NCBI GenBank assembly: GCA_973895155.1
Contig: OZ316898.1
Coordinates: 6,435,079-6,499,078, forward strand
Origin: Marsupella aquatica
Taxonomy: Eukaryota; Plantae; Marchantiophyta
Direction: 5' to 3'
Length of the DNA: 64,000 bases
Shown: piece after piece, positions 1-64,000 of the stretch
Layout of the letters: each line of letters opens with the position of its first letter
Position numbering within the stretch: position 1 is the stretch's first letter
Made by a program: the position numbers and the translations under genes
Notes under the pieces: model-generated
Databases searched by the model: none
What the model saw: the letters and a program-made list of their open reading frames with translations, nothing else
Told to the model about the DNA's origin: nothing

Positions 1-77
1 TGCTTCTCCCACAGCAAGTAATCAATATGACCATCGTACTTTTCCACCTCAAACTTCACTCCTCTAAATCTAGCCAT
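1..77 (-). CDS. N-terminus of Ty1/copia gag(-pol) polyprotein, truncated by the window edge
   Basis: The minus strand from the ATG at 77 reads MARFRGVKFEVEKYDGHIDYLLWEK, matching the copia Gag N-terminal pattern K-F-E-V-E-K-(F/Y)-D-G-x-x-x-(F/Y)-x-x-W. It lies downstream of a PBS and LTR on the same strand. Confidence 0.8.
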   Translation of the reverse strand, partial: MARFRGVKFEVEKYDGHIDYLLWEK

Positions 78-2216
78 CTCCCTCTTCTTCCCCACTATCG
101 ACAACTCTAGTAGTAGTACAACTTTCTCCACTGCATGCCGCACCAGTGATCGTACCGGTGATATTTGTTCCTCCTCAAATGGTAGCAGCTCCTCCTCAGA
201 CTCTCCGTCTGACCGTCACAATCCTGAAGCTCCACCGACACCAATTCTTCCAGTATTCTCTAAGTCACTCATATGAAACAATCACGAAAAAACATCTTTT
301 TTTAAAACTTCTCATAAAACTCAAAACTCAACACCGCTGCGTAGCCCACGAAGCTAGGAGTCCAATACTGAAAGCCGAAATCAAATTCAAAATTCGACAA
401 AAAAGTTATTTAAATTTTGGTCGGGGTGGGTAAAACCTTGGGAAACTCCCCTGTTTTGACCACCTCAGGGAATAACCAAAATACCAAGTACAACCCATCA
501 TTGGAATCATGATTTCATCGGTGCACCGCATTGCTAACTTCAATGGCTATGACCGCACCGAAAAAGAACCAAAAAAGTTACCGTTTGGTGGACGGAATCT
601 TTGTCGGACGGCCAAAAAACAGCTCTCTATTTTTTGGGAATATTCCCGCACAATTTGACAGGGCTCACAAGGGCCGTTCCCCCTGTCAAAGCGGTTAAAA
701 CGAAGGGCGGCAGGTCCCGACATTCAAGGAGAACAAAAGGAAGGAAAAAACGGTTAAAAATAGGCCCTTAAAGGGGGTTTAAGCCCCTTTAAACAAAAAT
801 ATGTTCCAAAATGCGCATCCGCGAGGTGGGCTAGCGAGCGTACAGGACATGGGGGCGGGAAAAAGACGGGGGTACATGGGTGAGTGCGAGAGGGCGTAGG
901 GCTGGGCAGGGGCAATACGCGCAATGGCTTCGTAAGCAACTGGGTATAGGCAAGGGCCAAAAAAGGCGACCGTAGCCACAACTCCACGGCTGCAAGAAGG
1001 TCCGGCCGGCCGAGGGGAGAGAAAACAGGATGGGGGCGTGAGGGCAACCGACGAAGGGGAGGAGCTCGACCGCGACAGTGGCTTAAGCGCCGGCCGGCGC
1101 TGCGTGCAGCGGCTACGGCAGGGTGGAGTCAGGAGGCAGGAGGGAGGGGGAGGCGACGGTATTAGGGAGGGTGTGGGGCCGACCCTGTGTGTATACACAC
1201 GTAAATCTTGTTAGGAGAAGAGGTTACCGGTGTGTAACCATTTCTGCAGGGGCATGCTATAGTCATAATCTACTCTCCTGAAAAGTTGAACCAGTAACCT
1301 CTTTCCGGGCAAGAGTTATGTACGCTAATGCAAGGCAAGGCTGGGGTTATAGTCTGTAACCTGCTCTCGGAATATTCAAAGAAGCTTTCTGGTTGCCGCC
1401 GGTCAACTTCTTTTCATATTTCGGACGCAAGGTTACAGCCTAGTAACCCTGCACCCAGACCTGCATTACCCTATACATAGGGTACATACACATAAGGGGT
1501 GAAGAAACCCCTTTAAAAACCAAAATTGACCTTAAAAGGAAAAATGGCTGGATTACTCACAATGTTGTCGTTTCACACAAGAAAATGACGAATCACCGAC
1601 GGGAAATGTTGCCGAATTGCACCGGGACAGTCTGTAGCTCTAGCAAAGTAAGAACTTCCGCCGCGTTGCCTTCACTCCGCGTCAAGTGCCAATCCCGGAC
1701 TCAAAATGACCGCCTCGCCGCGATCAAACCGTTGAGTCGTAGCACTTTGCGTTTCTTCCACCGAGTCGGACGTCACGAAGAGAAACTCGGTTCAGATGGG
1801 AACAAGCTCCATAGCCTGTGAAAAAACCTGAACTCCCCCTTCTCTCATCACGACGCACTCGGTAACAACTCGACAGCTACTCAGCTACCAAAATGACCAG
1901 CTCGCATCAACCTTCAACTTGAGCTATAATGTGCGATCTCCCGAACACCGCACAGCTCACTCTGTTGAAAAATGCGAACTCTGGTCTCTCCCCCGAAAAC
2001 CCGTCGAACATGAATAAAACCTGAACGACACAAACTCCGATTCCTCTGCACAACGGATACCGATCAGCGAGTTCTAACCACCATAGAAAACCCTCTCACT
2101 AACCTATCCGCTCAGCCACACACATTCGAGTTTCATGCAACGAAACTCCGAATGTAACACCGACAATGAACGTTGGAAAATCCCGTCACAAAAAAACCTT
2201 GTCACCTCCCAGGCAT

Positions 2217-2228
2217 GCTCTGATACCA
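2217..2228 (-). promoter_or_regulatory. Primer-binding site complementary to the 3' end of initiator tRNA-Met
   Basis: Plus strand GCTCTGATACCA equals TGGTATCAGAGC on the minus strand, 2 nt from the LTR end. Confidence 0.9.
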
Positions 2229-2230
2229 AT

Positions 2231-2579
2231 TGTTGAGCATAGACGACATTCATAACAGCAAGCCCATGAACCATCCAACGTACAAGAGTCAACATAGAGA
2301 GATACGTGGTTCACCTCCACATGAGGCTACGTCCATGGGAACACACAAGAGCTTTACTGCATTCTAGGCCGACCGGCCATACCAAGCATCCACAGCGCAA
2401 GCTCTCCCTATCTCTCAACTAGCTCTGTAACAATGAGCCTAAGTTCCACCAGGGTCTGGCATCAGCCTGGCCTGGCAATATACACAACAACACTACCGCT
2501 AACCTTAGCTAAGTCCTGACCCAAGTTAGCCTAACTGTGGTTAGCTCATGAGTCACAAGACTAAGAGCAATACCTAACA
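2231..2579 (-). repeat. 5' LTR (~349 bp)
   Basis: Bounded by TGTTGAG (2231) and CTAACA (2579) and adjacent to the PBS. The partner LTR is outside the window, so the outer boundary is inferred. Confidence 0.7.
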
Positions 2580-2751
2580 GGTATGTGGAGACTTGGTATG
2601 GCCGATAAGTCTAGAGTCAGTCTCTTGTGTGTTCCTGAGTATGTAGCCTCTGGTGAGGTGAACCATGTATCCCTTATGTCAACTACTTGTGTTAGTTGGA
2701 TGTTGTACTATATGTGCATGTTGTCTTTGAGTAACGGTTGTTTACTCAACA
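2580..2751 (+). mobile_element. 3' fragment of a related, diverged LTR in opposite orientation
   Basis: The reverse complement aligns with 2231-2395 (shared CATCCAAC, GATAC.TGGTTCACCTC, GAGGCTAC, GGAACACACAAGAG, CGGCCATACCAAG). It ends in TCAACA with no PBS after it. Confidence 0.75.
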
Positions 2752-3029
2752 TTACTAGGAGCTTGATGTCTGAGAATCATGATGAAAGAAGTACTACTTT
2801 CCAAACAAAGAGGGCCCACCCCCAAAACAAATAACAACCTGAAGTTATAAGTCAATTTAAATTAAACAAAGTTGACTTTAGCCCTCATACCATCTTGCCT
2901 TCTAGCTGCATAGCCCACTGGCCACATGGCGGCCAGCGTCCCTAGCCTTCCAATCATCCTGCCCTCTACCCTCCATCCATAGCCCTCCATTCCTTAGCCC
3001 TAGTCCCTACTTTCATGTACTTTCAAGAG

Positions 3030-3450
3030 CAAATGAGTTTTATCCTTGATTAGGGCGAGAATACATTAACTAGTTTCAAAGGCTATCATGCAAAGACTTG
3101 GTTTTGGTTTTACTGCCCAAAGCCCAAACACTCAAAAAATAACAAGTTCTGTTAAACCAGTCTAGTGCATGTGCCCCTTCACTAAATCTTTCCATGATAG
3201 CATGTAAATATAATTAAGTCCCATCATTTCCTGTATTTTTATGGTGAAATGAGTTTTATTAGCCAGATCAGGAATGTTTGCACTTTGAATGAATGAGTTT
3301 TATTATTGATTAGGCAGAGAACACATTACTTAGTTTTACATGCTATCATGCAAAGATTTGTTTTTAATTTTCTGTCCAAAGTACAAAATGCTAAAAAATT
3401 AGCAAGCTTTAATTTTTTATTAAGCCAGTCAATTGTGCCCCTTCACTAAA
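3030..3450. repeat. Diverged direct repeat (~160 bp, two copies about 260 bp apart)
   Basis: AATGAGTTTTAT...GCTATCATGCAAAGA...TGTGCCCCTTCACTAAA at ~3030-3187 and ~3291-3450. Confidence 0.7.
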
Positions 3451-4225
3451 CATGTTCTAACCTACCACTCAGGGACCAAGAGGTTTGTTCTACCCATCCC
3501 CATGGATTGTGTAAAGACATCAGTCAATTTATACTGGAAAATGACCTAGTGTTTGTGGAAGGATGCTTTGATCACTTTTGATACTGACTCCTCAAGTAGT
3601 TTTTCCAGGTACTCTGACCAACTGTGAACTGTTGGTTTTGAGCAAACTTGTGCATTTATTTGGCCAAATGTTGGATCCTTGTTTATCTCAAAATTTGCTA
3701 GCATGTTCTCTTTTGTCTATTCTATTACCTCATAAAGTTTGAGATTTTTCTAAGATCATTTACTCCATTTTTATGAGTGCAAGTCTGATCAAATGTTATA
3801 AACCACCTGCAATGGGATGTTTCACTTTTGTGAAAGATGCTCTGAGCAGTTAGGGCATGACTTGCAGATCATCATTTTTCTGAAAGACTCCAAGTACTTT
3901 GTGCATGAGGAGTGACTCACCACCAGGTGAACAAAACAAAATCTATTCCAAATGGTCAGGAGCCCATTTATTGTCATAATCCTATCAAAACCATGAAAAT
4001 TGCTACCATCTGACTGTATTCAGACATTCTGCACTGGTCTATCCAAGCTTTGGAAAATCCATCCAGGCCCCACAACAACCCCTTAATCCATCCCATTTTT
4101 ATTATGGTTCATTGAGGTGTGATTTAGTAAACTTTTGCTGCTAAAAATTGCGGGTATAGGCATCCCGATTATTGGACATAAAAAACCCAACACCTACATA
4201 CATGTTTAGAATAACACAATGATTT

Positions 4226-4300
4226 TGGTCAGTTGGCCAGGGGATGAACCTACTGTAGAACCAAGAGGTCCCAAGTTCAATCCCCCCTCCACACACATGC
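4226..4300 (+). mobile_element. tRNA-derived SINE-like head (degenerate)
   Basis: A-box-like TGGTCAGTTGG and B-box-like AGTTCAATCC at tRNA-like spacing; no intact cloverleaf seen. Confidence 0.35.
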
Positions 4301-4664
4301 AAGGGGGTGTGGAGGGTAGGTGTGTGTGTATGTGTGGGCGAGGTGTAGTGGTGGGAGTCCTGGTTTCTCTTCAGCCCCTGGCTGGACTGCTTTGTGGCCC
4401 TGGTTCAACCCTCTCTTCCTCCTGGTTTGGGTCTTTGTTGGATCCTTGGATATTGTGCCCCCTTGTGGGCTACCCTACTGTGGTGCATACTCCAAAGTAG
4501 AACTTTTATCCTTTGTTGGATGGGTCTAGTTTTGGTTTTCAAGGCAAAAAAAATTGGGTTTTGGATGGCTACCAATATACTAGGGGTCTCAATAACTGCA
4601 GATCAAAATATGACATATAAGGTGTAGGGCATCACTCCATATCATGACAAATTGGGTTATTTTT

Positions 4665-4830
4665 TTTAAATCAATGATTGCACACACTATATTATCACAT
4701 TTTGATGTGTGATTATTGGCAGGGATATACTAGGTTATCCCAGGACCCAATCTTTAAATCAATGATTGCATATCACATTTTTATATGTGATTAGTGACAG
4801 GGATATACTAGTTTGTCCCAGTGACCCAAT
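4665..4830. repeat. Tandem duplication, ~80-90 bp x2
   Basis: TTTAAATCAATGATTGCA...TATCACATTTT...CAGGGATATACTAG...GACCCAAT occurs twice. Confidence 0.7.
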
Positions 4831-5978
4831 AGACTATACAAAATGTATAACTCAAACCATAAGTGCAATTGGGCACTCACCCAAGACTAGAGGAGTCCCT
4901 CGGGGCAACGAGGGACTATAAATTGCACGTTAACGTCATCCAATTATCCAAAGTTTGTCCCTCAATGTAATACAGCCTACAGGGCACAAAAAGGACTCAC
5001 TCGCCGTGTAAGAAACATTATCAGATAACGTGGCAACAGGTAATTGGGTCTAAAAGCTTGTTCAGTCAACTACTAACGTTAAACAACGAACTATATTACG
5101 GAATCACCCCTTTATATATTAAATATTTATAGTTTAATGTAATTGTAATAAATGAAAAGAGGAAAGTAATTGACGTGCAGGAAAATCGCCGAGATTCGTG
5201 CACTGGAGATGCGGAGACATTTTCTCGACGGAGCTCTTCTTTCTGCTCTTCCATGGTCTCTCTGTCGCTCGTCTTCGCTCGAACGCGACGAAATCCATCG
5301 CCCTCGACTCTCGCGCTGCTCGAAATTGGCGATGGACACCGATCTGTAACAGCGCACACTCACACTTTAACGAGATTCATTTTTCACGCGAAAGGACCGG
5401 AACGGAATGACAGTCTCTTCTGAGTTGGGCGACATTTGAATCTGGAGGCTGGTTTCCTGCAGGACCTCGATTGCTCGTCCATGTCGTCCTCGCTTCCACG
5501 CTCGCAAGAAGGTGAATCACATGCGCTCTCTGACTGGTGTCTACGTGCACGCGGGACGCTTGTGTTTGGATTTTGAAGGAGGCGTGATGGTCTGAGTCGA
5601 GTTGATTGCGCTCTTGGTTTGACGGACACATGCCAATTGGGATCTGTTTTCGGTTTTTGAGTAGAGGCTTGCAATACGATGACGGTGCGAGATGTGTGTC
5701 CGTTGCATGAGCATTGGCTTGGAGGTCCTGCTCTTGTGTTGGTTTATTGGTCTGCACCGAGTGAGCGTTATTGTGAACACTCCTTATTTTAGGTTGGGCA
5801 GGACGGATGAAGCAGCAGTGCTAGGCTCTCGAGATGGAACAGTTGTTGACGAATTTTGTTGTGTCCTTCGTCTTTGGTGTCAAGAAGCAGGCTGCTTGAT
5901 GATGGGAAGATTGTGAACGCTTTCGTCAAGCACAGGGTTGGTTGATGCTCCTATTCGTGAAGTGGTGAGTGCGTCACA

Positions 5979-8900
5979 ATGCGGCCTGATGGTCGCTTTG
6001 TGGTCACGCTAGTCAGTCGCGCCTGGCGGCAGTCGTCCGCTGTGAGCCGGCGCTTCGATGCTCATCGCTGCACTTCTCATCCGGGGGTTCAACTCTGCCG
6101 AAGACTGTTTTCCTCTCAGGCGCCAGGCGCCGGTGAAGCAGGGGCTGCTTCGCAGCAAAAGAAGGCTATCGCCAGAGCATTTCCATTTTGGGAGCGATCA
6201 AATTCATTCAGGGCTATTATCGTTGGAGTCGCTGCCAGGTGTGTACATTCGCTATAATCTGCCCTTCTCGCCCGCCGCACCCAACAGCCTGGAAGAATTC
6301 TAACAATTGGCTTGCCTCCGTTGTAGAGTGATACGCTCCAAAATATGTTTCTACCTGACAGATGAGCTCCGCTTTTCCGGAAAAAGGAAATTATTCATCG
6401 ATATCTAAACATCCTGCTCCTTTAGGCGAACACACAATATTTTGCAAGCCTCCATTCGAAATCTTGGCTTCATGACGAGCACAGATGGATGACTGTAGAA
6501 GTGTGATTGTTTCATTGACAGTCAACCTTGATGGAGGGAAAGACTCAGAGTCTGGATTTTGGGGAAGTCCTACCCTGTCAGCGCTTTGTTTTGGGAGGTG
6601 GTGAATTCCATGAAATGTTTATTGCAATGTGCCGATCTATACTGTGCCTTTATTCCTAAATCAGCTTGCGGTGCTGTATTCCACTCGTGCTGAAGAGGAT
6701 TCAAATTGCTCCCACAGGGATTAGAATTTCGCCAGGGTATTTAAGTGGCTACTTCGTATTTTAGCGTCACCATTGCCGGATTCGGGTTGATTGCCAGTAC
6801 TGAGCTCTCTGTTTGCCAACCTGTACATTTGAGTAATTCGCGATCTCTTCATCGAGCTCCAATTCTCCAAAGCATTCCAAGTCGGAGCTTCTGTTAGTAT
6901 TTTTGAACCATTTGTGACCTTGTCATCCTGCTCGGGTTCACCCAACCAGTATTAGACGAACCTTTGTTTATTTTGAATCATCTGGGACCTCTGCATCATG
7001 CGCGAGTTTGCCAAACCATATTAAGTCGCAACTGATGTTTTCGTGGAATCTTTTGTGACCTCTCTTCATGCTCGAGTTTGCCACACCATTCAGAAGCCTG
7101 TGGTTATGTTTTTGTGTGAATCGTCTGTGACCCCTTCTCGGGTTTGATAAACCCTATTAAATAGAAGTATGTGTATCTTTATTTTTGAACCTGTGAACCG
7201 CTTGGCACCTCTTCATCCTGCTTGAGTTTGTCCAACAATTTTAGACCAACCTGTTTTTATTTCGAATTGTCTGTGACCTCTTCATCATGCGCGAGTGTGC
7301 AAAGCCGTTCTAAACGGCAACATATGTTTGCGTGGAATCATTTATGACCTCGTCTTCATCCTCGAATTCGCCAGGCCATTTTTATCTAAGCCCGTGTTTG
7401 CTTTTTAGAAACAAATACCGTGTGACCCCTTCTCAGGTTTGATGAACCACTTTCAATGAAAGTCTGTGTTATGCCCATTAAGAAATCTGTGAATATTCTG
7501 TGACCTGTTTTTCGTTGAATCATGCTTAGTCCCAATCCGTGCTTCTCTTTCTTTTGGTTAGGGAATCATTTGTGAGCTCTTAATCATGCTCGTGTCTCAA
7601 GCTGTGTTTGTTGTAGTGTACTTATGACTTCCGCATCCTGCTTGGCTCACAAACTTAGTTTGTGTCCCAGATTTACGCATCATAAATTGCCTTGACGCAC
7701 GTTTCCTTCATGCATGATCTGTTCTGTCCTCTGGATAATACTCCGCCTCATCCCGTCACATTAAAATTCATTCATGTCCCGTGCAAGGTAGTATTGGTAT
7801 AAAGCCGGAATTGCAGCTGAGTCTCATCTAAAGATCCTCTAGGCTCAGACTTTCTGGAGCACGTCAAGTTTTTGTTCTCAAGGACTGTCGAGGATTGATT
7901 CAGTGGGGCGCATGTAATACGACTCTTAACAGATTGTCCCTTGGTCGCCTTTTCCAGTGGTTGTTTGGGTGTGTTAGTTGTTGCCGCCGATGCAAAATCC
8001 AGTAAAGAGGACGCTCCTGCCGACTCGAAGGAAGCTGAAGTAAAACGAAAGCCGAAACTAGTAGTGCTGGGAACAGGATGGGCTGGCATGAGTTTTGCGA
8101 AGGAGATCAATGTAGACCTGTACGACATTCAGGTCGTATCACCTCGAAACCATTTCGTGTTTACCCCCCTGTTGCCGAGCGTGACAAATGGAACCGTCGA
8201 GGCTCGCAGTATCTCCGAACCCATTCGTCGAATGTTCAAAAAAGTAAGTTGGGCTTTCACATTGACAAGCGTTGTCTTTACCAATTGCATGTCTGGGAGT
8301 TTATGGTCTTGCTAACTTCAAATCGTGTCTAACTCTTCCAGTAAGATTCTGCCTTGAAATAGTGAAAGCTCGTTCGTGAATTATTGGTTTGGCACTTTCT
8401 CTGAAGGATTCAATAATTTGCTTAAGAAGCCCACTACTAATATGGAAGGGATGTCTGTCAAAGCAACAGGTCGTGGGAGGGATGTAGAACTGCTGCCTTC
8501 GAGTTTTCGTACATTGCAAAGCGATTAACTGGTCCTGTTGTTGGTTTTGATAAACAAATACACATCTAAACCTTTCAGAAAGATAAACAACAGGTGATAC
8601 TTTATGAAGCAGAGTGCTTGGACATTGACCCCGTGAAGAAACAAATTCATTGTCGAGACGTTTCAGATGTAATGCCAAAAGGAAAAGAGAACTTTATACT
8701 CGACTACGACTACTTGGTCATCGCAGTAGGCGGCCTCTCCAACACATTTGGTACTGAAGGGGTCAAAGAGTATTGCCACTTCCTCAAGGTACCATCTCCT
8801 TCAAGAAACTCGAAGTTTGAGCAAGTACTTTTATTTACAAGGATCTTATGTTTGATGTTTCTCGTCGTAGTGTGACAGCTTTCGAGTGACGCGTCTGATT

Positions 8901-11900
8901 TGTTGCACGACATGCTCTTTAGCCTGTTCTTACTGGCCATGCTTGGTTGTCGGTACTGTGCCATTGCTCTTGTTGCAGGAATTGGAGGATGCGGAGAAAA
9001 TACGTCAGAGTGTGATAGATTGCTTTGAGACAGCTTCTTTACCCCATCTGACCGACGATGAGAGGAGGCAATTGCTGAGCTTTCTGATTGTGGGAGGTGG
9101 TCCAACAGGAGTGGAATTTGCTGCTGAGCTTCATGATCTTGTTCATGAGGATTTGGCTTATCTCTACCCTAGTGTTCAACCGTTTATCTCCGTGACAATA
9201 ATTCAATCTGGCGATCATATTTTAAACACGTTAAGTACATCTTCCTCTCCATGTCTGTGAAACAAGTTTTGTGTTCTCCGATTTCTTTCCTTGGTAATAT
9301 TGCGCAATCCGTCCAGGACTATGCATGTCTAGCCATGTGAAATTGCGTATTATTTCTAGCTCAAGTTTCCACCTCCCCTGCCCTGAATATGAGGTGAAGA
9401 ACTGCGCGGAAATACAGCTGTCGAAGGGGGAAGATGTTGAATACAGTACTGTTTTCCCAATTTAGGTTCGATGCGCGGATTAGCCAATACGCGGAGAAGA
9501 AATTTGCACGAGATGGGTTGGATATAAAGACGAATTGCAGGGTGTTGAAAGTCAAGGACGGAAGTGTGGTGGTCAAAGAAAAGGCAACAGGAAAGGAGGT
9601 TGACGTTCCGTTCGGCATGGCTGTTTGGTCTACTGGACTTGGCACGCGGCCTGTGATTTCAAAATATATGGAGAAGATTGGCCAGGTACCACTTTGTAGA
9701 AATCATGGTTCTGAAGCACTATTAGTGGACCGAAATCGTTCATCTTTTTCAGTTGGAAACCTCAACGTGAACGATTCCTGCACTACCTTCACTGGATTTT
9801 ACGTGATTGGTATGCAGTAAGATATTAGTTGAGATTCTATCCACACGAATAAGTTGTGGGTGTCAATTCGTTGTCTTCATGCAGCCTGCTTTGTGATTTA
9901 GTTGTTTAGGTCTCCCATCTGATTCTGGCCAAAATCTTTGGACTTTGACCCTGGTAATGTACACAAAGTCAAGTGTACTCAAGTAACTATCTGCTGGAGA
10001 CTTAAAAAAGTACGAGGGCACTCAAAAGTATTTCGAAAATCAGATTTCTTCGTTGCTTAGATGTTATTTCAGGTCCTTCGCCACATGACGTTAAATGTGC
10101 ATTCTAGTTTTGTCGCAGTTTTTGTATCATAGAAGAGATTCAAGATAGAAAATGAGTTGTATTCGTACTTTCACGCAGAGTGAGAGGAGAATGCTGGCAA
10201 CTGATGAGTGGCTCCGAGTCAAGGGAGATTGCTCAGCCTGGGCTCTTGGGGATTGCGCTACAATTGAGCAACGAAAAGTTATGGTAGGTTCTACATAAAT
10301 TTTACTAGACGCAGCACTTGTTAAATTTTAGAGGTTGGGACTGACCTTCATATACCTTCAAACATAATTGTTATCCTTGACTTTTCCCTGTCTACGCCAG
10401 CATGTAGTTGAAGATGCTTTCGGGCTGTAGTTGCAAGAAATCCTAATTCTGCAGAATGTTGTGTCGCCATCACATCGTGAAGGATTGGCTCAATGGGTTC
10501 CTCAGTGGCAGAATTGACAAAAATGCAGGATTTTTTGGACATTCATAAAAGCTCAACGAAGCGTTATTGTTACTATTCTCCGTAAACTTAGCTAAGGCCA
10601 CCTCATAGCTGTGTATGAATTTCCTAGGTCGGTCATGACCTGTCGTTTTATGTTGATGCCCTGCGTAACGACTTCCATAACCTAACTTTGAATCTGACGA
10701 GTTACGGGGATTTCGTGATTTTGTCCTTCCAGGAAGACATTGGAGATCTGTTTCATAAAGCAGATGTCGACAATTCAGGAACACTAACTGTTCAAGAGTT
10801 CAAAGATTGCATCGAGCTTGTCAGAGAACGATATCCACAAATTGACCTTTACATGCAGCGGCAACACTTCAAGAGTTTGGTGGACCTCATGAACACAGCA
10901 ACAGCTGCTGGCAAGCAGGACCACATCGAACTAAGTCTGGAGCAGTTCAAAGCGGCATTAAGTACAGTTGACTCTCAAATGAAACAGCTACCTGCTACTG
11001 CACAGGTTTGTTATCAAGATCACATCTATCAAGTTGTCTGGACGAGGTCAGAGGAGGCCCGTGAGTGAAGTTACTAGTTGTTAATATTGCTCGTTAGTAA
11101 CAGGTATAGCGGCCTGGTCAGATAGCTTTTTCATGGAATGATTTAGTGTAGAATAAGATCTGCTCCAGAACAATTTTCGTGAAATGCGACCCAGGGAAAT
11201 GCTTGCGTTTTACTGTATACCCTAGTGTTATCGCTGTGGGAGTCTTGCTGGATATCCGGGCGTTCACTTTGGCTTTTGTGCTGGAACTAACACTCCTTTG
11301 ACTTTGTATGACCTTCATTGCTTGATGCGAATCTCTCGCGTTTACACTACGCTAATTCCTCCTGACCTACTTGAGCGTAACACTTTACTGATTGATAGTT
11401 CTCGATTGCTTTGTTGAATGACAATGCAGGTTGCAGCACAGCAAGGAGCATATTTGGCTAAATGCTTTAATCACCTCCCCAATAGAGACGAGGTACCCGA
11501 GGGCCCTGTTCGGATCCGTGGAGAAGGCCGCCATCGGTTCCATCCATTCCTGTACGTCATACTGCTTGGTTGCTGGAACTTCTCCTAAGATATAATATAT
11601 CTATCTGGATGTATGACAATTTATGCTGTCCTATTTTTGCATCAGTATTCCTTTGGATTGGATTGTGATAGAAATAGGAATTGAAGGGTCTGAGAGTTCA
11701 ACTCACGATTTATGCAGATATAAGCATTTTGGGCAGTTTGCTCCACTAGGCACTGAACAGTGTGGAGCAGAATTGCCAGGAGATTGGGTATCAGTTGGTA
11801 GAAGTACTCAGTGGCTATGGTACTCTGTTTATGCAAGGTATTGCGCATCCTCTCTTCTCATTACCTTCTTCTTTAATAGAGGTAACCAAGGTTACTACCT

Positions 11901-12192
11901 AACTGTTCCGTTCGTCGAGATGTTTCTTAATCATAATAATCCCATAAAAGTAGAGATAGACGTCAACCAGATCTGGAAGTGATTTGTTGATGATCCTTAT
12001 CTGATAAGTCCATCACCTCTGGTTGCCCTTTGTATCTAGCAAGTTAAGAACTGTTGTGATTCGTGGATGAATATGGGACCTGACCTTGATGATCTGTTTT
12101 GCAGTAAACAAGTGAGCTGGCGGACAAGAGCGTTAGTGATGTTTGATTGGACTAAGCGTCGATTTTTTGGTAGAGATTCAAGTCATATGTAA
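5979..12192 (+). CDS. NDB1: Type II external alternative NAD(P)H:ubiquinone oxidoreductase, NDB1-type, with EF-hand (10 exons)
   Basis: GT-AG exons in consistent phase: 5979-6238, 7958-8243, 8579-8788, 8979-9229, 9466-9685, 10179-10283, 10733-11005, 11430-11551, 11718-11837, 12105-12192. Motifs: VVLGTGWAG, FTPLLPS, GGGPTGVEFAAEL, IQSGDHILN, ALGDCA, EF-hand DVDNSGTLTVQEF, LPATAQVAAQQG, SKQVSWRTR. The R/S/A-rich N-terminus resembles a mitochondrial presequence. Confidence 0.95.
6830..7660. repeat. Degenerate ~70-bp minisatellite (~12 units) in NDB intron 1
   Basis: Recurring core TGTGACCTCTTCATC(C/A)TGCTCGAGTTTGCCAAACC near 6912, 6982, 7054, 7126, 7204, 7272, 7343, 7420, 7499, 7570 and 7624. 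Confidence 0.75.
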
Positions 12193-12799
12193 GACATCAC
12201 TTTAGAGCGGAGAGGCTCTCGATTGAATCGAATGGGTGCCATTGTGCCCATTCCACATTTTACTCTAATTACTAGTGCTATCATGTATATCGTCTAATTT
12301 CTGATTTTTATTAATCCTAAAGCTTAGAGCACAGGAAAGCATAAGCGAGTTGTTTCTTATGTGAATAGAAGGCCATTTGTTAATACAACCCTTGTTATCA
12401 AAAATCTATGTTGAAAAAGGTCGCGTTACAAGGTGAATCCTTCACATGCCTTTGCTCCCTTGCTCTTCTTTCGGAGGATGGCTGGAGTCCTCTGTTGATG
12501 AAAACATCGGTTTGGTTTGTTGCGCTCATTTAATGTGTCATCGATTCGATAAGCGTGTTAAAAGTATACAATGCGGCAAGGACGAATTACCAAACAGATT
12601 CTCGTCACTATTTTGCTGTTCTCTAGTGCAGTGATCTGTCTTTTTGGGGTACTGTTCCCTTGCCAGTAACTGTCGTATCAGCAGTTGGGTAATACAAGGG
12701 AGCAGAAATTTAGTCGAGTCACTAATGGGAAAGGTATCGGCGTACATGAAATCAGCCAGAGCCGGTTCCCTGCATGACCTTTCCTACCTTTGTTAAAGC

Positions 12800-14330
12800 G
12801 TCACAGCTAGGAGTCAAATTGACAAAGAAGCATGGGCTTCGATTGATGACGACTATATAATACCAATTGCCTTACTGTAACTCATTACAGACCTTGAAAC
12901 TAGAATAGGTTGAAGGGAAGCTGGTCTTAAGGTGAGACACAATGCCATAATTGTGACATGAGTACTTTGATTTCGATTCTCACATGGAATTTATTGAGAC
13001 CACTTACATCTTGTCCCTTCTTTTCGTTCTGTCCCATCTGATTTGCATGACAGATCTATGAAGGACTGATTCCCTTGGAGATTGGACTCACCAAAGTCTT
13101 TCGACCTCTATGAAGCGACAATGAGGCTCTCAAGATATGTCAATAAACATGACCATGAGAGACAAGTGCTACCTCAGCCGTAATGGATGCAATGGATCTT
13201 GAAGTTTCACTGAAGGCACTATTCACCCTTAATGAGTTAAGAGCATGAAAAGTAGAGACTTAGAAGGCTCTGCTGCCCATCAACTCTCGATCATTTACCT
13301 TGAGGTTGTCTTGGAAATAACAAATATCCAGTTTCTTACCCAAGGTTCTTACCCAAGATTGTTGAAGATGAAGGGCTAACCTCGTTGAGGGGTTATTAAT
13401 GACTACCCCAAGGGAGGAGTTAGTGAGTCATGAATCGACTTGGCCCTCACTTCAGACTTTTGTGGTGGCATTCAGTACACTTCCCTCGGGGGCAGTATTT
13501 CACTCTACTGGTTCAACTGTAGTCTCAAGTAAGCATGTACAGTAGTTGACCAAGGTGATTCCCAAAGTATGTGATGACTTGAATGTTAACTCGTGAAGAA
13601 AATACTTGATGTCCTAGCAACTTCTTCGAGGGTAGAGAATCCTTCAATTTTGGAGAGAAGATATTAACAAGCTTCTCCGTGATAAGGAATTGGGAAAATC
13701 TGTCAAAATAAATTCTTATAGAAAGTGGGTCTATAGGTTTCTCTTTGCGTTAATAACCACGCCTCTTTGGTCAATAAAAAATGACTGAAGGTTGGTTGGC
13801 CTTATCATCAAGCAAGAGGACGGGGATCTACTAGTTGTTGCTCAGTAAAGTGGATAAAAGAATGTTTCTGAAAAAAAGGGAATAGCACTACTTGGAAAAA
13901 TATCGTTTTTCTAGTCCCAAGGTTCTTAAAATTTGGTCTCCAAACTCATAATTTTGTCACCAAACAAATTTATAAAATCCCTTCTGTTGTCATCCAGCAG
14001 AAGTACCGAATAAGGAGATCAGTAGGGAGACAACATTTTGGCTTGGGAGACAATAATCAATTTGACTCTGAATAATTTGATCACGTCTGAATGATTGGGC
14101 CTCAAAGGCGATGAATCTGATGATAGACATTGCAGCTTGGGAAAAGATATATTCAGGAGACTGAGGCTTTATTATGCACATGCTGAGATGAGATAAAAAG
14201 TATTCATGTGTTTAAGTGTTGAGATATTAAATAGTCAGCACAGTATGTCAAAGTTGGAGTTCCCATAGATCAAACCCAGAGATCAGCATGTTTTAAAAGA
14301 GTTGACCGATAGAATTACACTTCCATCGCG
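12800..14330 (-). mobile_element. Possible highly decayed LINE remnant
   Basis: Scattered minus-strand motifs in the expected order: DLW (~14265), QSQIDY (SRIDY-like, ~14050-14070) and SFIDLS.K.D (RT-like, ~13030-13065). No continuous ORF. Confidence 0.3.
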
Positions 14331-15834
14331 GATCCACTGTTAGGTACCCTGCCGGTCCCACTTCACTGTGCTGGAGTAGTAAAATTGCTGCCATCCTTGG
14401 TCTTGCTCCCTCTCCTGGTCCTGGCTCCCCCCCAGTCTTTTGGGCACTTCGAGTATTTTTATTGGGTTTGACAAAAACTTTAAATTTTTGTCTAAGAACG
14501 TTAGGGGTGTTTTAATCCACTCTTGAGAATTATAAGAATCAGAGTGTTTTTTAAATCAAGTGTGAGAATATTCCAAGAATACTCTAAAAGATAGGGGTAA
14601 AAAATTTCTAGAAAACATTTTATCTACTTATGTTTTAGGGTGTTTATTCCCCCAAAACTGTGCAGGTGACATGGGACCCCCCTTTGGAGTGAGGCCCCTG
14701 GGAATTATATAGGTCAGTCACTAGAGACAAAGGCAGATTGAAGTCAAAGAATGAAATGTCCCATGTTTCTCATGCTCTATAGCTATCCTTTCGTGGTGTG
14801 TATTGCAGCTGTCTACCTGTACAAAATAAATTTGCCGTGAACATGCTTGGGCTGGCCTCTTCCTTGGATCAGATCTAAGGAAAAAGCCACTAACTCAGTC
14901 CAAAGCAGCCATTCCACTCCCCTGCAAACAATTGTGGTTCTGCCACAAGTGTTTTTGTTCTTGCAAACTGTATGTCCAAAATAAATTATGAAACTGCTAT
15001 ATATGGTGAATTCATCTTCAGATTTTGTCTTATTCATATTTTGTGTTCAATATTTGAATTTTAATGTGCCTTAACAAGGTGAATCATTTGTATTAATTTG
15101 ATTTTGAATTAACTTTTAGACCCCTTTTAATTCTAGTGAATTTAGAGTATTTTGAATATATTTGGCTCCCCTCCTAAATGTTTAATTTTTCCTTTTCAAT
15201 CACTCCTTAGCTTTTTGCTCATGAGAGTGAGACAAATGAATTTGAACAATGTACACATCTTGTGTATTAAGTTCCCCCTCAAGGTTTCTTTTGCAAAACT
15301 TATGGTTTTAATTGAGTTGATTGTCCCTACCTAGAAGCAAGTGCAAATCTGTACTGTATGTGCACAACTCTTTAGTACCTTTGTACTTTCTTGGTCATAA
15401 TGTGCATTTTTGGCAAGTGAAAGGTGTCACTCAATCTTTGATGTCAATTACTCTTAATTAACAGATATTAATTTATTGGCATATAGTTGACATGTATCTA
15501 CTTCTTTTATCATAAAATAAGTCGAATGAATTACATATCACTACAAGACAAAAATAGAGGCATGTTCCAGGATGAACATGCTATATCGATCCAATTAGTT
15601 CATTCAGTGAACTTTGCCTCCTCTATCAGACCATCTAGGACATAGTTGAGATTGACCATCTAGGACATAGTTGAGATCCATGTGGGCATCCATGTTGTTG
15701 AAATTTCCAACACTATGTACTTATATATAGGCATTTGCACAAAGTGGAGATCCTTGGGCTGGCCCACCTTGTCTTGGATCGAAGATTAGGCAAGTCCAAG
15801 CCACTCCACTTTTGTGCACATGTTGCATTCAAGC

Positions 15835-16280
15835 AACTGACTAAACCCTGAGTGGAATGACAGTCATATCACATGCACTCCATGATGTTAATTAACAGAC
15901 ATTTGAAATCCTGGAATTAATGAAACTTCTCCATGACTATCTCAGTCTGTTCATGATGTATGATCAGACCAGTGATGAGCAGTTGACTAAACCCTGGAAC
16001 CCGCCCTGGAATGACAATCCTATCATACCTCAAGATGTAATTAAACAGACATTTGAACTACAAAATCTTGGAATGACACTACTCCATGACTATCTCAGTG
16101 CATGATGTATGATTAGACCAGTGACAAGAAGTTGACTAAATCCTGGAACTAAACCCTGGAATGACAGTCCTATCATACTCCATGATGTAAACAGACATTT
16201 GAACTCCAAAATCCTGGAATGAAACTACTTAATTCATGGCTATCTTAATTAGGGCCGGCATGATGTATGATTAGACCAGA
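15835..16280. repeat. Tandem repeat, ~145-bp unit x3
   Basis: GACTAAACCCTG...GGAATGACAGTC...CATGATGT...CAGACATTTGAA...CATGACTATCTC...CATGATGTATGA.AGACCAG is repeated three times, with a partial fourth copy near 16388. Confidence 0.8.
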
Positions 16281-16619
16281 CTAAGCCACTCCATTCGAAT
16301 GCTGAGATTGTTAAGCTGGCCTGGCTTGTCTGGCTTGAAATCAGGCCAATCCAAGCACTCCACTGTCCTGCAAATGTCACGAGTAGTTGACTAAACCCTT
16401 GAAAGACAGTCCACTAATGTACAGTCAAACCACTATAGCCCCGGAATTACCCCTGCTTTTGACCTATGAAGGAAATGGCCAAGCCATCACTTGAGTGGCA
16501 ATGAACGATTAGGCCAATCCAAGTGATTCCATTCTCTTGCAGAACCCTGAAATGATTGAGGCTTATCCAAGATGACGCAATTCCTTCTGGTGGACTAGAC
16601 TCTCCACCTTAATTCACAT

Positions 16620-17432
16620 CGACAGTCTGAGGCCCTTTGAGCAGTGGGAATAACTTTTGCCATCTAGTACTATATTTGGATGTCATACTTGATTTCTTCA
16701 TTCTTCCAGTGGAACATATTATGTAAAGTAAAATATTGCAGTACAAATTTAAAATTTTTCATAAGTCATTAAACTCTTAAGGTGAGGCACAGTCTGAAAA
16801 AACAATGAACTGTTAAATTGACCCACTGAGTCTGAGAAAATATTACTATACTACTACTTTCATTCTGGGTTTCTTTCCCATCACATTTCAAAGTGAATGA
16901 TTCAGATATCTGATATAAAGTGAAGATCTTTGGGCTGGTGTTTTTCAACTGACCTCAAAATTCTAATATCTGCTTTGCAACATTTGACACTCAGGTTGTT
17001 GTGCAATGCTATATATAATGCCAAATCTACCCAGTGAGCATAGGGCTTAAGAATATGGATTCATAGTAAGCCTGCTCAATGACCATGTAATTGAACCCTA
17101 ATTGTTCTGATGGCCAAAAGAGAGTGTTGTGATTGGGACTGATCTATTCTTTGAGGAAAGCAAAGCCCAAGGATCTACACTTTAGTTAGATATTTAAATA
17201 ATTCAAGTCAAATGTTAAATGATAGGGGTATTTTAAATATTAATAAGCTAATTAAAACTTTATCCTTTCTTTCTCATCTTATCTTGGATTTGAGAAAAAA
17301 TTTTGAAATTTGTATTGCAACATTTTACCATATAAATTAGATTCCACTTGAAGGAATGACCAAAAGATGACATTCAAATATGGTCATAGAAGACAAAAGA
17401 TGTTCCCACTGCAGAAGGGCCTAAGATTGACG
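16620..17432. mobile_element. Foldback/MITE-like inverted-repeat element (~810 bp)
   Basis: 16620-16760 is a diverged reverse complement of 17295-17432 (GGCCCTT...GCAGTGGGAA, ATATTTG.ATGTCAT, AGTGGAA, TTGCA.TACAAATTT). Hairpin-family half sites at ~16905-16945 and ~17150-17200 are also mirrored. Confidence 0.55.
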
Positions 17433-20400
17433 AGATTTCCCAACATTGACAAGATTTCAAGCAACCAGAATCGTTTTGAAAGTGGAGATCCTTGAGCTTC
17501 GGCAATCCAAAGGGCATCATGAGCTAGATCTCCATTCTGAGTTCTTCTGAAGACTCCTTGATATGTGGCAGAGTGTAGTGCACGTAATGTGGGTATATAT
17601 CAATAGAAAGCTGCCCAAAAGTGGAGATGCTTGGATTGACCTTCTCTTGGGACACAAGGCCAGTCCAAGCCACTCCACTCTTGTGCAACCTTCTGAATTC
17701 ATCATAGAGATCATACAATAATGTCGATGGAGATGTAATTCGTTCTCGTGTACCTCATGTACCTTCATTCGCATTCCCTTTTGCCTCGTCCAAAATTGTC
17801 AGAAATTTAATCAATTAGCTCTAACTCTCGAGCTAAAGAGTTGATGTTCGGAAGTAATTTGAGCATAGTTAAATGTGACGTAGATATCTGCACGGAAGTG
17901 GAGATACTTGGACTGATATTTTCTTCGCAGAAAAGGCCAGTCCAAGCCCCTCCACTCTCGTGCAAACTTCTGAATTCGAGCGTGCCCGAAAATCTGACTG
18001 CAATCCTTCTCCTGGGGACATTTCCTGTTAGTCAATCATCTCCTGGGACGTTAGTTGTCGGGAATTTCCGCACTAGTCTCCCCGACCATGAGAAATGTCA
18101 ATGTTCCTGGTATTGAGCCAAAACCGTGCGACCGACTTTAGTAGGACTGGTCATCTCATCCGCATGATTTGCGCCATGCAATCTCCTACGAGAATTTTGA
18201 AGCAAAGCGATTGTCCCATAGATCTGTCCCATAGATCCTGCTGCAAGGGTAGTGCCGTGTCGGGTTGTAGAGTAGACAACTTTAGGACAGTGGCATGGAG
18301 AACTTCGATGGGTTGGCTCTTCCTGTTGCAAAACTGGCCATATATGTCCAAGCGACTCCACTCTCGTGCTGACATCTGATTTGACCTGGCTGAAGTTTCG
18401 CAATTTTTTCTTATCATCAATTGATATCCACACCCTCTATGATCGACAGTTCTCTTGATGTGGCATCATAAAGAATGGAGCCAATTAAGGTATCCTCTTG
18501 AAACCAAGGTAATCTTTCAAATCTGGCATTATAATTATCTAGCCAGAACCGTCCAATGGAATCCAGCCAAAGGCTTCTGAATTAATTACGTACGTTGCGA
18601 ACATGTCAAAGTATGCAGAGTGTCGTCCCGAAGCCACTGCCTGGAGTTCAAGTGCTGTGGCACACTGTTTGGAGAGCCACTGCCAGGAGTTGCTGTGCAC
18701 ACTTTTTAGAGTCTGGTAGATAGCTTCGCTAAGGTGGAGATCCATGGGTTGGCATTTACCTTAGAAAGAAAAATGTCAATCCAAGCCATTCCACCATAGT
18801 GCAGAGATAAGTGAATCATCATCTAATTAATAAAAGGGTACTTGAAAGTTATACCAAGGTGGAGATTCTTGGGCTGACATTTACTTACGGAAGAAAAAGG
18901 CCAGTCCAAGCCGCTCCACAATTGTGGAGACATCTGCATCATCTCATAGATAAAAGTGTACTTGATAGCTCCCCTAGCTAATTAAGGCCGAGAGCCTTGC
19001 GCCGACATTTACTTCAAAAGAAAAAGGTGATGGAGAGCCTTGGGCTGACATTTACTTAGAAAAGAAAAAGGTCAGTCCAAGCCACTCCACTTACCATGGT
19101 GCAATATATGAATCAATTTAAATGTAAAAAGGTGCTAGATAGTTACACGAAGGTGGAGATCCTTAGGCTGGCATTTACTTGGGAAAGAAAAAGGCCAGTC
19201 CAAGCCACTCCACCATCTTGTAGATATCTGAATCTATCAGTCCAAGCCACTCCACCATCTTGTAGATATTTGAATCATCTGGATCAAATATATGGAATTA
19301 AATATAACTACTTGAAGGTGGAGATCCTTGGGCTGGCATTTATTTGGGAAAAAAAAGGCCAGTCCAAGCCACTCCACCCTCATGCAGATATATATGAATC
19401 ATCTCAAATGTGAAAAGTGCTAGATAGTTACACGAAGGTGGAGATCCTTGGGTTGGCATTTACTTGAGAAAGAAAAGGCCAGTCCAAGCCACTCCATCAT
19501 CGTGCATATACCTGAATGATCTTAAAGACGTACACTAACATTCTCTAAGGTCTCGCTCGATATCGGTCCAAGTTTCGACATTGAATACAAAATTCTCGTA
19601 ATGTATTGCTGAGTGGAAATAATCGGGTGTGCTCCTGAGGTCTACATCAACCAGCTCCCACTGATGCCCCGGTCTGATGCCAATTCCGTTTTGAATGGCC
19701 ATGCCCAGCTCACACTGATAAGTGCATGCAATACGGCTGTATTGAAGTGATGCTGGGCCTGCCGTGTTCCTTCCGATGGTAGACTAGTCCAAGCTACGTA
19801 CTCCACTCATTCGAGGTTGGAATTTCGTTCTCGTGTCCAGAGAGAGAGAGAATGTGCTTGAGATCCCTAAGCCTTTGAAAGCAATCGTCGCACAATTCAG
19901 TGCAATTGCATGTGAGGCCAGCTACGTGGCATAATGGATTGCATAAAAGCATAATTCTAGCAATTCCACCTTGAACCCTCCGCAAAGTCCGCAGAATAAG
20001 AATGTCAAGGACTTTCGTGCGGATTCGTAAGCAGACAAATGATACGCGCGTAAACTCAATCTATTCTTCAGTATGCTGTTGCATGTCAAGAAGACAGTAC
20101 GTTGGACAAGAGTGAAGACAGCTAAACAAGCTGGAGGGGATGCTAGAGCTGGCCTTTCATTCGTTGGAAAGGCCAGTCCAAGCCACTCACTCTACTCTCG
20201 TTCGATCCGACTTATGAATATACCTCGCACGAAATCACTGGAACCTCAAACATATCTCCGAGTTGCGTTTCCAGTCGTTTGTATTCGATTGCAGCCAATT
20301 TTCAGAAGGTATGACTTCTGGTCCAACATGGTCTTGCGGTCCGATGAAAACTGAAATACGGGAGCTAGCCTAGTGCGTACGTTGCTGAAGGAACATGGAG

Positions 20401-21055
20401 CTTCTTGGGATTAACTGTTTCAAGAGAAAACTCCTGGACCACTCCAATAAACTTCAGCATCGTGAAGACACCTCTCTGTGGCGTTCGCTGCATGGGTACA
20501 CAAATCATGTTTGGCTGCTGGCCACGGCACTACGTATAACAGACACGATGATGGACAGAATGATGAACAAAATCGCTATGCCAGAATTGAGACAGTCCCC
20601 AACGAGTACCTGAATCTCAGGTAAGTAAGACGAACTTTTTCCCTCAGTGCTGCTAGTTCGTGAGATTGAACTTATTTGTTTCACGTAACACAGAAACATA
20701 GCTCCTCCTAGCTGCTAACAGCCTTGCACGAGTCAAACCACTCGAAGAAAGCTAGTTCTCTGCTCACAGACTTGCACATTTTTCAAGAAGTCTCGATGAG
20801 TGGTGTGGGGTAACTGGTAAGCTCTGTTGCTGCACACCATACTGCTGTAACTTGTCCTGAGTTGCCACTTATATACATAGGTCGCTCTGGTTTTTTTAAT
20901 GAATCGTCACAACATCTGGCCGAGGGGACCACGTACTGCGCAGTAAAGTATAATTAAATCATTTATAGCAAAATGCGCCAAAAACGGGGATACAGTGTCA
21001 AAAGGCAGGGGGCCCAATAAAGAGGAGAAAACAAGAGCGCCAAAAAGAGAGAGAA
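17420..21055. repeat. Left arm of a large modular inverted duplication
   Basis: Inverted matches: 17420-17740 with 36100-36460; 17810-18830 with 34540-35535 (and 17880-18830 with 32930-33800); 20010-20210 with 28450-28620; 20570-21055 with 33800-34280. Confidence 0.85.
18715..19525 (+). repeat. Short diverged tandem array (~7 units) of the hairpin repeat, orientation A
   Basis: AAGGTGGAGATCCTTGGGCTGGCATTTACTT...AAAAAGGCCAGTCCAAGCCACTCCACC at ~18731, 18857, 19030, 19151, 19316 and 19436, plus partial units. Confidence 0.9.
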
Positions 21056-22196
21056 TATTCTGCCAATATCAAAAGTGAAACTAGCCGGGGCTGACATGTC
21101 TTGTTTGTCCTCATTTTTTCCAAGAGAGAATTCGTAATGGGGTGAGAGTCATTCTCTGCGAGTGTGGGATGGACGGACTAACCCAGTTAATTACGCAAAT
21201 ACTTATATATAGTCAAGTCATCTGTGTGCCATTAAATAAATATATATGTATACCTTAATATATTTGAAGGCTTAGCCTAAGAAGTTTTTATTTAATATAC
21301 GAATATTAATAAAAGTCCATGAAATTTTCATAGTGAGCTTCTACATATCTTGATTGTGCATTCTATCTTGAAACTTAGTTATATTAACAGGAAATCATGA
21401 ATTGAAGCTACACACATATATGGCGTTGACAGATAAGTTTGGGTATTAAACAAATCCATCAACAAGGCAATTTAGAACACACAGTTTGAGTGAAAGTTTG
21501 GTGACCGTGGAGACAGGCTATCCACCTCGTTCAGGTCAAATCTAGACATATGTCTGAATAGTTTTCAGATTAAATCTAAACCATACGATGCTTGAAAACT
21601 GCTGCAATTGGCTTTACAAGAGCTTGACAGAGGCCCAGTCAGTTGTCATCTGTATGATTTTACATTCAGTTGGCATATGTATGATTTTACATGGCAAGCA
21701 GTGGGCCCAAGCAAATACTTATGTGAAGTGTTCATTTTGTCTGGAATTTTAGACTACCGGCGGTTGTGGGAAACATTTCAGGCCAGATCGATAGACCTTA
21801 GACCCAGGCTTACACCTTGAGCAGTGGCACAGAATTCAATCTCGGGGAATCAAAATCTAGATAAAAGGCCCTCCCTCAAGGTACTCACCCTTAGACCACC
21901 TCTCGCGAGTGGTGGTCCAAATATTTCCAAACTTTGGGTACATTCAAGGTGGATTGCATTCCTTAAACTTCCTTTCTCGAGTTTATCTATAGGAGTGTAT
22001 CTTTAGAACAAGAAATGGCTCGACACCCCTGCTTTGATAGAAAAACTCACTAGTATAACAGATGAAATCAAGGTAGAAACATAGTCAGTGCATATTAATG
22101 TACAGTAACGAGTGAGAGAAAGATAGATACCGCTCTAACCTGTCTTCCCATTTCCCAATAAAGCCCGGCATAGACCGCCATCAGACCAGTGTTGAC

Positions 22197-22380
22197 TGCT
22201 CAATTATGAGAGCACGTCACTTAAGCAACGTTTATGTAAAGTCTTTGCTTTTCAGACACTCTGTCGGCTGAGGTTCAATCAACCTTTGCTCAATTATTAG
22301 AGCGCGTCACTTAAGCAACGTTTATGTAAAGGCATTGCTTTTCAGACACTCTGTCGGCTGAGGTTGAATCATCCTTCGCT
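22197..22380. repeat. Tandem duplication, ~90 bp x2
   Basis: TGCTCAATTAT.AGAGC.CGTCACTTAAGCAACGTTTATGTAAAG...CAGACACTCTGTCGGCTGAGGTT occurs twice. Confidence 0.85.
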
Positions 22381-22439
22381 CAGGTTACGTTCATTCGTTC
22401 AAGTCAATTCGGAATCCGTGGTCGGAATCCCCCCCTACT

Positions 22440-24480
22440 ACAGGAGTTATTGTAGAAGACTTGACCGTGTTCACCGCCGTAAAATGCTCGTGATCCGCAT
22501 CGGACTATCGGAGTGAAGAACAGTGAATGCATGCATTGCACCGCTGATTAATCAACTACTGCGGTATGCTGACCCCAGAATTTGTAGAGGAATGCACGAT
22601 CGATTCTGAAAGCAGGATGTTGATGCCTACTCTGTGACAATATTATTGGTCAGGCAGACTGGTAACCAATTCGACCTATATAATTATGGTGCTTTAGCAA
22701 CATCAACGTGTCTGGTAATGGTCGGGCTCCAAAGCGGCAAAGTTAGCCCATTTCGAGTTGACTTGAAGACTATCGCAAACTGTGGAGAGAATGGCGAGCG
22801 CGTTATTCGAGAAGCTTGTCGGCTGCAGTCGGACCAGCCTCCTTCCTGCCAAGTACAACCAGCCGCCCAGGTGTGTCGTTAGTGACACCCAAAACTTATG
22901 CGAATGGTCTGTGGAATTCCATGTGCAAACCGTCCAGGTCTGGTTCGAATTGCCGAACAACTTCAACGATCGATAGGAAAGTAAACCTATTTTTAAGTTG
23001 TTAAATTGATAGAACTGTGGCATGCACGAATTAGATAACCGTGGAAGGGCATCTTCCATGTTCTGAAGACCTTCCTATGCTTTATCGGTGGATCTATCTC
23101 TACCCTCCATCATTTCAATGACGAAATTAAGTCTTACAACATGATCGAGAAGACGCCACCAGAACTGTAAGGCTAATTAAGGCAGGCCTGTTTGTTGCAA
23201 TGACGCTGAGAAGAGTGCCAACAGCCAAAGTTGCCAACCCCTGATGTCGGAGCGTTCTACTGTACGTCATGAAGAGTCAAAGTACCCACGTACAGTTCTA
23301 TCAATTTAACAACTTAATTCGGTTTAGCTTCCGGCCGGTGGATAGCCTGTTCCACGGTCAGCAAAGTTTTGCAACCCCTGTTCTTCAACTCCACCAGAAA
23401 AAGAGTTCGGCAACGTATGGGCTTCCTCCAATTCAACAACAGTTTTGCTGTACTAGCTCGATGATCGTTCAAGAGTAAAGATTTCGCAAAATTATGACGG
23501 GATCTCGCCTTCACTCATGCTCGGGATGCCTCCGTCATGAAGGTCCACAAGTAGAATTGGGAAGATACAGAAACCCTCGCAAGTGAGAAATCCAGCAACC
23601 AAAAGGGAACACATGGGCTCCAAATTCTCTTTCGATGCCGGTCTTCTAGATGCTGTGCCGTTTGCCACTTAAAATTTTGGAAAAGTTTTCATAAATGAAA
23701 TCACTGGAAAAGGATCTTTTGTTCGGATTCTTCCCAAATCTATGATCTATCCATGCATCCCCTCCCCCTAGCAAAGACGATAATAAATGGTCAAAGTATT
23801 CGTTGGATCATCGTTGACAGTGGCGTAAGCATTCCGTAAATAATTCCGGCTTTTGGTGCGCTGCACGTACAGTGTGATTATCCAACCCCCTCTTGGCTCG
23901 AGCTCGAAGTAAAGCGATCGCGCGACACCCCCCCGAACTCAGGATCCTGTTCCTTGTCTTCTAGCTTACCGAAATCATGAACCCGGGGCAAGGTGTTGGG
24001 CGGTGACCGTGTGATACTGTTGGTGCTGCTGGAGTCTTCGGCTTCGAAGTACTCCTTCCTCTCCTGTCATGTGCTGCGCAGTTTGGGGACCGTCCACTAG
24101 GCTTGTTGTAATTCATTTTCCCAGTTTCTTAGGTACTCGCATCAGTGACAATTGTTCACTCCCCAGCCTAATTTCATCGAAAACAAGTACTGTCTGCGTT
24201 GGGACTGAAATCAGTGGACGTCGTTCTCTAAAATAAATTGAGTTTCATGATCCTCTCTCAATTTAACAATAGTTAAAATCTCTGCCGGTCGATCGCACGA
24301 CTCAAAAGGTAAGCTTGCCATTCCTTCGGAGATTACACGGCTTGTGTCGCCGACCTGCAAACATCCACTGTGTCTCAGCAGCTGGTTTGGAGTCGACATC
24401 CTGCACACATTTGCGGGATGCCTGGGGCCCCTGATCGACCAATGCAAAATGTTTCTTGAAGAGGCAAAATTCCCGTGAAT
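22440..24480 (+). pseudogene. Possible decayed LRR receptor-like kinase fragments
   Basis: Frameshifted motifs: YADP/EF...DVDAYSVTILL...TG (kinase VIII-IX-like, ~22563-22672), CEW..GIPC (LRR N-cap-like, ~22898-22926), EGHLP, QFNNL and GKLAIPSEITRL (~24308). Confidence 0.3.
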
Positions 24481-27400
24481 GATCGGACGGAGTTACTCTT
24501 GAAGATGCAACGTTGCGGCTATGATGAGAACATAGAGCAACTTGCTGTGGGTTGTTGCGGCGTTGACATGGGTGGCGTCCAGGCATTGTTTTCCTCATTG
24601 TGGGAAGGAAATGCGAGTGGCGACTTCGCTCCTTTCCTAGCAAGTGGCAATTAATTTTTGTCATAAATTCCTGGGTATGCATGTGAGCCGGTAGTGATTT
24701 CCCTAGATTTAAGGAGACTCATTTTAGAGCTGGTGACCAACCTCTTAGCTTTGAGGGGGGGAATTGCCAAGGTGTTTTCTGAGGAAGGGATCAAGCTATT
24801 CTATTTCCCTAGATCTTAGGAGAAGTCTTAGATTTGGCAACCAATTCTCTGAGCATTAGCGGATTGGATAATTAGTATACCCACATACTTATTTACTCCA
24901 GATTTTCAAGAACAAATTACGGACTCAGTAGCCGGTATCAGTTATCGATCAGCAGATCTCATCCAGCTCTCATCTATAGAATCTGCACGGAAATCTTCCT
25001 GCTCAGCGAGGCCACCAAGACGACCAAAGGGGTCTGCCGAGTGGAAAAAGTGAGTCCACGGGGTCAGCCGAGTGCATTCTTCCTGCCAAGTGCATTCTTC
25101 CCTTCAATCTTCGTTTAGCTAAGACGTCATGTGAAAAAGTGACTCATTGAGCGAGGAAGTCAAGTGAAAAGGTGACTCAGCGAAGTCAAGAGAGTGAGAA
25201 TTCTGCAAACTAAGAGCAAAAAACTCGATCACCAAATTGATATTCAAGTTGATCAGGCAATTAAGGTTCACCGGTATGGGTAACTGGATGACGTCTAACT
25301 GATCGTTAACAACCTCTGCTTAAGGACTACTGTAATCCTGGACACAAAACTGTAGCTCCGAGTCACCGCATCCTGCTATTTCGCAGCCCCAGATCGACTC
25401 CATTCTCTTCGTGAACAGTCCGATTCTCCGCATCCCGGCCACTTTGCTTTTTCGCTTTTGCTTTTTCCACAGTCCCAGACTTCATTCTCTTCGTGAACAG
25501 TGGTAAGCTGCTCCTTAAACAGAGGGAATCAGAACAGCACCACTTGACGACGTTGCTTCACAGGTGCGGCGCTCTGTGTGGCAGTGTGAGATTCCGAGGA
25601 GGGAAGGACATGTCCACGGAATGATGTAATCGATACACCTTCACTGTGATAAGAAAATGTTGTCTCCATCCGTAACATCCGGAGGCGGAGCAGCTAACTT
25701 GACTCGATCAGTACGTCGTCAGGGTTTCAAGCATTCTCCACTTTCTATCTGCGGCCGACGATGAACCCACATGGATTTCAGAACGTGCCCCTGCCCGCCA
25801 TACTTCACAGACAAGGCTCCGTTGTTCGTGACGCTGCAGCACCGCCACCATGTCTGTAGGGAAGAGTACGTTCGGACTTAATGTGGAGGCTCAACGCCAT
25901 TAATTTCGGATTCGTTTCAGTGTCGAAACATTGCCCCGTCTCATGCATGAGAAAAGGCAGTTCTCCAAAGTCAACGAAAATGTCCCGCTTTTCTTCGAAG
26001 CACTGAACTGTACAAACGACTTCATTAGACAATTAGATCTCCTTGGAAGTATGTTGAATTCAGTAGTAGTGCCCATTCATCTGTGGATTGTGACTTGGGC
26101 TAGCTTGGGGAGTTTTCGACTGCGAACAATATGTGCAATGCTGATTTCATGGCTCACTTGGCTCTCCTCGTACTTTACATCTATTCATCCATACTCTCCC
26201 TCATTTGCTTTGGCCCATTCGAGTCCTTGTGCTTCTTTAAACTCATTCGTTCATCCATTTTTTTGTTATGAAATCCGATCGATTACCTGATCCTTTCCGG
26301 GCTATATCTAAAACCATACTGAGAAGAAAGAACAGTAACTTCGATATGTACCTCTTTCACACTCATTACTGTACGTACGTTAGGATATATGCGTGCAACA
26401 TGTCCACTTTTCATGTACTGTTTTCAGTGTGGAGAGCTTGAAGGTTGTAACTGTAGTTAGTGCGTGAGACTTAGTCAAATGTTAAATTGTTATCTGATCA
26501 ATTGCTACATGTCAAAGGTGTTCATCCAACCCATAACTTAATGCACTAGATGTGATGCCGAAGCTCACTAGCTCACGATTCAAAGCCCACGAGGAGAGCC
26601 GCCATGGCATATGTATATGCACGTTTGACCCGTTCCCTTACCTCAGTTCATTTTGTATCTTTGAGAATGGATTCACACGGATGTACGTGATGGGGCCTCC
26701 AGGCAAGTGCAATGCAATTCTTTTACTTAGATTCTTTGTTTTAATAAGAAGCTTTTTTGGTGGGGTAGAGGATGAAGGGAAATCCTGCCCTGATCAACCA
26801 GCCCTCTGCGCATCCAACTGGCTGAAGGTCTAGGGTGGGGAAAACCGCTCTCAGCTAAATTACAGAAAGGAAAAGAGGAAAGCCTCCGGTTTACCTGCCC
26901 GAAATTCTTGATTGATCGAGCCAACGGAGGTTGCACAAATAGATATATCTGGTACATTCATAAGCCTCCGTCACGGGAGCAGCTAAAAACAGAAGAACCC
27001 AAGTTGAGACTAGCTTTGTTCTACAAAATTCAAGAACCCAAGAAGGAAACTCATGAATCCCAATCTTGTGCAGAATTGTCAAAAATCTAAGGTCTCACTT
27101 TTTTCTGCTAAATGTTGTTGGTCCTCTACGTTTTTGGTCTAGCTAGCTAGCAAGAGTAAGGCTGTTCCAAAAAACTATTTTGTCAGAGGATGCTGAGAAC
27201 CTGTACCTCGTTGAGGCAGTTGTTTAGATGGAGCTCTGTTTTTTTTATGCCATGATGCGCAGTCCCCAATTGGAGCAGGTCCGTAGCAGGTGTTCGAAGT
27301 TAAAACTCTGTCAGCTATTCCAATCAATGGTTCCCCAGATGGTGCATGTCAGATGGAAGTACAATCGGGCGATGCTGGTGTGTGAATTCATCCTAATGTA

Positions 27401-29439
27401 CAACTAGTACGTACGTTCAACTCTGAGGGGGCTCACTCACATAAGCTCCGTCACATACTGCCCAGCATCAAAGAAGCTAGATCTGTTCTCGCCACCATTG
27501 ACCTTCACGTACGTGCTATACACGATCAGAGGAACTCCAAATAAAAAACATTCCGGCCGGGTGAATAGACCCTAAAGCTCAAGTGAGCAGTGGCGCATGA
27601 TACAATCTTAACTGATACAGTATGAACATCTAAAAATGCCTTTGAGATCATGGATTTGTTTATCCAAATCTGTTCGTCAAGGATCTTTTGCACTAAATTG
27701 CCGTGCATGACTGGTTTCTTCCCGGTGAGACCTTCGAGAGAAGTTACAGTCCGAGACGAAAGAGTAAACCCCAGTTTCAATTTGACATAATTGGTGGAAT
27801 AATTCTCAAACACATTCCCGTTTGACTTACTGCACAGTACTGTGGCTACCGCCCGAGTGTAAGTTGTCAACCATTAAGAAAATGTGAGCGATGATCTATA
27901 AATAAGTAACTTGAACTTCAGGAGAAACAGCAGTATGATTTGTAGCAATCTTTGATCGAGCTTACCATACAACAGACACCAGTCAATGAGGAGCTTGAAG
28001 CTTGTCCATGTCTGTGACCAGAGGAGGAGCTATTTTTCGATCAATCTAGGAGCATCTGCTAGGAGCGCTGCGCGAAAGAGTTCTCCTAGCTTAGCTTGTG
28101 ATTCAGGTCCTCTTTCGGGACTATTCAAATCATACATACCCATTTTGTCGATCATTCTGCTGTCGTCAGCGAGACATCATTGCCATGAATTCCATACCCG
28201 GAGAACATGGCAGCTACCGACGGAGCTGCAAGATGACAGCAGATGTCTACACGATGCTGCTATTTCTTTGATATGTAATTGGAGGCCATTGTTGTACATA
28301 CTGACATATAGCAACTTACATGGCTAGATATTGAATCGAACCCGACGACCATGTTGTGCGCGCATGCAACATTCCTTCCGACATGGCTGCAATCTACTCT
28401 GATCGATCGATACTCAACAAACATAAACGATTTGAAATGTGTTCAGACGTCTTGAACAGAGTGGAGTGGCTTGGACTGGCCTTTCCTGTTAATGGAAGGC
28501 CAGCCCAAGCTTGTCCACTCCGGTTCAGCTGTCTTCTTGACCTGCAATAGCACATGGAAGAATAGATTGAGATTATGTACATTTGTCTGCTTTCGTTCTA
28601 ATCCTGAAAAAGGACTTTGCCTGCATGTAGCATTCTTTTAATTGGGTTTAGAGAAGTGACGATGCACCCTTTCAGCCTGGCCATGATTCAGATATTTGCA
28701 CTATGATGGAGTGGCTTGGACTGGCCTTTTTCTTTCTAAGTAAATGCCAGCCCAAGGATCTCCATCTTCGTGTAACTATCTACCACCTTTTTCAATTAAT
28801 TTGAGATGATTGGCTTCAACTGGCCTTTTTTTTCTTCCATATAAATATCAGCCCAAGGATCTCCACCTTAATTCACATAGCTATCTACCACCATACAGAA
28901 GGATATATAGCTCGACGATTGTATGCCTACATGCATGTTCTAATATATTAACATTGAATGAGATGGCTGCAGGAGAGTGGAGGGTTTGGACTGACCCTGC
29001 AGTGTGCGAAGAGAAGCCCAATCCAAGCATCTCCCCTTGGGTTCAGCTTTCTAAGTATGTACGTACTATTTATTTTAGCCCATATCACTTGCATTCACTC
29101 TCTGCCATGTCTGGAGGGCTTAACAATGACCTGTTCCAGAATTTTAGGAATTGAAACATTTGGTGGCATGGCTCCGAAGTGAGTAAGGCTGCATGAAGAA
29201 CGAAGACACAGAACTTTGTGGGATGCAACGTCAAATGTACAGAGTGAGATTGAAGAGGGCCCTAAGTATATAGACTCATAGCGAGTCCATTCCTAAGGTA
29301 GTTGTAATTAAGCTGCAAGGTTGATAGTTTAATTAGATGCCTGTAGGAGAGTGGAGTGGCTAGCTGGACTGGCCTTCGAGATTATTGGATATCTACACTT
29401 GTAGCTGGACTGGCCTTCGAGATTATTCTATATCTACAC

Positions 29440-32400
29440 TTCACATCATTCAGATATCTACACTATGGTGGAGTGGCTTGGACCGGCCTTTTTCTTTCCA
29501 AAGTAAATGCCAGCCCAAGAATCTCTACCCTGGAGTAGCTATCTAGCACCCATTTACCTTAATTTGAGAGATTCAGATATATGTAGGATGATGGAGTGAC
29601 TTGTACTAGCCTTTTCTTTTCTAAAGTAAATGTCAACCCAAGGATCTCCACCTTAGTGTAACTATCTAATACTGTTTTACATTTGAGATGATTCAGACAT
29701 ATGATGGAGTGGCTTGGACTGGCCTTAACTTTTTCTTTCCCTTCCAAAGTAAATGTCAGCCCAAGGATCTCCACCTTCTTGTAACAATCTAGCACGCACC
29801 CTTTTAATATTTGAGATGATTCAGATTTTTGCACGATGATGGAGTGGCTTGGACTGGCCTTTTTCTTTCCCAAGTAAATGCCAGCCCAAGGATCTCCACC
29901 TTCTTGTAACAATCTAATGCACACCCTTAAGTTTATATTTGAGATGATTCAGATTTTTGCACGATGATGGAGTGGCTTGGACTGGCCTTAACTTTTTCTT
30001 TCCAAAGTAAATGCCAGCCCAAGGATTTCCACCTTCTTGTAACCATCTAGCGCGCACCCTTTTAATATTTGAGATGATTCAGATTTTTGCATGAAGATGG
30101 AGTGGCTTGGACTGGCCTTAACTTTTTCTTTCCCAAGTAAATGCCAGCCCAAGGATCTCCACCTTCTTGTAACAATCTAATGCACACCCTTTTATATTTG
30201 AGATGATTCAGATTTCTGCACGATGATGGAGTGGCTTGGACTGGCCTTAACTTTTTCTTTCCGAAGTAAATGCCAACCCAAGGATCTCCACCTTCTTGTA
30301 ACGATCTAGCGCGCACCTATTAATATTTGAGATGATTCAGATTTTTGCATGATGATGGAGTGGCTTGGAGTGGCCTTAACTTTTTCTTTCCCAAGTAAAT
30401 GCCAACCCAAGGATCTCCACCTTCTTGTAACAATCTAACACGCACCCTTTTATATTTGAGATGATTCAGATTTCTGCACTATGATGGAGTGGCTTGGACT
30501 GGCCTTAACTTTTTCTCTCCCAAGTAAATGCCAGCCCAAGGATCTCCACCTTCTTGTAACAATCTAGCGCGCACCCTTTTAATATTTGAGATGATTCAGA
30601 TTTCTGCACGATGATGGAGTGGCTTGGACTGGCCTTAACTTTTTCTTTCCCAAGTAAATGCCAGCCCAAGGATCTCCACCTTCTTGTAACAATCTAGCGC
30701 GCACCAATTAATATTTGAGATGATTCAGATTTTTGCACGATGATGGAGTGGCTTGGACTGGCCTTAACTTTTTCTTTCCCAAGTAAATGCCAGCCCAAGG
30801 ATCTCCACCTTCTTGTAACAATCTAATGCACACCCTTAAGTTTATATTTGAGATGATTCAGATTTTTGCACGATGATGGAGTGGCTTGGACTGGCCTTAA
30901 CTTTTTTTTTCCAAAGTAAATGCCAGCCCAAGGATCTCCACCTTCTTGTAACAATCTAGCGCGCACCAATTAATATTTGAGATGATTCAGATTTTTGCAC
31001 GATGATGGAGTGGCTTGGACTGGCCTTAACTTTTTCTTTCCCAAGTAAATGCCAGCCCAAGGATCTCCACCTTCTTGTAACAATCTAATGCACACCCTTA
31101 AGTTTATATTTGAGATGATTCAGATTTTTGCACGATGATGGAGTGGCTTGGACTGGCCTTAACTTTTTCTTTCCCAAGTAAATGCCAACCCAAGGATCTC
31201 CACCTTCTTGTAACGATCTAGCGCGCACCTATTAATATTTGAGATGATTCAGATTTTTGCATGATGATGGAGTGGCTTGGAGTGGCCTTAACTTTTTCTT
31301 TCCCAAGTAAATGCCAACCCAAGGATCTCCACCTTCTTGTAACAATCTAACACGCACCCTTTTATATTTGAGATGATTCAGATTTCTGCACTATGATGGA
31401 GTGGCTTGGACTGGCCTTAACTTTTTCTCTCCAAAGTAAATGCCAGCCCAAGGATCTCCACCTTCTTGTAACAATCTAGCGCGCACCCTTTTAATATTTG
31501 AGATGATTCAGATTTTTGCACGATGATGGAGTGGCTTGGACTGGCCTTAACTTTTTCTTTCCCAAGTAAATGCCAGCCCAAGGATCTCCACCTTCTTGTA
31601 ACAATCTAATGCACACCCTTAAGTTTATATTTGAGATGATTCAGATTTTTGCATGATGATGGAGTGGCTTGGACTCACTGGCCTTAACTTTTTCTTTCCA
31701 AAGTAAATGCCAGCCCAAGGATCTCCACCTTCTTGTAACTATCTAGCACGCACCTATTAATATTTGAGATGATTCAGATTTCTGCACGATGATGGAGTGG
31801 CTTGGACTGGCCTTTTTCTTTCCCAAGTAAATGCCAGCCCAAGGATCTCCACCTTCTTGTAACAATCTAATGCACACCCTTAAGTTTATATTTGAGATGA
31901 TTCAGATTTCTGCACGATGATGGAGTGGCTTGGACTGGCCTTAACTTTTTCTTTCCAAAGTAAATGCCAGCCCAAGGATCTCCACCTTCTTGTAACAATC
32001 TAGCGCGCACCTATTAATATTTGAGATGATTTAGATTTTTGCACGATGATGGAGTGGCTTGGACTGGCCTTAACTTTTTCTTTCCCAAGTAAATGCCAGC
32101 CCAAGGATCTCCACCTTCTTGTAACAATCTAATGCACACCCTTAAGTTTATATTTGAGATGATTCAGATTTTTGCACGATGATGGAGTGGCTTGGACTGG
32201 CCTTAACTTTTTTTTTCCAAAGTAAATGCCAGCCCAAGGATCTCCACCTTCTTGTAACAATCTAGCGCGCACCAATTAATATTTGAGATGATTCAGATTT
32301 TTGCACGATGATGGAGTGGCTTGGACTGGCCTTAACTTTTTCTTTCCCAAGTAAATGCCAGCCCAAGGATCTCCACCTTCTTGTAACAATCTAATGCACA

Positions 32401-33030
32401 CCCTTAAGTTTATATTTGAGATGATTCAGATTTTTGCACGATGATGGAGTGGCTTGGACTGGCCTTAACTTTTTTTTTCCAAAGTAAATGCCAGCCCAAG
32501 GATCTCCACCTTCTTGTAACAATCTAGCGCGCACCAATTAATATTTGAGATGATTCAGATTTTTGCACGATGATGGAGTGGCTTGGACTGGCCTTAACTT
32601 TTTCTTTCCCAAGTAAATGCCAGCCCAAGGATCTCCACCTTCTTGTAACAATCTAATGCATACCCTTAAGTTTATATTTGAGATGATTCAGATTTTTGCA
32701 CGATGATGGAGTGGCTTGGACTGGCCTTAACTTTTTCTTTCCCAAGTAAATGCCAGCCCAAGGATCTCCACCTTCTTGTAACAATCTAACGCGCACCCTT
32801 TTATATTTGAGATGATTCAGATTTTTACAAGATGATGGAGTGGCTTGGACTGGCCTTTTTCTTTCCCAAGTAAATGCCAGCCCAAGGATCTCCACCTTGG
32901 TGAATTATCTGGCACCCTTACATTTGAGATGATTAAGATTTCTGAAGGCATGGTGGAGTGGCTTGGACTGGCTTTTTCTTTCCCAAGTAAATGCCAGCCC
33001 AAAGATGTACACCTTCGCGTAACTATCTAC
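29440..33030 (-). repeat. Homogeneous tandem array of 28 units (mostly 129-133 bp), each holding a ~98-nt imperfect hairpin; inverted relative to the 18.7-19.5 kb array
   Basis: Unit TTTGAGATGATTCAGATTTTTGCACGATGATGGAGTGGCTTGGACTGGCCTTAACTTTTTCTTTCCCAAGTAAATGCCAGCCCAAGGATCTCCACCTTCTTGTAACAATCTAGCGCGCACCAATTAATA. I counted 28 GGAGTG(G/A)CTT cores from 29470 to 32955. Confidence 0.97.
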
Positions 33031-35537
33031 CACACTTTAAAGGCAATCTGTGTGACACCGCGGACAGCACTTCAACTCTAGGCATGCAGTGGCTTTGGGA
33101 CCACACTCGGCAAACCTAATTTCTTCGGAACTTGTCTGATCAAGAAGATTGACATTTCGTGCCGCAATTCAGAAGCTGGATACGATTCATTTGGACGGTT
33201 GTAGCTGATATATATATATTGCCAGCCTAATTGAAAGACTACCTTAGTCTCAATACGCACGTACCTTGGCTCCATTCTTCATGATGCACATAAAAAAAAA
33301 CTATCGATTGATGGGACGAAACAATGCGACGCTTCAGCAAGGACAAATCAGATGTCGACACGAGAGTGGATTTGCTTGGACGTACGTATATGGCCTGCTT
33401 TCAACAGGAAACCCAACCGATGGAAGTTCTCCACTGTCCTACGGTTGAATACTTCACTATCCAAAACGACACTTGTAGCAGGATCTATGGGACAATCACT
33501 CTGCTACAACATTAATTAATTCTGGTAGCAGATTTCGCAATTTCGTGCTGCAAATCACGCGGATGACACTTTGGCTGGGCCAAGTAGCATTGACATCTTC
33601 GTGGTTGGGGAGTGCGGGAATCCCCAACATCAATGTCCCAAGATGTGATTGACCAAGAGGAAATGTGGCCATGAGAAGAATACGACTGAGTTTTTTGCGG
33701 ACGAGCTCGATTCAGAAGTTTGCACGAGAGTGGAGGAGCTTGGCCTAATTGTCTGCAAAGAAAATACCGGCCCAATTCGTATCTCCACTTCCGTGCAGTG
33801 TCTCTCCTTTGTTGGCTCTTGTTTCTCCCCGTCTGGCGCATTTTGTTCTGCGTGATTTAATTATACTTCAATGGACAGTACGTGGTCGATCCCCGGACCC
33901 CATGCATGTGGGGTGAAGATTATTCATTTAAAAACAAACGAGTGCCACCTAGGTATAATGGCAGTTAAGTTCAGGACAATCATATTACAGCAATATATAT
34001 GGTGTGTAATGACAGAAATTACCAGTTGCCGGTCATAGGACACACCACTCATGCAGAGTTCTTGAAACTTGTGCCAGTCGTGAAGAAGTACGTACCTATC
34101 TTCTAGTGGTTTGACTCGTGCAAGGCCGTGAGCAGCGAGGAGGAGCTCTCTTGCAATGTTAGTCCAAACAACTAAGTTCAATCTCACGAATGTAGGAGCG
34201 CTGACGGAAAGATCGAGTTCTTCTTACTTTGCCGAGATTCAGTTACTCTTAAGGGACTGTCTCAATTCAGGCAATAGCCACAGGTGTTGTTGATCATTTG
34301 CACCTGGAAATAGTCGAGTGTGCGCCTGGAAATAGTCGAGTGGGCTTGGAACGACATCGAGAGGACTGTAGAGAATGTTTCGACTGGTAACACAGATAGA
34401 TCGACGTGGCCTATTGACTCTCAGCCTGTCTATTGCATTCTTTTACAGTGACAGTACACCCTGTTACCACTGAGATGATTCAGAGTAAATTCCAGTCCAA
34501 GCATCTCCACCTTAGCGTAGCTAGCTAACTATCACCCTTTTACCTGTCAGATGATTCAGATATCTGCACGATGGTGGAGTGGCTTGGACTGGCCTTTTTC
34601 TTTTCGAAGTAAATGCCAACCCAAGGATCTCCACCTTCGCTCAGCCATCTACCGCACTTTAAAGGCCGCACGGGCCACAGCAATTCAACTCCAGGCTGTC
34701 GCTTAATTCGTCACGACACTCAGCATACCCTTTTCTGAACTCGTCTGAGAAAATTGACATGTTCGTGACGCAATCAATCAGAAGCTTAATTTGTGGCTGC
34801 TGGATTCGATTGGACGGTTGTCGCTGGATATATATTATGCCAGATTTGAAAGCCTACCTTCGTTTCACTACAGTACGTACCTTCGCTCCATTAATTCTAC
34901 ATGATGCCACGGCCAGAAAACTATCGATCACATACGGTGCGGATATCGATTAATGGGAAACATGTGCGACACTTCAGCGGGGCCAAATCTGTTGACGCGA
35001 GTGGATTCGCTTGGACATGGCTTGTTTTTCAACAGGAAACCACCCTATGCAAACGGTCGACTCTACAAGATTCCGACCGGGCAACTAGCTGCAGCAGGAT
35101 CTATATATGGAGCAGTCACTTCGCTTCAAAATTCTGATTAGTAGCAACTTTTTGCAATTTCATGCCGCAATCACGCGGATGAGATGATGTACAGTTAGTC
35201 GCACAGTTTTTGCTGGGTACAATAAGTTGGGAGCATTGACATCTCTCAATCATGGTCGGGGAGTGCTGAAAGCCTCGCCGTAGAACGTCCCAGGATATGA
35301 TTGACTAACAGGAAAGGCGGCCAGGAGAAGAACACGAGTGAGAAATTTGGGGACGAGCTCTATTCAGAAGTTTGCCCGAGAGTGGAGGGGCTTGGACTGG
35401 CCTTTTCTGCGAAGAAAATGTCAGCCCAAGTATCGCCACTTTCGTGCAGATGTCTACTTCACATTTAACAATGTCCAAACGACTTCCGAACAAGGCATGT
35501 TCAGCATTTTATCTCGAGGGTTGGAGCTGATTAATTC

Positions 35538-35893
35538 CAGGTGTGGGCAGTCCTCTGTAAGTGCAAACTCAATAAGTGTAAAAAGCTTGCTAACTGTAAT
35601 GCGTGCTGATCGTCCCCTTTTCTTGACACAATGTCTGCACATTTTTTGCACCGCTCTGAAACCCTCGATAAGTGTACATGCACACTTATGGTAAAGGGTC
35701 AACCCCATCAAAATGCATTTACTGATAACTGCATGCCCTTTTTGGGTAGAGATAAAACATGCACAGTTTTTGGAGTAGGAGACCAAATTGAGAAAGGGAT
35801 ATCTATGTCACCAGACTGCTCGCTGAAAGTGGGTGCACTCTTATCAGAGCACAAGTCTATGGGTTTGCACTTATCACATACTGCTCACCCCCA
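35538..35893. mobile_element. MITE-like insertion
   Basis: Imperfect terminal inverted repeats GTGTGGGCAGT...TAAGTGCAAAC and GTTTGCACTTATCACATACTGCTCACCCC. It is absent at the equivalent point (~17810) of the left arm. Confidence 0.5.
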
Positions 35894-36018
35894 TTTAGTT
35901 CAAACCACGTACATGCTTCTTCTTGGGAGTGTACATTTAGGCGGAGCGTTCATTGTACCCCTCCATCAACCAAGCATCTAATTATTAGAACTTTCAATAG
36001 CATGGACCTGCTAAGAAT

Positions 36019-36074
36019 TGAACCTTGGACCTCAGGTGTACATGAATGTAGTGCTCTACCACTCAGCTACATAA
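36019..36074 (-). mobile_element. tRNA-derived SINE head or tRNA pseudogene
   Basis: Minus strand GTAGCTGAGTGGTAGAGCACTAC...GAGGTCCAAGGTTCAATT has A and B boxes; the acceptor and anticodon stems are not intact. Confidence 0.5.
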
Positions 36075-37563
36075 CAGGCCCTTCATGCATGGTCTATCAT
36101 AGTTCGAGTGAGGTTCATTTCTAACAACATCAGCAGTTATGACCTTGATGAATTCAGATGGTTGCATGAGAGTGGAGTGGCTTGGACTGGCCTTGTGTCA
36201 AAAGAGAAGCCAGTCAATCCAAGCATCTCCACTTTCACACAGCTTTCTACTATACACTTCAGCGCTCATCAAGTGCACTACCACTGTGACATATCATGGA
36301 GGCTTCAGAATGACCTAGTACAGATTTGTCATTGCCATCATGCTGGGCTTTGGATTTGCAAACGACCAGCCCAAGGATCTCTGCTTCCAAAACAATTTTG
36401 GTAGCAGTTCATAAATTCAGCCACGTGGTACGAGCTTGGAATCTTGACAATCTCAGGCCATTATGGCCGTGTTGGACATCAATATTTAAAGACCAGGGCA
36501 GAATTAAGCATCCAAGACTTCTTGCCTTTTCACATTCCAGTCCAACTTATTTTCAAGGTTTTTCCATTTTTGCCAGGCGGGAGAATTTCACCCTGTGTGG
36601 ACCAGAAGATACTAGGACTATTCCTTAATATTAGTTAATTCCTACATTAGTTGTGACTGTGAGATCTCCCTTGACTCGGATCTCCTTAGATTTAAGGATA
36701 ACCGTTAGATTCTAGCTTCTGGGGCCTGTAGTTAGATGCCAGGAAACTGGCTACTGGAAGACAAAATTCCAATAAATTTATGCCGATAGTGATATAGACT
36801 TTTCAGAGAGGTGGAATCCAGAGAATTTTTGCCACCAAAAAATTGTTATAATTCCAGTCACAACATATTTCTTAGTGGCAAATTTTTTCTAGATTCCTCT
36901 ACTCCCTAATTTTAGAAAAAAAAATGTCATCAATGGTGAAATCTGGTGGATCTAGGTTTGATGACGGACAGAGTGGCTCGCTTGTATATATGCTCTCCTC
37001 TCCAAGGAATTGTCTTTTATCAACTCTCTAAGCAAAGTTTGAGTTCTACCTAACATAAGATACCCAAACAAATATTCATTTTGTCTATGTACATTGCTCC
37101 TTGAGTTGCTCTTGCTCCTTAATTGGTTTTAACTAAACTTTTGAACCACTCTCTCAAATTTTACTTAGTGTTTTTGCTATTGTTTATACCATAACTGTGT
37201 TTCAGCATGGATACAGTTGGTTTTGAGATTTTGTGACTCATTCGGACAGCCAGTCATTAAGTTACGCTTTAATTTGTCTTTTTCTAAATTTGACTTAGTT
37301 ATAAGGTTTGGTCTAAGCAATCTAACTGAGCCCTGGCCCTGGAGGGTGATGTCTGTAACCCAGTCTTCCCCTCAGGCTCCAACCCTCAGGCTCCAGGGCT
37401 TACCACACCCAATCCATGCCAAACCATATATTCATACTAGTATGATTCATTGATGAAAGTTTTATGAAGCACACAATGAAAGTAATATAGTGGGAATGTA
37501 TGCCGAAATTGACCCGGAAATTGACCCATGTACACTCAAACCAATGACGGTGCAGGCATGCAG

Positions 37564-37630
37564 GGCCTATACAGCCTCAATGGTAGAGCACTACTGTCTA
37601 CGCAACAGGTCCTAGGTTCAATCTTGGGTT
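37564..37630 (+). mobile_element. tRNA-derived SINE head or tRNA pseudogene (related to 36019-36074)
   Basis: AATGGTAGAGCACTAC...AGGTCCTAGGTTCAATC. Confidence 0.45.
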
Positions 37631-40521
37631 CAATTTTAATTATAAACGTTTATAATTAAAGTAAAATCCTAGGTCATTTAAAATTAATCCAAAATATGAA
37701 TATTCATAGAATGTTGTTCAGTCTCATAAAATATTAATAATTTTAATTAGGTCAATCTCCTGTGTTGTTCTGAAGAACACCCTAAGTTAACCCCCAACCA
37801 CAACCAGTGCCATAACCCCCGGCAGCACATGGGTTACTCTGTCAATTAACTCCCCTAGTGATTTTCCTTTTCATAATTGTGGTACTTGTATGGAGAAGAA
37901 TGCACAGTCCAGATTTGTAGATTTGTACCCTGGCACTAAGAAACTTCTCCTCTATTTTTATTATGGACACTCAAAATAAAATACATTTTAAGCTTGAAGT
38001 GTATTAATGCTATCAATAGCCCCTCAAAAGTTGAGCTAAAACCCTAATATGTTAATGGCCCAAGATGCAATCTTAATTTTGTATTCCCATGCCACTATTA
38101 TGCACAGATTGCACGGATTATTAGCTGTGTGTTCCCTGGGCGTTACTATATACCTTAGTCATTGCCATCCAGTTCAGGCTGCATGAGATATTAATAAGTT
38201 TTTATTCCAGTAAATAACTCAACCCCAAAGTATTATTCTTGTGTTCCCATTTTTTAGTTCTAAAGAATAATGTATACACTGAAATTTGGTTACAAACTTA
38301 AGAGAAAATTCACTAAGGGCATCTGCAATTAGCCCTTAGTTTTCTGGCCATCAACTTTGCAGATGACAATAAATATTGGATGAGAATTTTGTGGAGAAAT
38401 CTGTTGTCAGGCAGGGCTTATGGCATAGAAAGTGGGGAACCTAGGACAAGCGCTGGAAACTTTAGGACCATTGAGGTCCCATACTTTGAAGTCACAATAA
38501 AACAAGCAAGGGATACAAGGTGACATGAAGTGACAAAAAAACAGAAAAGGGACACCAAAAAAGCTTGTGCAGCTTACACTTAATAGGACAGCCAATACTC
38601 TTGCAAATCTAACTCATGCAATTTAGGGAGCACAGAGGGCCCATAGATTGGGGGCTGCCCACAGGTAAGCACATTGGCTCTAAGGGCCAACTTACATGTG
38701 GGCAGCCCTAGCTCAAGAATATGGCCCTTTGCAATCATGACTTTTGCGAAAAAGCAAACTTTCACTGACAACACAATTTGCTACATGTGATGTATGCAAA
38801 ATGTGTCAAGAAATGTGTTTGCATGTGTCCTTGCTTTGTCTGTTTACCCACACACAATTTTGTTTTATTCCCAATGCAGAATTTGAGACCTTAAGGTCAG
38901 AAAAGTTTCTGGCCTTTGCCTTTGGCTCTCCACATAAGATGTAGTCAGGCCTCTCAGAGGAGGGGCTTAAGGCATGAAAGTCTGACTGAATGCCATCATG
39001 ACATCAATTATTTTGAGGGTTGCAAAACAACGGGTTGATCACATGCGAATTGGCTCTAAACAAGCAAACTTCAATTTGTCCTACCTTATACAACCATACA
39101 AAGTGACCCAAAAATATGGGTCCCCTCAGAATAGTGTGACAACAAAGAGTAACAAATAAGAATTAAATAAATTACACAATTGCCCTTGTACCTTAGTTTA
39201 TGCCCGGACAAAGGTATACAAAATATTCATGTTGTCTGAGTGTGTTGTCCCTTAACTATCCTCTGGTTGCCCGACCGTACTTCGCTAACCACAATACCAA
39301 AATTGCACAATAGGATGTGTCAAAGCAAGTCTAGCTACATAAGCGAAGTCTTACAGCTGCAAATTTTGGGACATTCTGATCGTTATGGGTCGTGTATTTA
39401 GGGAGCCCACAAGCGTTGTCCCTGCCATAAATTAAACTGTTTAAATACGACATTGGTCATATCTCACTTCTGGCCCTGTTTGACACACCCTAATTGCCCT
39501 TGTAACTTTTTGCCTGGACAAAAAATTTCATGTTATAGTCGGTGTCCGTTCCTCCTCAGTCCTCCGATTGCTCAACACTTGGTAACCACAAGACCAAAAT
39601 TGCACATTCAATAGGGCGTGTCAAAGCCCTCTGACTGTCACACCATTCTGGATGGTAATATTGTGTATCATACTATCTAAGTATAGAGGTTTTGCATGTG
39701 TGCTATATGAGCAATTAAGGTTCAGTTTGTGTTTGTGAAGGGTAGTTATTTTTTTGTGGTGGCTTGAAGGCCTCATCTTTCGACGTTGAACCTTTGATAA
39801 AAAGCTTTGGCTGCTATAGTGTGGTCGACCAGGTTGTGTGTGTATGAACATGAATTCCTTGAGTGCAAGGTGTGTTGGGTTTGGCATGTGTGTGTGATCG
39901 AATTGGGCAGGATTAGTTGTGTGTCGTTGGTATCAAATGAATCGCTTTTTGATTGTTTCAAGATTATTGTCGGCTTGGGGCATGTGTGTACAGGAGTACG
40001 TTACTTATTAATTTATTCTCTTATGTTTGTGATATTGTATGTGCGTATATGTGGATGTGCGTGACAAGCAAGATATATTGTGTGACGATATGTATGCACA
40101 CAACACATGTCATAAGCAAAATCTTATGATGATGACTTTGTGGATGTCTGATCTTTAAGGGGCACCTATTTAGGTACATAGCCCATGAGGTTTTTGTCTC
40201 TGCATAAAACCAATTTATGTCTATGTCCTTGGCCCTATCTCACTTAGTACAGCCTTGGCTTGACACACCTTTAAGGTCATTGTTTGGTTCTTATGGTCCT
40301 TGTCCATTGATTCCTTTCCATATGTAACCTTAATGTCTCATTACAAGCTCTATTGCCTCTCTGCAAAGCTCAGAGTTGAAAACAATACAAAAATCCTGAC
40401 CAGGTCAAATGTGGGCCAATCATCACTAAACACAGAATCTGAAAGGACAAGCAAGTATCTACATATTCCTTTATGAGTATATGGTCTCCCATATTTCTCC
40501 CCCCATGCGCAGATTGACATA

Positions 40522-40786
40522 CTATTGCCCTACAAAGGTTACCATAAGTTCCCACCCCAGACTCCCTTAATCCTAAACTTAATTGCCCTTGTAACTTCAT
40601 GTCCAAACACAGGTACACAAAATGTTCATGTTGATTGCCCAAAGGTTACCATAAGTTACCCACTCCACACTCCCTTAATCCTAATAAACTTAATTGCCCT
40701 TTGTAACTTCACGCCCAAACACAGGTACACAAAATGTTCATGTTGATTGCCCGACAAAGGTTACCATAAGTTACCCACCCCACTCT
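40522..40786. repeat. Tandem repeat of ~110 bp, interrupted by a TIR element and resuming at 45351
   Basis: TTGCCC..CAAAGGTTACCATAAGTT.CCCAC...CTTAATCCTA..ACTTAATTGCCCTTGTAACTTCA.G.CCAAACAC. The same sequence continues at 45351-45445, and related copies lie at ~39178-39320 and ~39491-39620. Confidence 0.75.
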
Positions 40787-41966
40787 ATTCAGGGAGACCA
40801 GTCCCTGTTTTGTCATTAAATGCATCTTGGTTTTCCCCCACACCTCACCGGAAGACTCTCCTTGTTTTTGTGTCCCACTTTTTTCAGGCCAGCCTTTTTG
40901 GGTCCCCTGGCTGCCCCTGCCCATCCCATGCTTGGGCAGCCCTTAAAACCTCGCCCTTTTTGGTAACCCCTTTATTTATATGTTTTTATTTATATATTTT
41001 AATTTTAAATAATGGCTTCTCTGGCCCGCTCTCTGGCCATTCGTCAGATTTTTCTGACTGTATTTTGAAAGTTTGAAACATGGAAATAAAACCCAAGACC
41101 AAAGAGCCAAATAAGGCGAGAGTAGTCACCAATTGCAAGAAGAACTAAACCCTCCCTACAAATATAATTTTTTTCAGGCAGGAATTCCTCTCAGCATTGA
41201 GTGTGGTTGCATTGAGGTCTCTTTTGTAGGAACAAAATTATCTCAGATTCCAGAAAAGAACTATCTGGTTGAAGGAGAATGTATATGTGACATTTCCAAA
41301 GAACAAAAATTGTCAAACCAGGAAACAGGATACCAAAGGCAAGTGACTCAATAAAGGGGGTGAAAACATTAGCCTAACCTCTGTAAGATTAAAGAGCCAA
41401 AATAAGCCTGAGTCCAAACAACTGCAAAAATGAGTAAAATAACTACAACCCTACAGACAAAATTTCTGGCATGAATCAAAGGATGTCAAAAAGTCTGGTT
41501 TGGTTGAGAAATGGAGTTGAGAAAAGACAAAGAAAGGAATTTCACGGCAGAAACTAAACGATCACAAAAAGCGCCGGCAAAATACTTGATGGGTCCCCTA
41601 TAGGTAAAGATAATCATGACTAGCCCCTCACTTTTCAAATATACTTAATGGGGCCCCTTGTCCCTGCAACCCTTTCTCATGACCTGTGTCAGTGATTCTT
41701 TTCTGCATTTTTTAATTGTAACATAATCCTACAATTATCTACATCAGTCCACCAAATGTACTCTCTAGAAGCAATTTTAAGTGTACACTTGCTTAAAATA
41801 AATAGATAACATATGTACAAAGTATTTAGCCCTTGTCACTCCCATATTCATTTTTTTTCATGTTTTGAAATACTTGTGCAAGGTAAGTACTACTTTAAGG
41901 TACCTAATATTTACTCTCTTTAGTTATTCCATCTCAATTTTTTTGGCAGTACTCACACCTGAAAGT

Positions 41967-44911
41967 ATTTATCCAAAGCATAGTCTTAACTGAACTTTAG
42001 TAAGGCGAGTCAATGGTTTTGGGTACTATTTTTAAAATTTTGTTTTCTGCAAATAAATCACATGTGATTTAAACAATTCTTTGATGCTATTTTGCCAAAA
42101 AAAGGAGTCCAATGTGAGTATTTCCTAAACACACCAAGTTCTTTTTGTGTCACTTTGAGTAAACATAGAGACGTGAATTGTGATATGATTTTGATAGTTA
42201 ATTTTGTGGTTATTTCACCAACATTGAGCTCAAATTTTAAGGTCATATAACTGCTTTTACATTTGTTACTATGTGCATCCTAATGCTCATTTTTATGAAT
42301 TCAATTGATGCCTTGTGAATTCAATTAGTGCATTGTGTACTAAGCTAAACAAACACGTTGACGGACCAAACGAGAAGTGTGACAGGCTTCTCGTTTGGGC
42401 CACCCCAAATTTTTTCTAAGTATAAAACACAACGTGATACAAATCAAGATTTCCTACAAAATCAAACATTTCGAAGCAGAAAAACAAAACATCCCAAATT
42501 TGGACTAGTGAATGTCATAAAATGAAGAAGTATGACATTCTGTATCATCAATTTCTATGGAGGCAATACAAAATATGAGTATCATATTTTACATTCCTTA
42601 ACAACTAGACTTCAAAGCATGGCATACCCAATAGGGCATATTCCAAAAAGATACCAACTGTGGTCAAGTTAACCCAAGAAGAATCCTACTATGGTAAAAG
42701 TAGGTGTTTTTGAGATGAGTTTTATTGTGTCTGCAAGAGTTTTGATCTGCGTATCACGATTGTGCTTCCCCTCAAGGTTTTAGAGATGAGAAAAACTTTT
42801 AAGCAATTTTTGAGGATAGTGTTTTAAGTTTGAGAACATTGGTGATCCATGGATCACAGATGGAATTCCCCTCATTATTTTATGGGTTTAAAAATGGATC
42901 ATGCTTTTAACGGTTAGTTTTGTGGACAGTAACCGTTGACGGACCAAACGAGAAGGGTGATAGGCTTCTCATTTGGGCCACCCCAAATTTTTTCTAAGTG
43001 TAAAACGCTACGTGATACAAACCAAGATTTCCTACAAAATCAAACATTTTCAAGCACAAAATCAAAACATCTCAAACTTTGACTAGTGAACCTTACAAAA
43101 CAAGGTAAAATGACATTTTATATCACCAAGTTTTATGGAGGCAATACAAAATATGATACGGGGTATCATATTTCACATTCCTTAACAAGTAAATTTGGTG
43201 TGATTGCTTTATCAATAGAGAATATTCCAAAAAGATACCAACTATGGTCAAGTTAACCCATTAAGAATTGTACGATGGTAAAACTTAACTCGACCACAGT
43301 ACAAACTAAACTAGGCTGAATCTGAAAACTATATATAAAGGACCACAAAAAATAATTAGCTTCACAATTTTGTTTTGTGCCCTCTAACCCATGTTGCTCC
43401 TTCCTCAATGTCAACAGTTGTCCATACAAACCCGGATTCAAAAAGGCCACGACTAAAATGCTAGTAGTTATCCTCACTTGTCCTCATTTTCCTTTACTTT
43501 AAACCCAAATCTGATGCTTCGTATCACATTTCAGATTCTTAATGTTACTTTATCATTCAGAGCTTGATTGGTTTTCACTAAGCGACAAAATAAAGAAATG
43601 ATTTGGTTTCCAGAATTTTGAGAGCAGTATGATCCAGGTATCATGGTTAGGATTATACTCAATGTTTTGTTTCTAGTGACAGATAGGCTGACCAGGTGTT
43701 TTGGTAGGAGGTTTTCTTGTGTTCGCAAGAATTCTGATCCGTGTACCACGATTGTAATTCCTTTCAAGGTTTGGAAGATTAGAAAATAATTTAAAGCATG
43801 TTTTTGAAGATGTGTTTTTGAGTTTGCAAACCCAGTGATCCAAGGATCACAGATTGAATTCCTCCCATTGTTTTGTGGGCTAGAAAATCATTTGTATTTT
43901 CAATGGGTAGTTTTGTGTATCGGCAACAATCCATGATCTGTGGATCATGGTTGGGATTAGGTTTGATGATTTGAATCGTGCAACAATGCCGTTTAGTACT
44001 TGTGGAGGTACAATGAGTGAGTCTTAGGTTAACCAGAAGTGAGTTAAAGTAACTAATCGTAGATGTAACTGCGCAGTTGCGTGGTAGTCCCGAAACCTTG
44101 GGTTCACATGACGATCACATTTAGAGTTTTGGGTATCTTTCAATTCATAAATTATTACCGTTAATTTTGAATTTGCTGTCAAACAACGTTTGGGCAGGTT
44201 GCAAAAGTCAATTTGTAAACTGAATCCAAAATTTGATACGCGGTATCACTTTTGGTATGTGAAAAATTACGTGTACTGTTGCTCATCATAAAAAATTTAG
44301 TTTTTGGTCAAAATCTTGAGTTTGGAAACAATTGCAAAAAATTATCTAACACAATTTAATTTTCCAAATGTGAATATTCTATCTTTAGTCTCTCGCAAAA
44401 AATGACATCCAAATATTTGATTTCCAGATCATTAGTTTAGCTCCCAAAATGTCACTAGGCACAATACAAAAACTGATCCATTTCTAATTTTTTTTCAAAA
44501 AAGCTTGTTTTAACAAAAAACCATGTTTTGTATCACCATTTTTTGCAAAATATGAACAGGCTTCTCGTTTGGTGGTCACACTTCTCGTTTGGTCCGTCAA
44601 CGTGTTAACAATAAAAATTACCATTTAAGTGACATTGTGTAAATTGCCTGAAATGCTCTAGCTTGGTGCTCACATCTGAAAAAAACTTTCACAAAAATAA
44701 CACCAACGAAATGCTCAAGTCTAACATGAATAATTTCACAAAGGTTTTTGGCAAAATAGCATCAAAGAATTGTTTAAGGGCCACTTGATTTAATTGTAAA
44801 AAACAAATTTTAAAAAATAGCACCCAAATAGCATTGGCGAGGCACCCGGATTTCACCCAAACCACTGGTTCACCTTACTAAAGTTCACGGAAGACTATCC
44901 TTTGGAGAAAT
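41967..44911. mobile_element. Nested inverted-repeat element (middle layer)
   Basis: 41967-42100 (GAACTTTAGTAAGG, TTAAACAATTCTTTGATGCTATTTTGCCAAAAA) is the reverse complement of 44745-44911. TSD not resolved. Confidence 0.6.
42352..44606. mobile_element. Innermost nested TIR element, 32-bp perfect TIR, apparent 4-bp TSD
   Basis: AACACGTTGACGGACCAAACGAGAAGTGTGAC at 42352 and its reverse complement ending at 44606, flanked by AACA on both sides. Internal direct duplication of 42352-42680 at ~42931-43275. Confidence 0.8.
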
Positions 44912-45585
44912 TGGGGAAAGACATAGAAAGGGGATAAGGGAAAGAGTAGATGCTTGCCATAAACACTCCTTCGTGTCATGGCAACTTTGTTCACCACCCC
45001 TACTCAACAAACAGTCAGCAGCAGGAAGGGTGGGGTTTTAAGGGCTGCCCATGCTGGTTTTAAGGGCTGCCCAGGCATGGGATGGGCAGGGGCAACGAGG
45101 GAACCCAAAAAGGTTGGCCTGAAACTGACTTGTGACACAAAAATGAGGAGAGTCTTCAGGTCGGGTGTTGGGCAGGAAGGGTGTGATTTTAAGGGCTGCC
45201 CAGGCATGGGATGGGCAAGGGCAACGAGGGAACCCAAAAAGGCTGGACTGAAATTGAATTGTGACACAAAAATGAGGAGGGTCTTCCGGTGGGGTGTGGG
45301 GGAGAACCTAGGTGCATTTTATGACAAAACAGGGACTAGTCTCCGTGAATCCCACTCTCCCTTAATCCTATACTTAATTGCCCTTATACTTAATTGCCGT
45401 TGTAACTTCATGCCCAAACACAACACAGGTACTTCATCTTCATGTTGTCCCGCACTCTCTTGCTCCTCTATCCTCCGGTTGCCCAATCGTTGGTAACTAC
45501 AAGACCACCTCACAAGCTCCCATTCCCCACCACTCGGGTTTAGGGTTTAAGCTCTTTTCCTCTCCACATTCTGTCGTCACTTCAC

Positions 45586-45645
45586 TCCATTCCTTTCCAT
45601 TCCTTTCCTTTCCTTTACTTTCCTTTACTTTCCATTCCTTTCCTT
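45586..45645. repeat. (TTTCC)n-like pentanucleotide microsatellite
   Basis: Directly visible run of TTTCC/TTTAC/ATTCC units. Confidence 0.85.
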
Positions 45646-46753
45646 CGTGTTAAAAATACTCCCTCGAGATGGAATTCGAAGAGGAAACATGAGGAAAGGC
45701 CCAACAGAATCGGTACAGTGGATAAGGGAACGAAGCATAGCTCAGCCAGGGCAGTGTAGTAGTACGATAATGAGGAGGATGGAGGGGTTTATCCCCAAAA
45801 TCTCACCCGACACACATCTTTCCAGCGTGGGATGAGGAGCGCACACAACCATGGTGATTTGTGGACATGAGGACTGAGGCGTGTCGACGAATTCAGGGTG
45901 AATGCGTCTCGGGTGCTGGTGCTGAGGATAGAGAAGCGGAAATCGTTCATGTTCTGCGAAGAGTGGCTTCCGTTAGAGTGATTTGAATGCTCACTTGGCA
46001 GCGTCGACTCTGCGACTGCGGCAGTCGTTGTAATCTGGCCATTCAATCGATGACTGGTGAGCTTGGATCGCCCTCTCGTCAAATTCGTCTGATTCTTTGC
46101 TTGCTGCAACTCTGAAAGTGACTTGGCAGCAGTGTAGCCTCCTCTAATGCTCGGCTTCATCATCTCAGGCTGTAGCGCTGGGAAGTTTTGACCGCAGTTT
46201 TCTTTTTTGTGTTTGGTTGTTTGCCTAATTTTTTCGTTTTGTTGGTTTCTTTTTTTCTTTTTGTTTGCCTATGTTTTTGTTTTGTTGGTTGTTAGCCTAT
46301 TTTTTCTCTCTGATGCAGCTGAGCTGATAGGAATTCTCCAATAGGTCGATTACCAGAGGCTGTAAGCAATTCCGTCATGACTGCGATGTCAGAGCAATGG
46401 CGAGATACCGGTGATACAGATCGGAGGATAATTCCCTGCGTGGCAACACAGCAGCTGCATTCTCATGGTTTGGAAATGAGGACCATCGTCAGGAGTGATT
46501 GCAATGTCACTTAGTTAGCTAGCGAGGCGAAAGCGCTGGCCCTGCGTCCGGAAACGAATTTGTTTACTCAATCCTATCATGAGGCGCAACAGAAGCAGCA
46601 GGAATGGGACAATAGAGTTTGTGGAGAAGACCATGGTTCCATCTGGACTGCGTATGTCCATACACCAACTCATTATCTTACTCATTAGGGTATCAGAGCA
46701 TGAGAGGATGCTGATTAGTGAGCTCACGGCATGATTTGCAGGGGCTCTCAAGG

Positions 46754-49700
46754 ATGGAGCTGAACAGCGGCGTCACTGCCGGTAATTATATTTCCAAGAG
46801 ATGTGGAACTTCGACCTCCGAATTGTCGAGTGGCTGGGGCTGGCATCTGAACCCCGGGCGACCCTCAGTTGTCAGAATAAGATCACTTTTCAGCCCAATG
46901 CTCAGACACAAAAAGCCCACATCTCGAAGAGTGTGCACCTATAGAAAAGTGCATGCTACGTCGTCTGCTTCGGCTGAAGCTGAAGCTGCACGCAACATTA
47001 CATCAGACAGTTGTACTGAAGGAGGTGAAGAGTACTCCTTCACAAGCATTGCTGCCGGTGATCTAAATGAAAATTCAGTGGGCATCTCAAGGAGTAGAAA
47101 GAATCCTCTATCTGGAAACGGTAGACGCCATGTGGTTACTGATCCATGGCTTTCAGGAACCTATGGTGCGGGTTCTGCTCATTCCAAAGACAGGGCTTTG
47201 ACCCCGAAATTTCAAAATGCTTCGGGGGAGAACGAGGAGGACAACGGTGATGGACTCGTTAGGGAGGACACAGTTAACGGACGGCAATCTCAAGCATTGT
47301 GGATAAAGAAGGCGCGGACAGTGGTTCCCCGGAAACAACCAAAAATCAGCCAGAGCTTGTTACACTCAATGCAATCTCCATCAGGGGTTGATCCCGTTAT
47401 TCAGGAATTGGAGAAGACAACGAACAGCCAGGGTGTTGCAAATGTGATGGACAAATTTGCCAGCAAATTGACTCTTCAGGACCTCAAGCTCCTTCTGACT
47501 GAGCTGGCGACAGGACCCGAAAAATATTGGGCAAAAGCAATACAGGTTTTTGACTGGATGCACGACATGGCTGTGTATGACATCGATCCTGGTATGTATC
47601 ATAGCATGTTTGTGCTCCTGGGAAAGTCAAAGAAGATGAGCATGGCTGAGACGATGATTCAGCGGATGAAGATGGAGGGGCTGCAACTGGACAAGTACAT
47701 CTACACTGCTTTGGTTGGTGGCTATGTAAGAAGTGGCTACATTCAAAAAGGAATTGCTGTCCTTGAGCAAATGAAAGCTGATGGGCTGCGCCCTCCTGTG
47801 CCAGCATTCAACGTTCTGATCGATGGTTGTGTGAAACTGCCAAGGGGATTAGAGGTTGCCCGGTCCTTGATGAAGAAAATGAAGGCCGATGGCGTCACTC
47901 CAGATAGAGTTACTTATACTACTATGATCATTATGTACAGTCGAAAAGGCCACCATGGCGAGGCAATTCGAATGTTCGAAGAAATGCAACTGCAGAAGTG
48001 CTATCCTGATGTTCTCACTTACAATGCTGTTCTTAATGCGTACTCCAAATTAGGTATCGCTGCGAAGGCAATTTTATTTTTACATATTAAACGCAGAAGA
48101 TAATCAATTATTTCAAACCAATTCCGAAATCTTTTTGATTCATAGAATGGAATGTGTATCGTTGAAAGGGTTGGTGATATAGTTGAAAGGTTTTCTGCTT
48201 CCTGTAGTTCCTTCTAGAGTAGCACGGTTTCGACGTCCTTTCACTTGCTGAATTTAGGTGCACAAATATCAAATCAGTTGATATAAAATGCGGGTTGCAG
48301 GAGATCTATCGGGGATGTTACAGGTTCATCAGTCCATGTCTGACCACCGTGTGGATCCAGACACTGTCACATTTAACATAGTTCTCAATGCACTTGGTCG
48401 TGGGGGTCGCACCAAGGATGTCTGTCGCTTTTACCGTCTCATGCGGAAGGTATTTTATTGTACTCTTTGTCCCCAGATCAGCTTGGATTTGACTTTTGAG
48501 GGTCTTTAACACAGATTGTACCTCCGTTGGTTCTTCTCGGTTTTAATGAGGTGGACTTTCAGCATTGAAGTGCGACAGATTTGAGTAATAGCCTCTTTGT
48601 CCTCCTTGGAGAAACTGACTCAAGGGTTCTGACTTTGTGATTGATGTCAGATTGGTGTGACCCCAGATGTAACGACATGCTCAATTCTTGTCAATGCCTA
48701 TGGGAAATCCCGGGCATGGGATGAACTTGATACACTAATTGTTGAGATGGAAAACTTGGGACTGCAACCAGATCTCACAGTTTACAACTCATTGATCAGC
48801 ATCTATGGAAAAGCTGCTCGGTTTGAGCAAGTGGAGCTGATTGTCAAGTCCCTGCAACAGTCTAATGGTATCATGTTCGACTTGATTACTTATAACACAC
48901 TCATAGATGTGTACGGAAAGGCAGGTCGACTTAGTGACGTTATCAAGTGGTTCTCTGAAATGAGGAGACAAACAGTCAAACCTGACGTGAGAACCTTCAA
49001 TGCCTTGGTCCATGCTTATGGACGTGCCTCGCAGTACGAAGGAGTAAGATCCGGCCCATTCTGATGAGTGTTTAGGAGCTTGTCAGACTGTTTGTGTAAC
49101 GTCATGTAGGATGGACCAATCGCTCCCTGCAACTTTTTTATGGAAGGTCACGGTACGGATAATTTTAGAATTACAAAGTGTATCTTTAATTATTCCGATT
49201 AGTTGTGTTATGAATTACCTTTCTTTGGATACTTTCGTGGAAATCTAGCTATTAGAAACTAGTTTTATGGCAAGTCTCACGGGTTTTCTTACTTCGCTGC
49301 AGGTCAAAGAAGTTCTTGACCTGTTCAGAGCAGATGGCAGCAAGCCAGATTTGGTTTTCTATCACACTCTCCTTTTCTTGTTTGCAAAAGGTGGAAAGTA
49401 CATTGATGCTTGGGGCGTCATAGAAGACATGGAGCAAGAAGGATATACGCTAAGCCTTGACATCTACAACTCTCTTATCCTAGTTTTTGGCCGTAGCAAT
49501 GCCCTTGAAGCAGTGAAGCTGTATTCGCACATGATCTCCTCAAAAGTGCGGCCTAACTCCATTACGTTCAAAGTATTGATTGAAGTTCATGCAAGGAAGG
49601 GTATGGTAGATGAATGCCTGAAGATCTACAGAAAGTCAAGGGGATTTCTGGGGGATGAGCTAAATGATAGTCTTTTGAGCTCAGTGTTGGGAGCTTGCTG

Positions 49701-51105
49701 CAATATGAGGCGCATGGAAGATGCGGAGGAGATATTATTGGAGCTAGAAAATCAGCCAGGCCTTCTTCCTTCAGTGTCCTGTTTCAACTGGTTGATTTTA
49801 GGTACGATGTTCACGTATAAGACTGTCTTGCATCTACTTGTATCGCAACATCTCTGGAGTTATGTTTTATCAATGTGACTTAGGTATCCAATGTTTCAGC
49901 CTTCATAACTCCAATACTTTTCATGATTCTAACTAGAGTATCTATACCATGCAATCACCTTCCACTGGCCGTAACTATTATGTTCTCCACTTTTCATCAT
50001 CTCACTAGAGTTCCACTCTGCATTGACAGGATATGGGAGGCAAGGACTGTGGCAAAATGCTGAGGAAGTGCTAGAGAGAATGAAGGCCAAAGGACTGTTA
50101 CCCAATGGACAGTCTTACAGTTTTCTTCTGGAAGTTTACAGTCTATGTGGGCGCTTTGACAAGACAGAAGATCTAAGAGTAAAGATGAATGAGCATGGTC
50201 TTACAAACAGTGTGTCTGCTTATAATGCTCTGCTTCGGTACCATGTACGCTCTGATAGAGTTGATCTTGCCCTTGAGCTGCTTGAAGGCTTGCTAAGGAA
50301 ACGTGTAAATGTTAATCATAATACGTACACAGCCATTTTATCAGGATATGGAAGATCAGCCTCCATGAATGAGAAGATACTAGCCCATGTTAGGGAGTCT
50401 GACAAATTGCAGCTAGATCCAAAACATGGAATCTATACTGCACTGCTTGCGACGATACCGAAGTGCAAAACTCACGAGGAGGCCTATAGTTTCCTTGGAA
50501 CTCTTCAAAGGCTGGACTGTCCTAGTGAAATTTGCTCTATCCTCAAGGAGGTGGCCAGTGATGACGTGCAAGAGGAGGTCATATGGATGAATCTGGCAAA
50601 AAAGTTCCACTACCTTGACATGAACGGTTTTAACTCGGAGACTCAAAGGAATCTTCAAAATGCAATTGTTGATGCACTCTGGTGGTTTGGGTGGGAGATA
50701 AGAGCTCTGCGAGTAGTCAAAATCGGTGTTGATCTCGGAATCTTAGGACAAGTTTTCAAGTGGAGTAAGACAGAGTGGACATTAAATATTTCAGGAGGAT
50801 CTGTTGGGGCAGTGCAAGTTCTATTGCTGATGTGGATTGCCTCCATGCGCAAATTAAGTAAGGAGGGTGAGGAAATCCCCCCTCAGATCAGAATCATTCT
50901 TGCAGAAGAGTGGCAACTCCGTCTGAAGGAGAACAAAGCTGCCATAGAAGCAGTGCAAGCCCAATTGAATGACCTAGGTGCTGTCTACTCTCGAACAGAA
51001 GACCAAATATCATTAGAGATGTCCAGAAGTGAATTGTCTTCTTGGCTAAGACAGGATCAGTTGGATGAGAAGTTATATTTGATGGATTCTCCAGTACAAT
51101 CCTAA
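46754..51105 (+). CDS. P-class pentatricopeptide repeat protein with C-terminal SMR-like domain (pTAC2/GUN1-like group), probably organelle-targeted
   Basis: Exons 46754-48053, 48301-48449, 48651-49043, 49303-49801 and 50030-51105 with GT-AG junctions in phase. Many 35-aa PPR motifs (PDRVTYTTMI, PDVLTYNAVL, PDVRTFNALV). The C-terminal NAIVDALWWFG...WTLNISGGSVGA...W block resembles that of PPR-SMR proteins. The start codon is inferred. Confidence 0.9.
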
Positions 51106-52068
51106 GCATCCATACGAACGCCACGCCGTTGAAGCTGTGCATTCAGATTAGCCGCTGGTAGAGGCAAAGTTAGTATCAAGAGTGTCGGGGATGCTTCATT
51201 TAGGCAGCGGTGCGGATGTTGGATATCTGGAACCTTCGACAGTGTTGGAAGTTCAACATGACAGGTCCACTCCGACAGTTTTCAATGCTCCATTTCACTT
51301 GGTGTATACAGAAAAAGGCTGGCCAAGGTAACAACAATAGGTTAGAAGTTTCAAACTATTCCCCAGTGATAGTGAGTTGTGTACATATCATTCTTCCATT
51401 TATTGGATTTACTGGGTTGTTATCTGATCTGGAACTGAACCGGAACAGCCCTCTGCGTTGAAACAGTACAAAGAGTTGGAAATCATGACGGTTTTTTTGG
51501 TCCAGCCCACATGATAGAGTCGGGTGCAAGTGTTACATGGTAGTCAATTGGAGCTAAGTACAAAAGTGCATGCGATACTGCTTCTTCACCGATTTGAATG
51601 AACGCTATTCTAGAAGAGGCTAGGAAAGTGCTCCTGTTTATCTGTTCCATACAAGGTCGTAAGATTCATCCAGCAATGTGCCAGGATTAGAGTGTAAAAT
51701 ACATGGATTCATATATGATGAGGGATACATGATCAATTCGTGGCTTTTGATGTTTCTCCGATCCAAGGATGGTGAGTCGAATGTTGAATATTTTTAATTG
51801 TTGGCTTAGGCAACTGCTTCACATGGTAGATGTTGGGATTTGCATCGCTTTGTATTGTTTGTTTCTACTGATTTCCTTTTTTGGACACGCATTGGTAGAC
51901 CTTGGGGCTGTTCGATTCTACTGATAGGAATTTCAGTATTGAAATGTTAAGCGTAAAGTCTCCTCGTATTCCATAAAAGGATGTAAGCAAAACATCCATT
52001 ACAGTTGAGCAAAATTCTGTTTTCTGGCCCGCCCTGCAGGAGGATCTCTATGATCAAAATGTGACGTA

Positions 52069-52405
52069 CTACTCTTTCTTCTCTTTCTTCTCTTTCTTCT
52101 CTTTCTTTTCCTTCTTTTCCTTTTTCTCGTTCTCCTTCTTCTCCTTCTTATCTTTCTTATCTTTGTCTTTGCTGCCCTTCTCCTGTCCTTTCTCTTCGTC
52201 CTTGAGCTCTTCCTCGTTGTCATCCTCTATTTCAACTTCGTCAAAGAGGTGCACGATCTTACTCCCATAGTTTCCGAACAGCGTATTTGACAAACTCTTC
52301 GTTGCGTTTGTCTTGAGGATGTCCTCCACCGTATAGGTCTCCGGGATTGCATAAGGATCAGGTTCCTGCATTTGGTACTTCCTCGTAAGCATTTTGTAAT
52401 TGTCC
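52069..52405 (-). CDS. Candidate terminal exon ending in a KKE-repeat tail; may belong to the SPEF2-like gene or to a separate gene
   Basis: The ORF ends KDKKEKKENEKKEKKEKKEKKEKKEKKE*, similar in composition to the K/D/E-rich segments of the upstream gene (58147-58530). The splice connection could not be established. Confidence 0.4.
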
Positions 52406-53937
52406 CTCCATGATAATAGTTTTCATTAGCATGAGTACAGATCCGATTATCTTCGCTAGGGGGCGTAAACGTTAGATTTTCATGGATAGTAACCTTTCAC
52501 AGGAGTTCAACGCAAGTCTGATCTAGGTTGGCACAGTTTTCGTTGTAGTATTGCTTGCCTTGGCTAGAGATGGGCTTCAATTAGTAGTACATTGTACAGA
52601 ACTATTTGTTATTGCATGTGGCTAGTCTTGCCCCATTGCCGTCATGAGTTCAGTTTGGTGCTGTGATGGTAGTCTCCGTGCCTAGTCTTGCTTTTCAAAT
52701 TTTTGCGTGCTGTACATTCGTGTAAATTATTGTTTGGGTTTAGATCAATGCGCGTAACTAATTCTGGGGTCAGTGGTGGGCAGGATTGTTTCCAATGTCC
52801 TGGCCGGTCAGACTTGGAGGGTCATATTTGGAGTTTGAACATGAGGCTAGTTTGGGGCATAAGGAAATAATAATATATGTGCGTCATTTTTGTAAAGCCT
52901 GACACGCAGCTTTCTCTTGCATGTTTCTTTTCCAAAATTGGATCACCCTGACGTTGCGAAGCGCAAGCTCCCCGTTGCCATCATTGTGTCCACAACTTCG
53001 TACTTTTGGGATGCTACAGCTTTAAAGTTCGCGTCTCGTATTTTCAAGCGAATCTCATGGACCATAGAAGTCATTCGTTCTTTGATTAATGGTAGAGTTG
53101 CGTTATGCCAACGTTTTCATGTTCCGTGCTTGCGTTTTCCCGGTATTGTTAAATGATATTATCTGACTTCCGTTGGGTTCCGATATCAATTATGTTCTGT
53201 TCTTAAAGTTGTAAATGTAAATAGGTACCTCAAATTCCATCTCTTGCACCAGAGGCACAGTCGGATGGACGTCGCACTTGTACGGAGCCGATTCGGCATC
53301 TGGGCTGTCACTGCTTTCATCCCGTTTCGTACTGAGCGCACAAAGGAAGCCCTTGATAGTTTCTGCTTCAGAGAATTCTTCAAATTCCTTGTGAGCGAAG
53401 TTCAAAAAGTCTTCTACTGTCTCACGGTCACTGTCAGTCGAGCTAGATTTGACGTCACGGTGTTGAATGCAGGGGTTGTTGTCTTCGTTTGAGCCACTTT
53501 CCTCTGAGTTTGCCATGTCGCTCTCCTTCTCTCTCTCAGCTTTGTCCCACTTCTCTTTAGCCACATAGTATAGTAGGTTCTGCAGTTGTGCAATGTGGAC
53601 AAGCTAAGGTTTTTAATGGTCCTGACCAGATTTTTTATTTGGTTTTGAAGACTTCCGAAACCTCTCAGCCACAAGTCGACAGACAAGTTAAGTTGAACTT
53701 GCGGGTTTTGAACTACTAAATTAGCAAATGATGAGTAAATTCATGAGATGGTGAAGAAAATCATTTTAGAATTCCTGGACTCTCTCCTTCAGATAGTCTT
53801 TCGACGTCTCCTGTATATATTAGAGATACAAATTACGACTTCTTTAGTACTCCAATACTAAATAAAACCACATGACGGTGTAGCAAGAATTAGGATCCAC
53901 TTATCGACTAGACTACTCAACAAAGCTATCAACAGGT

Positions 53938-56900
53938 TTAATCCTGTGTGCTGTTACGTTGGAAGAAGTGATTACTTTGTCCATTTTGCTTGATGATCAC
54001 CTGGAACAGAGCTGGCTCACAAAAAGTTTCTAACATGCTAGCATCCAATGGCATGGAACGTCTAAGGGAACCCTGAGCAGGGAGGAAGTTGCCCCGTGTA
54101 CTTACATATAAGTCATCGAGAATGAAGGGAACAATGGCTTGATCCCAAGCGGCATCAACCCCCCATGGATACAATATTCCTAAAATTGTCTCAGGTGTGA
54201 GATGGTGATCTGTCGATCTGCACCAACGCATAGTTCAATTTAATGAGGTCATTTCTGGGGTCACCGCTAAACAAATACCTCTATCTAGATGATTGATTGA
54301 TTGTCTCCATAAAGTCAAGAATGAACCTCGTTCATTGTGTGTCATGTGGGCAACATATGTCAGTGTGCGGAGAGAAAAATAAGAAAAATATGTATTACAA
54401 GTTTCCAGACTCTGCGACCACATTGAATGCCTTCTGGAGTGCTTGCTTCTCGACAGGATCCCTGCAGATATATAGCAGGAGCTTTTGAAAGTGAATGCCC
54501 TTTGAGCCTTCTTCGAGGAGATTGTACAGGAAAATCTTGAGTGCAAGTCCCAGATCAAAATCCCCGGGAGATAAGGGAGCACCTGCAATGACATGTGTAT
54601 CACTCTTGCCTTAGTTTCCCTTGGATAAGGATATCTAGTCCGTATGATTAGTCGTTAATGCAAAATCTGTACTGTGCCCAGGCCTAGATTGGAAAACATA
54701 CAAGAAATGAAGGAAATCCAGAAAGCTTGCTTACTCGGGTCGAACCAGAACTTGATGCCAAGGAAATCTTCGAGGAGAATATAGCCATGTGTTTCAGGAC
54801 TCTTGAGGACCCCTTCCTTGTCTAGCGTTGCGACAGGGAACAATGCTGAGAAGACACAACACACTGGAATGTGAGAGGGCGCAGAGGGTAGAATTAGGGT
54901 TGTTAGAGTGTCCCTTACAAGCTAATTTGAAGTGCCCCATTTTCACAACTGCTCATAGGACATTGGTCAAATTGAGAGGCTTTTCCTCTGGTCACAAGAA
55001 CAGGGTTTTTTACCTCTACTAGAATTCCAGGCAAGAGAAAGTCACACGTTGCTCCTTTACATTCAAGCTTCTTTCAGGGCAAAGAAACGGGAAATCCGAA
55101 GGGAAATGCATTTTGATTTCGAAGTGAAGATTTGCAGTACAGAAAAGCCTTCAACGGCGTATTTGGATCAGTACAAATCTGAGTGTTGCCGGCACTTTAT
55201 TGCTCAGAGATGCAAGAGCAATTATTGGCTACCAGAGTTATGCTAATACCTTTGCGTGCATTAAGCAGATCCTCACAAGAAGCAGATGATATGATGTACG
55301 AATATTTAGCATCCACCAAAGCAATCAAAAATCCACGCCAGTCAACAAATTTTGCTTCTTTGGTTGGTTCGTCAATAATCTCCTGAACAAGAATGAACTG
55401 AGATTTATTGAAGGTGTAGACTGTATACGAGAGAATGGAAACATAAAATTACTTTTTTGCTTGATTCTTGATGGCTATTCCTTTATTAAAGGTACCGTAT
55501 GCACCAGCGGCACTCATGAAGAATTGTAGCTGAAGAACTGAAGCACTCTGTACATATTTCCCTTTAGACCCAAACCTAAAGCCTGTTTATATCAGCTTAT
55601 TTCAATTTTCGTTCTGTATTCTAATGAATGTATGGTAGAAGTTCTTCAGCTACTTCACAATTTGACCTTTACAACAGCAACTTCAAAAACCACATCCTTA
55701 GATCAAAGCACTAGGGTGTCCTCTTCCTACTGATTGGATTCCCGACTGTGTGGCTCATGGAATCTTGCATAGTACGATCAATGTTCATACTCATAGCATG
55801 GTCCAGAGTTAGCATGAACAGTGAGCTAGCCAGCTTTCTCGCACACGTGACTTACAATAGCATCATCAATTCGGAAGGGTTCTTGTTGGGTATGTTTTGC
55901 ACTACGAGCTTGGGGTCATGCCGTTGGTGCAATATGCGTGACTATCTTTCAGATAAAGACGCTTAGATGGATCGAATGGGGAATAGATCGCTTCTCACCT
56001 TGAACATTTGATCGGCGAGATTTTGCCAGACTTGGAAGGGCCCGTAAGGATCTCTCCTGGAGGCTGGCAGACGTGGAAGTAGTGATTCTTTTAAGTCGTT
56101 CTTAAACATTGTGTGAGTCTTCACGATTGCTCCAGTCACTGTTGCCCTTGCCATACTTGCCGTCATATAATTAGCTGCAGTAAACACGCCGTTACGTACA
56201 AAGTAATTAAGTTCTCCGACAAATTGATTTCTCACTGGAAGCACATCCACTGCTGCTCTTTATAATTGAGAATTAGTCGTCAAAAGTTGTCACACCCAAA
56301 TCGTAAGTCTGTTGGTTTCTATAATTGACTCGAAACCAGTATCACGAGTTCTATCTGTCTTCTGAATTTCCATTCACCACTATTCTCTACTTACAAATTA
56401 TGCTTATTTCTTGTCCCTCGGCCCTATTTAATCCCATGGACTTCAAGATCTAGTTGATTGCCCAAATCTGCTTTACAAAACAATCTATTCCGTAATTGTT
56501 GATGAATAAAGGAGACCTTGAGGAGAGACTGTCTTGAAGTCATTCAGTAAATTCTCGAGGACCTTACAGAACCACAGGTTCAGATTGGTTGTCTCCTTAA
56601 TCGGACACTCCTGCAAAATATACAAGGACATGGATGTAGGCAATATTGAGCAATTTGAGGATTTATCTCAAGTGGCGAATGGCGAACTCAACTACACTCT
56701 TACTCCTTCACCACACCGTAGCTTTAATTGTTGAGTTTTGTTCACTGAGAAGGAAGTCTGAAATGCCTTTTTATTGAATTTGTTCTTATTGCCAGAGACT
56801 CCAATGAGCATTGTCATATTTTCGAAAAGCTAGTACCTAGACCCGGCTTTCATAACTTGTCACGTTTCATGATTACGTATTCATCATTCAAAATTCTTCA

Positions 56901-59900
56901 TCCAATAGGGCTTTATTCAATCACATCGTGACCATATCCTCTTGTGTAGGCTGAACTATTTGGTTTAGAGGCCAGGTATAATTGTCTTAGGACTGCCATC
57001 GCATGATGACATTTGATGATTTGAGGGCTAGGGACTTGCTCTTCTAACGTTGGCCATGCGATTGAATGACCTTACCAGCACAAGCTGTGATTCATCGACA
57101 TGAAAAACAGAACCATCAAGATACACGCGATACCATAGCAGAATTTGTTCCTCTGCTGCTTCTGTGCACAGGCTTAAAACCTCTTGGACCACCTCAGCTT
57201 CAGCCTGTTTTCAGCCTCCCTTGCAATCCGTGCTTGAAATCAGGATCTCCTAATGGGGTCAAGAATGAATTCTACCACCTTACAGTGCGATTGTAGCTAT
57301 TAAATTTAAGATTAGATCGGGACTGAGTTCTATGTCTACAGGGATCTGATCAGGCCTCCAGCATTGTAAAATGACCACACAGGAACACACGAAAGAGTTT
57401 GCGGGAGAAAAAGAAAAAGGACCCCGGGGAGTCTTAAGCTTGTCTTCAATACTAAGGCAAGATAAGTGAGGTGTCTAGTGGTGCAAGCTGGGGACCCAAA
57501 CAAGACCTGATCAATTATCTAGAGATTGATTAGTGACGCACCGTCGAAATAGAATTGGCCGCAATCCTGAAAAAGGGTCATGCTTCCAGCGAGAGAATGT
57601 ACCTTCAGCCTGGGTTTGCTCCAATCAGTCATCCGCTTGAAGGCTCCGTCTACTATCGGTTGCAGCTCGTCAAAATAATCCAGTGCCACCTTTGCTACAA
57701 TGGGAATTCATATTAGTCTAAGATCGCTGGCGACATGACACAGTCTGTGCAAATCAAGTGTTTCGTCCTGCTCCTTCAGTGATGACAAGCAAACGAGAGA
57801 ATCACTAGACTTCTCACACTCTGCCCTCGAGATTGATTACCCATTACCCTGATCAAACCAGGTGGGCATAGGAATGTTCCTCAAAACCTTTGAGTACACT
57901 CAAAGAAAACAGACAAGTGAAAGAGAATCTGTATTGGAGGTGATTGCTAAGCCCACGTGAGCCTAATTCTTGTGACAGTTGAACATCGCTGAAGGGATCG
58001 CATAGCTGGAATATATGTAGATTTTGTCGAAAACTTATGCTGATAGATTCACACTGAATAATCTTTCCCAGCTTCCCTCGCTGGAATCCTTGGCTCTTCT
58101 CTCTCTCTATGCAAATTCAAAACAGGCGCCGATACCTTCAGCTATTTCATTTGACATTTACACTCCTTTTTGAATTACTTTGACATTGGATCTTATGGCA
58201 TTGTATTGCAGAGTTCCAATGAGAATCACCTATTCGCTGTAAGCGGTGTATGAAGATCTCATGCTCACGAACAGTTACGGGAGGTATACTTGGATCAAGA
58301 GGAGGCGATGGAGTCTCAACTGCTAGGGATGCTACTTCAGCAACAGCTGGGATCTTGTCTTTCTTGTCTTTCTTGTCTTTAGAACCTTTTTTCTCCGTCT
58401 TACCCTCTTCCACTTTTAACGGTTTCTCGTTCTTCGTCTCATTTCCTTTCTTTCCCTTCTTATCACCCTTTTCCGGAGCTTTTCCAGCAATCACGTCAAG
58501 TACGGAATACGCCACAGATATTGCCTTCATGAAAATCTGGCATATTCAAGAAATGCTGTGACTTTTCTGGGTAATTAGTGTACTCCATACGGGCCAAAGC
58601 TTATTTATCTGGGATTTTGAAACTGGTTGACTTTGAGGATGAATGGAAGGTGGATCCTCAACTGGGGAAACGAACAAAAGTTCCGAAACTGAGATAACCA
58701 AACAAACCAAGCCAAGGGCCACATATACGGAATCAGGCTAGAAATGGTACACTTGTAACCTTTTGTGGTTATCTTACTGATTTTGGATATAAAAGCCTTT
58801 CCTGAGACAAGGGCTTTTCCACAGACAACGGAAGATTCGGGAAGAGGGAACAGCAGAAACAGAGAGCCGACGACAGATAAACTCAGAGAGCGAGGAAATT
58901 CTAGAAACTCCCCGGACTCAAGAAAAGTACGAATGAACGAAAAATAATTCTCCAATTGACACCGAAAATGCATTTTGAGGAAAATCATTTGTTTCTAAAT
59001 AACGCTAGGACTTGATGACGGGCCTCTAGGCAATCAATATCCTCGGTAGGAACTCCTTTCCTAGAAATAACAGTCATAGGAAAGTGGATTTATACAAAAT
59101 TTACATTTACAGGACTGTGCATACCTTGTGAAGTTTAGGTAGTGGGGCTGCCAAGGTCACAATCCACCCTGGTAGTGGGAAGTTTTCGATTGGTTCACTT
59201 GTTACTTCTTCCAGGACACAGCGAAATCCCAATAATTCAGATCCCAAAGTTTTAGTGTAGAACTCTTTTAGGAGGTTGCATGACTGTAGATGCCTGTCCA
59301 GCTAAATATCGATCAAACGACAATGCTAAGTATTAGTAAAGGTTAATCACGAGTCTAGTCCAATGAAGCCATTTAGTGTCCCTGGTGCAAGGATATAGGA
59401 ACAAGCAACTGGGCCAAAGTTTTCGACGTCAACAACCACCTTCAAGAGTGCTCCAAGCCGAGAAAAAATGTTATTTTGATTGACTATACAGATTTGTGTT
59501 GAATTTCTAAACAAACACCATTGAAAGGTTGATGCAAACCATTCACTTAAACTGAAATTCAAAATTTTCAAAAGCTAGCTTAAACTAAATGGCAAAACTT
59601 TGCGGATGTATTAAGCGACTTCATTCTAGATCACTGCATGACCCAACTGACCCGTGACTAATTGAATTCAGAGCATTGATTTTGTTGTGACGACACCATC
59701 CATGATAAATTTTTACCTTATTTCTCATTTATAATGCCCCTACTACCATTACCTTTCCACTCTAAACGTCTTCAATGGAGGTTCAAACATTCAATATTGC
59801 ATATAAAAGAACAATGCCCAGCACTTGCCTCTGTTTGCACGAGTCCAGTGAAAACTTTGATCAATGATGCAGTTCGCGATTCCAACAGATCGACGAGGCT

Positions 59901-62900
59901 CTTCTCAGATAATTCAACACATCGCTGGAAACAACAAACGGCTGTTAAGTCATCCAATTGTCAGACAACCAATTTGGGAACGGCATGTCCATCAGTCCTG
60001 TAAGGCGAAACTTAAGGAGTGACAAACTAGCAGGAAAATTTGCAGTACAGAAAAGTAATGTGTGGGGTAGGGATGAGATCAACACCGATTCACGACGAGC
60101 ACATATGTCTCTTAGTGTCTTGTCCAGTTTTATGACTTCTGCCGTCAATTTCGGTTTAAATTTTCTATCAATCCTCTGCGGGGTTTCAATCCGGTTCCAC
60201 CTTTCCTGTTTGTGGGCAAGGACAAATATTTAGACGTTTCAGGTATTACGCATTCTTGCTTTCTGACGACTGGTAGAACATCTATCACGGAAAATTTGTT
60301 GGCATTTACAAGAAAAATGGGTGCAGTTCAGTCACGGGGTCGTCGTTAATCAAGAAAACAAAAACGGGAGCTGTCATCAAGACTCTCGAACTATCGATCA
60401 GATCCTGCCTTACCATCTCATCACGATTTTGGAAAAAGGTGCGTCTGACTGCATATTACATGGACTAAAGAAGTTTCGTAGATGAAGTTTTCTGAACACT
60501 CTAAACCGGTCCTTCAAAATAAAGTTAGGGGTCCATGGTAGTATGTTAACCTTGCACAATCTTACAATTTTGACTTTAATAAGGGTCAGTTCACGTGGAG
60601 TGAGTGCCAAGTAATATAAATTTGCAAGTGGTGGCTTTGACAGCTGTTCAAACAAGCCAGGCATGAGAAGACCAGCGTTCTCTTCACTGCGTTCAGTCCA
60701 GCAACCGACCTTGACGTAAGTTCTAGAAATGATGCTACCTGGAACTCATCAAAAGTCTGCTGCCGTTCATCCCTGGCCTGTAGGAATGATATAAATTGGT
60801 TAATCATCTGCACAAGAACAGAACACGCCATATCAACAGTTGATGGAGCATCACCTTTGAAGTTCATCTATTGACAAATAGGCTTGAGTGCAGTGCTTTG
60901 TCTTTTGCACGGTGTTCGCAAACGTGTTGTATGATCTGTAAGTTGGATGGATTACAAACACAACTTCCAAGGATTTAAACGTCGGTTGGAAACTGTTTCT
61001 CCAGTGCAATCAAGTTCCATGAACTGATGGACTACTAACAGAAATCAGTTGTCTCCAAGCAGTGAAATACCTCCACCACACGATTTCGTGTGATTGCTAT
61101 TTCTTGGTGCAACGTATAGAACACTGTCTCGAGTTGTGTCAAATAGTTGGCTTCCACACCCTCCCACTCTGTATGAAGTGACACTGTTGAACAATAAAAT
61201 TCAGGTTGAGACTTAGAAACTGATGAGACACCACGTCAGATCACGTCGTAAGCAGTGATCTACTTCCTAGTGTTGAGACAAGCCCATCATCTTATCCAGA
61301 CATTGGGGCTAATCTTTGACTAAGCAGTGCAAGGGACTTGCTGGTTGCGTCAGCGATAGAGCCCTCTGAATTGTCAAACACAATAGCCAAGCATAACCAC
61401 ATATATTCTGCAAGAACAGTAAGGAATAAATTAATGACACCTAGTACCTCTCCAAGAAATATCTTAACGCCCAATTTGAACCATTTACCCAAGACCATTT
61501 TGTTGGATTTAAGAATCAGAACAGAATCATTCAAAATAAGTAACTGTAGGTAGTTTGCATTTAAGAACATTTGTACCTGCCAGCTCTTTCTCAATGGACG
61601 GTGTCCCTTGGGATTCGGTAGGAGTAGGTGAAGCACTCAATTGGACAGGAATTCCTTGATCTGGAGAGGATACTTGAGTTGCCAAATCAACTGTACCCCT
61701 TTCACCTTTTGCATCCTTAGAGCCTTTCACGTCCTTGGTATCTTTTGCAACCTTCGCACCTTTTCCGTCCTTTCCTCCCTTTGCAGTCTTGGCATCTGCC
61801 TTGTCCTTTTTACTCCCTTCTTTTCTATCCTGAGGTGTCACCTCGGGCTTTGGCAATAGAGCTGCCGTAGCAGCTTCAAAAGCTACAACTGCTTTCTTAT
61901 GTGCTTCATCAGCTCGTAATGAGGCCTGCTTCGCGATTTCAGCAGCCTCCTCTGCCTCAGCTCTCAGGTGGAACGCAAACTCCAGATCTGCTCCTTCAAC
62001 ACTATCTTTTGCGAGACTAGCCTTTTGTTCAGCTTGTAATGAAGCCATTCCTGCAGCTTCTGCCGCTTCTTGTGCCTCCTTTGCAGCCTTGCAAACTTCA
62101 TCCAGCCTCTTGGACACTGTAACACTAGCTTTATCTTTTACAAGTTGTTTTGCCAACATGTCGCCACCTAAAGCATCTAGTCCCTGCTCAGTCTCAACTT
62201 CAGCTAGCTTGGCACACCACAACTTATGAGCTACATCATTAGCAAGCTTCTTGGCGTTTTCTGCATTTACCAATGCCTCGGAAGCCACACCCAGTGCCTC
62301 CAATCCTGCCTGGGCTGCTACTTTAGCTGCTTGTGTTTTGGACCATCCATCTAAAAACTTACCAGCAAGACGAATCGGCTCGACAGTGTCAATCATTGTT
62401 TTCCCATCTTGTTCTAGCTGTGCGATTGGGAAGACGTTCAGAATGTTTCCTAAGTATTGGCTAAGACGGGGCCAAATTTCTAGTCCTGCAATGATCTTCG
62501 GACGCACGACCTCCAACTCCTCCACTGGTACTAGTCGCTGAACAAGCCCTCTGAAAATACCCACGGAGAAAGCAACCGACAAGTATTAGAATTATTTTAG
62601 TTTTCCAGTGAATGACGTTACATTTGTTTACCCCGTAACATGTACTTGTGTACTTCAAGCATTCGATGAGCTGGTCCTGCATTTCAATCCAGCGAAATTG
62701 TATTCATCAGAGCATTGACTTTCATGAAGGGCGTTTCGGCTACTACTAATTCCTTTTTCCGGACTTTGCCTTGCATATTCTTGTGAGCACGTTAGGAGGC
62801 TTACTTTTCTTTTGGATTACTCTTCATGGTAGGGGGTGGATCATAATCTACGTGGTATAGTCGGCCAGTCTTTTCATCCATAACTTTTCCCATTGCCCGT

Positions 62901-64000
62901 CTTAAACATTCATTCTCATCAAGACCTTGCAGTTGGAAATATCCATCAAGCCCGGATCTCAGCTTCATCATCTGTCCATGAAGTCAAGGTCATCTTTCCG
63001 TCTGACATGCATGGACTCTCCCTTCAAAGCAATGCTAGAAATATCTATTTCTGAAAAAAGAGCCTCTCTAGACATGGTTTCCGAAAGAGATTGCAATCCA
63101 CATCGAGCAAAAAATTAAAACCTTGAGGCTTATAAGTCAAAAACACTGCAGCACATAACTGTAACGTTCATTTGCATTATCCACATGATACTCACGTACA
63201 AGCTTAGGAGGAGGGGCGATTCTGGAAGCCGCGGCTTGATGATTTTGGATATGGTCCAGATCAATTCCTGATAACCTCCACTCTAACGCCTTTGCTTCTC
63301 CAAAATTTGTTGGAAACCCGTCCAAGATGAATCCAAACACCTTGACCTCTTGGTCATCCCTCTCAGACTTGGATATAGGTTTTACTCTTGGAGAAGAAGT
63401 TGGTGATTTTCCTTTTTGAGAGGTAGGGGTACCTGCCTAAATTTTTGGGCTTAGGAGGTATTGCATGCACTACACCATGTGTGTTACCTTGTGGTAGATG
63501 TATTTCTAGCCAAGAGCCGAAAAGAAAGTACCGAACAGCATCATTCTGAGGTTACAGTTCATGTCAATGACAGGTCATCTGATTCGAACATCTAAAATAG
63601 CATGTAGCCAAAGAGGAATATCATCTAGGGTGAAGAGTAGTCATTGTGACCCTTGTGACTTACCTTTATTGATGGCAGCTTTGGGATTCTTTTTTGCAGC
63701 AGACCCTCCTTTGCCTCCTGGTAAGATAAAGAGTAGGACGTGTGACTGTCAGCATCTGTTCAAATTGCTATGAAGGTTAAGGGTCTAAAGTTCAGTTATA
63801 ATTTGAAGAACGAAATAAATGATACGATTAATTTAAGTGATTACATATTTTGCATGCGCCTGTGGCAAAGAAATCCTTTAGCTTAACAAATGCCCAACAG
63901 AGAAATGTTTCGGAGTTCAGAGTCTTTAGGTTCTCACCCTTCTTAGTATCGCCCTTCTGTAAAATATCTGGTTGGGCAGGGTGTGCATCAGCTGGCTCCC
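53938..64000 (-). CDS. SPEF2: Sperm flagellar protein 2 / CPC1-like central-pair protein, multi-exon; 5' end outside the window, 3' end uncertain (53938 or 52069)
   Basis: Exon 63196-63432 has the adenylate-kinase-like GFILDGFPT...AKALEWRLSG...SRIAPPP. Exons 60739-60807 (FISFLQARDERQQTFDEFQ) and 60086-60205 (RWNRI...LTAEVIKLDKTLRDICARR) match the conserved SPEF2 mid-region as I recall it. ~55246-55383 has VDWRGFLIAL. Large exon 61577-62550; small exon 63664-63717. Confidence 0.8.

Follow-up and report, generated by a model that had tools for sequence, protein, structure and literature searches.

A gene-free stretch of 21.5 kb in the liverwort Marsupella aquatica is built from about 50 copies of one conserved hairpin of ∼100 nt, arranged in two mirror-image arms that are separated by a hairpin-free centre of ∼7 kb. 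We tentatively favor the interpretation that this locus is a lineage-specific cluster of MIRNA-like hairpin-RNA genes that has been amplified locally.

Layout of the hairpin locus

Within the 64-kb window (the whole stretch of DNA analyzed here), a covariance model run with its filters off recognizes 47–48 hairpin loci at E < 0.01, and nhmmer recognizes 55 at E < 1e-3; when ≤2 mismatches are allowed, the 5′-arm 19-mer is present 42 times, versus 0 in shuffles. The whole window was scanned, and the hairpin matches are confined to positions 14837–36395 (Table 1); the other 42 kb contain none by nhmmer or the covariance model. The interval is flanked by an NDB-type dehydrogenase gene and a PPR gene. 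The hairpins of the left arm lie on the minus strand, with one exception (a copy of reversed polarity at 17102–17201, recognized by the covariance model), and those of the right arm lie on the plus strand. About eight copies are degenerate and have lost the hairpin fold. A preliminary description of this DNA had reported a recurrent hairpin family of about 50 copies, and the counts bear this out; all the example positions it gave coincide with hairpin matches, and the two tandem arrays it noted (the main array and the left mini-array) are both real. The mirror homology of the arms reaches past the hairpins in the segment pairs 17461–17704/36405–36146, 17809–18885/35536–34484, and 20556–20901/28159–27872.

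Table 1 Parts of the Marsupella hairpin locus (positions in the window)
Feature	Positions	Strand	Remarks
Left arm	14837–20473	−	∼17 hairpin copies, all but one in minus polarity (nhmmer, folds, covariance model)
Left arm, intact hairpins	15724–15831, 17600–17700, 17877–17977, 20119–20209	−	
Left arm, degenerate hairpins	14837–14929, 16303–16378, 16487–16551, 18297–18380, 20374–20469	−	
Left mini-array	18707–19522	−	∼7 diverged hairpin units, period 120–165 bp
Upstream module copy L	20556–20990	−	Homologous to 27872–28159 and 33826–34298
Unique mirror centre	20991–27871	.	No hairpin, no long terminal repeats, no ORF >126 aa with a Pfam domain
Upstream module copy R1	27872–28159	+	Mirror partner of 20556–20901
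Right-arm proximal hairpins	28439–29057	+	28439–28539, 28684–28786, 28788–28887, 28955–29057
Main tandem array	29445–33037	+	28 hairpin units (129/133 bp) in a 262-bp dimeric arrangement
Hairpin pair	33346–33808	+	Degenerate 33346–33438 and intact 33708–33808; module is a paralogue of modules 17877–18380 and 35002–35460
Upstream module copy R2	33826–34298	+	73% identical to 20559–20990
Distal right arm	34481–36395	+	Hairpins 34552–34655, 35360–35460, 36150–36253
Distal right arm, incomplete copies	34481–34540, ∼35002, 36365–36395	+	Partial unit, degenerate copy, and 3′-arm fragment, respectively

The main array comprises 27.8 copies of 129 bp in a higher-order dimer of 262 bp. Its units are 0.95 identical at a lag of two versus 0.92 at a lag of one, several of them are identical, and their 5′ arm is nearly invariant. 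Satellites are head-to-tail arrays of a monomer, often with higher-order periodicity, and the main array has this organization; however, this satellite-type array accounts for just 3.6 of the 21.5 kb and leaves the dispersed hairpins unexplained. For the array units the opposite strand gives the more stable fold (about −45 versus −35 kcal/mol), whereas for three of five strong dispersed copies the strand proposed here is the better folder.

Fold, pairing, and conservation of the hairpin

The hairpin consists of a lower stem of ∼15 bp, a duplex of ∼21 nt, and a variable distal stem and loop; its folding energy ranges from −35 to −59 kcal/mol (z scores −3 to −7). The outward extension of the stem to ∼98 nt that had been described before is recovered by the folds, which give about 98–104 nt. 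Among 20 diverse copies, 78% of the cells are paired, versus 35–42% when the partners are slid. Compensatory changes, for which the preliminary description had proposed a covariation check, occur in 12 of 35 pairs versus 4–7 in the slid controls, a count that was equalled or exceeded in 6 of 500 shuffles and that is inflated by subfamily structure, as many copies inherit a single event. Eight of these 12 pairs lie in the lower stem (a helix of 15 pairs).

At least four versions of the distal stem and loop are present, and all are still paired. In paralogous modules the hairpins are 0.77–0.93 identical, whereas the spacers are 0.55–0.73 identical and rich in indels, although the greater likeness of the hairpins could also stem from concerted evolution. 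The earlier observation of variable loops between well-kept arms thus holds, in that the loops differ and the hairpins outconserve their spacers. An internal U·U/G·A mismatch is retained in 16–18 of 20 copies, and its persistence argues against simple DNA-level correction of the palindrome. It had been described as a fixed 3×3 mismatch; it does persist, but its size is 2–3 nt (U·U plus G·A, with or without G·G) and it is 1×1 in the 17877 copy. A second fixed mismatch, A·C, lies 8 nt further up the stem. The claim of a best-conserved stretch of ∼21 nt is correct in that the 5′ arm is the better kept of the two, but its excess of conservation is moderate (25 differences from the consensus versus 44 in the 3′ arm, in 20 copies). 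Wobble pairs carry no strand signal, with 46 G·U versus 47 A·C.

The geometry of the hairpin can be compared with that of known plant precursors. According to the rules that Axtell and Meyers reportedly set out in 2018, a plant MIRNA hairpin is single and <300 nt long, and its miRNA/miRNA* duplex is free of secondary stems and has ≤5 mismatched positions, of which ≤3 are in asymmetric bulges; they are also said to ask for precise excision of one 20–24-nt duplex, seen by small-RNA sequencing in independent libraries. Most sense copies of the Marsupella hairpin have 3–5 unpaired positions in the 21-nt duplex and no asymmetry; the strong dispersed copies have 3–4, and the array units are exactly at the limit of 5. 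Base-to-loop DCL1 substrates are said (by Mateos, Song and Werner in 2010) to need a paired lower stem of ∼15–17 nt, and in most copies pairing involves 9–18 of the 20 positions beneath the 21-mer. The modeled layout thus fits that of plant DCL1 substrates, and the MIRNA-like reading of the preliminary description is supported in part, its structural half having passed every test run on fold, pairing, and geometry. Five public sequencing runs contain the stretch; none of the five is recorded as an RNA run, and depth is flat and DNA-like in the four examined.

Copy number and competing explanations

Read depth over the dispersed hairpins is 1–2× baseline, and with the same settings a transposon, the 615-bp repeat inserted at 14981–15595, has 100–300× depth; this test sees copies that are ≥90% alike, and less similar copies elsewhere in the genome would escape it. 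No terminal inverted repeats are present at the ends of the locus, no long terminal repeats were found, none of 20 ORFs of the centre and arms has a Pfam domain, and no transposase remnant was found in the centre ORFs of ≥65 aa. The locus therefore lacks the transposase coding region, or remnant of one, of an autonomous DNA transposon. Nor does it resemble a MITE or other TIR transposon, given the uniform polarity per arm, the position of the copies inside homologous duplicated modules, the absence of terminal repeats at the locus ends, and the 1–2× depth. The preliminary description had considered it fatal to its reading if a known transposon family held thousands of copies; nothing of this kind was seen, given the 1–2× depth and the lack of a transposase and of terminal repeats. 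In Rfam 15 there is no match to the hairpin at gathering thresholds, and in E-value mode only generic hairpins match, with 18–29 bits against thresholds of 51–100.

The read data of “organism B” contain a second, diverged haplotype. Between the haplotypes there are 20 differences in 17413–17691, a segment that overlaps the hairpin at 17601–17698; six of them cannot be placed.

The strongest competitor of a MIRNA-like cluster, and one that we judge nearly as likely, is a locally amplified palindromic satellite, perhaps from a fold-back or MITE-like seed, that makes no RNA product of its own. Its units would have been expanded and homogenized by unequal crossing-over and gene conversion, the hairpin and its mismatches would be derived from the founder, and the locus would at most attract heterochromatic siRNAs. 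A head-to-tail dimeric array with several identical units is as in young satellites, the array units are the weakest folders and do better on the other strand, the G·U and A·C counts are strand-symmetric, the decayed copies number about eight, and the locus lies amid transposon insertions. On the other hand, such a satellite sits poorly with the compensatory changes at several lower-stem pairs and with differing distal stems that are still paired; the dispersed non-array hairpins are much better kept than the spacers, the array is small and has ordinary genes on both sides, and there is no high-copy signal at ≥90% likeness. The homology of the arms beyond the hairpins might instead mark a long inverted-repeat siRNA locus, in which a single transcript over both arms would form a fold-back of 5–8 kb and give rise to heterogeneous siRNAs. 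We consider this quite improbable, as the arms are kept from forming a long perfect duplex by their 68–76% identity, many indels, 7-kb spacer, and unequal lengths, and the local hairpins are far stabler than arm-to-arm pairing.

An element acting at the DNA level, with dyads that extrude as cruciforms or with arrayed sites bound, for instance, by a mobile element's replication, partition, or recombination protein, would make use of stems that are sufficiently long for extrusion and of a structure that is strand-symmetric. It seems improbable nonetheless, for no protein gene was found in the locus, the half-sites are 40–60 bp apart, and neither the fixed mismatches nor the asymmetric conservation of the arms has an obvious DNA-level reason. 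Inverted arms that carry repeat arrays and flank a central segment also recall a decayed giant DNA transposon with hairpin arrays in long subterminal regions, of the CACTA or long-TIR Mutator type, but this is very improbable: beyond the hairpin motif the outer ends have no terminal inverted repeat or common terminus, the arms do not end at matching points (the left arm reaches 2.6 kb further out), the centre has no transposase remnant, and read depth gives no sign of extra copies.

A possible hairpin-RNA gene cluster and its parallels

For a MIRNA-like cluster, the DNA allows transcription and its direction, as well as dicing, a guide strand, and a possible target, to be proposed as follows. 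A founder module (hairpin plus spacers) would have been multiplied by segmental, inverted, and tandem duplication, and a long non-coding primary transcript probably runs outward from the centre along each arm. The three upstream modules (L on the minus strand, R1 and R2 on the plus strand) are candidate starts. A TATA-like box is kept in all three copies; module L is a candidate promoter for the outward, minus-strand transcript, and module R2 may mark another transcription unit within the right arm. A Dicer-like enzyme would make a first cut ∼15–17 bp up from the stem base and a second one 21 nt beyond it, and thereby release a duplex of ∼21 nt whose putative guide is the U-initial, best conserved strand of the 5′ arm; the products could be either canonical miRNAs or hairpin siRNAs of lower precision. 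Besides the fold and the conservation pattern, uniform polarity per arm, the absence of copies elsewhere in the window, low depth, and the lack of a protein domain speak for such a cluster, and the strand-neutral wobble, the array units that fold better on the opposite strand and have as many as 5 unpaired duplex positions, and the lack of an Rfam match speak against it. In addition, a row of 28 nearly identical tandem copies is atypical for plant MIRNA genes.

The miRNA genes of plants usually occur alone or in small clusters, and the known clusters, of which those of rice miR395 are a polycistronic example, carry between 2 and about 7 hairpins on each transcript. [quoted passage not shown] The Marsupella locus is like these in having precursor-like hairpins (lower stem, ∼21-nt duplex, and loop) of the same orientation in a short non-coding stretch, with tandem duplication, but it differs in having ∼50 hairpins, a 28-unit satellite-like array, a mirror layout, and no match to a described family.

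In animals, zebrafish miR-430, Xenopus miR-427, and primate C19MC consist of dozens of near-identical hairpins head to tail over ∼10–100 kb, and such mega-clusters allow a single seed family to be produced in very large amounts. The likeness to the Marsupella locus lies in the head-to-tail amplification of many near-identical precursor-like hairpins at one locus; kingdom and processing machinery are different, there is no homology, and only the liverwort locus has a mirror layout. A bolder version of the cluster interpretation, which we regard as unlikely, is that this is the largest homo-polycistronic plant MIRNA cluster, with ∼50 copies on divergent primary transcripts yielding one abundant 21-nt guide, a plant counterpart of miR-430 and C19MC that would still be expanding by satellite-like amplification.

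Piriyapongsa and Jordan are said to have put forward in 2008 a model in which hairpin small-RNA loci derive from MITEs or other fold-back elements. The Marsupella unit, a near-palindrome of ∼100 nt with a short loop, could likewise be both repeat and Dicer substrate; unlike such loci, its copies lie in duplicated modules of uniform polarity and are not independent insertions, the ends of the locus show neither target-site duplications nor terminal repeats, and a high copy number was not seen. With dyad-symmetric satellite DNAs it shares a head-to-tail higher-order array and a monomer able to form a hairpin or cruciform, but here the array occupies 3.6 kb between ordinary genes, and there are single hairpins with unrelated spacers and compensatory stem changes. 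If the locus is indeed a MIRNA-like cluster, it would show that plants, like some animals, can raise small-RNA dose by satellite-style amplification, and it would be a living example of the birth of a MIRNA family, from founder through segmental and inverted duplication to tandem array. If it is silent, it would be a clean case of a repeat with compensatory stem pairing that calls for a DNA-level explanation.

A literature text search with an 18-mer of the hairpin gave no match; no 12-mer of either arm is present in the supplements of the liverwort miRNA papers examined or in the main text of PMC4788410. Among metagenome contigs a strict pattern had 0 matches and a looser one matched a single high-GC bacterial coding sequence, which we rejected as a chance match. 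The array ORF had no match as a protein word-search query, and no tRNA genes were found. A neighbouring PPR gene, which has a 17/21 same-sense match to the hairpin at position 46826, was rejected as its origin or target: the similarity ends at ∼23 nt (E ≥ 0.28), the local fold is not significant (z = −2.2), and pairing with the 3′-arm strand has five mismatches, one of them at position 11. The PPR exon, when used as a search query, has one 76% relative in a JGI metagenome.

Extent and layout of the hairpin locus

The preliminary description recorded about 50 copies of one conserved hairpin, and the searches bear this count out. With ≤2 mismatches allowed there are 42 occurrences of the 19-nt 5′-arm core (0 in 100 shuffles), an nhmmer profile made from array units gives 55 loci (E<1e-3), and a covariance model of sequence and structure, run with filters off on both strands of the whole window, finds 47–48 at E<0.01. 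All hairpin loci are confined to bp 14837–36395; the remaining 42 kb of the window contains no match to either arm at ≤5 mismatches, bar a chance-level 17/21 at bp 46826. The two tandem arrays reported earlier are also present (see table). In the main array adjacent units are 0.92 identical and units two apart 0.95, and there are three groups of identical units; it is thus a dimeric higher-order repeat that was recently amplified.

The locus has a mirror layout centered near 24.36 kb, in which the best-matching strand is − for the left copies (14837–20473) and + for the right copies (28439–36395), with the sole exception of bp 17102–17201. This hairpin-like sequence (+ strand; 29.8 bits with the covariance model; nhmmer 17128–17183) is the only left-arm copy of reversed polarity. 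Homology between the arms reaches beyond the hairpins, and part of the right arm is directly duplicated (see table). A three-way alignment gives the founder module order as array unit, spacer, degenerate hairpin, spacer, hairpin, spacer, hairpin, and the cluster may have been assembled from it through segmental, inverted and tandem duplication. Hairpins, long terminal repeats and ORFs of >126 aa are all absent from the 6.9-kb center (20991–27871).

Features of the hairpin locus and of the genes beside it
Feature	Position	Paired with	Strand	Details
Main array	29448–33029			Period 129 bp, 27.8 copies; 262-bp period also called (Tandem Repeats Finder)
Second array	18707–19522			About seven units, shorter and more diverged than main array
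Inter-arm homology	17461–17704	36405–36146		76%
Inter-arm homology	17809–18885	35536–34484		68%
Inter-arm homology	17888–19526	33798–32282		68%
Inter-arm homology	20026–20193	28595–28458		
Inter-arm homology	20556–20901	28159–27872		
Direct duplicate, right arm	32869–33803	34484–35455		
NDB-type NAD(P)H dehydrogenase exons	~7900–11100		+	Pyr_redox_2 and EF-hand domains, the external NDB-type signature
PPR gene	46.7–51.1 kb		+	

With NDB-type dehydrogenase exons on one side and a PPR gene on the other, the locus is thus set among ordinary genes. The 17/21 match to the hairpin 5′ arm falls, in the same sense (46826–46846, +), within the first coding exon of that PPR gene. It was examined because in Marchantia a PPR-SMR gene reportedly produces a miRNA out of its own transcript (PMC4788410). 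It was judged to be a chance match; the similarity is not extended and the local fold falls short of significance.

Fold and conservation of the hairpins

Each unit is predicted to fold as one stem-loop roughly 100 nt long (z scores −3 to −7), in agreement with the preliminary description. Predicted energies are −35 kcal/mol (+ strand) and −45 kcal/mol (− strand) for array units, and −48 to −59 kcal/mol for the strong dispersed copies outside the arrays. When 20 diverse copies were aligned and a 35-pair structure was written on them, 78% of cells held standard pairs, compared with 35–42% once the 3′ partners were slid by 1–3 columns. Both-sided changes occur at 12 pairs, eight of them in the 15-pair lower helix (4–7 in the slid controls; equalled or surpassed in 6 of 500 shuffles), but such counts are inflated by shared ancestry; for example, the G-C/A-U split at pair 27-104 is one event setting two subfamilies apart. 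At several other pairs three to five pair types occur, so there was more than one event. The earlier statement that arms and internal mismatch persist while loops vary holds in large part: the U.U + G.A mismatch is kept in 16–18 of the 20 copies, an A.C mismatch in 15 (closed to A-U in four), and the distal stem and loop exist in at least four versions, every one still paired; eight copies, however, have the neighboring G.G closed to G-C or G.U.

Over the same copies the 20-nt 5′ arm shows 25 departures from consensus and the 3′ arm 44, and among the 23 core units of the array this 5′ arm hardly varies, the differences falling in the linker, in the loop and at a single 3′-arm position. Among three paralogous modules the hairpin segments are 0.77–0.93 identical and the spacers, which hold most of the indels, 0.55–0.73; two further short spacer blocks peak too, at 0.70–0.85. 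The greater conservation of hairpins than of spacers is in keeping with purifying selection acting on the hairpins. Part of their likeness could stem from gene conversion between copies, but this would homogenize the loops too, and the loops differ.

Of four sequencing runs compared with the window, two from one organism (A) are identical to it. The two from organism B contain two versions of the left arm (14700–20600), one that matches the window exactly and another that is 0.4–7% diverged with small indels, the differences listed being those far from contig ends. Heterozygosity, pooling of individuals or an additional copy of the locus could account for the two versions.

A possible MIRNA-like cluster and its rivals

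We tentatively read the locus as a lineage-specific MIRNA-like hairpin-RNA cluster, as had been suggested; predicted fold, compensatory pairs and duplex geometry speak for this. The duplex scored was that of a 21-mer starting with U at the beginning of the conserved 5′ arm. In most copies it has 3–5 unpaired positions without asymmetric bulges, and below it 9–18 out of 20 positions pair. Base-to-loop DCL1 substrates are cut first about 15–17 nt above the stem base and then 21 nt further on. The best copies have the same layout: the first predicted cut, 15–17 nt above the base, directly precedes the U of the 21-mer, and the second, after a further 21 nt, lands where the variable distal stem begins. 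Three copies of a ~300–470-bp module lie directly upstream of hairpin groups in matching orientation, all three keeping a TATA-like box, which suggests outward transcription from the center.

On the other side, G.U and A.C are equally frequent (46 and 47), and although the proposed strand (+ right, − left) gives the better fold, by 7–16 kcal/mol, in three of five strong dispersed copies, the opposite one does so in the array units, so the folds favor no single strand. Rfam yielded no family match, only generic sub-threshold matches to unrelated miRNA models, in line with the earlier view that this is not a known miRNA, and the motif was not found in the searchable literature. Large near-identical arrays are, moreover, unusual among plant MIRNA genes (PMC4860694, PMC9291395). 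All of these points weaken the MIRNA-like reading. Its main rival, a palindromic satellite amplified locally without a dedicated product, is only slightly less probable. That the hairpins are instead dyad elements at the DNA level is improbable, and that the locus is a long inverted repeat giving rise to siRNAs is quite improbable. A decayed giant transposon is very improbable, since the outer ends of the locus lack a terminal inverted repeat and 20 ORFs from the center and arms matched no Pfam family.

Read depth and inserted repeats

Whether the hairpin is a high-copy genomic repeat was addressed by read depth, with contigs matched at ≥90% likeness and contig word depth as a rough measure. 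Bins with dispersed hairpins lie at 1–2× the local baseline. Bins 19034–19230 and 19428–19624, with the units closest to the main array, reach ~10–27×, a depth for which the local 28-unit array is by itself sufficient. The segment 14897–15684, treated identically, reaches 100–300× in all four runs, and a contig of organism B joins bp 14980 to 15596, skipping 14981–15595; this is thus a true high-copy, polymorphic insertion in the left arm and serves as a positive control. A young high-copy hairpin family is therefore excluded, whereas an old one less than 90% alike would escape detection.

The right arm has a ~500-bp insertion (~35640–36145) relative to its left-arm paralog. ARAGORN called no tRNA in it, but tRNA-like A and B boxes occur on its − strand around bp 36010–36080, and it is thus probably a tRNA-derived SINE. 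Outside the locus, an element at 40524–45422, unrelated to the hairpin family, is bounded by inverted repeats (40787–40958 and 45350–45177; 86%) and contains internal 112-bp and 129-bp tandem repeats.
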